From Balanoglossus misakiensis (lineage: Eukaryota > Animalia > Hemichordata): a stretch of DNA of 64,000 nt. Location: NCBI GenBank assembly GCA_040954595.2, contig CM082588.2:8416844-8480843 (forward strand), in the 5' to 3' direction. This document shows, in pieces, positions 1 to 64,000 of this stretch. The notes below the pieces were generated by a model that worked only from the letters and a program-made list of their open reading frames with translations, did no database searches and had not been told where the DNA came from. The first letter of the stretch is position 1, and every line of letters starts with the position of its first letter. The translations under genes were made by a program, and so were the position numbers.

Positions 1-189
1 AGACTTATTCCTCCTTCCTTATTGAAACACCCCGCGATCAGAATGCCAAGTTATTGGATGCGACTGTTTGCCCTGCAGTGAGAAAATACTACCAACAAAA
101 ATCTAAATGACACTTCGCATCGCTTCTTTACCGCGTTCACCTTAAATATATCACAAATCACACTCTTTTTATACCGACAACTTTAAGAA

Positions 190-1270
190 TTAATACTTAT
201 ACCCCACCCATTTACGACTTATGGCTAATCAACAACAGCAAGATTAATGCGAGATTTACAGAAAACAAATTACATTAATTTGATGAAGTGGAATGTGGAA
301 ACTTTACAGAAACATATTCACCTTCCTACATGACCGAAAATATGTCAATAAATAATTAGACCGTGAGAATGATAATCTCGGTCACTATAAAATATTTCTT
401 AAATATCATATACCTGGCAAATGATTAACTTTAACATTCATTAAAGCCGGACTAATTTGTCAACAGACATTAAGCCTGTATATTTATTACTAAAATATCA
501 ATTCGACTGCCGTCTTTCTACTTCTTGTATGACCGAAAACTTCAAGAATAAATACCTACACTCTACAAAATATGGTTATTTTCTGGTATGCCTCTGTTAA
601 AAGCAAGTCATCTCATAACAATAAATCATTGTTCGTTCGTGTATAAATCGAGATCTCACGTGACAGATATATGCCCTTCAACCAGGTTTTACCTTACGCT
701 CTGTAAGTTTGCAAATGAAATTTTACTGTTGTTTCAGAACCTGCCCCGTCCCTACACATGGTAATTTCGAGTTGTGCAGACAACTGATTCTAAGAGTAGC
801 TCGTTATCGAATTAACTCAAGTGACCAGTTCTGTCGTGTAATTCCGTGATTCCTCACCTGTGGAAGAGTTTCGCCGTCTCTCTCTCTTCAACGATGATCT
901 TCGAAGACTTAAACCAGACAGGCTAACGCCACACCGCCATTTTGGTCGTCGGACAACAGACAAAAAAATGGCCGGTGTGGTCGTTGGTTATTACCACATC
1001 GAGGCTCACGGGGACTTTGAACGTTGGTGTAAATCCTTGTATCAAGGCACATCAACAACTCAGCAAATATATTCCAATTTGACAAACCAAGGTGGCAAAG
1101 TGTCATTTGTTGTATGTCAGTTCATATTGACATAGTGACAATTGGAAATTATAGAAGATTGGGGAATCAGGAATGTATACCACTTCCCTATCGAATTCTC
1201 TAGGTTTTCATTTCCTTATACTGTTTTAGGAATTCCCAACCCTCTAATATCTGTCAATTTCGTCACAATT
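190..1270. repeat. Locally dispersed repeat family unit
   Basis: Blocks such as 'cacaccgccattttggtcgtcggacaac', 'gaggctcacg.gga.tttgaa' and 'caaccaggttttaccttacgctctgta' recur at ~7870-8170, ~30950-31970, ~43050-43900 and ~44900-46135; no convincing ORF. Confidence 0.75.
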
Positions 1271-2439
1271 AAACCAGTTGGCGATCGTAGTTTTTCTTCT
1301 TCGTATATCTCATATACGTTGTATGCATGTAATACTGATCATACGACATAATGAGTACCTTCGTGTTAGTTGTTTGATTCGCATGTTGAACACAGCTGTC
1401 ATAATGTATTACTCTTTCCGCAAAAATTGCAGTACTAACAAACAACCAAACAAACAAATAAACAATCAATCAATCAAAATTAAAATCGTGATACTCGTCG
1501 TGATCCAGCGCTGAACTGTTCGATATTCGACATAATTCAAATCTACAAACATTCCGCAAATGTTCTGTTCTCAATTAAATATCACTTCTTGAAGGGAAGT
1601 TTTAAACTTGGATAAAGAATATCAAGAATGTTTAGGTAGGGCATCCATTACTTAAGATGGGTCCCATCTTAACGAATGACATTTTCTGACATCACAAGAA
1701 AAAAGACAACAAAATCATCTGTGTGTTTAGTAAAAACACACGAGCGAAAATGTCAATTACTGTATTTTTGTCATCTTGAACCACTTTTAAGTGGTGGCTT
1801 TGCTCAACAGCCCAGGCGAAAAGGCAAAATATTGTCCGTTCTAGGTCCTAGTTTGAGTGGACTCTGTCAGAAAAAGTCCAACCTTGGGAAGCAGAAGGAA
1901 CTTTGTACTGGGAGTTAAATGAGTTGGCCAACAATTGAGTGCAAACCTGTTTGTTTCTTTGAGATACAACGGTGAACTCGCCAACAGCTGCCAATTTTTG
2001 AATTAATTTCATTGTTTTTTCACACTTAGAAAGGTCCATATATATGACCTAAATTTTATTATCAACTTCTGATTGTAGATTACATTGAAATATGAGCAAA
2101 TTGAATAGGAATAGGTGCTGCACCCGTTTATTCAGCCGCCAATCGCAAAAGTAAACAAACACCGTGGCATGCGTGCATGGGTATTAAAAAACCCACAGAG
2201 TGAAAATAGCGTCATTTATCGGCTAAGGATGAGGATCGGAGTATTTTTATGGATTAAATTAGTTTCTATTTGTACCGGCTGAAACGTACGGAAGTTGATC
2301 AAAAAAGACACTTGTACCTTTAGGTGAAAATAATATGTTGTGGGACATGTTAAAATGTTTAGCATAGCTTGTAATCTTTTTCAAATATGTCAGCGCCAGG
2401 GCTAAAACAAATAGCTATTATTGACCCGGAACAAGTAAA

Positions 2440-3155
2440 TGATAAATTGAAATACATTGTTCCCAAAACTATTTTGTTATTACATTACAACTGTTTCATC
2501 TTGCCTCATATATTGTATGTCTAAGAAGTCTGGGGAAATGCTTATAAATCCCATTTGAAGCCAATACATCTTACTCAAAAACGGGTAATACGTACACTCA
2601 CATACACCTCCATTATTTAATACGCTGGGAATATTTGATATATATAGGCAACATGAGTATCAAGTAGCACTATTTGTTTACCATTATATTCATACAAACT
2701 TCCCACTAACAATTCTACAGTACTTTGTTAATATTGAACACATTTATCCAACAAGGTCAAAAGATAAAGGAAATCTTCCGGTTCCCAAATATGCCACAAA
2801 TGTGGGTCAACATACAGTGAAATACTATTGTGCTCAAATATGAAATCAATTTCCGCAACATATCAAATCTGTTTCATCAAAGTCATGCTTTAAAAAAGAA
2901 TTGAAAAAGTATTATTTATCCATTTGACTGCTGTGTTTTTAGAAGTGAAACATACTGAATTTGGATTTTTATGTACAAACTCGCATTAGTATCGCCCTGT
3001 ATTCTGCAATTGTATTATTTATGGGGGACTGGACTCAACTAGTGTTACACTATTTTCTAGTCCCCTCCCATCTTATACCTATTGTATTCTTCATTCCTTT
3101 GTTAACTTTGTTTATTTGTATCAGAATAAGGGAAATAAACTTATTATTATCATTG
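2440..3155 (+). mobile_element. Degenerate 3' fragment of CR1/L2-group LINE
   Basis: Translates to ...PKTILLLHYNCFILPHILYV*EVWGNAYKSHLKPIHLTQKRVIR..., typical of the RT C-terminal region of L2/Crack-type LINEs; ends in AATAAA + (TTA)n at ~3135-3155. Confidence 0.75.
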
Positions 3156-4091
3156 TTACAGGCTTGTCTGGCATCGAGGGCGTAGTATACGACTAGAAAT
3201 TAGGTGTACTCGCTACAACAGGGCCAACAACATCAGTGGTCTGAGAACAAGTGTGATGGATTTGAACACAAATTTCAACTACTTTCAGAACTCATAATGA
3301 TTCCAATCAAGTCTGTGAATTTAACTGAACAATCCAAAAATGATACTATTTGCCTTCTATAGCAATGTCTGTTTTTCCTTATCCCTAATTTCCTACAAGG
3401 AAATAACTTCTAAAATGGCCACTAAAAGTGACCTCAGATGACCCCTGCACAGCCACAGAGATCAAATAAATAGATTCGCTGTTTGAATAGTTATTTTTGC
3501 AGCAAATCTGTTTAACAAGTCATGGTTCAAATGATTCTTTGTGCACTTATTGTTTATGTATGTCTAGAATTACAGCAGATTGCAGCAAAAAACACTTCTT
3601 TCATTTAAGAAAAAATGGTCGGAATCCTACCTGTCGTGAGTATCTCCACCTGTTGCAGTCTGTAAAACATTGACTGGATGTGATGCCCTCTACGGTAGCT
3701 TCTTGCGTTTATGTGGGTCAGGGTCGTTTGGTCCCTGGGACTTGATGTGGGTCCAATCGAAGCACTCCACTCCTCATTATGAAGAACTAATAAAACGACT
3801 TTTGGGTGTATTACCAGCTGGGACAAGTGGCACTGGGGGAGACATGTGCTTAAAAATTCATTTCTATATTTCTTCAATGTATTTTACAGGCAGTTTTCAT
3901 TTGTCCTCAACAGTAAAAGACATGGTAAAAGCACAACTTTTAAACTGAACTGAAGTTGAAACTTTTTTTTCGATAATTTGAATAACACTCGATGAATTAC
4001 ACATCATAGAACTTGAAAATGAGAATTGTACAATAGCATCGACTTAGTAGCATTATAAAACAATTTCATAGTGGCATCTCATTATTAATAA

Positions 4092-4254
4092 CAGTAAAAC
4101 CTGTGTAAACCTAAAACCAAAGGGACTGAAGAAATTGTTCAGTTTGCAGAGCTGTCCCGTTTATGGAGTTCTTTTAATATGTGGTTATGGAAAATGTGTT
4201 TGGTATAAACAAGTTTCCAGATTAGACACAATTCGGTTTAGACATGTTTTACTG
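4092..4254. mobile_element. Tc1/mariner(pogo)-type MITE
   Basis: Terminal inverted repeats CAGTAAAACCTGT...ACATGTTTTACTG, followed by TA on the right. Confidence 0.6.
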
Positions 4255-4643
4255 TATTTAGGCTAAAGTAAGTAAATTCTTATGTTTTGCATCCATAGGT
4301 TTTCAGAGGTTTTAGACAAAAACACACATAGAAATTTCCCACATCAAGGATATTGAGTTAAAAAAATAAGCCATGACTTTTCAACTGGTACTTCAGCAAT
4401 AAACTTGTTTTTGTGATTTTCTGGCTCTCGCCAAGTTCACGAAAATTTAACATATGCAAAAATCTACAGTAAAATATCCTATCTTTATCAATTATATACA
4501 CATGAATATAAAGATATAGATCTTTGTTCGTATGTGCTATACATGTTGGTGTAGAAAACCTATATACATGAAAATGTTCAGTAACACTGAAAAACACATC
4601 TGTTGCTAGAAAGATACATATAGCATTATTCATATTTTACACA

Positions 4644-4894
4644 TTAAAGGGAAACGTTACCTTGCTAGTAAAGGGGTTCTTATGAAATCTGTGTAAAAAA
4701 CTGGAGTGATATGTGTCAGATTTATTCACTTTCACTTATTGGTAGCAGTGTGGCGTTGTTCGAGGTATGCAGAGGTCACTTATATGCCACACTGCAACCG
4801 ATAAATAAAGGTGAGCAAAACTGACACAGACCACTCCAGTATTTACACATATTTTATTACAAACCCTTTACTAGCATGGTAACGTTTCCCTCAA
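4644..4894. mobile_element. Fold-back MITE with TTAA-AGG end (Kolobok-like)
   Basis: TTAAAGGGAAACGTTACC...GGTAACGTTTCCCTCAA, with imperfect complementarity along almost the whole ~250 bp. Confidence 0.7.
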
Positions 4895-5086
4895 TTCGGC
4901 TAACAATATGTTTTTGTCAAGAATTCCTCCTCTGGGGAATGAAAGCATAAGGTAGCTGCCAACCATAGATTAAGGGCCATGGGAGTCTTGGCATTTAATT
5001 AATTTGTACCTTTCATGAGAATTCCGGTATTTCCCTTATCACCGCAACAGTCTGGAGATATGCGGCGAATGCATACGGTTCTTAAT

Positions 5087-5421
5087 CTATCTCTGAAAAT
5101 GGCCTTTTATCCCACGTCCCACGTCTGTTTGCAGTTTCGTTTCACACTCCTTCACCAATGAGACTAATGCGGGTAGTTCCATTTCTTGAAACAAATCCTT
5201 CAGAAGTGTTAAATCGTCATTGCTGATATGACCCTTCTCTTGCAAACAGTAAAATATATCTGAGGGAGATTTCAAATCATGTAATTCTCGTTTTGGTATG
5301 AAGTCTTCTCTTAACAGGCCTCTGAGATTACGCTCATCATCACTTCTGTTTAAACGCTTCTCAAGTTTCATGAACAGGATCTTCAGTGGATTTAATTTTG
5401 TTGTTTTAAAACACTGTGAGT
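5087..5421 (-). CDS. Gene A last exon: death effector domain (DED)
   Basis: LKILFMKLEKRLNRSDDERNLRGLLREDFIPKRELHDLKSPSDIFYCLQEKGHISNDDLTLLKDLFQEMELPALVSLVKEC matches the DED pattern (IP..L..l.s..dlF..L...g.i...nl.lL..Lf). Confidence 0.8.
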
Positions 5422-8400
5422 CTGTAATGATAATGTTAGTGTTAATGTTATATCATACTAAGGTAAACATAATATGCAAATTACAACTTTTTTTCTCAAA
5501 TCTGATCTAATAGACCATTTTGATATTCTGACATATGTAGCTTGTATGATTTTTTTTCCAGAGATTAAATCACATAAAAGTAGGTTTTAAAATTCCATGA
5601 TTTAAATTAGTTAGTTTCATCCAAATTTCAGTGACCATTAAAGTTTATCCTCATAGATCTGCATAACTGTGAAACTGTCAAACCACAATTTGGAGTTGAT
5701 ACATATTGCAGTAGCATAACATCATGATACTTACCTCCATTCGAAGAGCTGCTACCAACTTGCCTCTCCTACATGAGAAAAAGAGACACCCAAGTCATAA
5801 ATAACAGTGAAAGGGGGAAAAATGTAATATGTTTCAATTTTATTTAAAAAAATGTGCTTGAAAACTTTGCGGTTCTCATTACAGTGATTCCCCATGTCGG
5901 CCAAAACTGGCCAATTATACTCAACCAAGTTGTTGAGTATTGAGACTTTCAGTAGTTGCCTAAACACATTCAATTCCAGATAAAATGCAAGACACTGGGT
6001 CTCCATGGGCAGGCAATGTACAGATGGGCACTGATAAAAGCTTAGCAATCATGGGTGAATAAATTGTGACGGGGCTGTGATGTGTGTGTGTGTGTGGGGG
6101 GGTGTGTGCACCAAGTGATTACAATGCATTAAAATCACCTGGGCAATTGGCCACTGTACTAAGCCAACGACAGGAAAATGCACATACTCATGGTCCACAT
6201 AAGATACATTGAAATGTGATAAATTGAACCCAAAACCTAAATTGAAAATTTTATGACTTGTAAGAATCAGATTACATGTACATGCTTTCTCTGCACTCAC
6301 ATCATACAGCACGGACATCTGTTTGTGGTACAACAATGTCATTTCAATTATTCACAAGCTAATACGTTTAGGTGGGTTCTTACATTTGGCATTGCGAATA
6401 ACAGCTCAACAGTTGGTGGGTCATCATTTTTCTGAAACAGCATACGTCCTTGCAGACCACGACCTCCTGGCCTGGCTTTAACGACAACATCCCAGTGGTT
6501 ATCAAAAAATGGGTAGTATGGTCTCTTGTTCAGCACTGACTCCAGATCATAATTCCCTTCTGCGGGGACAGTATTTTTGACAACATCTCCGTATTTCAGC
6601 TCAATATCAGAACTGTATGTTGTTCTTTTATCAGTGTATTGTTTATATTTCTCTTCAGTTTGTAATAAATCTGTAATGGATTCTTGTTCTTTGGCCTCCA
6701 CCAAGTCACATCTTAAGACTGTTGCAGTATCCTTGTGCTCAAGAAGAAGAATCTTTACAATCTGATTTCCAGACTTCTTGAAGTCTGTGATGGTTGATAG
6801 CATGTAACAAATTCGTGGCATGACTTCTTTGATGTATCTTCCCAACGAATATCTGAAAACAATTCCAGACACTTTCAAGGAATGAAAATGGTGAAATGCA
6901 ATTAGATGTTAATCATAGATTACGGAAGGGGTGTGTTATATCACCATTACCTGTGGATACAATAACATCCAATCAAAGGAAGATTTCTTCCGTCAGAGCA
7001 ATATCAACATAACTGCAGTCATTACATTGCATTTCCAAGACTATGATGGTGTATTTTTACAGAAGAAGACTTCAACCTACCCACTCAGTATCTGAGCGTG
7101 AAATTCCACCACATCGCGTTGTACAGTAAAAGAACAATCCTTGGTAACATCCTTCCAGTCACAATTACCATCTTCATCTTTAAGTATGCACAGTTCTGTA
7201 TCATCAGATGCTACACGTGGGATGTCTGGTGGCAGTGGGATGGTTACTTTTACAGGCTTCTTGAACTTCATTCTTTCCCTCTGGCCTCGATTGATATACA
7301 CTATGGATGCGAAGGACACATCGAGAGATTCTCCACCAGTTGGGAAGACACTATCAACTGTGTTATAGCGACAGTCATGGACCTTCAATACGAACAATAA
7401 GCCTCATTGAATGTTGTCACTATAGCAGTACATACATGGATACCTGGCTGAATTATCTCCTGTCTAAGAGTTTAACTGCTTATGGCTGCAATTTGGCACA
7501 ATCAATCAATCAATCAACTGATGCAGGCCCATGCAGCTCCTTCTTAATCCATTGTCATGTTAATCTCTATGTGGGGTAATACCAGGTATGGGTAAATGTT
7601 GGTGGTTGTGGGGATGATGATGATATTTACCTCTAATATCATAGCCTTTTCATCTTCTACGGCATCTTCTGGAACAACGATGCTTATCCGTTCGTCTTTT
7701 TTTGAGGTAAATTTTCCACCTTCTTTGCTGATATCAAATGTGTCTTTATAAGGTCTTGAAATTGCGATGTAAAATGAAAAATGGCAGACTTCTACCTTGA
7801 TATGATTGTCTTCCTGAATATGAATCAACATTTAATGGTAACACTTTTACTTTTTGTGTGTGGTCAGAATCTTCGTGAACAACTTATTAGCACTCCGAAG
7901 ATTTAAACCAGAGAAGCTACACAAACGTGTAAAAGGCTTGGGTCAGCAGGTCTCCGCAGCCTTTTCAACTCTTGTGGAACATAAAAAGTCACACCGCCAT
8001 TTTGGTCGTTGGACAACGGACAAAACATGGCTGGTGTGGTTGGTTATTTCCACATCGAGGCTCACGTGGAATTTGAATGTTGGTGTAAATCCTTGTATTA
8101 AGGCACATCAACAACAAAGCAAATATACTCCAATTGGACAAAACCAAGGTGGAAAAGTGTTATTTGTTAGAAACAGAAACATTTTCTCAGAGACGGTGTT
8201 TTGTTTTGCCAAATGGAAGGTCAGTAGGCTGCAATGACTGACAATTTACATGTCCATGGATACATACATGCACATACCTATACTAATATATATTTACTGA
8301 AATGCAATAATGGTCGAGTTATACGTAGTAAAACTTCACTGTGTAGATCTGTGCTGTAGCATACTTACTTTGACAGTTTTCAACTCTTCCCATGTTTCAC

Positions 8401-11400
8401 CAGTTTTGCTTGTCAGGATGATCTGTTCTCTCTCAAACGGCTGAACATTTAAACACTTCCTCACAAGGTAGACTGGTTTCTTTAGTGTAATGTGATCTGC
8501 CTTAATATCAAGGACATCTGACTGATACCATTCAAAGTCTGCAAGAGGGACCTTGGTGACGTTATGGTTACATGTGACCGACAATGTTGTGTCTTCTTCC
8601 ACACATGCTGGCGGGACCTCGAGTGAAAATCCACATGGTAATTTGTAGGAACGTCTTTCCTTTAATGGAAAAGGAAAACATTGCATTACAAAACCAGAAA
8701 TGGGGCTGGAAATCACACCCCCCCTCCCCATTGAAGGCTAAAATGTAACTAAATTCTGTCATAAAACTCGAATGCATTTGCAAGCAAAAGCGAAGCTCCA
8801 GAGACCAGATCTATTTTATATAATATTTCAAGGCCTTAAAAATGAACAGTTTGAATAGAAAAAGCAATGCGTATACGCTAACCTGCCGGGTGCATGCACT
8901 GTTGCAAGCTGAAAATAGTACATATCATAGTTTCACAATTTGTAGATGTCCATTGAAAATTGTTTTAACCCATCTAGAATACTGTTTAAATACAATTTAT
9001 CAAACATAATCGGTACGTGTGGTCTGCATTGCAAACAACCTATTTAGAAAAAAATACAAATTCATAAAAATACACCGATTTAACGTCAATCATCATGCCT
9101 ACCTCATTAGCAGCAATAAGCTGAATCGATCTTTGGTCTTGAATATCCTCTGAAATGCAGATATGTTAGGGTAGTAGTTGGAATTACTAAGATATGATTA
9201 CTGTTCATGTTTTAACATAAATCAAGCTTGAAATTGTAAATTTCTCCGGTTTCAAGTCTGTGGGACTTACATGGTTTTTTTCACTTGATATGCACTGAAC
9301 TTCTACATATTTCTGCACGTCATAATACCCTAATTGACTTTTTCTTATTAAGTAATAACCCCCGCCGCAGGCGGGTATACGCGAGATTTGGGTACAATTT
9401 GAGACATATAGCACGAGCCGTTATGGAGCGAATTGTACCCAAATCGAGTCGATCAACCTCTAAGGCAACCATTGCATTATTGTCATCTGCAGGTATAACA
9501 TTGTATAAAGATCGATAATAGGCAAAATAAATTGTATTTATTCTCATTAAAAGGAGCATATTTTTTCTTAATAGTGCGGAAGTACCCCTTTGATGAAAAC
9601 ATTTCAAACAAATCGATTATCAGCTGGAAACATAAGAACCTATGGAAGCGTTCAAAATATCATATGTCATGTCATATTGTGTCAGCACTTGCCTGGTTCA
9701 ATCAGAATATCTTCAAGTTCTAAACAATTATCTCCACATATATCACAGATGTCAGCCGATTTTACTTCCGGGTCAAAACCTACAAAGAAATAGGTCAACG
9801 TTATGAGATATTTTTATTACATTTCCTATTTACAAGCCGGACAAGTTTCTTTTTTATGGTGAGAAAGCCATTATCAGAAATTGTATACGTGTTTGAAAGA
9901 AATATTTCAATGTTCTAAACTCCGTGAAATATAATCTTATATTAGACCACGGTTTTTATACAGCTCACTGTATTTACCATTTGTACGTAGCCTCTTCATC
10001 TACATTCTCAACAACATCTCTTATATTCTTTGATTTTGTTTGAAAAGCATACTGCATTTCAACTCGTATAATGTTTGACATGAAAATATAAGGATAAAAC
10101 GGATAATCTCAAATACATTTGTTCACAGTCTGGTCTAAGCATTTTCGTCACCGGATATGAATATTAATTATTCCATGTAAATTTAAATCGAGTACAAATG
10201 ATTGCTCTAAAATCAGCTTACCTTCTTTCATGTACTTCAATTCTGCCCTACACCGTCTATATCGCCACACCTCTATGGTTGTCTTAAGGGGAACATCTGA
10301 TACGTTTAATCCACGAAGCATAGATTCTGTGACGATATCAGCCTTGAATAATTCCCCCAGTTGCCCTCGTCTGTAGTCACTCCATAATTTCTCCAACGCC
10401 TCTGATGTCTGACATGCCAACACAACACACAGACACCCTTGCTTGATTTCTTGAATTGTAATTCCACCAACGCTGTTCAGATACTCTTTCACCTTTGGTA
10501 AATCGTCTTCAGATTTGATGCTGTAAATTTCTCTTTCTATGTGTTCAACTTGATCTGGAGTCAAGTTGGAACCGGAGACGTCAATGTGAATCTCGATTTC
10601 TCCTGAAATATAGTTTATTTTTTAAATAATGCATATGCATGTATCTTTTTGTCATCGAATTGACTATAGTGTGATGTTTTATCTTGTTGCCTCAATTAGT
10701 ATAAAGATAGAATCATGGATGTGTTTACGTAATTAATATTTTTACCTCGAGTTGTTCTGAAGGTATGTGTATAAGTTTGTCCTCCACCAGAAGCTTGTCC
10801 GTCGTTGTGGTCATCGTTACCATCTCCACTTTTACACTCGTTTCCGGATGGGAGAGTTTCAGCCTGTCCTTCTTTGCAGTTGCCAATGGAGATCGAACTT
10901 CCTTGTTCCTGGCCTGGGATTGTTTTCGGGTTGTCGACCCCTTGAACGAGGGAAGAAAAAATTGTAGGAATCTAAATGTCAACATCTTTTAATTTAGAAT
11001 AATACATTTGTCAGTGTTATGAAGCATATATGCAAATTTAAATGTGAGCATATATCTACATGTGTAACACTTTGTCGTGATGCAAGATACAGTTCTGATT
11101 AATCATGCAAATTTTAGTCTTAAGTTGACAACACTTTATGTCGGTATTTTAGTCCTTTCATTCATGATCAGTGAAAATCTTTATGACGTGTAAAATTTTC
11201 TTCTTGAAGACAGTCATTATCATTTACCTTTTGAGGATTCTTCCCCAGGGTCTTCACACTCTGCAGAACTAAGTGTAGAAGAATCCAGCAATTTCTTTTG
11301 TTGAACTGCAATGAAACCATTCTCTGCGGATGTATGAAGTGCTTTACTCAATTCTTGGGATGCGCGTTGAGCACGACCATATTTACACAGGACAGTCATG

Positions 11401-12497
11401 ATGGTGTCTAACCATTTGTTACTTTCGCTTTTGACATTTTGGCATTGTCCAGTGTCACATGACGGGACAGAGATGGCGGGGAAGTGTTCGGCTATGAACG
11501 ATGCAAGGCCTGATTGCTTTGGTTGTATTGTGGGCACACCGGCAGCACAAGACATAAGACCGATCACACCAAATGGATCACCTTTAGTTGTGAATATTAC
11601 CACGAGGTCACACTGCATCAGATCTTTATTTAAGTGGTCCATCGATGCCTTGTTTGGATATAGCCGAATATTCAACAGGTGTGATGCGGCCATCTTCTCC
11701 AGTTTCCGCTGAAACTTTTCGCATGGTGTTTGTGTTACAAGTCCTCTGAACTTCCACTTTGTGTTGTTATCGGAGTAGTTAAAGTAGCGAGCTACTTTTC
11801 CCATGCTACGTGCTGCTGCTTCGAATTCCTCCAGATCTTGCAGACTTGATATTGTGTGTACAGACAGGACTTCTATAGTGTTCCCTAACTCTGAATTACT
11901 AGCTGGACGCTGACCAACACCCATCTTTGCCAAGGGAATGTACTGCTCATGCGCCACTTCTGAATTCAGAGAAACTTGAATCTTCCTCTTGTAGTCATCG
12001 CATACTGATGGACCAACTGACAAAATGGCGGAAGCAGTATTGATATATTCCATAATTTCACCATCAAGGATTTCCAAATCGGAAGGCTCCAAGCTCATGT
12101 TGTCTGTCAAATCAGACAAAACTGGAACGAATCTCGGAATCCCAAGATCCTTTTGAATACACTTTGCAACATCGGCAGTTCCGTTCTTGCAAGCAGTACC
12201 ATATATTGTTGTAATCGGGAGACATTTCTTCAACTCGGGGAATCGGTCAAGGTGACAAATTAACCAGTCCCTTTCCGGTTTCTGATTTCTCTTTACAGTT
12301 GGAAGAATCAACTCGACTCCATGTTTGCTCGCGTCCTCCACCTCTGCGTCAGTTGCTTCCAAAACCATGAAGGAGACTTTATTTTCTCTGACAGCAAGGT
12401 CTATCGCTAGTTGTCTTTCAGTGATACATGTTGCTATGTTACGCCTTCTAGGCCACCATTCTTCTCCAACAACCAATACCCGATTACTGTGAGACAT
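5087..12497 (-). CDS. Gene A (spliced model, 1197 aa): GT4 glycosyltransferase-like + TRADD-N-like + ZU5-ZU5-UPA + death effector domain (PIDD-like C-terminal half)
   Basis: Exons 12497-11228, 10940-10746, 10602-10222, 9779-9693 (GC donor), 9149-9103, 8659-8369, 7813-7631, 7382-7081, 6852-6384, 5768-5735, 5421-5087. All are flanked by AG and GT/GC with compatible phases; the sum is 3594 nt, an open frame ending at TAG. The join between the two halves (9693->9149) is inferred. Confidence 0.65.
6384..6852 (-). CDS. Gene A exon: UPA-like domain following the ZU5 pair
   Basis: Beta-rich 156-aa exon directly after the second ZU5, ending ...GLQGRMLFQK...; position equivalent to UPA in PIDD/ankyrin/UNC5; phase 2->0 junctions fit. 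Confidence 0.6.
7081..7382 (-). CDS. Gene A exon: C-terminal part of second ZU5 domain
   Basis: ...ASIVYI...MKFKKPVKVTIPLP...ELCILK...WKDVT...VVEFHAQILSG, the typical ZU5 F.KPV.vtiPlP / W.DvT motifs. Confidence 0.8.
7631..7813 (-). CDS. Gene A exon: end of ZU5-1 (HFS motif) and start of ZU5-2
   Basis: EDNHIKVEVCHFSFYIAISRP...ISKEGGKFTSKKDERISIVVPEDAV, parallels PIDD1 'HFSW...VSRP...GG.L.S...v.v.fP.gA'. Confidence 0.85.
8369..8659 (-). CDS. Gene A exon: first ZU5 domain
   Basis: LPCGFSLEVPPACVEEDTTLSV...VPLADFEWYQSDVLDIK...LKKPVYL...EREQIILTS..GETWEELKT, ZU5 motifs. Confidence 0.8.
9340..9486 (-). pseudogene. Truncated copy of the gene-B 105-aa module exon, broken by a small inverted-repeat element
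   Basis: DDNNAMVALEVDR matches gene B exon 22404 up to ~9450. It is then replaced by GATTTGGGTACAATT...AATTGTACCCAAATC and CCCGCCTGCGGCGGG hairpins, with an in-frame stop at 9320. Confidence 0.7.
10222..10602 (-). CDS. Gene A exon: TRADD-N-like domain
   Basis: ...VKEYLNSVGGITIQEIKQGCLCVVLACQTSEALEKLWSDYRRGQLGELFKADIVTESML...LKTTIEVWRYRRCR, the invertebrate TRADD-N-like pattern (GSl.i.v.c.t.eaLe.LW.dY.sG.L); symmetric phase 1-1 exon. Confidence 0.75.
11228..12497 (-). CDS. Gene A exon: GT-B fold family-4 glycosyltransferase-like domain
   Basis: VLVVGEEW...RQLAIDLA, GVELI.P, ILSVGP, DLMQCDLVVI...DPFGVIGLMSCAAGVPTI.PKQSGLA, the GT4-type found in invertebrate immune proteins. Confidence 0.85.
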
Positions 12498-12744
12498 CCT
12501 ACAAAATGAATCCATAATCACATTAGAAAAATACAAAAAATTGAATTTAGCGTAAATTTGGTAGAAATTTAATTCGTTCTTGGGCGTGGGCTTACATAGA
12601 GTGACTTGATCGTTTTTTCGACTGGATGCTATTTCATTTTTTGATATTCAATTTATTCCCGAGACAATGGATATTACTTGTGGGTGAATTAATTCATTCT
12701 GACGACATGTACGTGCAGCGTCATTACCACTATATTATCTGTTC

Positions 12745-14580
12745 AATATGGCAGTTGCACATACGAATCAAATACATTTTGCCAGAAATTGTATATTTCT
12801 GTTCGGAAACAGAGAATGGAGACAGAGGGAGTTAAATCCCAAGGTGTCATTCGACAAGAGTATGATTTTACCCTTCCATACGATCGACCATAGCCCCGCA
12901 CTGTCAACGTATTATACTAACACAAGAATATACCAGGTGTTATCTTATGACTTTGTACAAAGTCTGTCCACGTATGCTGACCATCATGATAAGAGAAGAA
13001 TGGCAGAACAAGAATGGGCAAAATAGGGCAGTTGCTATGCCCCCGAAACTTTGTCCGGCACAAATAACAAGCATAGGTCACACAGTCAAAGTACAGTCGT
13101 ACGCTATATCTATTCAATTTGCTCTACCTGTATCTGTCGACTCTGGATAGCAACGAATGTATGCATCGATAAGTTGAAATTTAACATACCTAAAAACGTA
13201 TCTAAAAACAGATCCCCACCTCTAGATGTAAATTGTCGCGGATAGGTAATGCTTAGTGTCGAAGTCTAACAGAAATGAATTGCCTACAGCCGCAACAGTG
13301 ACATCAACAGACAGACAGCAAATGATATACAGCTGCAATAATTGTAGTGGGTGCTGCTAGGTTGACTGGTGTGTTCGCGCCACTCAACCTAACAGCACCC
13401 GCTACAATCATTGCAGCAAAATGATATAGTGCCTTGGAACAGAAGTATCAATATAAAAGCAAAATATGTGTTTCTCGTTCTGATGAAGAAAGGCCTTTAC
13501 CACACACAGTCAGGATACGAACGTGGATACGCGCCTGTACATTAGTCACTAATTCACGGACGCACACTAATATGCAACTTTATAACAACGGAACATGTCA
13601 ACGCGATTGGACAGTTATGCGCCATTGTGGAGTGCGACAATATGGCAGTTGCACATACGAATCAAATACATATTGGCCAGAAATTTTATCTTTCTGTTCA
13701 GAAACAGAGAATGGAGACAGAAGGAGTTGAATTCCAAGGTGTCATTCGACAAGAGTATGATTTTACCCTTCCATACGATCACAGACGATCGACTATAGCC
13801 CGGCACTGTCAACTTATTATACTAACACAAGAATATACCAGGTGTTATCTTATGACTTTGTACAAAGTCTGTCCACGCATCCTGACCATCATGATGAGAG
13901 AAGAATGGCAGAACAAGAATGGGCAAAATAGGGCAGTTGCTATGCCCCCGAAACTTTGTCCGGCACAAATAACAAGCATAGGTCACACAGTCAAAGTACA
14001 GTCGTACGCTATATCTTGAATTTGCTCTACCGGTATTTGTCGACTCTGGATAGCAACGAATGTATGCATCGATAAGTTGAACTATAACATACCTAAAAAC
14101 GTATCTAAAAAAACCAGATCCCCACCCCCAGATGTAAATTGTCACGGACAGGTAATGCTTAGTGTCGAAGTCTAACAGAAATGAATTGCCTACAGCCGCA
14201 ACAGTGACATCTACAGACAAACAGCAAATGGTATACAGCTGCAATAATTGTAGTGGGTGCTGCTAGGTTGACTGGTGTGTTCGCGCCACTCAACCTAGCA
14301 GCACCCGCTACACTCATTGCAGCTAAATGATATAGTGCCTTGGAACAGAAGTATCAATATAAAAGCAAAATATGTGTTTCTCGTTCTGATGAAGAAAGGC
14401 CTTTACCACACACAGACAGGATACGAACGTGGATACGCATCTCTCCTGTATTAAACATTGCAGCTATACATTGGTCACTAATTCATGGATGCACATTAAT
14501 ATGCAACTTTAGAAAATCATGTCACCTGAACATGCAGACGCGCTTGGACAGTTATGCGCCATATTGGGGTGCGGCAACCG
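12745..14580. repeat. Tandem ~0.9-kb repeat (2 units), each with an ~86-bp hairpin
   Basis: 'atggcagttgcacatacgaatc' at 12748 and 13642; hairpins at 13332-13417 and 14237-14324; same array at ~46350-48150. Confidence 0.9.
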
Positions 14581-15879
14581 CATTTTTGTAGTCCCAATTA
14601 CCAGTCAAGAAGAATACGTGTGAAAATCTTGTACTGAGTAACAATTACAAAGAAACTTTAATAGTTTTTAATGAATAATCACCCATGGCTACGAACTGTA
14701 TTTTGTATTTATGAATATTCCGAGGAGCAGCTGATTACCGAATGAATTCAAGCAAATTATTTTGTCATGAATTTCCGTGATAACTTACCTGTTGAAGAGT
14801 TTCGCCCTCCAGTAGAGTTAAACGATTGCCTTCGAAGGTTCAAGCCAGAGGCAGAACAAACTATTTCCTCCTATTATACGCACTTACATAAAGGTTGCAA
14901 AGCTGGCGTTATATACAACCAGGTCTCATTTAAAATTCTTGCTGGTCATGGAACGATCACACCATCTCTTTTGTACGCAGTCGCAGACAACACACAATTT
15001 GGGCGTTTAAACGAGGCTCATATGGACTTCGAGCTGAGTATAAAACCAATCAAAAACACGAAACAAGAACTCCCATTGGACTATAGACCGAAGGCGGCTC
15101 TGCGGCTGGCTCGTGTTGATGTCATCATTCTTTGCTACGTTCTCGAATTTTCCATTCAGCGCTATCATAGTTTTTATAATCCCCCCCCCCCACGATCTGA
15201 TATGTAATTTCCCTAACCCACTAGTCGCTTGGTGGTTTTTTGTCTTTTTGAATATTCTCAATACTGTTCGTCCGTTTGTGTGCTTTGAGCGAGTTTCTGG
15301 TAATGAGCTGAGTTTCGAATTTGGGGATGCGCTCCTGGTTTCGGTTACCGTCGACCAAGCGACTTTCAGAGCAAAAATATGTAGCTGCAAAGCGTTTATC
15401 AATCTCATATATGTGAGCATGTTCATATGAAATGATTAGACATTAACATATCGCAGACTGCAAACGTCATCATGTCACATTAATGGCCGATTACGCCCAT
15501 CGTTTTGATATAAGACGTCGTAGATATAGGTCCATAGACACAAACCTCTTGATTTCACGAATAATGCCATTTCAGCTCAACGACAGCCATGGGTGTTGAA
15601 CTCGTATATTACAGCGATCCCAAAATTTATGCCACATTAACGGCCGATTTACACCCATTGCTCTGAAGTATGACATCATAATTACGTGTCCATACAAAGA
15701 CTAATTCCTCTGGGAGATGTTTTTGATGCCTTCCTATGCCCCATCGATATCCTACCAAACTTCAATATGAAATGCTTTGCATCAAATTTGAGCAGGGTTG
15801 GTTAACTATTTTCGAAACACCTGACGTCACCTCCTGGTCCATATATCTGTCTTTCTCGAACTTGACTTTGTTATGTGTG

Positions 15880-16290
15880 CCTTGTTGGTTTATCTCTGCT
15901 GTGCTGTGCTGTATTGCCGTTCCTTTCCTTTTCCTGCTTTCACTCGCTCCTCTTGGTCCGAAAACACAACGTACGTCTCACTCCTCTCAATAAAAAAATG
16001 AATCATGATTTTCCGGACCGTCTAACGGTCGCTGTCGTACTCCGAATCGTATATCCGAAACGGGGGAAGAAAATGGTTGTTTATGAATACCAGTACTTGT
16101 GCTGGGTTGGCTGTCAAGTCACTCGTAATAGACGATATGTGTTGGAATGCCAGACACCATCAGGGCCAAAGCGATTTTTTAAATACAAAAATCATGTAAG
16201 TTGCAGTCGTATGCTTAGAAACTAGTATGTAAGGTTTGCGAACATTTGATAATTGAGGATGGTATTGAGAAGATATTTCATATTAGACAT
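15880..16290 (-). pseudogene. Degenerate tandem copy of the orphan ORF at 16517-16984
   Basis: Shares 'LDSQPSTST' coding sequence and a 'VVFSDQEER..AGKGK'-like segment with the upstream ORF, but in broken frames; paralog at 49459-49857. Confidence 0.6.
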
Positions 16291-16516
16291 GCGCGTTATC
16301 CATGTTCACGGACAATAAGGACAGGGTCGTGATGAGAGGGGACTGCAGTTTGAGGGATTGTTATAATTCAGTGCCGACCACTTGCATCAAAGTTGAACAC
16401 AACAAAACACAAGGTTGTGTACTTTCCGAAATGTTTATTAAAAATAATAAAATATAGGTAAAAAGGCAGCGGTCTGGTTAAGTGGAGTCACCGAGCGTCA
16501 CTGTCCTTCAAGAAAT

Positions 16517-16984
16517 TTAATTTGGAGATACACGAATGCTCCTCCTTCTAAACTTCCGCATGAACCAACGGACAAGACGTTGTCCGCAGCACGGCAGACA
16601 TCCGGTTGGTTTTTCTTCTTCGTCCTGAACCTGGTTCGGGGACTCTTCGGTGTTTTTCTCCTGGGCGACGTCGGCCGATTTCTTGCCTTTTCCTTTCCCT
16701 CTTCGCTTTTTCTCGTCCTCCTCGTCGGAAAAGACAAGATAGAACGGCTCATCATTCCCTTCCGTATAAACTCCGGAATCCTGGTTTCTCGGATCCTCGT
16801 CACCACTGGTGTCCGACTCGGAGTCATATCCGCGAATTGGCGGCATGACTTGAAAGTTTGAGAAGGCATAAATACTACTGGTACTCGGTTGGCTGTCCAG
16901 CCACTCGTAAAAGTCTTGGTCAGTACCCATGGGCACGCCAGGTACAACCAGGCAGAGGATTATAGTTAGTAATACACAAATCAT
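16517..16984 (-). CDS. Orphan intronless ORF (~155 aa): hydrophobic signal-like N-terminus, acidic middle, cationic Cys-containing C-terminus
   Basis: ATG at 16984 in 'ccacaATG'; MICVLLTIILCLVVPG...; AATAAA on the minus strand at ~16434-16439; GC-richer than flanks. Confidence 0.5.
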   Translation of the reverse strand: MICVLLTIILCLVVPGVPMGTDQDFYEWLDSQPSTSSIYAFSNFQVMPPIRGYDSESDTSGDEDPRNQDSGVYTEGNDEPFYLVFSDEEDEKKRRGKGKGKKSADVAQEKNTEESPNQVQDEEEKPTGCLPCCGQRLVRWFMRKFRRRSIRVSPN

Positions 16985-18680
16985 TGTGGAGTCGTAGACA
17001 AGTGTTGTTGAGTATGCTACTCTGAAACTCTTGCCAAACATTCTAATTCTTCTTCGGTCTAAGAACGCGTCTGTGAGGTCGCTAAATATAAAGAATTTCC
17101 CATGCTGCACAGAGCACGCTCAAATTCACCGAGTGCTTCGTGTGCGTTCGAAGGCAGGCAGTGTATTTTCGCCTTTCAAAAGCAAAGGCGTTGCAATGAG
17201 AAAGTTATTCATACCGACCAAAATGATGTCTGTAAAATTATGTGGAGAATAATTATAATTTTATGGTTGGGGTTTATTAAAATGCGAAACAAAATAATCA
17301 CTGCCGGGCATGAAAGGGTAATTTCATCTTTTATTCAAATTATCGTCAAAACAGGCAATCAACAAATTGGTACTGTGACACTATAGTTTACACCACGAGA
17401 AAACTGCTGATGGTAGCTATGATGTGTCACACAGAAAACTCAATATGTCACACATCACATTCTTTAGTTATCTGAAATGTTCAAATACTAGTAGTATGGT
17501 ACAATGGGTATGACTGATCAAATACTTTACACTTGCGTGTCATTATCTTTTCAAACTTGAAAATGCTAATTACCGCCAGCCATCGAAATACACTCACTGA
17601 ATTGTAAACCACCGATCGTTCGTTGGTCTACAGTATGTGGATAGAAAAATGTACAACATGGCAAAGAACAGTAAGGGCTTACAAGAAGAGTATGTGAATC
17701 TGCAGAGGGCGCTATTTTTTCCTGTACCCAAACTCAACAAGAGTGGACACAGCTTTCCTTACAAATGAGTTGTGATACATTTTGTCATCTCTTGGTTCTT
17801 ACATTTTGCTAAAAATGAAAAATTCCTGTGACAAAATGAATTTTTCAGGGTAAAGTATGTACAATGTTTAAAGAAAAGCATCATTCTTATAAATACAAAA
17901 AAAAAAGTTGAACACATTCTTCAACTGAACCGATACAAAAGAAAACTATCTGCATATATTGGAGAAATAAATCCAAAAGTAACGAATAGTACAAACACAA
18001 AAAACTAATTCAAATTCATGTTCTGTAGAGCACACACGTGGTTATATGACACACAATGTATATATCCAGACACACAATATTTACTGTGTTATAGGGAAAG
18101 CCAAATAACAAACTATAAATAATATATATAACGCTCGGAAACATTGACAGCTAGAATTGCCGGTTTTCAAGACAACTCCAAAACGTTGCTAACAGTCAGA
18201 ATGAACATTTCAGGAAACAGTTCTAAAATAAGACTTTTCACTGCAGTGTATGTAATTGGTTGAAATGTGATAGAAGCAACCACAAGATCGTACAATAAAT
18301 TCTTAAAACACACAGTAACGATAAATCCCTCAATTGTTGATTCAAAATGATGTATGCTCACAAATTTGTCTGACCAAGCCACTTTCCCCAGTTATACTCA
18401 AAGCCACACATGAACGTGTACATTATTGTGAACTTTCAACCTTTGAAGGGTGGGTTTTGGTTGACTAGAACATTCAAAATTCATGACAAACACATTATTA
18501 CTATGGACCAACAATTTTAGGCTAAATTCCTGAAATAACATTCATTTTGCAGACGGAGGCCTGTGGTTGGTTAACATGCTTGAGGCTCACAGGAAATCGT
18601 TGTTTTTTGGTATCCCTAAATGATTTATTTCGTCACTTTTTAATTAGTAATTTACTCTTTACTGCTGATTACAAGTTAAA

Positions 18681-19883
18681 TTATTTTTTTTCCTGTTCAG
18701 ATAACCTTGCTTTGTACTCCTGTGCATACTTGCCCGAGAAATACTCTTGACCACAGGCTTCTATTATGTTTAGGTATTTCAGTGCATTGGCAGAGTCATC
18801 TTGTGCTTGGTAAACGTGGGCAAGATTATAACATGCCCATAGTATGTGATATGGGTCAGAGAGGGTGCTGATCAGATGGGTAAATATTTCACATGCATCA
18901 CTGTACTGTTTCAAGTTTGTGAGGGCATCGGCCTTCCAGAGTGAAGCAAGGGGATACAAACCACCTGCATATGCAACTGCTTTGTCGAGACACTCTATGG
19001 CTTTTAACAGGCACTGACGATTGCTTTCTATCGGATTGTGTTGGTATTTGGCCACGTATGTGACTCCTAGGTATAACGCGAAAAATGGATTGTCTGGATC
19101 TTGTGCTGCAGCATTGTGAATAACTTGCAGTGCTTTTTCGAAGTCTGGAACATTGCTGTGGCAGTAATAAAGACGTGCAGACTCCACCGTGAAATTGGAT
19201 AAAGGGGTTAATTCGAGTGCTTTCTGGGTGAGTTGACCTGCTTCTTCATAGCGACCTTCATCAAGTGACAGCTTACTTAAAAATGACAAAGCATAGCTGT
19301 GATGGGCATTTTTCTTAAGAACTCTCTCAAGCAAATTTCTTCCTTGTGCCATTATTTGTAAAGCTTCCAGACATTTTGAATCTCCACAGACACGATCACG
19401 TTTGTACGCAAAAGAGAATGCTTGCCAAAACAGCCAATCTGTTTGTTCTGGAAGTTCTACTAAAGCACGATCAAAGCTATCAATTCCCTCATCACACGTT
19501 TTTTTGCGAAAATAAGAAAGAGAGACACCCTTGTGAGCATATACATACGCTTTCTGTTTCCCTGACAATTTATCAAGTGACAAAGATGTTATCAACTTCA
19601 GTGTTTCATCAACTCTCTCCATCTCACCCGACATGAAATAAACCCATGCTTTATCTGCAAGAAGAACCAACTTATCACCAAGTGGACCATCGTCGTCACC
19701 ATCACAGCTGTCAAGTTCTTTCTGGTTGTCGGTGAGGGCGTCATCAAACCACTTCAAAGCGGCACTTGGATCTCTCTCGTCTTCTGATCTCAGTTTGGAC
19801 ACGTACAGGTAACCTTTCATTGCTTTATGGGGAACTGGAGAGACCTCCTGGTTGTGATGTTTAAGGGTGTCGTCCAATCTGCA
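18681..19883 (-). CDS. Gene B last exon: IFIT-like tetratricopeptide repeat domain
   Basis: Multiple TPRs (ALKWFDDAL, LVLLADKAWVYFMSGE, AYVYAHKGVSL, FDRALVELPE, GRYEEAGQLTQKALELTP, KAIECLDKAV) arranged as in IFIT proteins; preceded by the CHFTW exon. Confidence 0.85.
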   Translation of the reverse strand, partial: CRLDDTLKHHNQEVSPVPHKAMKGYLYVSKLRSEDERDPSAALKWFDDALTDNQKELDSCDGDDDGPLGDKLVLLADKAWVYFMSGEMERVDETLKLITSLSLDKLSGKQKAYVYAHKGVSLSYFRKKTCDEGIDSFDRALVELPEQTDWLFWQAFSFAYKRDRVCGDSKCLEALQIMAQGRNLLERVLKKNAHHSYALSFLSKLSLDEGRYEEAGQLTQKALELTPLSNFTVESARLYYCHSNVPDFEKALQVIHNAAAQDPDNPFFALYLGVTYVAKYQHNPIESNRQCLLKAIECLDKAVAYAGGLYPLASLWKADALTNLKQYSDACEIFTHLISTLSDPYHILWACYNLAHVYQAQDDSANALKYLNIIEACGQEYFSGKYAQEYKARLSEQEKK

Positions 19884-22800
19884 CTGTAAGAACTACAGTA
19901 CATGGAAAGGTATATGTTACAGTGTCATGTGAAAACACAGGTGTTTGTACAGATGCAATGTTGATATTTTATTGATTGTAATTAAGGTCGCTAAAATGAT
20001 AAGATCTCCCGATTTCACGTTATACGAGCGCTCGCACTATGTTCAGGCCTATACCCCACTGACACATAAACAGATAAAGAAATCTCCTAATGTGTCAGTG
20101 GGGTATAGGCTCGAACTAGTTGTATGACGCGAAATCGGGAGATCGTCTAAGCTACTGATTTATCGTTTATAGCCACCTTCCAATTAATAAAATATCTGTG
20201 TGTGAAAACATCAGACGCATGATTGAAACAAAATAAGATGTGATTGATGAAGAAAACTCTAATGATTGACAATTTTTTTAAATATTACACTTTAAATGAT
20301 GCAAAAAGTGGATATTCAGCATGTTGCTTTTTATATTTCAATTTGAGTCATTATTTACATCTGAGAGAAATAAACATTTCCTTGGTTTTCGTGACATTTC
20401 AACAATTCAGATACAGCTGTTATGAAACGTTGTACTTCAAATACTCAAATAAATGTCCTCACCTCAAAACTACGGTCACAAAATTCTTCGAGTTTCCAGG
20501 TAAAGTGACAGGGAAACCTTTGCAGTATTTCTTCATAGGACTTTGCTGTATGCTTCAATCCCGTTATGTGTGTAACTGAAAATTCTATTGAATAGTAAAA
20601 ACAAAGTTTGGAATTTAAACTGATTTCACGATTTTAATTTTAAATTGAGATTGGTCTATTGAAATTAGCTTTTATTTATTATGGTATGCCTACATTTTAT
20701 GAGAGAGTTGAGTTGTATCAAACAGTGAATGAAACAACAGAAATATCTATCAGCGCAACAACATAAATTAAATATCTATCAAAAGAAACTAAAACAACCA
20801 AAATAACGTCAATATTGAGTGATCTTGTTCATTCAGTTTTTTGAAGCAATATTCCTGTGGGAAAATCAGTTGAAAACTAATAATTGAGTTTAAAAATAAA
20901 TATTCCGGACCATGTTAAAGGTATACGGTCACCTATGGAAAATTAGCTATAGTTATCATGGCAAATTGAGATCTAACCAATCACAGATTTTCAGTCAGTG
21001 GGTGGCACATGCGAAAAAAAAGAGCGCCGCCTTATGTTCTTTAGAACGATCAAATACCCCATTTCAGCCATGTATGGGCATGTGTAAATTGGACGTGACC
21101 ATATAACTTTAAGTATATTATAATCATTTTGCAAAAGATTGTCAATTGCAGGAAAGAAAGGGAAGATTTTGAGACCGAATTCTTAAATTTGCTTTTGCTC
21201 CTAGACCCAACAAATCTGTGATAGACAATAAATTTGGCCTTTCAGGGTCATGCATACTTTCATAATCGAAGTTGTTAGGAGCATATTCTTTTTTTTTCAG
21301 TAGGAGCAGATGATATAACTGATGCATGGATATGTTGCACATAACTGCATTACCTTCGATGTTTTTGTCTACAGGTGGCGCAGTTGCACTTTTCGTTTCC
21401 TTAAGTTCGTCGATAGTCTGAAGTAACTGCCGATTTTTGTCCATGGTCGTTTGATTTTCCTCTTTCAGTTTGATATTTATCATGGTTAGTTTCGAACTTT
21501 GGTTTTCACTGCTCTTCAGCATTTCCTTCAGACGCTGACTTGTCTGCTCAGTTTCTTCACCAAGAACACGAATTCTTACTTCACTTTCTCTCTTAAGGAG
21601 CGTATATTCCTTCTCCTTGGATTGTAGTATGTCTTGAATCTTCTTGTTTTCGTTAAAGAGCGAAGTGATGACAGAGAGATAGTTGTCTGTCGAGATTGGT
21701 TCCAAAACACGAGCAGCTCCTTCTTTTGAAAAAGATTCAGCTAGAATCTTGTCTGATTCTTTGGTGCCAGTTTTCAAGATGTTGACGCCACTTTGATTGA
21801 CAAGTCTCTTCAGTTCTGATGAAAATGTGATTCAATATTGTTAGCAAAATGTTATATATGATCGATACGATGTAACCCCCTTTGCAATTGGGTCAGAGGC
21901 AATAGAATGCAAATAAATGGGCACTATCTATTTTACTTTATGCTCGATGTGCAAATCAATGGCAGACTAGTACAGACCTATCTTTAAAATCATACTTCAA
22001 CAAGCAGCCAACTAAACCAAAACATTCCCTTTAGAACAAATTTCAGCAGCAAGCTTGTTTGTTTAAAAGAAATGTTTGTGAACACTGACCTTCTCTCTCA
22101 TATCTGAATGTCTCTCCCTCTTGTAAGGTGATTGAAGACAACTGTTGACTATCCAAAATCAAACACCGTCTGATTCCTAGGACACCAAGAACTTCTGGCC
22201 GTTCATCCAACAACGAAGACAACTGTAGAGGGCGCTGTATTTTTATCAACAGGACTATTGGTGTCTGTGTGTCTCCCACATCAACATCTATCTCAGCTTC
22301 CAAAGTGCCGGAACCACCAAGTAGTTTTGATAAACCGATTCTGTTTTGGCGTGTGGCATAGACATGTCGATCAACCTCCAAGGCAACCATTGCACTATTG
22401 TCATCTGCAGGTACAAAGATCGATAATAGGCAAAATAAATTGTATGTATTCTCATTAAAATGAGCACATGTTTTACTGAATAGTGCAGGAGTATACTTTT
22501 TATGCAAATATTTCAAACATATGGATTATCAGCTAGAAACATAAGAACCTATGGAGGCGTTCAAAATATCACAATATGTCATATCATATCTGTAAACACT
22601 TGCCTGGTTCAATCAGAATATCTTCAAGTTCTGAACACTTCTCTCCACATATTTCACAGATGTCAGCCGATTTCACTTCCGGGACAAAACCTACAAAGAT
22701 ATACGTCAACGTCATGAGATGTTTTATTTATTACATCTCCTATTTACATGTCGGACAAGTATTTTGTGATGGTGAGAAAGTCATTATCGAGAAATTTAAG

Positions 22801-25366
22801 GCCAAATAAAAAAATGTGTTGTTCCGATTACCCTACCCTAATTTTAGGCCGCCGACCCTAAACTTTTTGGAGCTTCGTAAACCGAAAGTAAAAATAACGA
22901 TGTCAAATATACAAAATTTGTGAAAATTGCGAGAATCTCGCAAGAACTACGACTGCCAAAGATGTAAAAAATTGCAATTGAGTACAAACGATTGCTCTGA
23001 AATCAGCTTACCTTCGTTCATGTACTTCAATTCTGCTCGACACCGTCTATATCGCCACACCTCTATGGTTGTCTTAAGGGGAACATCTGATACGTTTAAT
23101 CTATGAAGCATAGATTCTGTGACGATATCAGCCTTGAATAGTTCCCCCAATCTCCCTCGTCTGTAGTCACTCCATAATTTCTCCAACGCCTCTGATGTCT
23201 GACATGCCAATACAACACACAGACACCCTTGCTTGATTTCTTGAATTGTAATTCCACCAACACTGTTCAGATACTCTTTCACCCTTGGGAAATCATCTTC
23301 AGATTTGATGCTGTAAATTTCTCTTTCTATGCGTTCAGCCTGATCTGCAGTCAAGTTGGCATTGTCGACGTAAATATGAATCTCGATATCCCCTGAAATA
23401 AAGTTTATCAATATTATAATACATTGGCGTGAAATAATTTAACTTCAGCCTGACCACTCATGTATTGAACACGCAAGGGATAAATCCACCATCTTTAAAA
23501 TCTGTTGACCGCATTTAAATGTCAGGGCGGGAGAAAACCACTTTTGTTCGAAACATCCCATAATTTTTGATGGAGAAATACATATATTGTATTGTGAGTG
23601 TGCTTACGTAATGAATATTTTACCTCGAGTTGTTCTGAAGGTATGTGTGTAAGTTTGTCCACCACCAGAAGCTTGTCCGTCGTTGTGGTCATCGTTACCA
23701 TCTCCACTTTCAAACCCGTTGCCCGGTGGAAGATTTTCACCCTGTCCTCCTGCGCTGTTGCCATTGGTGATCGAACTTCCTTGTTCCTGGCCTGGGATTG
23801 TTTCCGGGTTGTCGACCTCTGGAAAGAAGTAAGAAGCATTGCAGGTATCTAAATGTCAACATCTTTTAATTTAGAATAATACATTTGTCAGTGTTTATTA
23901 TGAAGCATGCAAATTTGATCTTATATCTACATGTGTAACACTTGGTCGTGATGCAAGATAGTTCTGATTAATCATGCAAATTTTAGTCTTAAGTTGACCA
24001 CACTTTATGTCAGTTTTTTAGTCCTTTCATTCATGATCAGTGAAAATCTTAATGACATGTAATATTTTCTTCTTGAAGACAGTCATTATCATTTACCTTT
24101 TGAGGATTCTTCCCCAGGGTCTTCACACTCTGCAGAACTAAGTGTAGAAGAATCCAACAATTTCTTTTGTTGAACTGCAATGAAACCATTCTCTGCGGAT
24201 TTATGAAGTGCTTTACTCAATTCTTGGGATGCGTGTTGAGCACGACCATATTTACACAGGACAGGCATGATGGTGTCTAACCATTTGTTACTTTCGCTTT
24301 TGACATTTTGGCAGAGTCCAGTGTCACATGACGGGACAGAGATGGCGGGGAAGTGTTCATCTATGAACGATGCAAGGCCTGATTGCTTTGGTTGTATTGT
24401 GGGCACACCGGCAGCACAAGACATAAGACCAATCACACCAAATGGATCACCTTTTGTTGTGACTATTACCATGATGTCACACTGCATCAGATCTTCCTTT
24501 AAGTGGTCCATCGATGCTTCGTTTGTGTGAAGCTGAATGTTTAATTGACGTGACGCGGCCATCTTCTGCAGTTTCCACCGAAACGTTTTGCATGGTGTTG
24601 ATGTTACAAGTCCTCTGAACTTCCACTTAGTCTTTTTATCATAATAGTTAAAATGGCGAGCAACTTTTCCCATGCTATGCGCTGCTGCTTCGAATTCCTC
24701 CAGATCTTGTAGATTTGATACTGTATGTACAGACAGGACTTCTATAGTGTTCCCTAATTCTGAATTACTGACTGAACGTTGGTCAACACCCGTCTTTGCC
24801 AAGGGAATGTACTGCTCGTGCTTCACTTGTGAATTCACAGAAGCTTGAATCTTCCTCTCATACTCATCGTATACTGATTGTCCAACTGACAGAATGGCGG
24901 AAGCCGTATTGATATAGGCCATCATTTCATCATCTACGATTTTCAAATCGGAAGGCTCCAAGCTCATGTTTTCTGGCATTTCAGACAAAACCGGAACAAA
25001 TCTCGGAATCCCGAGTTTATCTTGAATACACTTTGCAGCATCAGCAGTTCCATTCTTGCAAGCAGTGCCATAAACTGTTGTAAATGGGAGACATTTCTTC
25101 AACTCGGGGAATCGGTCAAGGGGACAAATTAACCAGTCCCTTTCCGGTTTCTGATTTCTCTTTACAGTTGGAAGAATCAACTTGACTCCATGTTTGCTCG
25201 CGTCATCCACCTCTGCGTCAGTTGCTTCCAAAACCATGAAGGAGACTTTATTTTCTCCGAGTGCAAGGTCTATCGCTATTTGTCTTTCAGTGATACATGT
25301 TGCTATGTTGCGCCTTCTAGGCGACCATTCCTCTCCAACAACCAACACATTGTTAATGCGAGACAT
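18681..25366 (-). CDS. Gene B (spliced model, 1341 aa): GT4-like + TRADD-N-like + 105-aa module + coiled coil + IFIT-like TPR domain
   Basis: Exons 25366-24097, 23818-23624, 23392-23012, 22690-22604 (GC donor), 22404-22090, 21815-21354, 20575-20463, 19883-18681. Splice sites and phases are consistent; the sum is 4026 nt, an open frame. Confidence 0.8.
19982..20187. mobile_element. Intronic fold-back MITE (TTAA-GG end)
   Basis: GATCTCCCGATTTC/GAAATCGGGAGATC (20003-20144) and GCCTATACCCCACTGACACAT/ATGTGTCAGTGGGGTATAGGC inverted repeats. Confidence 0.65.
20463..20575 (-). CDS. Gene B exon: IFIT N-terminal signature
   Basis: Encodes VTHITGLKHTAKSYEEILQRFPCHFTWKLEEFCDRSFE; L..l.CHFTW.L is the hallmark N-terminal motif of IFIT proteins. 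Not in the ORF track on this strand. Confidence 0.85.
20915..21112. mobile_element. Kolobok-like MITE with TTAA target duplication
   Basis: TTAA-AGGTATACGGTCACC...GTGACCATATAACT-TTAA; the paralogous site at ~60955 is empty with a single TTAA; second copy at 45714-45906. Confidence 0.85.
21354..21815 (-). CDS. Gene B exon: coiled-coil region
   Basis: Heptad-rich E/K/Q/L sequence; phase 1-1 exon; paralogs at 61203-61619 and 62717-63175. Confidence 0.75.
22090..22404 (-). CDS. Gene B exon: conserved 105-aa module (possibly a divergent TRADD-N/ACT-like fold)
   Basis: DDNSAMVALEVDR...FRYERE; three intact copies in the window, each exactly 315 nt and phase 1-1. Confidence 0.7.
23012..23392 (-). 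CDS. Gene B exon: TRADD-N-like domain
   Basis: Near-identical to exon 10222-10602. Confidence 0.75.
24097..25366 (-). CDS. Gene B exon: GT4 glycosyltransferase-like domain
   Basis: Paralog of 11228-12497 with the same length and motifs. Confidence 0.85.
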
Positions 25367-26920
25367 CCTATAAGATGAATAAATATAATACACATAACAT
25401 GTATGGTATGACTCGATTTGATATGGTAGGTATAAAAACTACGGTAGATGTTAACTAACATGGCACGCTAAATAGAACACTTATATTTATTGGATATCAA
25501 TCAATCAATCGTACGTCAAATTCAGTCATAATTGACTTATAGTGCTGATCGCACAAGTTCATGAAATATGCAAATTAGTAGTTAGTCGTCGTGGCACTCC
25601 TAGATAAATCATATTACATTCAAGTGACTATTAGATCAATTTGCTGTACTTTTATGTAATAGGATCGGACATTCATAATTTCTTTACAGATCAAAAGCTT
25701 TCCAACGTTCTGTGCAATTTGGCGTTGAAATGTGAGCACACTGTCATTGCCACTATTTGTCGGTAAACGGTGGTACATACGGGTCCATGATATTTTAAAT
25801 AGTATTGTTTCTGTTCGGAAAACCGATTTGATACTACGGCGTCAAAAACTCAAATATTGACATTCCAGGTGTTATTTCACAACAAAGTATTACTGTCTAT
25901 TAATCTGGCTCTTCGCGTTGTTTTAATTAAGAACTGAATAAGTTTAAAGTAAAGCCTTTGCACATAGTTTGTCAAAATACCACATCCGTTTATTGGCACA
26001 CCACCAAAAACTTAGTTTTTGAGGTTGACACATTCTTCTAGGCCTTTCAGCCTTGGTTGTCATGGATACAGTCAAAGTACAACCACTTGATTTGTGCATT
26101 GGATTTATTACATCTACCGACTGTGGACAGCAACGGATATATGCATCAATAAAATGTAAATTACAATACTTCAGTGTTTGCTACGTCCACTGCAAAGGTC
26201 ACTGTTATACATTCTAAAATTCTGTAAATGGTTGTCTAAAAAACGCCATCTTTGCATATAGAGAACATTCTGCAAGTGTGTCCATTTTCTAGGACATTTG
26301 TAAGTTAAAAACAAGCAAGACAATAAATCATTTTCTCACACTCCTGGCCACTGGGAGTGTGGGATCGACAGATTTGGATAAATCGATCCTACACTCTCGC
26401 AGAATCGAAAGATCTATATGACGCGAGCGCTGATTGGATTACAAAACTTTTTATAATAACGCGCGCAAAATGTTACCCAATGGCGCGAAGCGTAACACGT
26501 GGGCAGAATTTACAACGTACGAGAAGAAATTACAGTCAATAATTTAATGTTTCTGGTGCGAATTTGGGTATTTTTTGTCGTGTGAGAAATAGAATCTCAC
26601 ACACCAAGGACCTGGGATCCTCTTCCTCGCACTGTGACTCGTGTTGGACAAACAATCCCCAACTCGTGTGAGAAATACGATGAGGTGACCGATATACGCC
26701 CTTTGTCCAAATAGTCATACACATCACATCAGCATTGAACTTCATGGCGACTTTGATTCATATACATTTAGGAGCAATCGTTCGAATTATCGAATTTGAC
26801 ATAGCTATCTGTTTTGCCATACGCATTCGTGAATGCTCACACCTTTTGAAATGTTTACACTCCGCCGTGGTGTAAAAGTGGTCGTCGATGATTTGAACGT
26901 CAGGCCACACAATCTATATA

Positions 26921-27554
26921 TATTGGACAGATCTGCCGCTCTGCCACTTTTCATTTACGTCGCATTGCGCTTATTCGCAAATATTTATCTCATTCTGCTA
27001 CAGAGCAATTAGTTCATGCATTCATTACTTCTCGAATTGATTCATGTAATTCACTTTTATTTGGGCTCCCGAAGTATTCAACCAACCGTATTCAACGTGT
27101 TCAGAATATTGCTGCTAGAACTGTTACTCTTTCAAAAATCACCTGTCACATCACCCCAATTCTGTATCAGTTGCACTGGCTACCTATTACAGAGCGTATT
27201 GTTTTTAAGATGTTAGTTCTCATTTTTAAATCCATTCATTAACTTTGTCCAATCTATCTTTCTAACATGACTAATCTATATGTTCCTTGTCGCAATTTAA
27301 GGTCAGCTGATCAGTTCAAACTCTGCCCTGTTCGATCACGCACTAAGAGTTATGGTGATCGTGCTTTTACTGTTGCTGCCCCAATTCTTTGGAATAATCT
27401 TCCACTCACCATTCGCCAAGCACCAGACTTATCTGTTTTTAAATCAAATGTTTAAACTTTACTTTTTAAATCTGCTTTTTAGCCATTTGTTGTGTATTTT
27501 TGTTTTTAGCGTCATTGATCACATTTTTTGTGGATACTGACGCTATATAAATAA

Positions 27555-27587
<33 letters not shown>
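26921..27587 (+). mobile_element. L2-clade LINE, 5'-truncated
   Basis: ICRSATFHLRRIALIRKYLS..ATEQLVHAFITSRIDSCNSLL...LHWLP...YGDRAFTVAAPILWNNLP; 3' stem-loop gcgtca...tgacgc, AATAAA and (ATT)n tail. Confidence 0.9.
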
Positions 27588-27591
<4 letters not shown>

Positions 27592-30500
27592 GTTAAGGGG
27601 TTTAAAGAATTATATAAACAATCTATCAATTTAATAAGCACGGGTGGATTTCCTGTACAATCATTCGTGATACTTCAGATTCATAAGGACAACATTTTTC
27701 AAAGTGGCCTATGTATCTAAAATTGCAGACGACGTTTCAACGCTTTCGGTTGGAGATTTTCTACCTAATATTCACAAAAAGACCTCGGGTATTGTTAAAC
27801 ACTATTTAAAACCTTGTTACCCGGTGAGTCTGGTGGCGTGTGTACAACAGATCTGAGGTACAAAACTTCGCTCGAAACCCAACACGAGTTGGAGACCGAG
27901 TTTATTTACGTACAACATTGTAGCAATTTTTCGTATGTTTGCGCGCGCTCTGGAATCACGCGATATCAACTGAGTGTGAACGAGCTGTTTCGCGTCGTGT
28001 CGTCTGCCCAGTTTTCGTGGCTAAAACGACAGGAATAATACCCCAGTTGGCTTTAGAATTGCACATATCATGAGATTTGATCGCCATAGAAACCGCAGAT
28101 ATCGTGGAACGGGAAGGTTAGTGTTAAAATTATTGTTTTTAATCAAAGTATTGACCTCTGAGTTATGCTACGTTTGTGTCGGTGTCAAACGGACGCAATG
28201 TTTACAATACAAGGCAGCCAAATAGAATCCGAGAAATGAAGAAATGTTATCACGATATTTTGGATTTCGTGTTATTATTTCTCGGGAATTTTATTGTTTT
28301 CTCAGACGAGGTGACAGGACAGACACACGAGGCATCTCGCGGTTCCGTTTTCAATGTTGAATTTTATGTTTTGGCTGTATTTGCGTGTCAGCTGACAGGT
28401 CTTCGCATTCATCAGAAGCTATCAATATCGTGCGTCGCTGAGATTTGATTCTTCATAGACGAAAATTATTTCATAACCATACCAAATAAAACATTTCCAG
28501 AAATTTAGAAGTTTGCAGACTTTTCTGCTAGTTGTCTATTTAGTGTTGAAGTCACGCTGAACTGCCAAATTTAACACAGACTCGCTGTCAATACTCAAAC
28601 AGTGTACTTCTACGAGTGTGTCCTGTAACTGCCTTCCTTCGCTAACCATACAACAACAAATAGACGGTAAACGTTTATGCAATACCAATGAATTTATGTT
28701 TTAAAACTGGTCGACAGTCTGGAAATGCATGAACAATCGATTGATTGGATTCCTTAACGATACTATTGTATCTTGTATTTTTTTGTAGTTACACTGTGGA
28801 AATCGGCAGGCTGCATTGCCAGTTTTTCTGCACATGCGCAGTTCCTCTGTCTTGAAAGAAAAGTCAAATTTCACCAACTTATTATTGTGCATTCGGAAAA
28901 TAAACCCCAAATGTTTTCTTTGTGAACAAAAATACTGCCAGTGTGATTTTGTGTTCAAATCCAACCAATTATTATGTAAATTGACTTGTGATACCCTCTC
29001 TTAGCACAAAAAGCATAATTTCAGCCCCAAAATGGTTGCCATAGAAACATGTTATCACTAAACGGATATCATTTTTGTTCTTATTGAGCCAAGATACCCC
29101 TATGGTGAAATTTTTGTGGAAATCGGACCTATTATTATTAAAATTATTATTTTTATATAATTCTTTATTTAATTATTATTATTATTATTATTATTACCAG
29201 TTTAGGGGGTTTAAAGAATTATATAAACAATTTATCAATTTAATAAGCACGGATGGATTTTCTGTACAATCATTGCTGTTTCTTGAGCGCTAAAGACATC
29301 ATTTTTCAAGGTGAGTGTATCATGAAGATATGCCTAAATCTAAAAATGCAGACATTCCAACGCTTTCGGTTGGAGATTTTCCACATATTCACAAAAAACA
29401 CGGTATAGTTAACACTATTTAAAACCTTGTTACCCAGTGAGTCGAGTAGCGTGTGTACGACAGATCTGAGGTACAAAACTTCGCTCGAAACCCAACGCGA
29501 GTTGGAACCGAGTTTATTTACGTACAACATTGTAGCAATTTTTCGTATGTTTGCGCGCGCTCTGAAATCACGCGATGTCAACTGAGTGTGAACGAGCTGT
29601 TTCGCGTTGTGTCGTCTGCCCAGTTTTCGTGGCTAAAAGGACAGGAATAATACCCCAGTTGGCTTAAGAATTGCACATATCGTGAGATTTGAGCGCCATA
29701 GAAACTGCAGATATCGTGGAACAGGAAGGTTAGTGTTTAAATCATTGATTTTAATCGAAGAATTGACCTCTGAGTTATGCTACGTTTGTTTCGGTGTCAA
29801 ACGGACGCAATGTTTACACGGCAGCCAAATAGCATCGGAGAAATGAAGAAATGCTATCACGATACTTTGGATTTCGTGTTATTATTTCTCGGGAATTTTA
29901 TTGTTTTCTCAGACGAGGTAACAGAATAGACACACGAGGCATCTCGCGGTTCCGTTTTCAATTTTCAATTTTATGTTAAATTAAGTTTTGACTGCATTTG
30001 CTTGTCAGCTGACGGGTCTTCGCATTCATCAGAAGCTATCGTGCGTTGCTGAGATTTGATTCTTCCTAAACGAAAATTATTTCATAACCATACCAAAGAA
30101 AGCATTTCCAGAAATTTCGAAGTTTGCAGACTTTTCTGCTAGTTGTCTTTTTAGTGTTGAAGTCACGCTGAACTGCCAAATTTAACAGACTCGCCGTCAA
30201 CACTCAAAAAGTGTGTACTTCTACGAGTGTGTCCTGTAACTGCCTTCCTTCGCTAACCATACAAGTACAACAACAAATAGACGGTAAAGGATTATGCAAT
30301 ACCAATGGATTTATGTTTTAAAACTGGTCGACAGTCAGGAAATATGCATGAACAATCGATTGATTGGATTCCCCAGCGATACTATTGTATCTTGTGATTT
30401 TTTGTAGTTAAATTGTGGAAATCGGCAGGCTGCATTGCCAGTTGTTCTGCACATGTGCAGTTCCTCTGTCTTGAAAGAAAAGTCAAATTTCACCAACTTA

Positions 30501-30809
30501 TAAATGTGCATTCGGAAAATAAACCCCAAATGTTTTCTTTGTGACCAAAAATACTGCCAGTGCGATTTTGTGTTCAAATCCAACCTATTATTATTTAAAT
30601 TGACTTGTGATACCCTCTCTTAGCACAAAAAGCATAATTTCAGCCCAAAAATGGTTGCCATAGAAACATGTGATCACTAAACGGATACCATTTTTGTTCT
30701 TTTTGAGCCAAGATACCCCTGTGGTGAAATTTTTGTGGAAATCGGACCTATTATTATTAAAATTATTATTTTTATATAATTCTTTATTTAATTATATTAT
30801 TATTATTAT
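27588..30809. repeat. Two head-to-tail ~1.6-kb units (27588-29195, 29196-30809) with 16-bp subterminal inverted repeats, separated by (ATT)n
   Basis: TAAAGAATTATATAAA at 27603 and 29212; TTTATATAATTCTTTA at 29152 and 30771; no coding capacity seen. Confidence 0.85.
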
Positions 30810-32874
30810 TATAACCACTGTCATACGGGACAGAAGTTTAAGGTTGTTCGTATATCTGAGCGGTTTGACATCAGCAGTTTTCTGTCTGAAGTCACCGTCA
30901 CTTTTACACCTCCTTAGTGGCAACCAGACAATATGGGACAAATATCGGATGATTTGCCAAACCTCGCCCACACCCACTTCAGTTTAAATTATGGCGCTAA
31001 TCAACAACACCAAGATTTACAAGGGGTTTTAAAAACACGCCAAATTATATTAATGTGATGAAGTGGAATGTGCAAACTTTACAGAAACAACCCACGCGAG
31101 CGGCAAATATGGCCCAACAAGAGGTGATATGGGGCGATAACCGGGTTGAACATTATTATCTAGTCGTTTGGTCACCTGTTCTTGGACGGTCATAATTATT
31201 GTTGTTTTACCGCGTTCGCCATAAATATAGTACAAATCGCACTCTTTCTACTTCGGCCTGACCGAGAACTTAAAGAATTAACACTTTTACTCTATAAAAT
31301 ATGTCCATTTTCTGGTATGCTTTCTGAAAGCAATTCATGCCAATAAATCATTGTTCGTGACTGTATAAATCGATCTCATGTGACAGATATACGCCCTCAA
31401 CCAGGTTTTACCTTACGCTCTGTACCTTGCACGTATGCAATTGCAAATTTTACCGTTGATTCAGTATATGCACCCGTCACTACACATTCTGCCATATACA
31501 TTTCTATAATTCCTCACCTGTTGAAGAGTTTCACCCTCCCGTGGTGTTCAACGATTGTCTTCGAAGATTTAAACCAGAGAGGCTACACAAACGTGTAAAA
31601 GGCTTGGATTACGAATAATCAGGTCTCTGCAGCCTTTTCAAGTCTTGGGGAACATAAAACGTCACACCGCCATTTTGGTCGTCGACAACAGGCGGAAAAA
31701 TTGTGTGCTTGGTTATTGCCATACCGAGGCTCACGTGGAATTTAAACTTAGTGCAAGTCTTTGTGCAGCAGACAAAATCAACAAAGCGAACAAATATACT
31801 CTGGTTGGACAAAAAAGGTGGTGGGGTTTAATTTGCTATAAATGTCAGTTTCATATCGACATATAGTAATACTTGGAAATTGTAGAAGGTTGGGGACTCA
31901 GGAATGTACCACTTCCCAATCGAATTCTCAAAGGTTTTCATTTCCTTATATCATACTGTTTTAGGAGCAATGAAACGAGGCATGCACATCAACATTGAAC
32001 TTCATCGATTATGAATATGTACTGGAGACTGATTCATATACAATGCAGAGCTTTGATTTTAGGAGCAATCGTGCGTAATTATCCAATATGACATAGCAAT
32101 CGATGTGTTTTGCCATATCTGCATTCGTAAATGGTCACCTTTTGAAGAATTTTCACTCCGCCGTGGTGTAAAAGTGGTTGTCGATGATTAAATGTCAGGC
32201 CACAAACACAAGGACATTTGTAAGTTGAAAACAAGCTGGACAATAAATCATTTTCTCACACTCCTGGCCGCTGCGCTGGGAGTGTGGGATCGACAAAGTG
32301 GGATAAATTGATCCTACACCCTCGAAGAATCGAAAGCTCTATATGACGCGAGCGCTGATTGGATGACAAAACGTTTTATAATAACGCGCGCAAAATGTTA
32401 CCCAATGGCGCGAAGCGTAATGCGTGGGCAAAATTTACAACGTACGAGATGAAATTACAGTCAATAATTTAATGTTTCTGATGCGAATTTGGCTATTTTT
32501 TTGTCGTGTGAGAAATAGAATCTCACACACCAAGGACCTGGGATCCTTTTCCTCGCACTGTGACGCGTGTGGGACAAAAAATCCCCAACTCGTGTGAGAA
32601 ATACGATAAGGTGACCGATATACATGTACGCCTTTTGTCCAAATAGGCATACACATCAGCATTGAACTTCACCGATTATGAATATGTCAAGGAGAATGTG
32701 AATGGTGAATTTGATTCATATACATTTAGGAGTAATCGTTCGAATTATCGAATTTGACATAGCTATCTGTTTTGCCATACGCATTCGTGTATGCTCACCT
32801 TTTGAAGTGTTTTCACTCCGCCGTGGTGTAAAAGTGGTCGTCGATGATTTGAACATCAGGCCACACAATCTATA

Positions 32875-33773
32875 TGTGGCTGAAGCCATGCAAAAACAAA
32901 GGAATTTCGTATTTTTAATTATGAGGGATATGCACGAACAGTTTGTTGCTTTAAAACCTTACTCCATAAAAATAGTTCCCTTTTTGTTACGAGTTTCGAT
33001 ATTGTAGACTTTTAATTTTCACAGAGAAAGATGTTGTGACTTTATGTGTACCTTTGAAGGTCATTGTGAACACATCGACAAACCATATTTCGCCCAAAAG
33101 TTTTACAAGTAGTCCATCTACGATTGTCATATCACTACACATTTTTACCTCGTGTTTTCGACTTCGCTATGGGACGGTGAAGTACACCCTCGTCTCTCGT
33201 TTCGCACCCTTCGATATTTCGTTCGTATTTCGAAACTTCCCGACCACAAGGCTTTACAAGTCGCCAGCGAGGTAATATATCTTTCGGTATTCTTACAGAT
33301 ATGAATTGTATTTCGTGAAACTTTATTGTAATTAGACTTTGACGAGTTGTCTGCATCTTGTACATCAGTCACGTACATCGAACTGTGTTGCTTGCGCATA
33401 TCTGTTTTCGATTGAAATCATTCTCGATTTTCGTATATGTAATTCTTTCGATTTGACATTTTGTATTTGTATTTATGTTTCAGTTTTTACGGTTTACGGT
33501 TAACTCGGTCTATACCATTTGGTCTTGGTCTATTCGAGACTAGGTTTATTCGGTCTATTCGAATCAATCTCGGTCATTCTCGAGGTCTATTTGGCCTATT
33601 CGCATCGAGGTCTGCGCACATCTCGTCTTTCGAAGTCTTTCGACTATTGTGTACAGTCTCGTACGGTTGCTTTCGGCGATCGCTCGATCGATTTATCGAT
33701 AATAAACCGAAGACCCGTATATGGAAACTCGACTCTGACTTTTGAATATTACGGAAAAGCTTTGGCGGTCACA
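32875..33773 (+). repeat. 5' LTR
   Basis: TGTGGCTG...GGTCACA; only one difference noticed versus the 3' LTR (33396 G / 41912 A). Confidence 0.95.
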
Positions 33774-34462
33774 GTAAAAACTCGGGCGCAAGTAAAAACT
33801 CGAGCGCGAGTAGGAACTCGGACCTTCGAAACAGAACTCGGAACGGACGTAAGTCTTTCAACGATTTTATTGCTGTTCGATCTGGAGGTGAAATTATCGT
33901 CCTACATCATTGTGTGTGACGTCATCGGTTCATCCGAAGACTCGTCGTCGAGGGCGCTGTTACATGGTTCAGCCAGTGTTCGCCTATTACCCTACTGTTG
34001 AATCAACCCAGGAAGACTACAGACTGCAGAGAAGAGTGAAGATGTTCAGCGACTGTTAACAGAAGCAGCAGATTGAACATTCTGGACACTCTCCTTCGGA
34101 ATTAGGACAGAATATTGAACATTGACTTTGAACATTAATATTGAACTTTGAACTCTGAGCACATTTCCTCATTGTCATTTTGGCTTGTGTGCATGTGTGA
34201 TTTGAACATTCAGTTTTATCAATGTCCCCAAATTGTGCACATTAGTGTCACTCGTATCAGCCTTTGCGATACAAAGAGTCTCCTTTGTTGAAACTCACAC
34301 AGTTTTGTATTTGTCAAAGTGTTTGAAATTTTTCACTGTCAGTACCCGGCATCAAATTGCTTGTGTAGTTACTCCCTCGGGTTTAGATTTCCAAATTTGT
34401 ATCTACTCTGAATAGTCACAGTGATTGTTTCAGCTCTCTAGTTGTGTTCACCCAAGTTCAAC

Positions 34463-37400
34463 TATGGCCGAAAAGGACACACAGGAATCAGTGCCAACCG
34501 CTGATGATCAAGGTAAGCCTGATGAAACAGATCAAATTGTAACAAAAGCAGAGATTCATGAAACTGAAATGGATGAAAATGTGTACACATTACGCAGATC
34601 AGAACGAGTACCCAAGCTTACTGAGAAAGCTAGGGAAGGTAAGTTAATTGATTTGGAGAAGCAGTTCTGGCGTACTCACAATCGGTTGTTGTCATTTGTG
34701 AAAAACCCTGACATATTCGACAAAGAGTCTGTAGAAAACATATATACTATTTTGAAAGAAATGTTTTGATTGAAATTCATGATCAGATACGCGCCGTGTC
34801 GGACACCCCCTTAGAGGATGTATTGAAAGCCGTCGATCGTTTGAATTTGCGCGTGGATAGTGTCATCAATTATGCACAGCGACTGATTGCGCGAGCCGAT
34901 GCTCATAGCTCGGTTTCATTCGGATCTGTGCCCTCGCATCACACAAAGTCGAGCTCTAGGTCATCCAAACGATCCAGCTCTTCCAGTACGTCATCAGTAC
35001 GGAGAAACGCAGCTGTCAGGGCAGCTGCCCTACAGGCGGAAATCGAGGCAAAACATGAAGAGACAGCACATGAAGAGGAATTGGAACACTTAGAGACAGA
35101 AATACGTCGTAAGAAAAGAGTGTTAGAACGACAGAAATTAGTGGGAGAACTGCATGTGGAGAAAGCGAAGATAGCTGCTTGTGAAAGAGAAGAACTACTT
35201 GACAACCTGCCATTAGCGAAGACTGTGTTTCCACCGGTGACGAGCGAGTTACCTATCGTGAAGACTGAACCGATCAGCCAGTCGACACCAGCTGCTCATA
35301 TTCCCGCGCGTACTGTGAAAGCAGAACCAGTCACCCCGCCGACTACCAAGCCGTCGACGTCGCAACCGAAACGACAAGATTATACACTACGTGCAACAGC
35401 AAATGAATATCGCCCATCGGAGAACAGAGAAGACCTCAAGGTATTGACAGAAGCCTTGGCAACATCTGTGTCCTTGAGCAGACTCGCTACACCCGAACCA
35501 CCAATGTTCATGGGAGACCCACTTTCTTATCCAGATTGGATATCGTCTTTCATTACCTTAGTTGAATCACGAGGGGTCCCACCAATCGAAAGAATCCATC
35601 ACCTGAAGAAGTATTTGGGTGGACCTGCTAAGGAAGCAGTCGCCGGATGCTTCTTACTCCGAAGTGAAGGAGCATACGAAGAGGCAAGAACCATTCTGGA
35701 AGAACGATACGGTAATTCCTTCGCCGTAACAGAGGCCTTTAGAGAAAAAATCGAAAGATGGCCGAGAATCCCCGGCCAGGACGGGAAGGCATTGCGAAAG
35801 TTCGCAGACTTCTTGAAACAATGCCGGATTGCGATGAAGGATATCCCAGACCTCTCAGTGCTGAACGATATCCACGAAAATAGGAAAATGCTCCAGAAGT
35901 TACCGGACTGGCTCGTAAACAGATGGAGCAGGATCGTAGCAAAAATAAAAAAGGCTACGAACGCATACCCCCCATTCGAAAGATTTGTCTGCTTCATGAT
36001 GGAGGAGGCAGATATTGCATGTGACCCATTGACCTCAATCGGCTCGCTGAGGTCCCCAACAGACAGAGACCCGGAGAAAACTCCGACCAGCACCAGGAGG
36101 CGCACCCAAGGTGCACGTACGCTCTCGACCACAGCAAAACCAGGGGCGGTAAACCAGTCGTGTGTTTTCTGCAAAAAGACTGGGCACGCTATACAGGAAT
36201 GTTATAGCTTCGCTTCCACGCCTATGTCCGATAGACAGGAATTTGTTCGAAAGGGCGGTTACTGCTTCGGATGTCTTAACACGGGGCACATCTCAAAGAA
36301 CTGCAAATCCCGTGGCGTGTGTAAAAAATGCTGTAGGAAACATCCCACCAGTCTGCATTCCGACGAAAAAATTGTTCAGCCGAGGACATTTAACTCGTCC
36401 ATGAACGAAACCATGAGCACTGTTCAGTCTCCAGTGCGAGACTACAGAAAAGAAACCACACCCGAAACGAAGAAAGCGGACTGCTATGGTGTGACTTGCC
36501 CGCGAGGAAAGTCTATTTCGTCGATGATCGTTCCAGTGTGGATTTCTGGATACGAAGAACCGAACAGAGAGATTCTAGTGTACGCGCTGTTGGACACACA
36601 GTCAGACACTACTTTCGTGTTGGATCATGTCGCTGAACAGCTACATACAGCATCTGAGCCAGCAAACCTTCGTATGACAACCATGACAACGAGCAACAAG
36701 GTTGTCACCTGTCACAAGTATCGCAAACTCAGAGTTCGCGGATTTGACTGTGACAAAATAGTTCCGTTGCCCACTACGTATTCGCTTGATTACATACCAG
36801 TGGAAAAATCGCACATACCCACTCGTGATATGGCCAATGGGTGGCCTCATCTTAGAGAAATCGCTACTCGTATTCATCCTCAACAGAAATGTGAAGTTGG
36901 TCTGTTGATAGGTTATGATTGTCCCCAAGCCCTAGCACCACGTAGCTGTGTCACAGGCAGTGGAAATCAGCCATTCGCAGTAGAGACAGACTTAGGATGG
37001 AGCATCGTCGGACATCTTACACATCGAGATGAAAGGGAAGATGTCTTCAGTTTTACCCATAGAGTACTTACAAAGGTGATACCAGACGGTCTACAACCAG
37101 GTGTAAACAGTCAGCAGAGACTTCGTATGGAAGAGTCTCATTCGTCGGCAGTTCGTTATGCCTTTAAGACCACAGCCAAGGAGCAAGTCCTCAACCCTTT
37201 GGACGTGGTGAGAATTCTCGAATCGGACTTCAACGAACAAAGAGTTGAAGAAACCGCCATGTCTCAGGACGACATTCGATTTTTGAAGATCATGGAAAAT
37301 GGTATTTCGAAAGAACCAGATGGATTCTATACAATGCCACTTCCATTCAGACAAGATAGACCAGCGCTCCCAAACAACAGATGTATAGCGCAGCAGAGAC

Positions 37401-37972
37401 TTCAGTACTTGAAAAGGCGCTTCAAGTCAAACCCAAAGTATCTGAACGACTACAGAAACTTCATGGAAGACATTATCGCGTCAGGAGATGCGGAACTGGT
37501 CGACGACAAGAATACACATGATGGATCGATGTGGTATATTCCACACCATGGGGTGTATCACCCTAAAAAAACAGACAAAATTCGTGTCGTGTTCGATTGT
37601 AGTGCAAGGTTCAAGGGAACGAGCCTCAACGATCATTTGTTGCAGGGACCGGATCAGATAAATTCCCTCATCGGTGTACTTTGTCGTTTTCGTAAAGAGA
37701 ACATCGCAGTCATGTGTGACATCGAGCGAATGTTCCACAGATTCAGAGTCAAGAAAGATGACAGAAACTATCTCCGATTCCTTTGGTGGAGAGATGGTAA
37801 TGTCGACTCGGAACCAGTTACTTACAGGATGAATGTTCACCTATTCGGCGCTGTGTCCTCGCCAGGATGCGCGAACTACGGACTTCGACAAGTGGCCAAA
37901 GACAACCCACAACATGGAAAGAGTGCAGTAGATTTCGTCGCAAAGAATTTCTATGTTGATGATGGTCTCCAT
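34463..37972 (+). CDS. BEL/Pao gag-protease-RT (frameshift at ~34760 and after YVDDGL at ~37970)
   Basis: PEPPMFMGDP/HLKKYLGGPAKEAV gag region, triple Cys-His knuckles, ALLDTQS protease, WYIPHHGV..KIRVVFD, YVDD. Confidence 0.9.
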
Positions 37973-39534
37973 AAGTCTCGAGACGGCATCAGAGGCTGTC
38001 CAACTTATACAGGATGTTCGCAACCTTTGCGCAGAAGGAAATTTACGTCTGCACAAGTTCATATCGAATGACAGAACTACGATGGAATCTGTCCCTATTT
38101 CAGAGCGTGCCAAGAACGTCAAGGATTTGGATTTGTCGTTCAGTGAGCTACCTATCGAAAGAGCACTTGGAATCGAGTGGCGCGTTGAGTCAGACTCGTT
38201 CCATTTTTCGCCTATCGTCAAGATGCACTCGCCTTCTCGCCGTGGAATACTTTCGGCAGTAGCATCTGTTTTCGATCCTCTCGGATTTCTCGCACCTTTC
38301 GTACTTCGAGGAAAACGGATCTTGCAAGAGATGTGCAAGAAAGGAACCGATTGGGATGATCCCTTGCCAGACGATTTACGTCCGAGGTGGGAATCATGGC
38401 TTGCTGAGTTGCCCAAGCTAGACGACTTGAAGATAAGAAGGTGCTTCAAGCCGCAACATTTCGGACCAGTGAAGAAAGTTGAGCTTCACCACTTCTCGGA
38501 TGCCAGCCTGACAGGTTATGGGCAGTGTTCGTATATCAGACTAGTCGACATTCTAGATAATATCCATTGTTCGCTCGTGATGGGAAAGGCTAGAGTCGCC
38601 CCTTTTAAACCCATTACTGTTCCTCGATTGGAACTTCAAGCTGCTGTTGTCTCTATACAGGTCAGCAATCTACTGAACAAAGAGTTAGATTACCCAGTGA
38701 TGGAGAACTTCTACTGGACAGACTCGAAAGTGGTACTCGGCTACATAGGAAATAATGCTCGTCGCATCCACATATATGTCGCGAATCGCATACAAAGAAT
38801 TAAAGAATCATCTCAGCCAGAGCAGTGGCGCTATGTCCACACTGAGGAGAACCCTGCAGATCATGCATCTCGTGGACTCGGCGTTGATGGACTGATGAAG
38901 TCCAATTGGTTTAGAGGTCCTGCCTTTTTGTGGGACAAAGAGCTTCCTCTGTCCACTCGGGTAGACGCACAGGTGTCAGCAGATGACCCCGAGGTAAAGA
39001 ATACCAGAACATTGATGACTTCCTCGACTGCAACGTCATCCATGTTACATCGTGTAGAGCGATTTTCGGATTGGAACAAGGTTGTAGGAGCATTCGCCAC
39101 CTTGTATCGCTATGTATCCGGGAAGGGAAAGCGAAAGGAAATCGCTTCCGGAGAAACAAGACAGAAAGCTACCATGGCCATCGTGGCATGGGCCCAACAG
39201 GAAGCTTTCAAAGAAGAAATAGAGTCATTGAAATGTCGCACCTCAGAAGACAGTGAACCCTCAATGGTGAAACGTAACAGTCACCTGTACCCATTGAACC
39301 CATACCTAGATGATCAGCAGATACTCAGAGTTGGAGGCAGACTGAGTAGATCCTCCATGCCTGACTATGTCAAGCACCCTATTATTCTACCTCGAAAGAG
39401 TCACGTGACTACACTGCTTATCAGATGGTGTCATGAGCAAGTGGCCCACCAGGGACGTGGTATTACAGTGAACAAACTCAGATCGTGTGGATTCTGGATC
39501 ATCAACTGCAACACAGCAGTCGCTTCGTATATAC
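37973..39534 (+). CDS. BEL/Pao pol continuation: RT thumb, RNase H, integrase zinc-finger start
   Basis: RALGIEW, FDPLGFLAP, LHHFSDAS, TVPRLELQAA, WTDS, NPADHASRG, HEQVAHQG; interrupted at 39534 by a LINE. Confidence 0.9.
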
Positions 39535-40215
39535 TCTTATGTTGGTTTATAATGCTATTTTCCTTTCTATAATTGATTACTGTTGCACTGTTTGGGGCAA
39601 CACATCAAAAACCAATCTACAGAGAATTTATAAACTTCAGAAAAGAGCCGGCAGAGTAATTTTAGGAGTAGACATTACATTTCCTTCTCGTTCTCTTCTG
39701 ACAACTCTTCATTGGTTGCCCATTGATATTAGAATTGAGTATTTCATTGCTGTTCAAACTTTCAAGATACTACATGGCCTGGCGCCTGATTATTTAAATG
39801 AATTTTCCTATGTTTCTGAGATGTACAATTTTACCACTAGATCTGTCAGCAACGCTAATTTGTATGTGCCCACTTTTAAAACAGCAACTGGGCAAAGGTC
39901 TTTTATGTATCGAGCAACAAATATCTGGAACAATATTCCCCTGTCTATAAGAAGTATATACAGTCTGTCACAGTTCAAGTCACAACTACGTAACTTTTTT
40001 CACACTAAATTTATAAATGAAGGTTCATCACTTGATTAGATTTCATGAATGTTTCCGCCATTGCGACTTTATTTGATTTTTTCAGTGTTTTTTTTTTTTC
40101 CTTGTTGTATTCATTCTCATTTTGCCTTTGAGGGCTCTGTTGTATATTACAATTCTACTTTGTAACACAGACTACCCTCTTTAAATAAAGCATAATAATA
40201 ATAATAATAATAATA
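39535..40215 (+). mobile_element. 5'-truncated CR1/L2-group LINE nested in the BEL integrase
   Basis: IDYCCTVWG..KLQKRAGRVIL..LHWLP..GQRSFMYRATNIWNNIP; AATAAA + (AAT)n tail; flanked by ATATAC. Removing it restores ASYIHKCVQCRKLRGK. Confidence 0.92.
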
Positions 40216-41285
40216 ATATACACAAGTGTGTTCAGTGTAGGAAACTCAGAGGCAAGGCCAACACACAGAGAATGGCAGATTTGCCCAAAGATCGTCTCGA
40301 GCCATCGCCGCCATTTACCTATTGTGGAATGGACTGCTTTGGACCTTTCGTCGTGAAGGAACGCCGCAGTGATGTGAAACGATATGGTGTCATTTTCACT
40401 TGCCTAGCGCTTCGAGCCATACACATAGAGGTTGTCGAAGAAATGTCAACCGATGCATTTCTGAATTCGCTTCGCACATTCATCGCTATCAGAGGACCCG
40501 TACGACACTTGCGTTGTGATCGAGGATCCAATTTCGTAGGAGCCAGGAATGAGCTTCAGCTTGGATTGCAAGCTCTCGACGAAGGAAGAATCAAAGATGT
40601 GTTGTCCAAACGACAGTGTGAATTTGTTTTCAATTCACCCTCCTCGAGTCATATGGGAGGCGTTTGGGAACGTCAAATACGGTCGGTCAGAAACGTTCTC
40701 GCAGGAATTCTGGAAAAGATGGGATCCAGATTGAACACTTCGTCTCTTCGTACTCTGATGTACGAAGCAATGGCGATCGTGAATAGTCGACCCTTATCAG
40801 CAGAAAACTTGAACGACCCTACTGGACCGATGCCTCTTACTCCAAATCAGCTGCTGACTATGAAATCGGATGTGATTTTGCCACCGCCAGGCAACTTCGT
40901 CAGAGAAGATCTGTATGCCAGGAAACGATGGCGTGCTGTTCAGTATCTTGCGAACGAGTTCTGGACAAGATGGCGTAAGGAATACTTACAGAATCTACAG
41001 GCCAGACAGAAGTGGCAGGAAACAAAGAGAAACCTTGAAGTTGGAGATATTGTACTTCTGAAGGAAGATGACACTGTGAGAAATCAGTGGAGACTTGCAA
41101 AAGTAATAGACACTTTGCGCGATGATGATTGTTTGATACGCAGAGTCACTATCCTTGTGGGTGATCCCAACCTCTCGAAACAAGGACAAGGTAAGAAAGT
41201 AGACAAGGCAACAATTTTAGAAAGGCCTATTCATAAGCTTGTTTTATTGGTAGAAAATCCCGAAGCAGAAAAAATGCTAAGGTAA
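40216..41285 (+). CDS. BEL/Pao integrase (DDE)
   Basis: MADLP.DR..PSPPF..CGMDCFGP, CDRGSNF, GGVWER, FWTRWRKEYL, LERPIHKL. Confidence 0.92.
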
Positions 41286-41390
41286 GTTGTTCTCAGCGAC
41301 ACAGGGGAGAGCTGAGAAATAGCTTGGACGTATTTGGTAGTTGTTTTCAGTGTTTCGATTAGGTAAAATCAATGTGATTTTAGGGGGGAG

Positions 41391-42289
41391 TGTGGCTGAA
41401 GCCATGCAAAAACAAAGGAATTTCGTATTTTTAATTATGAGGGATATGCACGAACAGTTTGTTGCTTTAAAACCTTACTCCATAAAAATAGTTCCCTTTT
41501 TGTTACGAGTTTCGATATTGTAGACTTTTAATTTTCACAGAGAAAGATGTTGTGACTTTATGTGTACCTTTGAAGGTCATTGTGAACACATCGACAAACC
41601 ATATTTCGCCCAAAAGTTTTACAAGTAGTCCATCTACGATTGTCATATCACTACACATTTTTACCTCGTGTTTTCGACTTCGCTATGGGACGGTGAAGTA
41701 CACCCTCGTCTCTCGTTTCGCACCCTTCGATATTTCGTTCGTATTTCGAAACTTCCCGACCACAAGGCTTTACAAGTCGCCAGCGAGGTAATATATCTTT
41801 CGGTATTCTTACAGATATGAATTGTATTTCGTGAAACTTTATTGTAATTAGACTTTGACGAGTTGTCTGCATCTTGTACATCAGTCACGTACATCGAACT
41901 GTGTTGCTTGCACATATCTGTTTTCGATTGAAATCATTCTCGATTTTCGTATATGTAATTCTTTCGATTTGACATTTTGTATTTGTATTTATGTTTCAGT
42001 TTTTACGGTTTACGGTTAACTCGGTCTATACCATTTGGTCTTGGTCTATTCGAGACTAGGTTTATTCGGTCTATTCGAATCAATCTCGGTCATTCTCGAG
42101 GTCTATTTGGCCTATTCGCATCGAGGTCTGCGCACATCTCGTCTTTCGAAGTCTTTCGACTATTGTGTACAGTCTCGTACGGTTGCTTTCGGCGATCGCT
42201 CGATCGATTTATCGATAATAAACCGAAGACCCGTATATGGAAACTCGACTCTGACTTTTGAATATTACGGAAAAGCTTTGGCGGTCACA
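41391..42289 (+). repeat. 3' LTR
   Basis: 899 bp, follows the PPT, followed by the CTATA TSD. Confidence 0.95.
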
Positions 42290-42294
42290 CTATA

Positions 42295-45200
42295 ACCACT
42301 GTCATACGGGACAGAAGTTTAAGGTTGTTCGTATATCTGCGCGGATTCACACCAGCAGTTTTCTGTCTGAAGTCAGCGGAACTTTTACACCTCCTTAGTG
42401 GCACGCAGACAAAATGAGTGAAATATCGGGTGTTTTTCCAAACCTCGCCCACACCCATAGTGCTTCAGTTTAAATTATGGCGCCAATCAACAACACCGAG
42501 ATTGACGGCACGTGTGAAAGGCACTTAAAGTGCCTTACACACGTGCCGTCAACGCCGCCCCAGCAGCCGCCCTAGGGCGGCGTTAATTTGTAAGTGCCAC
42601 GTGTGAAAAGGTGAGAGCAGTCCTGCGCCGGTCTTTTTCTGGGACGGTGTTGAGGGGTGGGACCTGGTCGGGGCGCTGCACTAAGCAGCGATTCAAATCA
42701 CGTGTGAACAGAAACACCGCACTAAACGCCGATCTAAACGCACTCTACCGACGCGGTTTGTCTCATTAAGCGCTGCATTAAGCGTTGAGGTTCACTTTAC
42801 TAAAACAATGGCCGAAGCAGTGTCTCGAGGCAACAATTGGAGTGACGCGGAAATGGCCAAGGATTAAATGTCGGGCCACAAACACAATCTTGACATCGAC
42901 ACACAGTCACACAGGACAGAAGTTTAAGGTGTTGCGGATCTATACGGATTCACACCAGAAGTTTTTTTTTCTGAAGTCAGCACAACTTTTACACCTCCTT
43001 AGTGGCAATCAGACAAAATGGGTGAAATATCGGGTGTTTTGGCAAACCTCGCCCACATCCACTTATGTTTAAATTATGGCGCTAATCAACAACACTAAGA
43101 TTTACAAGGGGTTTTAAACAGACGCCAAATTACATTAATGTGATAAAGTGGAACGTGCAAACTTTACAGAAACACCCCACGCGAGCGGCAAATATGGCCC
43201 AACAAGAGGTGATATGGGGCGATAATCGGGTTGAACTTTATAGCTAGTCGTTTGGTCAGCTGTTCTTGGACGGTCATAATTATTGTTGTTTTACCGCGTT
43301 CGCCATTAATATAGTACAAATCGCACGCTTTCTACTTCGGCCTGACCGAGAACTTTAAGCATTGACACTTTTACTCTATTTATACTCTATTACCGTTGAT
43401 TCAGTATATGCACCTGTCACTACACATTCTGCCATATACATTTCTATGATTCCTCACCTGTTGAAGAGTTTCACCCTCCCGTGGTGTTCAACGATGGTCT
43501 TCGAAGATTTTAACCAGAGAGGCTACACAAACGTGTAAAAGGCTTGAGTTACGAATAATCAGGTCTCTGCAGCCTTTTCAAGTCTTGGGGAACATAAAAC
43601 GTCACACCGCCATTTTGGTCGTCGGACAACAGGTAGAAAATTGTGTGCTTGGTTATTGCCATACCGAGGCTCACGTGGAATTTGAACTTAGTGCAAGTCT
43701 TTGTGTAGTAGACAAAATCAACTAAACGAATAAGCATACTCTGGTTGGACAAAAAAGGTGGCGGAGTTTAATTTGCTATAAATGTCTGTTTCATATTGCC
43801 ATGCTAATACTTGGAAATTGTAGAAGGTTTGGAATCAGGAATGTAACACTTCCCAATCAAATTCTCAAAGGTTTTCATTTCCTTGTATCATACTGTTTTA
43901 GGAGCAATGAAACGAGGCATGCACATCAACATTGAACTTCATCGATTATGAATATATATTGGAGACTGATTCATATACATTGCAGAGCTTTGATTTTAGG
44001 AGCAATCGTGCGTAATTATCGAATATGACATAGCAATCGATGTGTTTTGTCATGTGCATTCGTAAATGCTCACCTTTTGAAGAATTTTCATTCCGCCGTG
44101 GTGTAAAAGTGGTTGTCGATGATTAAATGTCAGGCCACAAACACAATCTTGACATCGACACACAGTCACGCGGGACAGAAGTTTAAGGTTTTGCGGATCT
44201 ATACGGATTCACACCAGAAGTTTTTTTTTCTGAAGTCAGCACAACTTTTACACCTCCTTAGTGGCAACCAGACAAAAAGGAGGAAATATCGGGTATTTTG
44301 CCAAACCTCGCCCACACCCACTTCAGTTTAAATTATGGCGCTAATCAACAACAGCAAGATTGACGGCACGTGTGAAAGGCACTTAAAGTGCCTTTCACAC
44401 GTGCCGTCAACGCGGCCCCAGCGGCGGCCCTAGGGCGGCGTTAATTTGTAAGTGCCACGTGTGAAAAGGTGAGAGCAGTCCTGCGCCGGTCTTTTTCTGG
44501 GACGGTGTTGAGGGGTGGGACCTGGTTGGGGCGCTGCACTAAGCAGCGATTCAAATCACGTGTGAACAGAAACACCGCACTAAACGCCGATCTAAACGCA
44601 CTCTACCGACGCGGTTTGTCTCATTAAGCGCTGCATTAAGCGTTGAGGTTCACTTTACTAAAACAATGGCCGAAGCAGTGTCTCGAGGCAACAATTGGAG
44701 TGACGCGGAAATGGCCAAGGATTAAATGTCGGGCCACAAACACAATTTTGACATCGACACACAGTCACACAGGACAGAAGTTTAAGGTGTTGCGGATCTA
44801 TACGGATTCACACCAGAAGTTTTTTTTTCTGAAGTCAGCACAACTTTTACACCTCCTTAGTGGCAATCAGACAAAAATGGGTGAAATATCGAGTGTTTTG
44901 CCAAACCTCGCCCACATCCACTTAAGTTTAAATTATGGCGCTAATCAACAACACTAAGATTTACAAGGGGTTTTAAACAGACGCCAAATTACATTAATGT
45001 GATAAAGTGGAACGTGCAAACTTTACAGAAACACCCCACGCGAGCGGCAAATATGGCCCACCAAGAGGTGATATGGGGCGATAATCGGGTTGAACTTTAT
45101 AGCTAGTCGTTTGGTCAGCTGTTCTTGGACGGTCATAATTATTGTTGTTTTACCGCGTTCGCCATAAATATAGTACAAATCTCACTTTTTCTACTTCGGC

Positions 45201-46135
45201 CTGACCGAGAACTTTAAGAATTAACACTTTTACTCTATTAAATATGTCCATTTTCTGGTATGCTTTCTGAAAGCAATTCATGCCAATAAATCATTGTTCG
45301 TGTATAAATCGATTTCATGTGACAGATATACGCTCTTCAACCAGGTTTTACCTTACGCTCTGTACCTTGCACGTATGCAATTGCAAATTTTACCGTTGAT
45401 TCAGTATATGCACCTGTCACTACACATTCTGCCATATACATTTCTAATATTCCTCACCTGTTGAAGAGTTTCACCCTCCCGTGGTGTTCAACGATGGTCT
45501 TCGAAGACTTAAACCAGACAGGCTATATACACGAATGTTTTAAAGGCTTGGGTTACGAATAATCAGGTCTCTGCAGCCTTTTCAACTCTTGTGAAAAATA
45601 AAGCGTCACACGCTATTTTGGTCGTCGGACAACAGACAAAAAATGGCCGGTGTGGTTGGTGATTACCACATCGAGGCTCACGCGGACTTTGAACGTTGGT
45701 GTAAATCCTTGTATTAAAGGTATACGGTCACCTATGGAAATTACCTACAGTTACCATGGTAAACTTGAGATCTAGCCAATCACGGATTTTCAGTGGGTGG
45801 CACACGCGAAAAAAAGAGCGCCACAATATGTTCTTTAAAATGCTCAAATACGCTATTTCAGCCATATATGGGCGTATGTAAATTGGAGGTGACTGTATAC
45901 CTTTAAGGCACATCAACAGTACAGCAAATATATTCCAATTGGACAAACCAAGGTGGAAAAGTGTAATTTGCTGTATGTCAGTTCATACTGACATAGTAAC
46001 AATCGGAAATTGTAGAAGAATGTGGAATCAGGAATGTATACCACTTCCCTTTCAAATTCTCTAGGTTCTCATTCCCTTTTATCGTACTGTTTTATAGGAG
46101 TTTCCAGCCTTCTAATTTCTGTCAATTATCATTAT
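42295..46135. repeat. Tandem ~1.86-kb units built from the local repeat family plus a Harbinger-like fragment
   Basis: Period seen from the palindromes at 42502 and 44360 and the near-identical short ORFs at 42785 and 44643. Confidence 0.85.
45714..45906. mobile_element. Kolobok-like MITE with TTAA TSD (same family as 20915-21112)
   Basis: TTAA-AGGTATACGGTCACC...GGTGACTGTATACCT-TTAA; empty paralogous site 'ccttgtattaaggcacatc' at ~8091-8109. Confidence 0.88.
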
Positions 46136-46349
46136 TAAAGGTACATGAGCTGCAACTGGATAAAAGAATTAAAGTTTTAAATAATCTCATATCTGCTTTT
46201 AATTGTGTCTATTAAATGATATTTCATGATAATATATCAAGCCTAACACTTATTTATGACAAAATGGCCAAAAAATAAAGAAAAACGAACATTCCTGCAT
46301 TTTTTAAAAAAGTGCAATATTGCAATGAAAAAAGAAAATATAATTTGTT

Positions 46350-48150
46350 TTATCTTTCTGTTCAGAAACAGAGAATGAAGACAGAAGGAGTTGAATTCCA
46401 AGGTGTCATTCGACAAGAGTATGATTTTACACTTCCATACGATCACAGACAATCGACTATAGCCCAGCACTGTCAACTTTTATACTAACACAAGAATATA
46501 CCAGGTGTTATCTTATGACTTTGTACAAAGTCTGTCCACGTATGCTGACCATCATGATAAGAGAGGAATGGCAGAACAAGAATGGGCAAAATAGGGCAGT
46601 TGCTATGCCCCCGAAACTTTGTCCGGCACAAATAACAAGCATAGGTCACACAGTCAAAGTACAGTCGTACGCTATATCTATTCAATTTGCTATACCGGTA
46701 TCTGTCGACCCTGGATAGCAACCAATGTATGCTTCGATAAGTTGAACTATAACATACCTAAACACGTATCTAAAAACAGATCCCCACCCCCAGATGTAAA
46801 TTGTCGCGGACAGGTAATGCTTAGTGTCGAAGTCTAACAGAAATGAATTGCCTACAGCCGCAACAGTGACATCAACAGACAGACAGCAAATGATATACAG
46901 CTGCAATAATTGTAGTGGGTGTTGCTAGTTTGACTGGTGTGTTCGCGCCACTCAACCTAACAGCACCCGCTACAATCATTGCAGCAAAATGATAAAGTGC
47001 CTTGGAACAGAAGTATCAATATAAAAGCAAAATATGTGTTTCTCGTTCTGATGAAGAAAGGCCTTTACCACACACAGTCAGGATACGAATGTGGATACGC
47101 GCCTGTACATTAGTCACTAATTCACGGACGCACACTAATATGCAACTTTTAACAACGGAACATGTCAACGCGATTGGACAGTTATGCGCCATTGTGGAGT
47201 GCGACAATATGGCAGTTGCACATACGAATCAAATACATATTGGCCAGAAATTTTATCATTCTGTTCAGAAACAGAGTGGAGACAGAGGGAGTAAAATTCC
47301 AAGGTGTCATTCAACAAGAGTATGATTTTACCCTTCCATACGATCGACCATACCTCAGCACTGTCAACTTATTATACTAACACAAGAATATACCAGGTGT
47401 TATCTTATGACTTTGTACAAAGTCTGTCCACGCATCCTGACCATCATGATAAGAGAAGAATGGCAGAACAAGAATGGGCAAAATAGGGCAGTTGCTATGC
47501 CCCCGAAACTTTGTCCGGCACAAATAACAAGCATAGGTCGCACAGTCAAAGTACAGTCGTACGCTATATTGTTATATCTATTCAATTTGCTATACCGGTA
47601 TCTGTCGACTCTGGATAGCAACGAATGTATGCTTCGATAAGTTGAACTATAACATACCTAACAACGTATCTAAAAAAAACAGATCCCCACCCCTAGATGT
47701 AAACTGTCGCGGACAGGTAATGCTTAGTGTCGAAGTCTGACAGAAATGAATTGCCTACTGCCGCAACAGTGACATCTACAGACAAACAGCAAATGATATA
47801 CCGCTGCAAGAGATGTAGTGGGTGCTGCTAGGTTGACTGGTGTGTTCGCGCCACTCAACCTAGCAGCACCCGCTACAATCATTGCAGCTAAATGATATAG
47901 TGCCTTGGAACAGAAGTATCAATATAAAGGCAAGATATGTGTTTCTCGTTCTGATGAAGAAAGGCCTTTACCACGCACAGACAGGAAACGAACGTGGATA
48001 CGCACCTCTCCTGTATTAAACATTGCAGCTATACATTGGTCACTAATTCATGGACGCATATTAATATGCAACTTTACAAAAATCATGTCACCTGAACATG
48101 TCAACGCGATTGGACAGTTATGCGCCATATTGGACTGCGGCAACCGCATT
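46350..48150. repeat. Tandem ~0.9-kb repeat (2 units) with hairpins at 46900-46985 and 47803-47888
   Basis: Paralog of 12745-14580. Confidence 0.88.
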
Positions 48151-50083
48151 TTTGTAGTCCCAATTAGTCGAGAAGAAAACGTGTGAAAATCTTGTACTGA
48201 GTAACAATTACAAAGAAACTTTAATCGTTTTTAATGAATAATCACCAAAGGCTATGAACTGTATTTTGTATTCATGAATATTCCGAGGAGCAGCTGATTA
48301 CCGAATGAATTCAAGCAAATTATTTCGTCATGAATTTCCGTGATAACTTACCTGTTGAAGAGTTTCGCCCTCCAGTAGAGTTAAACGGTTGTCTTCGAAG
48401 GTTCAAGCCAGAGGCAGAACAAACTATTTCCTCCTATAATACGCACTTACATAAAGGTTGCAAAGCTGGCGTTATATACAACCAGGTCTCGTTTGAAATT
48501 CTTGCTGGTCATGGAACGATCGCACCACCTTTTTAGTACGCAGTCGCAGACAACACACAATTTGGGCGGTTGCTTAATATGACAACGAGGCTCTTATGGA
48601 CTTCGAGTTGAGTATAAAACAAATCAAAAACACGAAACAAGCACTCCTATTGGACTATAGACCGAAGGCGACTCTGCGGCTGGCTAGTGTTGACGTCATC
48701 ATTCTTTGGTACGTTCTCGAATTTTCCATTCAGCGCTATCATAGTTTTTATAATCCCCCCCCCCCACGATCTGATATGTAATTTCCCTAACCCACTAGTC
48801 GCTTGGTGGTTTTTTGTCTTTTTGAATATTCTCAATACTGTTCGTCCGTTTGTTTGCTTTGAGCGAGTTTCTGGTAATGAGCTGAGTTTCGAATTTGGGG
48901 ATGCGCTCCTGGTTTCGGTTACCGTCGACCAAGCGACTTTCAGAGCAAAAATATGTAGCTGCAAACCGTTTATCAATCTCATATATGTGAGAAATGTTCG
49001 TATGAAATGATTAGACATAACACATCGCCGACGACAAACTTCATCGTGTCACATTAATGACCGATTACGCCCATCGTTTTGATGTTAGACGTACTTATAG
49101 GTCCATAGACACAAACCTCTTGACTTCACGAATAATGCCATTTCAGCTCAACGACAGCCATGGGTGTTGAACTCGTATATTAAAGCTATACTAAAATTTA
49201 TGCCACATTAATGGCCGATTTACACCCATTGCTCTGAAGTATGACATCATATTACGTGTCTACATAAAGATAATTCCTCTGGGTGATGTTTTTGCTGCCT
49301 TCCTATGCCCCATCGATATCCTACCAAACTTCAATATGAAATGCTTTGCATCACATTTGAGCGGGGTTGGTTAACTATTTTCGAAACACCTGACGTCACC
49401 TCCTGGTCCATATATCTGTCTTTCTCGAACTTGACTTTGTTATGTGTGCCTTGTTGGTTTATCTCTGCTGTGCTGTGCTGTATTGCCTTTCCTTTCCTTT
49501 TCCTGCTTTCAATCGTTCCTCTTCGTCCGAAAACACAACGTACTTCTCACTCCTCTCAATAAAAAATGAATCATGATTTTCCGGACTGTCTGACGGTTGC
49601 TGTCGTACTCCGAATCGTATTTCCGAAACGGAGGAAGAAAATGGTTGTTTATGAATACCAGTACTTGTGCTGGGTTGGCTGTCAAGCCTCTCGTAATAGT
49701 CGATATTTGTTGGAATGCCAGACACCATCAGGGCCAAAACGATTTTGAAAAAAATACACAAATCATGTTGCAGTCTTATGCTTAGAAACGAGTATGTGAG
49801 GATTGCGAACGGTTGATAATTGAGAAGGGTATTCAGGAAATATTTGATATTAGACATGCGCGTTATCCATGTTCACGGACAATAAGGACAGGGTCGTGAT
49901 GAGAGTGGACTGCAGTTAGAGGGATTGTTATAATTCAGTGCCGACCACTTGCATCAAAGTTGAACACAACAAAACACAAGGTTGTGTTCTTTCCGAAATG
50001 TTTATTAAAAATAATAAAATATAGGTAAAAAGGCAGCGGTCTGGTTAAGTGGAGTCACCGAGCGTCACTGTCCTTCAAGACAT

Positions 50084-50560
50084 TTAATTTGGAGATACCC
50101 GAATGCTCCTCCTTCTAAACTTCCGCATCAACCACCGGACAAGACGTTGTCCGCAGCACGGCAGACAACCGGTTGGTTTTTCTTCTTCGTCCTGAACCTG
50201 GTTCGGGGACTCTTCGGTGTTTTTCTCGGGGGCGACGTCCGCTGCTTTCTTCCCCTTTCCTTTTCCCTTTCCCCTCTTCCCTTTCTCGTCCTCGTCCTCC
50301 ACGTCGGAAAAGACAAGATACATGTAGAACGGCTCATCATTCCCTTCCGTAAAAACTGCGGAATCCTGGTTTCTCGGATCCTCGTCACCACTGGTGTCCG
50401 ACTCGGTATCATATCCGCGAATGGGCGGCAGCACTTGAAAGTTTGAGAAGGCATAAATACCAGTACTGGTACTCGGCAGGCTGTCCAGCCACTCGTAAAA
50501 GTCTTGGTACGCCAGGTACAACCAGGCAGAGGATTATAGTTAGTAATACACAAATAATTG
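50084..50560 (-). pseudogene. Paralog of the orphan ORF with lost start codon and a frameshifting deletion
   Basis: ccacaATG has become ccacaATT, and a short deletion after VPG shifts the frame; the downstream acidic/cationic region is conserved. Confidence 0.6.
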
Positions 50561-52305
50561 TGGAGTCGTAGGCAAGTGTTGTTGAGTATGCTACTGTCTG
50601 AAACTCTTGCCAAACATTCTAATTCTTCTTCGTTCTAAGAACGCGTCTGTGACGTCGCCAAATAATGAACTTCCCATGCTACACAGAGCGCGCTCAAATT
50701 GGTCGAGTGCTTCGTGTGCGTTTGTAGGAAGACAGTGTATTTTCGCCTTTAAAAGTAAAGGCGTTGCAATGAGAAACTTATTCATTCCGGATCAAAATGA
50801 TGTCTGCAAAATTATGTGGAGAATAATTATAATTTTGTGGTTTAATGATGGGGTTTATTTTAATGCGAAACAAAATAATCACTGCCGGGCATGAAAGGGT
50901 AATTTCATATTTTATTCAAATTGTCGTCAAAACAGGCAATCAACAAAATGGTATTGTGACATTATAGTTTACACCACAAGAAAACAGCTGATGGTAGCTA
51001 TGATGTGTCACACGGAAAACTCAATATGTCACACGTCACATTCTTTAGTTATCTGAAATGTTCCAATACTAGTAGTATGGTACAATGGGTATGACTTATC
51101 AAAAACTTTTCACTTGCGTGTCATTATCTATTCAAACTTGAAAATCCCAATTACCGCCAGCCATGAAAATAAACTCACTGAATTGTAAACCACCTATCGT
51201 TCGTTGGTCTACAGCATGTGGATAGAAAAATGTACAACATGGCAAACAACAGTAAGGGCTTACAAGAAGAGTATGTGAATCTGCAGAGGGCGCTATTTTC
51301 TCCTGTTCCCAAACTCAACAAGAGTAGACACAACTTTCCTTACAAATAAGTTGTGATACTAGTCTGTCAGCGGTGGGATTGGGGCAGGGAACCAGACTAT
51401 TGTGATACCTTTTGTCATCTCTTTGTTCTTATGTTTTTCTAAAAACGAAAAATTTCTGTGACAAAATGATTTTTTCAGAGTAAAGTATGTACAATGTTTA
51501 AAGAAATGCTTCATTGTAACAAATACAAAAAAACAACAACAGTTGAACACATTCTACAACTGAACCGATACATGTGAAAAGTATCTGCATATATTGGCGA
51601 AATAAATCCAAAAGTAATGAACAGTGCAAACACAAAAAACTTATTCAAATTCATCTCCTGTAGAGCACACACGTTCTTATATGACACACAAGTTATTTAT
51701 CCACACACACAATATTTAATGTGTTATAGGGAAAGCCAAATAACAAATTGTAAATACAATGTACTATATATAACGCTTGGAAATATTGAAAGATGGAATT
51801 GCCGGTTTTCAAGACAACTCCAAAACATTGCTAACAGTCAGAATGAACATTTCAGGCAACATTTCTAAAATAAGACTTTTCACTGCAGTGTATGTAGTTG
51901 GTTGAAATGTGATAGAAGCAACCACAAGATCGTTACAAATAATTCTTAAAACCCACGGTAACGATACATCCCTCCATTGTTGAATCAAAATGATGTATGC
52001 TCACTAATTTGACTGACCAAGCCACTATCCCCAGCTATACTCAAAGCCACAAATGAACGTGTACATTATTGTGAACCTTCAACTTTTGAAGGGTCGGTTT
52101 CGGTTGATTGAAACGTACAAAATTCATGACAAACATATTATTACTATGAACAAACAATATTAGACAAAATTACTGATAACATTCATTTTGCAGGAGGCCT
52201 GTGGTTGGTTAACTTGCTTGAGGTTCCCAGGAAATCGTTGTATTTTGGGAATCCCTAAATGATTTACTTCGTCACTTTCTAATTTGTAATTTTCTTTACT
52301 GCTGA

Positions 52306-52590
52306 TTACAAATTAAATTGTTTTGTTTTTTGTTCAGATAACCTTGCTTTGTTCTGTGCATACTTGCCCCAGACATACTCCTGACCACAGGCTTCTGTTA
52401 TGTTTAGGTATTTCAGTGCATTGGCAGAGTCGCCTTGTGCTTGGTAAACGTGGGCAAGATTATAACATGCCCATAGTATGTGATATGGGTCACGGAGGGT
52501 GCTGATCAGATGGGTATATATTTCACATGCATCACTGTAGTTATTCAATAATGCGAGGACATGAGCCTTGAAAAGAGACGCGGTGGGATA
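52306..52590 (-). pseudogene. Extra copy of the last TPR pair/C-terminus downstream of the gene C stop codon
   Basis: LYPTASLFKAHVLALLNNYSDACEIYTHLISTLRDPYHILWACYNLAHVYQAQGDSANALKYLN..., out of frame with gene C. Confidence 0.8.
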
Positions 52591-52606
52591 CAATTCGTAA
52601 TTTTCT

Positions 52607-53830
52607 TTATTGCTGATTGCAAAATTGGACCCGTTTCTTTTGTTGAGGGGGCTTTGTTTTCGCTTCCCGTGCCATTTTAGCCAAGATATACTCCAGCCCA
52701 CACTCTTCTGCTTTGTTCATGTATTTCAGTGCATTGGCAGAGTCGCCTTTTGCTTGGTAAACGTTGGCAAGATGATAACATGCACATGATATGAAGAATG
52801 GGTCAGAGAGGGTGCTGATCAGATGGGTATATATTTCACATGCATCACTGTACTGTTTCAAGTATGTGAGGGCAACGGCCTTCTGGAGAGAAGCAGCGGG
52901 ATACAAACCACCTGCATATGCAACTGCTTTGTCGAGACACTCTATGGCTTTTAACAGGCACTGACGATTGCTTTCTATCGGATTGTGTCGGTATTTGGCC
53001 ATGTATGTGACTCCTAGGTAACACGCGAAAATTGGATTGTCTGGATCTTGTGCTGCAGCATTGTGAATAACTCGCAGTGCTTTTTCGAAGTCTCGAACAT
53101 TGCTGTGGCAGTAATAAAGACGTGCATAATTCACCGTGAAATTGGATAAAGGGGTTAATTCAAGTGCTTTCTGGATGAGTTGACCTGCTTCTTCATAGCG
53201 ACCTTCATCGAGTGACACGTCACTTAAAAGTGCCAAAGCAAAGCTGTGATGGGCATTTTTCTTAAGAACTCTCTCAAGAAAATTTCTTTCTTGTGCCATT
53301 ATTTGTAAAGCTTCCTGACATTTTGAATCTATACAGACACGACCACGTTTTTGTGAAAGAGAGAATGCTTGCCAAAACAGCCAATCTGTTTGTTCTGGAA
53401 GTTCTACTAAAGCACGGTCAAAGCTAACAATTCCCTCATCACACGTTTTGTTAAGAAAATAAGCAAGAGAGACACCCTTGTGAGCATATACATACGCTTT
53501 CTGTTTCCCTGACAATTTATCAAGTGACAAAGTTTCTATCAACTTAAGCGTTTCATCAACTCTCTCCATCTCACCCGACATGAAATGAACCCATGCTTTA
53601 TCTGCAAGAAGAACCAACTTATCACCAATTGGACCATCGTCGTCACCATCACAGCTGTCGAGTTCTTTCTGGTTGTCGGTGAGGGCGTCATCAAACCACT
53701 TCAAAGCGGCACTTGGATCTCTCTTGTCTTCTGATCTCAGTTTGGACACGTACAGGTAACCTTTCATAGCTTTATGGGGAACTGGAGAGAACGCCTGGTT
53801 GTGATATTCAAGTCTGTCGACCAATCTGCA
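52607..53830 (-). CDS. Gene C last exon: IFIT-like TPR domain
   Basis: Paralog of 18681-19883 with many amino-acid replacements. Confidence 0.85.
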   Translation of the reverse strand, partial: CRLVDRLEYHNQAFSPVPHKAMKGYLYVSKLRSEDKRDPSAALKWFDDALTDNQKELDSCDGDDDGPIGDKLVLLADKAWVHFMSGEMERVDETLKLIETLSLDKLSGKQKAYVYAHKGVSLAYFLNKTCDEGIVSFDRALVELPEQTDWLFWQAFSLSQKRGRVCIDSKCQEALQIMAQERNFLERVLKKNAHHSFALALLSDVSLDEGRYEEAGQLIQKALELTPLSNFTVNYARLYYCHSNVRDFEKALRVIHNAAAQDPDNPIFACYLGVTYMAKYRHNPIESNRQCLLKAIECLDKAVAYAGGLYPAASLQKAVALTYLKQYSDACEIYTHLISTLSDPFFISCACYHLANVYQAKGDSANALKYMNKAEECGLEYILAKMAREAKTKPPQQKKRVQFCNQQ

Positions 53831-56800
53831 CTGTAAGACCTACAGTACATGGAAAGGCATGTTACAGTGTCATGTGAAAACACAGGTGCTTGTACAGATG
53901 CTATGTTGGTATTTTATTGATTGTAATTAAGGTAGCTAAAACGATACGATCTCCCGATTTCACGTCATATGAGCGCTCACACTATGTTAGGGCCTATACC
54001 CCACTGACACATAAACACATAGCCCAGGAAGTTGGATGGAAGAAATTGTTTCTCTCCTCCTTTACTACAAGGATTACGGATGCCTGCAAACAAGAATGGT
54101 TGGTCCATGTTACGAATAAGCCAAAATTGCGTACCTATGTAACTTTTAAGAGTTTACTGGCCCCTGAAAAATATTTATCACTGAACTGTAATTACAAGAA
54201 CATCCAAGTTTTTGCACGTTTCCGACTTGCAATAGAGGAAGTGCGACATTATGGCATTGATCCTAGACATAGGTGATGTACATTATGCACATTAAGATGG
54301 GTCCCCGGGATCTTTTTGCCCGTTGCTATGGGCCTTTGCAGGACATTACACCCCGATTTGGACTAAGCCGTTTTCAGAGTCTAACAAGGGGCTGGTAACT
54401 AGTTGAAAATCTGCACGATTGTGAGCGCGCGCCCCCTGACGCCATTGATATGCAAATTAGCTAGGTCAAATTTCAAAAGCCTAAGGCTTCAAATTCCAGT
54501 TCCACTTGAAAGGCTTGGCTGAGTGGAGAATGGCGGAGGGGGATCACTGGTTGAATAGCAAACAAACACACACACACAGGAACAGGTATCTTGGATCAGT
54601 AGGGGTATTTATTAGGACCAAAACTACTAGACACTGACAAACTACAAGTCACGTGTTGGGCCCCATTGTAATGCAAATGTAAATGCAAATGAGGTCTGCT
54701 GGCATAGGGGCCCAACACTGCTAACCTAACTATTACACTACTAAACTATGGACTAAAGTCCCCAAGACCCAAGATACCTGTGGATGTAGGGTGTAAATTT
54801 AAGAGCTAGGGAGCTGGGAGGCGAACTGGTTGATACTCAGAATGCGAAGTGGGAGAGATGGGTGAAGATACTTTCTAAAGGAGTCACTTTTCCAGTCACC
54901 CAACAACTTAATAAGTTCAGGAGAAATACCACACTGCAAGGCCCAAGATGCACCACCCCGTCGGAAACTATGAGTGGAGTACTGGTCAACATTGTGGACA
55001 ATAGGGGTCAACAGACTGAGCAAACGCTTGGAGAAGGCGGGTGGGAGAAAGGGACGGGCGGGAGGGATGACAAAGGCTGGGCCATCCATAGGGGCAGGGG
55101 TAGCTAGAAACGCCGAAAGGACAGCAGAAACCGGGCAAAGGGGATGTCCTGGGAGGATGGGGAGAGGTACAGTAAGTTCACGATCCTTGGTCTGAATGGT
55201 TTTTGACCACCTAACAACCACACCAAGACCCCAGGAAAAAACCAAGAAGTCGCCGCGAGTAAGATGCTTGGAAGAGTCGAACAACTTCAGAGAAGGTGGG
55301 AGTACATTTGATTTTCGAAATAACCCGAAAAACAGAACAAGACAAATAGCCCAGAAGACTAAATCAACAGTAAGGGATAGGTCTAACTGAGACTGAATAC
55401 CCAACAAAATGTGAGGGGTGACAGGAAGTTTACGGCAAACAGAAGTACCCTTCACACGGGCCACACCTTTAAGGATAGTTAAGACAGTATCTTAACAATG
55501 TTAAGATACTGGCGGATAGAAGAGACCTTCAGGCGTCTAGCGAGATAAACTACATACCTACACAGGACAAGAGGGTCCACCGGTACAGGACAGTAACCAA
55601 AAGACAGACAAAATTCCAGATAGGCCTTGCGGTGAACCGCATAAGAAGCTTTAGTGGACTGGGCAAAAGTGTGGCCTCTGTAGAAAGCAATTTCTAAATC
55701 CAGCTCATTTTCTAGCTGCTTCAGTTGGGAATCTGAGGGCAAAGAAACAGAGCAGTAGTAGGAGACATATGGTTATAAAAAGTAGCAATAAAATCTGAAA
55801 AGGGGACTGCAGGGCTGTAATGAGAGCAAAGAAGAGAATAAAGACGCCAGGCTTGACCTGCTTGATGTAGCCGTGAGATAGCATCAGGGATGTCATTATC
55901 TTTACCTGGGACATGCATTGCTCTCATGTTGAAATTGTAACGCACAGAAAGCCAAAATAAATCACGAAGGGCGGCCATAACTGCAGGATTGCGAGAAGTA
56001 CCATGATTGATACAGGCCATGGCAACAGTACTATCAGTGAAGATATGGACAGTAGAATTTGTCCAATGTTTTGCCCAACGTCTGGCAGCTAAAATGATGG
56101 ACAGAACCTCCTTATGATTGATATGCAGAGATGCGACTTCAGGCCAGTCGCAGGACCAACGGGTGTACTGCCAGTCTCCTTTGTAGAAAATACCAGAGGC
56201 TAAATTAGATGCATCCATGTGAACATCTGTAATAGGACGAGGGTCAATAAATTTAGTAGCACCATTGAACAAAGGCAGGCATTGTAACCACCATTTAATA
56301 TCAAGGTGGAAATCCTTAGAAAGAAGCATTTTATGCGAAGAACAGCGTAGTTTGTTTAGCTGGGAGAGGATTCGCCGGAGGAAAGTTCTACCTCCTTTGA
56401 TCACTCGGCATGCCCAAGCTAATTTGCCAGTAAGGGTTTCAAGTTGGCGGCGGCTAGCTCGTTTTCTCATGGAAAACGTCAAGAGCAGTTTGTATAAATC
56501 TGTAAGCTTCTGCGGCGGTAAACTTAAAGTAAGCTGCAAAGTATCAATTTCCACACCAAGGAAAACTAACCGTTGTGTGGGGCCATCTACTTTTTTCCAA
56601 GCAATGCGAAAACCTAGTTGCCTAAGTAAGCGGAGGAGAGTATTAAGGGCCTCTAAGCAGGAATTGTAATCGGGAGCAACAATAAGAAAATCGTCAAGGT
56701 ACACAACCATAGCATCAATGCCCCTGCGTGCCATCATCCGCCTGACACTCTGGGTTAGCCTATGAAAAATGCTAGGAGAGAGTTTTGCACCAAAGGGCAA

Positions 56801-59800
56801 GCGGGTGTCATAAAGATAAGTAGGGTGAGTTTGACCTTGAAACGTCCACTCAAGGCCTGTAGCAGGAAAGTTAGAAGGGTGAATCTTGACCGAACGATAA
56901 GCTGACTTCAGGTCAACTTTAGCCAGGTAACTCCCAGGAGAAATCAGCTTAATTGCATCGTCAAGGGACTGATACTGAAAGTGTTGGTCGGTGGCATAAT
57001 CATTCACAGCTTTGCCATGTGGCTGGCTACAATCATGAATCAGGCGGATCTCCGAAGAGTTAGGTTTGGGGATAGCCCCCAGGGCACTAATAATCGTTGG
57101 CCTTTGGGAGGTAACAGCATAATGACCTTCAGCAATTTCAGAACGCAACTGGGCTTCCACTTGCTGGCGAGCAGTTTCAGTGGCGGACTTATAATTTCTA
57201 GTGTGAGCAGGTTGCAAATTTGAGGAATTATCAATGATGCGGAAGCCATCCCTGATGCCATTCAGAAGGAAATCGGCATCAGGATCATTTTTTAACTCAG
57301 ATTGCCAAACAGAATAATTAAGGGAGAACTCAGTGGTAGGCGGGTTTGGCAGGGAAGAATTTGGCAGTGACTCTTTTAGAAGTTTTTTGAGCTGGAGGAA
57401 GGTGTACCATCATGGGCGGTTCGGGGATGGGCTTTTCTGCATGATGCGTCTAGGCAGACATGAGCATAATTACAAGTGGGCCCAAACTTACAATTACCCT
57501 TATTAAATCCCAGGCAAATAGGTTTCCCAGATTGAGTATCAATTGGGGCCGGGGATCGAGCAGCCTTACCCTCTGCTTGTGTATAAGATTTCCCTGACTG
57601 CTGTGTCACACCCTTGTTGCTAGGGGGAAATTGCAACTTTTCCCTCAAATGCACTTTGGTCAAATGGCTTATGTCAGCCCCCCACTCGAAATTGTGATTT
57701 GCCTGATACTGGCGGTATTCCCTGTCATACTGAATAACCGAGGACCAGGTGTACCGGTTCGCCAGTTGGGAAATTTTCCTGGTATATGCGAGGTAATTTA
57801 GAATGCCATTTCCCTGCAAAGACCCATTCTCGATCTTTTCATAAAGAATAGCTACATTGGCTCCCATCCACTGGGATGGGGATACCGATTCTAATCGGGG
57901 TTTCCTGGAGTCTGATTCTAAGACCAGACGAGTGCCATTCTCCCCCGTACTGATAACCGTTTGTTCGGTAACCCTGTCACCCAGCGATAAATAATCTAAA
58001 ATATCAGCATATTTCTCACCTTTGTCTTTTGTTTGCATGTACACCCTCGGGTTCAAATCAGCTCGAGGCTGATTGGCAGTGTTACAAGAGTTATTAAGTG
58101 TTCTCGAGTCTAACAAAGTGTTCAAAAGGCTTTGGAGTGGAGTTGTTCCCGCTGGAGCTGCGGTTGGGTTAGTCGGTGGCTGGTTCAGGAGCTGTTGAAG
58201 GAGCCTATCCGTCTCTGTGTTGTTGTCGATGGTGGCGGCCATGTTTGACCCTCTGACCTCTGACCTGGTAGCGTCTGAATCCAGCGGCGTAGACCCTCCT
58301 GTAGAATGTTGTGGTGGTCGGCTGTCGGTTGTGTTGCTGGACGTCGACCGATTCAAATGATTGATTGCCTCCTCTAGTAGGCAGCGTTGGGCCATTGGTT
58401 CTATCTCGAGCATTTGAATGTGCTCGGCCTGTATTAGTCGTATAGATTTCATTGTCACGAAACCCGCAGTCGACAGTCTTGCTATTGTGTCCGGGGTCAA
58501 ATCGTTCTCAGTTGCCCAATGCTGCACTTCCGGCGAAGTTTCAGGTACTGAGTTCCCTTCTTCGACTAGTGATCGTTGACTTCGGGGCGTTAGGTTTAAA
58601 GTAAGCATACCTGATGGGTCCATGGTTTATGGGTCCCCTTGAGTCTGTGGTTGCTGCGGGCGTCGGAGTTGAGATCGGCGACGATCGGTGTTGACTTCGA
58701 ACAGCTTCAGCGAGTCTTGCGGTGTGGCATCAAGGCTGTAGGCTTGGCGGCAGCGGCAGAAAAGGCTAGCGGCAGGCAGCAGGACGGAAAGGCTAGCGGC
58801 AGGCAGCAGGACGGCTTGGCATTTGCCTTGGCATACTGACTGCATGGGTCTAGCGACCCGCTTATAAAGGTAGAGGATGCAAATGTGCCCTTTTCTATGT
58901 AGATATGACCTTATAGTAAAGCTCCCTAAGATCAACCTTCCAGAACGCTTGCAAATAAACGCTAATAAACACAGTGATCCCCCTAGCTGGTTACACTGAA
59001 TTTGAACCAAGTTAATACTTTAACTAGGCCTTTTATTCCGTAACCTCAAAAACGAACTTGATACGTATTCATTAGTTGCTTGAACCAGGGAAGATCGTGA
59101 CGGATTTTGTTTTCGAATATTATCGTTGTATCCTACGATTTCAGCATACCCGTACCACACCTGAAAAAGTCATCGATTTTGGGTGTTTTTGGACGCACTC
59201 TTCCACCGGTATCGCTTCTTAGCACGACGAAAACCGAAAAAACGATCCGTCACACTATGCGGAAGTGCGTTCTCAACAAGCATGTCAAATTTGACTGGCG
59301 TACGTGGCCTATGAAAAAAGCCTTAGGGACTTTCGTGAACGGTACAAAATCTCTGTGTACAAAACATTGGATTTTTAGCGTTCGATCCAGTTATTGTGGT
59401 TACAGGACGCGCACGCTATCGCTGACCGCTGCTTTGCCGTATTAACGTGGCGGCCTATGGCCGAGCGGTAGCTACCGTAAACATACTCGGACAGGGGGTG
59501 TGCACACAATCGTGTGTATTTTTAACTAGTTACAAGCCCCTTGTCGGACGTTCATAACGGTTTCGATCAAAATTGAGTGTAGTGTCCTACAAAGGCCCAT
59601 AGAAACGAGCAAAAAGATACAGGGGACCCATCTTAAACGATGTAGAGGATGAGTATCACTTTTTGCTAATCTGCCCATTGTTCACTGAAATAAGAATTGA
59701 ATTTCTGCATAAAGATTGTTTTACTGAGCCAAATTTGGACAAATTTCAGAGACTTGTAAGTTCCACAGACTCAGAAATATTAATCAATCATCGCAAATTT

Positions 59801-62800
59801 GTATATAAAGCAATAGACTTAAGAACCTCAAAAACTTGTAATGAATAGTCGCTTAATGTAATGATTTTCACTGATTTACATGTATACACTTATTTATTAT
59901 TTATTTAAATTTTACTTGTTCATCATGTGCGTCCTTAGCACATGATCCTTCCTTTTACAGAAATGTGACTTTGAGCGTTTAAGTGAATTTAGATTAGTTC
60001 ACCTCTTCCCCCTTGTATATGGGCCGGTGGCCTCAAAAAGCAATAAAGTTATTATTACATATACACATAAAGAAATATCTTTATGTGTACGTGCGGTACA
60101 GGCCAGAACTTGTCGTCTGACACGAAATCGGGAGATCGTCAAGCTACTGATTTTTCGTTTATAGCTACCTTCCAATTAATAAAAAACCTGTGTGTAAAAA
60201 CATCACACGCATGATTGGAATGAGATAAGATTTGATTGATGAAGAACATTCTATGGTGGTCTCATTAACGCGACAACAAATGATTGACACATTTGTAAGT
60301 ATTAGTGAAAACTTGATATTCGGCATGTCTCTTTTTATGTTTCAATTTGCGTCACTATTAACATCTGAGTGGAATAGGAGTTCGACATACATACATTTCC
60401 TTGGTTTTCGTGAAATTCCAACAATTCACATACAGCTGCAATGAAACGCTTTAAAATATCACAAACCTGTACTTCAAATGCAAATAATGCAAATAAATGT
60501 CCTCACCTCAAAACTCAAGTCACAAAATTCTTCGAGTTTCCAGGTAAAGTGACAGGGAAACCTCTGCAGTATTTCTTCATAGGACTTCGCTGTATGCTTC
60601 AATCCCGTTATGTGTGTAACTGAAAATTCTATTGAATAGTAAAAACAAAGTTTGGGTGAAAAACCGATTTCATGATTTTAATTTTAAATTGAGATTGATT
60701 TATTGAAAGTGGCTTTTTATTATGATATTCCAACATTATGGAAGAGAGTTAAGTTGTATGAACCAGTGAGTGCAATATATTAGTCAGCGCAACAACGTAA
60801 ATTTTCTACCAAAAAAACTAAAACAAACAATATCCGGCTTCATTTTGAGTGATTTTGTTCCTTCAGTTTATTGTAGCTATATTCCCCTTGGGGAAATCAA
60901 TTGAAAGTGATGCAAACTAATAATTTAGTTTTAAAATAAATATGCCGGACCATGTTAAGTATAATCATTTTGCATGGAATGTCAATTGCAGGAAAGAAAA
61001 AGGAAGAAATTAGACCGAACTCCGAAATTCGCTTTTGCTCCTAAACCCAACAAATCTGTGATAGAAAATAAATTTGGCTTTCAGGGTCATGCATACTTGC
61101 ATAATCCAAGTTGTTAGGAGCATATTCTTTTTTCTTTTTTTTTGTTTATTTGGAGCAGATGATACAACGGATGGATGGATATGTTGCAGATAACTGCATT
61201 ACCTTCGATGTTTTTGTCTACAGGTGGCGCAGTTGCAGTTTTCGTTTCCTGAAGTTCATCGATAGTCTGACGTAAGTGTCGGATGTTGTCTTTCAGCTTG
61301 GTATTTGTCGTGAGTAGTTTGGAACTTTGAGTTTCACTGCTTTCCAGCATTTTCTTCAGAACCTCACGTGACTGCTCACTTTCTTCACTTTTCCCCTTAA
61401 GGATCGTATATTCCATCTTCTTGGATTGTAGTAGTTCTCGAATCTCCTTGATTTCTTTAAAGAGCGAAGTGATGACAGAGAGATAGTTGTCTGTCGAGAT
61501 TGGTTCCAAGACACGAGCAGCTCCTTCTTTTGATAAAGAATCCGCCAGAATCTTGTCCGACTTTTTGGTGCCAGTGTTCAAGATGTTGACGCCATTTTGA
61601 TTGACAAGTCTCTTCAGTTCTGATGAAAATGTGATTCGACATTGTTAGCAAAATGTTATATATGATCGATATGATGTAACCCCCTTTGCAATTGGGTCGG
61701 AGGCCGTGGAATGCAAATAAATGGGCACTATCTATTTTACTTTACAATCCATGTGCAAATCAATGGCAGAATAGTACAGACCCTTAAAATCATACTTCAG
61801 CAAGCAGCCAACTAAACCAAAACATTCCCTTTAGAGCAAATTTCAGCAGCAAGCTTATTTGTTCTGATTACTTGAATAGAGTTTGACCAACTTCCCTGTC
61901 TAAATGTTTGTGAACACTGACCTTCTCTTTCATATCTGAATATCTCTCCCTCTTGTAAGGTGATCGAAGACAACTGTTGACTATCCAAAATCAAACACCG
62001 TTTGATTCCAAGGACACCAAGAACTTCTGGCCGTTCCTCCAACAATGTAGACAGCTGTAGAGGGCGCTGTATTTTTACCAACAGTATGATTGGGGTCTGT
62101 GTGTCTCCCACATCAACATCTATCTCAGCTTCCAAAGTGCCGGAACCACCAAGTAGTTTTGATAAACCGATTCTGTTTTGGCGTGTGGCATAGACATGTC
62201 GAACAACCTCCAAGGCAACCATTGCACCATTGTCATCTGCAGGTACAAAGATTGATAATAGGCAAAATAAATTGTATGTATTCTCATTAAAATGAGCACA
62301 TGTTTTACTCTATATTACGGGAGTATACTTTTTATGGAAACATTTCAAACAAATGAATTATCAGCTATAAGCATAAGAAACCTTTGAGTGATTTTGGTGT
62401 TTCGGTTTATTGAAGCGACATTCCCTTGGGAAAATCAGTTCAAAGTGACGCAAACTAATAATTTAGTTTTAAAATAAAAATGCCGGAACATGTAAGTGTA
62501 ATGATTTTGCAAGGAATGTCAATTGCAGGAAAGATAAAACAAAGTGAAACGGAAGGTTTTCAGACCGAACTCTGAAATTCGCTTTTGTTCCTGGACACAA
62601 GATTGTAATAGAAAATAAATACGGCCTATAATCGAACTTGTTGGGAGCATATTTTTTTATTATTTGGAGGAGATGATATAACAGATGGATGGATATGTTG
62701 CAGATAACTGCATTACCTTCGATATTTTTGTCCACAGGTGGCGTAGTTGCAGTTTTTTTCCCCTTGAGTTCGTCCATAGCCTGAAGTAACTGCCGATTTT

Positions 62801-63796
62801 TGCCCTTTAGTTTGATGTTTTCATCCATGGTCGTTTGATTTTCCTCTTTCAGTTTGATATTTATCATAGTTAGTTTAGAACTTTGGTTTTCACTGCTCTT
62901 CAGCATTTCCTTCAGACGCTGACTTGTCTGCCCACTTTCTTCACTTTCCCTCTTAAGGATAGTATATTCCGTCTTCCTGGATTGTAGTATGTCCCGAATC
63001 TCGTTGTTTTCGTTAAAGAGCGAAGTGATGACAGAGAGATAGTTGTCTGTCGAGATTGGTTCCAAGACACGAGCAGCTCCTTCTTTTGAAAAAGATTCCG
63101 CCAGAATCTTGTCCGATTCTTTGGTGCCAGTGTTCAAGATGTTGACTCCATCTTGATTGACAAGTCTCTTCAGTTCTGATGAAAATGTGATTTAACATAG
63201 TTAGCAAAATGTTATAATTAATATGATGTAACCCCATTTGCAATTGGGTCGGAGGCCGTGGAATGCAAATAAATGGGCACTATCTATTTTACTTTACGCT
63301 CGATGTGCAAATCAATGGCAGAATAGTACAGACCTATCTTTAAAATCATACTTCAACATGCAGCCAACTAAATTAAAACATTCCCTTCAGAACAAATTTC
63401 AGCAGCAAGCTATATATGTTGATTAGTTGAATAGAGTATTGTTTGACCAACTTCCCTGCCTAAATGTTTGTGAACACTAACCTTCTCTATCATATCTGAA
63501 TGTCTCTCCCTCTGGTAAGGTGATTGAAGACAACTGTTGGGTATCCAAAATCAAACACCGTCTGATTCCAAGAACACCAAGAAATTCTGGCCGTTCATCC
63601 AACAAAGTAGACAACTGTAGAGGGCGCTGTATTTTTACCAACAGTACGGTTGGTGTCTGTGTGTCTCCCACATCAACATCTATCTCAGCTTCCAAAGTGC
63701 CGGAACCACCAAGTAGTTTTGATAAACCGATTCTGTTTTGGCGTGTGGCATAGACAGACCTGTCAGTCTCCACGGCAACAACTGCGCTCTTGTCAT
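52607..63796 (-). CDS. Gene C (5'-truncated by window): (module + coiled coil) x2 + IFIT-like TPR domain
   Basis: Exons 63796-63482, 63175-62717, 62236-61922, 61619-61203, 60619-60507 (CHFTW), 53830-52607; phases compatible; the ~6.7-kb last intron holds nested transposons. Confidence 0.8.
54799..55732 (-). CDS. Tyrosine recombinase (frameshifting deletion near 55480)
   Basis: N-terminal AQSTKASY..YLEFC..CRYVVYLA..SSIRQYL; catalytic R (LFRKSN), K (WSKTIQ), HSFRRGGA, GDWKSD, KYL. Confidence 0.9.
55721..57375 (-). CDS. Reverse transcriptase + RNase H (DIRS/Ngaro type, no methylase domain)
   Basis: RLIHDCS, AKVDLKSAYR, LPFG..SPSIF, VYLDDFL, DAS, INHKE, FTDS, PGKDNDIPDAISR; frame is open from just after the ORF1 stop codon. 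Confidence 0.92.
57376..58623 (-). CDS. Gag-like ORF1 with C-terminal Cys/His finger
   Basis: YLAYT.KI..LA..Y.W.SVIQYDREYR..Q....FEWG motif of YR-retroelement gag; ICLGFNKGNCKFGPTCNYAHVC...C...H. Confidence 0.85.
   Translation of the reverse strand: MDPSGMLTLNLTPRSQRSLVEEGNSVPETSPEVQHWATENDLTPDTIARLSTAGFVTMKSIRLIQAEHIQMLEIEPMAQRCLLEEAINHLNRSTSSNTTDSRPPQHSTGGSTPLDSDATRSEVRGSNMAATIDNNTETDRLLQQLLNQPPTNPTAAPAGTTPLQSLLNTLLDSRTLNNSCNTANQPRADLNPRVYMQTKDKGEKYADILDYLSLGDRVTEQTVISTGENGTRLVLESDSRKPRLESVSPSQWMGANVAILYEKIENGSLQGNGILNYLAYTRKISQLANRYTWSSVIQYDREYRQYQANHNFEWGADISHLTKVHLREKLQFPPSNKGVTQQSGKSYTQAEGKAARSPAPIDTQSGKPICLGFNKGNCKFGPTCNYAHVCLDASCRKAHPRTAHDGTPSSSSKNF
60507..60619 (-). CDS. Gene C exon: IFIT N-terminal CHFTW signature
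   Basis: ...YEEILQRFPCHFTWKLEEFCDLSFE; 113 nt, same phases as the gene B exon. Confidence 0.85.
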
Positions 63797-64000
63797 CTAC
63801 ATTCACAAACAACCCAGAGAAAGGCTCAATAAATGATATGTATTCTCATAAAAGAAAACTTTTCAACAGTATTTTTTCTTTTAGTTGAATTCTGAAGTGC
63901 CTATGAAAAAAATCTTCAAACTCATAGCCTGTTAGCTAGAAATAAAAGCAGTCATAAAAATATAGCTGCAAGCAGCGATGACGGGCCCAAGCTTAAGCCG

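Follow-up and report, generated by a model that had tools for sequence, protein, structure and literature searches.

How two neighbouring genes of an acorn worm come to share one front half and to end in completely different domains, and whether such genes act together, is the question raised by this 64,000-nucleotide stretch of Balanoglossus misakiensis DNA (the window). Genes A, B and C, for which exon models were built from the sequence, all lie on the minus strand, as do all the exons located below. Joined by coordinate, the 11 exons of gene A (12497 to 5087) encode 1197 aa and the eight exons of gene B (25366 to 18681) encode 1341 aa, with zero internal stops, which rebuilds the uninterrupted frames described by an earlier, sequence-only reading of this DNA. 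Splice sites in both genes are GT-AG throughout, the sole exception being a GC-AG donor after exon 4 in each. Exons 1 to 4 measure 1270, 195, 381 and 87 nt in A and in B, and every one ends in phase 1. Exon 1 (A, 11228..12497; B, 24097..25366) encodes a GT4-conflict domain (PF20706, E 3.1e-32 in A and 2.5e-29 in B, both above cut-off), exon 2 a linker (A, 10746..10940, of low complexity and with no Pfam match; B, 23624..23818, from the exon model), and exon 3 (A, 10222..10602; B, 23012..23392) a TRADD-like N domain (PF20694, E 1.2e-9 in each, above cut-off), giving the GT4+TRADD-N order of the DEDD2 clade. Exon 4, with the GC donor, contains Cys in A and has a weak co-located match to the Ptychodera flava relative P0004 described below (9693..9779), and in B follows from the exon model (22604..22690). 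The two cassettes are 90–93% identical in nucleotides and 85% in amino acids (547/644), with introns of unequal length between their exons; the equal lengths and phases stand, and calling the cassettes 'near-identical' was a little strong.

Gene C (52607..63796), whose 5' end lies past the window edge, retains an open frame and a TPR region 83% identical to that of B. Its six remaining exons, all in frame within the window, encode a module plus coiled coil twice over (63796-63482, 63175-62717, 62236-61922 and 61619-61203), a CHFTW exon (60619-60507) and a TPR exon (53830-52607). The 3' flank of B (12789..18959), a repeat of 6.2 kb, recurs after C (46348-52593) at 91.5% identity, which makes C, B and the A cassette consecutive members of a single tandem array.

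The best 150 of the 268 representatives found by a search with the B GT4 exon form the set of relatives considered here. A module, coiled coil, CHFTW segment and TPR region follow GT4 + TRADD-N in two of these 150 (best 150 of 268), the top two: XP_070569242.1 of Ptychodera flava (P0004) and XP_077977119.1 of Glandiceps talaboti (P0005), both of them annotation models, of which P0004 seems to read into the next GT4 gene. A single alignment stretch between B and P0004 (aa 148-1090, 41%) spans all seven B junctions, and the Glandiceps protein has the module and coil doubled, as in gene C. The rear exons of B comprise an unnamed alpha/beta module (exon 5, 22090..22404; conserved in P0004 and P0005, E 1e-17 to 4e-22), a helical or coiled-coil exon matching the same two proteins (exon 6, 21354..21815), an IFIT-type N-terminus with CHFTW, again conserved in both (exon 7, 20463..20575), and a TPR superhelix ending at the stop, assigned to IFIT by sequence, profile and fold matches (exon 8, 18681..19883). 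The GT4+TRADD-N+IFIT architecture, for which a search of other genomes had been suggested, is thus present in Ptychodera flava and Glandiceps talaboti, and on this conservation of domain order gene B is taken to be both real and old. A word-index search for GT4 relatives found none longer. For the exon-5 module, a low-confidence model (pLDDT 55) resembles ferredoxin-like folds, with Z no higher than 5.6; its identity as a second TRADD-N found no support, there being no Pfam and no Atlas match and a probability of 0.5% in a profile comparison with exon 3. Tails among the relatives include NHL, ankyrin and kinase domains (GT4 clade) and Bcl-2 in P0006, and with ZU5-DED in A and an IFIT-type TPR in B the locus itself bears out the proposal of a common cassette with differing C-terminal domains among paralogues.

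GT4 enzymes bind their nucleotide sugar through the EX7E motif (PMC8760489). Of the 147 relatives that span this motif (among the best 150 of 268), 98 have it intact; in the clade to which A and B belong it is intact in 0/28 tips, one tip stopping short of the motif (GT4 tree of 145 rows, seven short relatives left out). In B the motif positions are occupied by D307 and M315, with the same residues in A, and the Arg/Lys pair is also absent, so that both the EX7E and the basic pair for the nucleotide-sugar donor of an active GT4 are missing. With EX7E lost, and lost throughout the clade, the GT4 of A and B is likely a pseudoenzyme; inactivity remains a prediction, since one Glu is expendable in some GT4 enzymes (PMC8760489). 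The nearest relatives of A and B are 30–40% identical to them, and the 15 of the 26 other clade members that were looked up are all enteropneust proteins. This catalytic degeneracy did not figure in the sequence-only reading. Such a hemichordate clade, with GT4 domains that are likely inactive, would move the focus of assays from sugar transfer to binding.

The rear exons of gene A form a different series. The first part of ZU5-1 (8369..8659) matches PF00791 below the Pfam cut-off (E 0.073) and aligns to the ZU5 of P0092 and P0037; the next exon (7631..7813) holds the end of ZU5-1, with HFS at aa 768-770 (the HF/S site of PIDD), and the start of ZU5-2, which is completed at 7081..7382, matches ankyrin ZU5 structures (E 0.002-0.004) and has no HFS at its end. 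Together the ankyrin ZU5 matches and the alignment to P0092 and P0037 indicate two ZU5 domains. A UPA-like exon (6384..6852) has no direct Pfam or PDB match; its position, and its alignment to P0044 and to P. flava P0037, where the alignment continues from the ZU5 pair, fit a UPA placement. A 34-nt linker exon of the model (5735..5768) and the last exon, with a death effector domain and stop (5087..5421; PF01335, E 7.7e-11), complete the chain, which aligns to P0037 over aa 667-1043 (377 residues, E 5e-24). The domain assignments proposed earlier accordingly stand above the Pfam cut-off for GT4, TRADD-N and DED, with ZU5-1 below threshold and UPA resting on position. PIDD cleaves at an HF/S following each ZU5 (PMC3210808); of the PIDD-like self-cleaving module claimed for A, the PIDD-type site after ZU5-1 is there and the second is absent.

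The DNA of A intron 4 suggests how this combination arose. Within it lie the opening 39 nt of an exon 5 of B type (9448..9486, 37/39 nt identical to B), which mark a breakpoint and retain the B exon-5 acceptor, with a 10-nt insertion that B and C lack. A short inverted repeat with 24-nt arms (9385..9445) starts at the breakpoint, has one copy in the window and is possibly a transposon remnant, and unrelated DNA follows the exon-5 remnant and the hairpin. Neither the remnant nor the ambiguity of the junction described below had been remarked on in the sequence-only reading. In a 32-row tree the A GT4 pairs with B (100/100) within the group of P0004 and P0005 (94/89, not starred). A's own order, GT4-TRADD-N before ZU5, occurs in 0/150 relatives (best 150 of 268), and in the two relatives with a clear ZU5 pair that pair precedes the GT4. 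For the cassette, dN/dS between A and B is 0.49 (CI 0.35-0.69), 0 stops are observed in A against about 7 expected under neutrality, and lineage changes show no excess on A (24 vs 37, p 0.12), from which we conclude that the A cassette has stayed coding, with no decay; the dN/dS is no proof of a working fusion, since the break may be very recent and the cassette may until then have been coding as part of a gene of B type. We take gene A as a likely chimera of recent date, with predicted splicing at the junction, and infer that a break within exon 5 of the array's final unit joined that unit to a ZU5-DED gene lying downstream. The evidence fits this one directional event and lends no support to the freely interchangeable halves that had been envisaged. 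The converse, A as donor of the cassette, is less likely given the exon-5 remnant and the tree, which point the opposite way. A tandem unit cut within an exon, with its introns kept, would be a route for this family to new domain orders other than retrocopy.

The rear half of B bears on the history of a well-known antiviral family. Automated annotations label some invertebrate proteins 'IFIT-like'. According to PMC3688568, the IFIT family arose with interferon and occurs in jawed vertebrates alone, three Saccoglossus candidates having been rejected; vertebrates are the only group named in the account of IFITs in PMC13197388, as far as its available text goes, and among the open-access papers listed by literature searches there was no report of an invertebrate IFIT. 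Searched alone against PDB (E<10), the CHFTW exon (37 aa) matched just the N-termini of IFIT2 and IFIT3 (E 0.33 and 1.3), and the top natural matches of the TPR exon were IFIT2 and IFIT5. A five-row profile of the IFIT stretches matched IFIT5 over 8-366 (E 2e-11), and its matches to IFIT1, 2 and 3 began at their N-termini; designed consensus TPRs alone ranked higher, and other natural TPRs matched later repeats alone, from position 145 on. The Glandiceps TPR stretch found 8/10 Atlas rows named IFIT (0.96-0.97), and Foldseek with the folded model, which is that of the Glandiceps relative (pLDDT <50 over residues 1-54), placed IFITs at ranks 1-7 with OGT close after. Word-index searches returned three generic TPR matches for the TPR exon and, for the IFIT profile, 44 matches (1 Glandiceps, 43 unnamed or generic TPR) with zero vertebrate IFIT among them. 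As in the IFIT family, collinear IFIT-type TPRs come after the CHFTW segment, which together with the Foldseek ranking upholds the IFIT-like identity suggested for B and C, and on these matches we regard the TPR half of B as homologous to vertebrate IFITs. In B, C, P0004 and P0005 alike, the IFIT part belongs to a fusion and is not a stand-alone two-exon gene. An alternative ATG exon ahead of the B CHFTW exon was looked for in the window and not found, and a stand-alone IFIT gene behind B was rejected on this ground, on the phase-1 acceptor and on the fused relatives. Motifs like those of the interferon response, sought ahead of A and B, did not exceed the window background.

The TPR half had also been proposed to sense nucleic acids. 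Nine IFIT5 positions were mapped, the ninth being K257, which we take to be an RNA-contact residue. The others (K150, R186, Y250, R253, Y254, R260, H287 and Q288) come from Table 5 of PMC9677429, with IFIT5 residue numbers hand-counted from the alignment. Identical residues stand at 0/9 of these positions in B and 1/9 in C, by an indirect mapping through two low-identity alignments; the K150 position is Tyr in all five aligned sequences, and basic residues adjoin the K150 and R186 positions in the B/C mapping. The IFIT-type region of B is net acidic (51 K+R vs 64 D+E), and in B the contact residues of the basic IFIT5 RNA channel are lacking. With none of the nine mapped contacts kept, RNA sensing by B is unsupported, and the B TPR probably does not read RNA in IFIT5's manner. 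The dN/dS of the TPR exon in the comparison of B with C is 1.03, and that of the cassette in the comparison of A with B is 0.49 (Fisher p 0.016); the TPR value fits diversifying or relaxed selection and could reflect relaxation in C.

On the whole we lean towards a tandem array of immune genes with a constant, likely inactive GT4+TRADD-N front, in which B and C have IFIT-homologous TPR ends and A is likely a recent chimera with a predicted self-cleaving ZU5-ZU5-UPA-DED end. In PMC8195603, TRADD-N is modelled as an intramolecular switch sitting where constant and variable parts meet, homotypic recruitment belongs to death-fold domains and not to TRADD-N, and PIDD-like self-cleavage is predicted for ZU5 fusions. 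By analogy, each protein would be a switch acting alone, its TRADD-N keeping the constant and variable parts on either side quiet until a pathogen signal arrives, with the dead GT4 offering a surface that binds or acts as a decoy. The fast-changing groove of the IFIT fold in B and C may bind a partner or a ligand from the invader, probably something other than 5'-triphosphate RNA recognized in IFIT5 style. In A, cleavage at the HF/S after ZU5-1 would leave a ZU5-UPA-DED piece of about 430 aa, which might be freed in the manner of PIDD or CARD8/NLRP1 once the N-terminal half is disturbed, and might then recruit a DED-bearing adaptor or caspase.

Other readings of the locus touch A, the TPR half and the relation between the genes. 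B and C might be functional IFIT fusions and A not one gene at all, being instead a truncated B duplicate beside a separate or beheaded ZU5-DED gene, the duplicate either terminating at a stop codon within the exon-5 remnant or being in decay; we hold this to be unlikely, though a real contender. The junction leaves room for it. Splicing A exon 4 directly to the ZU5 exon breaks the frame, and the 47-nt bridging exon of the earlier model (9103..9149, phase 1 to 0) is uncertain, resting on frame and unmatched in relatives. The four junction models tested are open (1191-1205 aa), but 12 loose bridging exons keep the frame, which makes an open frame across the junction weak evidence. The remnant's acceptor at 9486 scores 7.5 against 5.7 for the modelled one at 9149, both rough values from a matrix of about 20 window sites that include the B and C exon-5 acceptors, and a path from that acceptor to a donor at 9271 stops at 699 aa. 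GT4+TRADD-N-only models are, moreover, common in the family table of PMC8195603, and the 0/150 count for A's order among the best 150 of 268 would fit as well. Yet the remnant acceptor carries the insertion missing from B and C, exon 4 and the ZU5 exon are only about 1 kb apart, an ordinary intron span here, no good-donor ATG exon and no polyadenylation hexamer were found between them, and the 3' exons are all open with intact splice sites. That the TPR half is a generic TPR, resembling IFITs through repeat convergence, we think highly improbable. Its identity to IFITs is 15–20%, VIA-align ties OGT (19.1), Pins (18.9) and IFIT2 (18.8), such that structure alone does not single out IFIT, and acorn-worm TPR candidates have been judged non-IFIT before (PMC3688568); that 2013 paper, however, tested three different candidates, from Saccoglossus, and the non-repeat CHFTW segment with a collinear match of 360 residues is common to four IFITs and to no other natural chain listed.

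The sequence-only reading had A and B/C co-assemble through the GT4/TRADD-N half, as an IFIT sensor with a DED executioner, and such a pair now seems very unlikely to us. The genes are adjacent and have an 85% identical half in common, but tandem duplication already explains both. The division of labour would be apt, B having a sensor-like repeat and no death-fold domain, and A a DED and no repeat domain, and the patchy divergence along exon 1 between A and B (p 7e-6) would fit gene conversion keeping the surfaces alike. Against this, a B-type gene is kept in two other species while an A-type partner appears in 0/150 relatives (best 150 of 268), homotypic recruitment is assigned in PMC8195603 to domains other than TRADD-N, and the IFIT5 contacts are not kept. 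A broader proposal would have IFIT predate interferon, the acorn-worm IFIT being the invader-binding half of a pseudo-glycosyltransferase/TRADD-N receptor to which a shuffled neighbour with the same front couples a self-cleaving DED output, a sensor-executioner pair at its birth; we rate it as improbable. To return to the favoured array with a chimeric A, if its IFIT homology is true, a CHFTW homologue in at least three genomes (the window's, Ptychodera and Glandiceps) would take the IFIT fold back to the deuterostome ancestor, a backdating for which Mx offers a precedent (PMC11789081), and the fold would be used within a large receptor without the known RNA pocket.

The design itself is already known, as set out in PMC8195603 (Kaur et al. 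2021), where GT4 + TRADD-N (DEDD2 clade) expansions are described for cnidarians, amphioxus and hemichordates and, as in A and B, a constant front meets variable tails. The tails in its supplement include TPRs, four DEDs, ankyrin, beta-propeller, AIG GTPase, LRR and Bcl-2, the Bcl-2 protein being P0006; among the supplement rows listed, 'IFIT' and 'UPA+DED' have 0 matches. The TPR tails named in its text are TTC28-like, whereas that of B is of IFIT type; the GT4 is treated there as an active modifier, with no mention of an inactive GT4 found in the available text, whereas that of A and B is likely dead; and retrotransposition is proposed for the shuffling, whereas A has kept its introns. What is new here is a tail of IFIT type, a clade of degenerate GT4 domains and a shuffle that retained introns and left its breakpoint visible in the DNA. 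Coral HEPN+TRADD-N+ZU5+ZU5+UPA+Death proteins, predicted to be self-cleaving (PMC8195603), resemble A in having TRADD-N before two ZU5 domains, a UPA region (predicted in A) and a death fold, with a degenerate GT4 in A replacing HEPN and a DED replacing the death domain. PIDD1 and the FIIND of CARD8/NLRP1 likewise have a ZU5-ZU5-UPA-like module before a death fold, with HFS after ZU5-1, but PIDD has an HF/S after both ZU5s, an LRR front and a death domain, in contrast to the one site, pseudo-GT4/TRADD-N front and DED of A. Vertebrate IFIT1/2/3/5, finally, have in common with B the CHFTW N-terminus, a collinear TPR superhelix of about 360 residues and a tandem gene cluster; in B the IFIT part stands behind about 900 residues and is split by an intron, and the RNA-contact residues of IFIT5 are not kept.

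The GT4 exons of gene A (the GT4/TRADD-N cassette followed by ZU5-ZU5-UPA-DED exons; 11228-12497) and gene B (the same cassette with an IFIT-homologous tail; 24097-25366) diverged patchily (p = 7e-6), the number of differences in 127 nt ranging from 2 to 23, which suggests gene conversion between the two. The similarity of the two genes ended approximately 14 nt upstream of their start codons, each of which lay one base past a splice acceptor, and for neither gene was a promoter or a preceding first exon found (12498-12790 for A; 25367-26290 for B).

Repeats of approximately 900 bp, in direct and inverted copies, were located just upstream of gene A (12744-14577) and at 46348-48143. Both copies of the flank shared by genes B and C also carried a minus-strand ORF of 150–200 aa, acidic then basic (16520-17119 and 50087-50533), which matched no Pfam family at E 0.001. 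The 3' third of the TPR exon of gene C, whose tail is likewise IFIT-homologous, was duplicated in tandem at 52281-52593, and the end of this second copy was closer to gene B than was the end of the in-frame copy.

The last intron of gene C contained a retroelement (54292-59636) that is likely DIRS-like, with a reverse transcriptase (PF00078, E 1e-18), a gag-like ORF with a CCCH-finger, inverted ends (80%) and a putative recombinase-like ORF, assigned by a motif, for which there was no Pfam match. A BEL/Pao retrotransposon (32875-42295), its coding region spread over several frames, was inserted recently, since its 905-bp LTRs were 99.7% identical to each other.

In the Ptychodera flava protein with the domain order of gene B (XP_070569242.1), a truncated IFIT passes into the beginning of another GT4 (aa 909-1024), and this joining within the gene model suggests that a similar tandem array is also present in Ptychodera.

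What the first reader, a model, noticed from the sequence alone, without database searches (positions are those of the whole stretch)
18681..20575. IFIT-like domain in an apparent invertebrate, fused at the C-terminus of a large multidomain protein
Seen: a 113-nt exon missed by the ORF track encodes ILQRFPCHFTWKL and splices in phase to a 400-aa TPR exon; the same arrangement recurs at 60507-60619 and 52607-53830. Known: CHFTW is the N-terminal signature of vertebrate IFITs, which are stand-alone interferon-induced binders of 5'-triphosphate/cap0 viral RNA. Inference: here the IFIT fold acts as a receptor domain wired to signalling modules, a role not typical of vertebrate IFITs.
Basis: partly seen in the sequence, partly recalled or inferred. 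Interest (0 to 1): 0.85.

Follow-up and report, generated by a model that had tools for sequence, protein, structure and literature searches.

The report
Acorn-worm IFIT domain lost RNA grip
An acorn-worm-type gene ends in a true relative of the vertebrate antiviral IFIT proteins, fused behind a sugar-transferase-like domain and an immune adaptor, but this IFIT part has lost the positively charged residues that IFITs use to hold viral RNA and changes fastest exactly there, so it likely serves as a variable pathogen sensor for something other than RNA ends.

Summary
The 113-nt CHFTW exon and the TPR exon end an intact 8-exon, 1344-aa gene: GT4-conflict glycosyltransferase, TRADD-N, ACT/ferredoxin-fold domain, coiled coil, IFIT-like domain. 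The same order occurs in Ptychodera and Glandiceps models, so the window is likely an acorn worm. IFIT homology is well supported: best natural PDB hit IFIT5, colinear (E=3e-16); fold Z 26.5 against 20.4 for the best non-IFIT; a reciprocal vertebrate-IFIT profile ranks it above all generic TPRs. TTC22 could not be put in the tree. The domain derives from a hemichordate IFIT-like family. That family keeps the basic RNA-channel residues; the fused clade has lost them (R186, R253/254, R260: 0 of 6-7 rows). These positions are also enriched for differences between paralogs in two species (p=0.009, 0.001). A neighbouring paralog shares the front half but ends in ZU5-ZU5-UPA-DED. So the ppp/cap-RNA receptor reading is weakened; a diversifying sensor on the known GT4/TRADD-N scaffold fits better. 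Expression and binding are untested. The scan noted invertebrate IFIT-TIR relatives before on other DNA.

The parts
24097..25366 (-). Gene A coding exon 1: GT4-conflict glycosyltransferase (aa 1-423). The EX7E position reads D-x7-M (D307). An AG acceptor lies just upstream, so an untranslated exon is likely further 5'.
   Evidence: PF20706 E=3e-29; motif; motif register assigned by eye
23624..23818 (-). Gene A exon 2: Gly/Ser/Asn-rich linker (aa 424-488)
23012..23392 (-). Gene A exon 3: TRADD-N domain (aa 489-615)
   Evidence: PF20694 E=2e-9
22604..22690 (-). Gene A exon 4: short exon with CxxC and a GC donor (aa 616-644)
   Evidence: same exon and GC donor in gene B
22090..22404 (-). Gene A exon 5: domain X, predicted ACT/ferredoxin-like alpha/beta sandwich, possibly a second TRADD-N-like domain (aa 645-749)
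   Evidence: model pLDDT 82.5; Foldseek ACT-domain rows E>=7e-3; VIA best Z 7.5; no Pfam hit
21354..21815 (-). Gene A exon 6: helical region and likely coiled coil (aa 750-903)
   Evidence: weak coiled-coil family hits only
20463..20575 (-). Gene A exon 7: start of IFIT-like domain with CHFTW (C926)
18681..19892 (-). Gene A exon 8: IFIT-like TPR superhelix (aa 942-1344)
61203..63796 (-). Copy C: two tandem units of domain X + coiled coil (exons 63796-63482, 63175-62717, 62236-61922, 61619-61203); 5' end lies beyond the window
   Evidence: 950 aa with no stop when joined to the two IFIT exons
60507..60619 (-). Copy C CHFTW exon
52607..53839 (-). Copy C IFIT-like TPR exon; 56 of 418 aligned domain residues differ from copy A
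5087..12497 (-). Gene B, paralog: same first four exons (GT4 85%, TRADD-N 89% identical to gene A), then ZU5-like, ZU5-like, UPA-like and DED exons; 1223 aa, no stop; an HFS motif follows the first ZU5-like exon; a relic of the start of the domain X exon lies near 9486
   Evidence: DED E=1e-10; ZU5 only E=0.15; second ZU5 and UPA assigned by recalled likeness to PIDD

Best explanation
Gene A encodes a GT4-conflict/TRADD-N protein whose last module is an IFIT-derived TPR superhelix that has lost the basic RNA-gripping residues and varies most at the groove, so it likely acts as a fast-changing sensor for invader molecules other than RNA 5' ends, most likely proteins. Shown: the exon chain, the domain order in three acorn-worm genomes, IFIT homology, descent from within the hemichordate IFIT-like family (unrooted tree), loss of channel basics, groove-biased differences between paralogs, and exchange of the tail for ZU5-ZU5-UPA-DED in a sister gene. 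Inferred: a ligand in the groove would cluster the protein through its coiled coil; the TRADD-N/ACT-fold domains would then recruit adaptors for inflammatory or death signalling, possibly with gene B as a partner; the GT4 domain would glycosylate a target or, with its second EX7E glutamate lost, act only as a scaffold.
For: IFIT homology: IFIT5 E=3e-16, profile 4-369 on residues 9-369; Z 26.5, rmsd 5.5, 410 aligned, against 20.4 for Tom71. Channel loss: basic residue at R186 in 12 of 12 unfused hemichordate rows, 10 of 13 vertebrate-type rows, 0 of 7 fused rows; Arg at 253 or 254 in 11 of 12, 11 of 13, 0 of 6; K/R at R260 in 9 of 12, 13 of 13, 0 of 6; Q288 in 9 of 12, 10 of 13, 0 of 6. Net charge of the four central groove helices: fused -4 to +2 (6 rows), unfused hemichordate +5 to +9 (12), vertebrate-type +5 to +9 (11). 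At the RNA-contact positions listed in Table 5 of PMC9677429, paralogs differ at 6 of 16 against 36 of 316 elsewhere (window, p=0.009) and 10 of 17 against 73 of 349 (Glandiceps, p=0.001); groove-facing helices differ more than outer ones (26/136 against 12/134, p=0.012; 40/140 against 26/137, p=0.04). With 13 anchored sites, 2 of 2 fused pairs but only 1 of 6 control pairs show the enrichment. dN/dS is 1.04 for the domain and 1.4-1.5 past codon 150, against 0.30-0.44 for GT4, TRADD-N and X. PMC8195603 describes GT4 + TRADD-N with variable C-terminal modules in hemichordates.
Against: dN/dS above 1 is not significant (p=0.15), and the dN/dS values come from different paralog pairs, so relaxed selection is not excluded. 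Summed over all nine groove-facing helices the two window copies are +7, inside the vertebrate range of +3 to +10; the four-helix window was chosen after seeing the alignment. E33 is kept and basic residues lie next to the K150 and R186 positions, so RNA could be bound in a shifted register. K150 is variable among vertebrate rows too. Three relatives (P0003, P0004, P0009) have truncated IFIT domains. No ligand, partner or expression evidence.
Confidence: 0.52

Rival explanations
1. One reading: the domain still senses foreign RNA (5'-ppp, cap0 or another end) with a re-arranged set of basic and aromatic residues, and switches on the GT4/TRADD-N front.
For: Whole IFIT fold kept; E33 and an Arg near T37 kept, invariant Tyr at the K150 position in 8 of 8 fused rows; window copies +7 over all groove-facing helices with an acidic outside; unfused relatives keep the basic channel.
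Against: R186, R253, R260 and Q288 lost in all fused rows, R253 is Glu in copy A; K150M alone weakens IFIT5 about 15-fold and Q41E/K150M/R253M about 150-fold (PMC9677429); an invariant ligand such as a triphosphate does not predict hypervariable contact sites; no GAAANNGAAAST element in the window.
Confidence: 0.22
2. The groove is simply free of constraint: the IFIT domain lost RNA binding after fusion and now serves as a structural or regulatory scaffold, or is decaying in a birth-and-death array.
For: dN/dS near 1 and not significantly above; truncated domains in 3 of 7 database relatives of the fused clade; a partial tail duplicate at 52593-52281 and transposon insertions in the array.
Against: Both window copies are intact; N-terminal 150 codons have dN/dS 0.52; differences favour the inner over the outer helices in two species, which drift alone does not predict.
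Confidence: 0.17
3. The domain belongs with TTC22-like or other TPR proteins rather than with IFITs, and CHFTW is a shared older motif.
For: Atlas scores barely separate IFIT clusters (0.97) from TTC22 (0.96); identity to IFIT structures is only 17-21%; PMC3688568 placed its acorn-worm candidates outside IFIT; my tree has no TTC22 and no root.
Against: Exact CHFTW; vertebrate IFITs appear among the best 150 of 1.84 billion representatives while my motif scan showed no TTC22-type start among them (TTC22 motif recalled); the reciprocal profile matches from position 3.
Confidence: 0.06
4. The fusion is a gene-model artefact and exons 7-8 belong to a separate short gene.
For: No transcript seen; database models are predictions and P0003 runs on into the next GT4 gene.
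Against: Exon 7 has an acceptor and no start codon; all phases fit with no stop in copies A and C; the junction is homologous in P0001-P0004, P0009-P0011.
Confidence: 0.03

Closest known systems
Jawed-vertebrate IFIT1/IFIT5 (PDB 4hor, 4hot, 3zgq, 5w5h, 5udi)
   Same: CHFTW start, colinear sequence match over about 365 residues, same predicted superhelix.
   Different: C-terminal module of a 1344-aa protein; an intron splits the domain, whereas most vertebrate genes have one large coding exon (PMC3688568); channel basics lost; window copies lack the last repeats; no consensus ISRE found.
Hemichordate IFIT-like family (RefSeq automatic names 'IFIT1-like/IFIT5-like' in Saccoglossus, Ptychodera, Glandiceps; e.g. 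XP_006812281, XP_070570675, XP_077997910)
   Same: Closest relatives outside the fused clade (about 27-32% identity); the fused clade sits among them in the tree.
   Different: They carry the IFIT domain at the N-terminus, keep a basic groove, and many end in a roughly 300-aa domain with an NxxKH motif (4 of 9 examined) that may be HEPN-like (lead only, 0.84).
Metazoan GT4 + TRADD-N (DEDD2/TRADD-like clade) expansions of Kaur et al. 2021, PMC8195603
   Same: GT4 before TRADD-N, variable C-terminal module, found in hemichordates; UPA-ZU5 fusions are listed for the clade.
   Different: Listed Saccoglossus tails are LRR, Bcl-2, ankyrin or none (30 of 35 rows seen); IFIT is not named in the main text; the GT4 here reads D-x7-hydrophobic.
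TRIF/TICAM-1 N-terminal domain
   Same: An IFIT-like helical domain inside a signalling protein (PMC5397763).
   Different: TRIF's domain resembles only the N-terminal IFIT repeats, is proposed to be autoinhibitory, and precedes a TIR domain.

Membership tests
IFIT family | N-terminal CHFTW motif and IFIT-specific subdomain I | tested here: met
   a profile of only the first 125 positions of vertebrate-type IFITs scores the window domains 26.9 and 24.9 bits, best generic TPR 16.8
IFIT family | Full-length colinear homology and IFIT superhelical fold | tested here: met
   fold tested on a model of the Glandiceps relative P0002 (40% identical to the window TPR exon)
IFIT family | Closer to IFITs than to TTC22 | tested here: inconclusive
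   atlas 0.97 against 0.96; no TTC22 sequence obtained for the tree
IFIT1/IFIT5-type RNA binders | Basic channel residues K150, R186, R253, R260 and Q41/Q288 | tested here: not met
   copy A: Y, Y, E, S, T, Y; copy C: Y, Q, N, S, R, Y
IFIT1/IFIT5-type RNA binders | Binds 5'-ppp or cap0 single-stranded RNA | not testable with these tools
   no coordinates for electrostatics, no assay
IFIT family | Stand-alone protein from a two-exon gene | tested here: not met
   8 coding exons, domain fused and split by an intron
IFIT family | ISRE promoter and interferon induction | tested here: inconclusive
   0 matches to GAAANNGAAAST, 0.66 expected; none of 12 GAAANNGAAA matches lies between 23.4 and 34.5 kb; transcription start unknown
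GT4-conflict/TRADD-N proteins | PF20706 domain N-terminal to a PF20694 domain | tested here: met
   both above the Pfam cut-off in genes A and B
GT4-conflict/TRADD-N proteins | Lineage expansion with variable C-terminal modules | tested here: met
   IFIT-like tail in gene A, ZU5/UPA/DED tail in gene B, X-coiled-coil unit duplicated in copy C and P0001
Active GT4 glycosyltransferases | EX7E motif | tested here: not met
   D-x7-M/L/I in gene A and 4 of 4 relatives; register set by eye; one Glu is dispensable in some GT4 enzymes (PMC8760489), so activity stays open

The most novel reading that the evidence does not exclude
IFIT domains are older than interferon and began as sensor modules wired to effectors: acorn worms keep RNA-type IFITs fused to a possible HEPN nuclease, and have also turned one into a hypervariable, NLR-like receptor whose groove is in an arms race with pathogen proteins and which triggers a bacterial-derived glycosyltransferase, paired with a PIDD-like death-signalling sister gene.
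Probability: 0.25. Interest if true: 0.85.

Novelty: new variant of a known kind. Interest (0 to 1): 0.58.

Why it matters
The one family-wide study I found concludes that IFITs arose with jawed vertebrates and interferon (PMC3688568). Here a full-length IFIT homologue is shown in hemichordates by sequence, fold and reciprocal profile. One branch has been captured as the variable tail of the GT4/TRADD-N immune scaffold and has traded a conserved RNA channel for a diversifying groove. It offers a direct paired test: unfused hemichordate IFIT-likes are predicted to bind RNA ends and the fused ones not. It also gives a tractable handle on the uncharacterised animal GT4-conflict proteins.

Tried and rejected
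No whole genome is held. No RNA run was listed for 18600-25500; this says nothing on expression. The TPR exon alone gave only weak PDB matches (6 sequences; IFIT2 E=3e-5); the CHFTW part is needed for a clear result. The word-based search with a 19-row alignment returned 3 hemichordate proteins and 34 generic TPR proteins, no TTC22 or IFIT-TIR, so the IFIT-TIR form of earlier notes was not checked. The careful tree did not finish; the quick tree is used. Domain X has no Pfam or PDB sequence match, no BLAST likeness to the TRADD-N exon and only a generic fold match (best Z 7.5; TRADD-N not listed), so 'second TRADD-N' stays a guess. The GT4 exon gave no glycosyltransferase match in PDB sequences. 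The tail of the unfused relatives has no HEPN hit in Pfam or PADLOC. A possible short terminal exon near 20855 was dropped because its acceptor is not kept in copy C. No complex prediction was run. Nine paper searches listed no paper describing an invertebrate IFIT fused to GT4 or TRADD-N; most subscription papers are not in the library.
Full report
Observation. The 113-nt exon at 20575-20463 (minus strand) has canonical splice sites, encodes the CHFTW segment and joins in frame to the 403-codon TPR exon at 19892-18681. Six further exons upstream, all ending in phase 1, extend the frame to 1344 aa with no stop. Pfam gives GT4-conflict (E=3e-29) for exon 1 and TRADD-like_N (E=2e-9) for exon 3. 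Exon 5 (domain X) models as a beta-alpha-beta-beta-alpha-beta sandwich (pLDDT 82.5) with only generic ACT/ferredoxin matches; TRADD-N is itself ACT-like (PMC8195603), but I could not assign X to it. A second copy at 63796-52607 is open for 950 aa, has the X-coiled-coil unit twice and carries a DIRS-like element in its last intron. A third gene at 12497-5087 shares the first four exons and then runs into ZU5-like, UPA-like and DED exons (1223 aa; ZU5 only E=0.15).

Origin. The nearest proteins are from Glandiceps talaboti and Ptychodera flava, with the same GT4-first, TPR-last order; 4 of the 8 longer hits were these, the other 4 generic TPR proteins. The window is therefore likely an enteropneust. 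The linker before CHFTW is homologous across these models, which argues against a chance join. The database models are predictions too, and no transcript was seen.

Is it IFIT? A six-row profile matched 41 PDB sequences; the best natural one is IFIT5 (E=3e-16) in one stretch from residue 9 to 369, and one engineered consensus TPR scored higher through repeated short stretches. I could not fold the joined window domain, so I folded the Glandiceps relative (pLDDT 73, pTM 0.70). Foldseek's first non-IFIT row is rank 18 (TM 0.30 against 0.52-0.68). VIA gives Z 26.5 (rmsd 5.5, 410 aligned) for IFIT1 and 26.4 for IFIT5, against 20.4 (rmsd 3.4, 294 aligned) for Tom71. The HMMER scan of 1.84 billion representatives listed 150 of 15,223 hits. 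I picked 28 with long or N-terminal matches and looked up 20: 15 hemichordate (14 automatically named IFIT-like), 4 vertebrate IFITs, 1 unnamed. P0030, P0033, P0047, P0059, P0082 and P0156 were treated as vertebrate IFITs by motif and tree without a name look-up. A profile of 13 such domains scores the window domains 85 and 93 bits from position 3; the best generic TPR among the 203 session proteins scores 73 on an internal stretch. In a quick unrooted tree of 34 rows the 8 fused-clade rows form one group (SH-aLRT 100) among the hemichordate IFIT-likes, next to P0166/P0167 (92), apart from the 13 vertebrate rows. Left out of the tree: P0004 (short) and partial or redundant rows P0019, P0022, P0024, P0025, P0028, P0088, P0141, P0158, P0159, P0161-P0165. 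TTC22 was not obtained; the atlas scores IFIT 0.97 and TTC22 0.96, so that test is open.

Does it keep the RNA channel? I took IFIT5's tested positions from Table 5 of PMC9677429, dropped K415 and K426 (outside the alignment) and mapped 17 through. Copy A has Tyr at K150, Tyr at R186, Glu at R253, Ser at R260, Tyr at Q288; copy C has Tyr, Gln, Asn, Ser, Tyr. The unfused hemichordate relatives keep these positions: basic at R186 in 12 of 12, Arg at 253/254 in 11 of 12, basic at R260 in 9 of 12; fused rows 0 of 7, 0 of 6, 0 of 6. The four central groove helices carry -4 to +2 net charge in 6 fused rows and +5 to +9 in 12 unfused and 11 vertebrate-type rows; rows under 75% coverage were left out (3 fused, 2 vertebrate). 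Against this, the window copies are +7 over all nine groove-facing helices, as vertebrate rows are (+3 to +10), the four-helix choice was made after the fact, and E33 is kept. Helices come from the model's secondary structure, with inner and outer assigned by alternation, not from coordinates.

Is the groove diversifying? Copies A and C differ at 56 of 418 residues; dN/dS is 0.52 for the first 150 codons and 1.46 and 1.41 beyond, against 0.42 (GT4), 0.44 (TRADD-N) and 0.30-0.42 (X) for other paralog pairs. The excess over 1 is not significant (p=0.15). The differences do fall on the channel: 6 of 16 sites against 36 of 316 (p=0.009), and independently 10 of 17 against 73 of 349 in Glandiceps (p=0.001); inner helices differ more than outer ones in both. 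Of six control pairs of unfused or vertebrate-type domains, one shows such enrichment.

Mechanism. The front half matches the GT4 + TRADD-N expansions that Kaur et al. describe in hemichordates, amphioxus and cnidarians, where a constant part is joined to variable modules and GT4 is proposed as an effector. Gene B shows the swap directly. I infer that the IFIT-derived tail is the sensor, that binding clusters the protein through the coiled coil, and that TRADD-N recruits adaptors while GT4 modifies a target or only scaffolds: its EX7E position reads D-x7-hydrophobic in gene A and 4 of 4 relatives, and such glutamates bind the donor in characterised GT4 enzymes, though one can be dispensable. 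A protein ligand is the most likely class for a neutral, variable TPR groove (general TPR knowledge, recalled). None of these steps is tested.

Literature seen. PMC3688568: passages; concludes IFITs are limited to jawed vertebrates and that its acorn-worm candidates are not IFITs. PMC8195603: passages; 'IFIT' 0 times in the main text; in the supplements 2 hits, both inside sequence alignments; file 13 not searched and file 4 cut when stored, so a listed architecture could be missed. PMC9677429, PMC13197388, PMC5397763, PMC8760489: passages. PMC9334734 and PMC6723221: term search, no invertebrate IFIT. PMC10210618 (acorn-worm antiviral response): 0 hits for IFIT or TPR in the main text and in the one supplement held. 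Earlier notes of this scan report IFIT-TIR proteins in other invertebrates; I did not retrieve such proteins.

Verdict. A real IFIT-homologous domain in an invertebrate, in a new fusion on a known immune scaffold, probably no longer an IFIT-type RNA-end binder. New variant of a known kind; interest 0.58.

Noticed in passing
proteins P0012, P0014, P0015, P0021, P0025, P0141, P0157, P0166, P0167: Unfused hemichordate IFIT-likes keep a basic groove and end in a shared domain of about 300 aa; 4 of 9 have an NxxKH motif near the end. Best atlas hit is a RiboL-PSP-HEPN cluster at 0.84 (lead only); no Pfam or PADLOC HEPN hit. A possible RNA-sensor/RNase fusion.
   Followed up: partly
window 5087-12497 (-): Gene B: GT4, TRADD-N, then PIDD-like ZU5/UPA and DED exons with an HFS motif; intact 1223-aa model; relic start of the domain X exon near 9486 suggests the tail was exchanged after duplication.
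   Followed up: partly
window 54799-58626 (-): DIRS/Ngaro-like retroelement (CCCH-finger gag-like ORF, RT/RNase H, recombinase-like remnant) inside the CHFTW-TPR intron of copy C; class name recalled.
   Followed up: no
window 32875-42295 (+): BEL/Pao-like LTR element with 905-bp LTRs 99.7% identical, interrupted near 39570-40185 by a LINE-like fragment; class name recalled.
   Followed up: no
window 12789-18959 and 46348-52593: A 6.3-kb block duplicated at 91.5% identity downstream of both IFIT-like copies, including minus-strand ORFs with an acidic stretch and a GCLPCCG motif (16517-17119, 50084-50533), no Pfam hit.
   Followed up: no
window 52281-52593 (-): Partial duplicate of the end of the TPR exon just after the stop of copy C, closer in its tail to copy A.
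   Followed up: no
proteins P0003, P0004, P0009, P0010, P0011: Database relatives include truncated IFIT domains (P0003, P0004, P0009), an X-coiled-coil-IFIT form without GT4 (P0010) and a nearly bare form (P0011); P0003 runs on into the next GT4 gene.
   Followed up: partly
protein P0107: Unnamed 554-aa IFIT-like protein from an ENA contig on a long branch, with basic R186/R260 positions.
   Followed up: no
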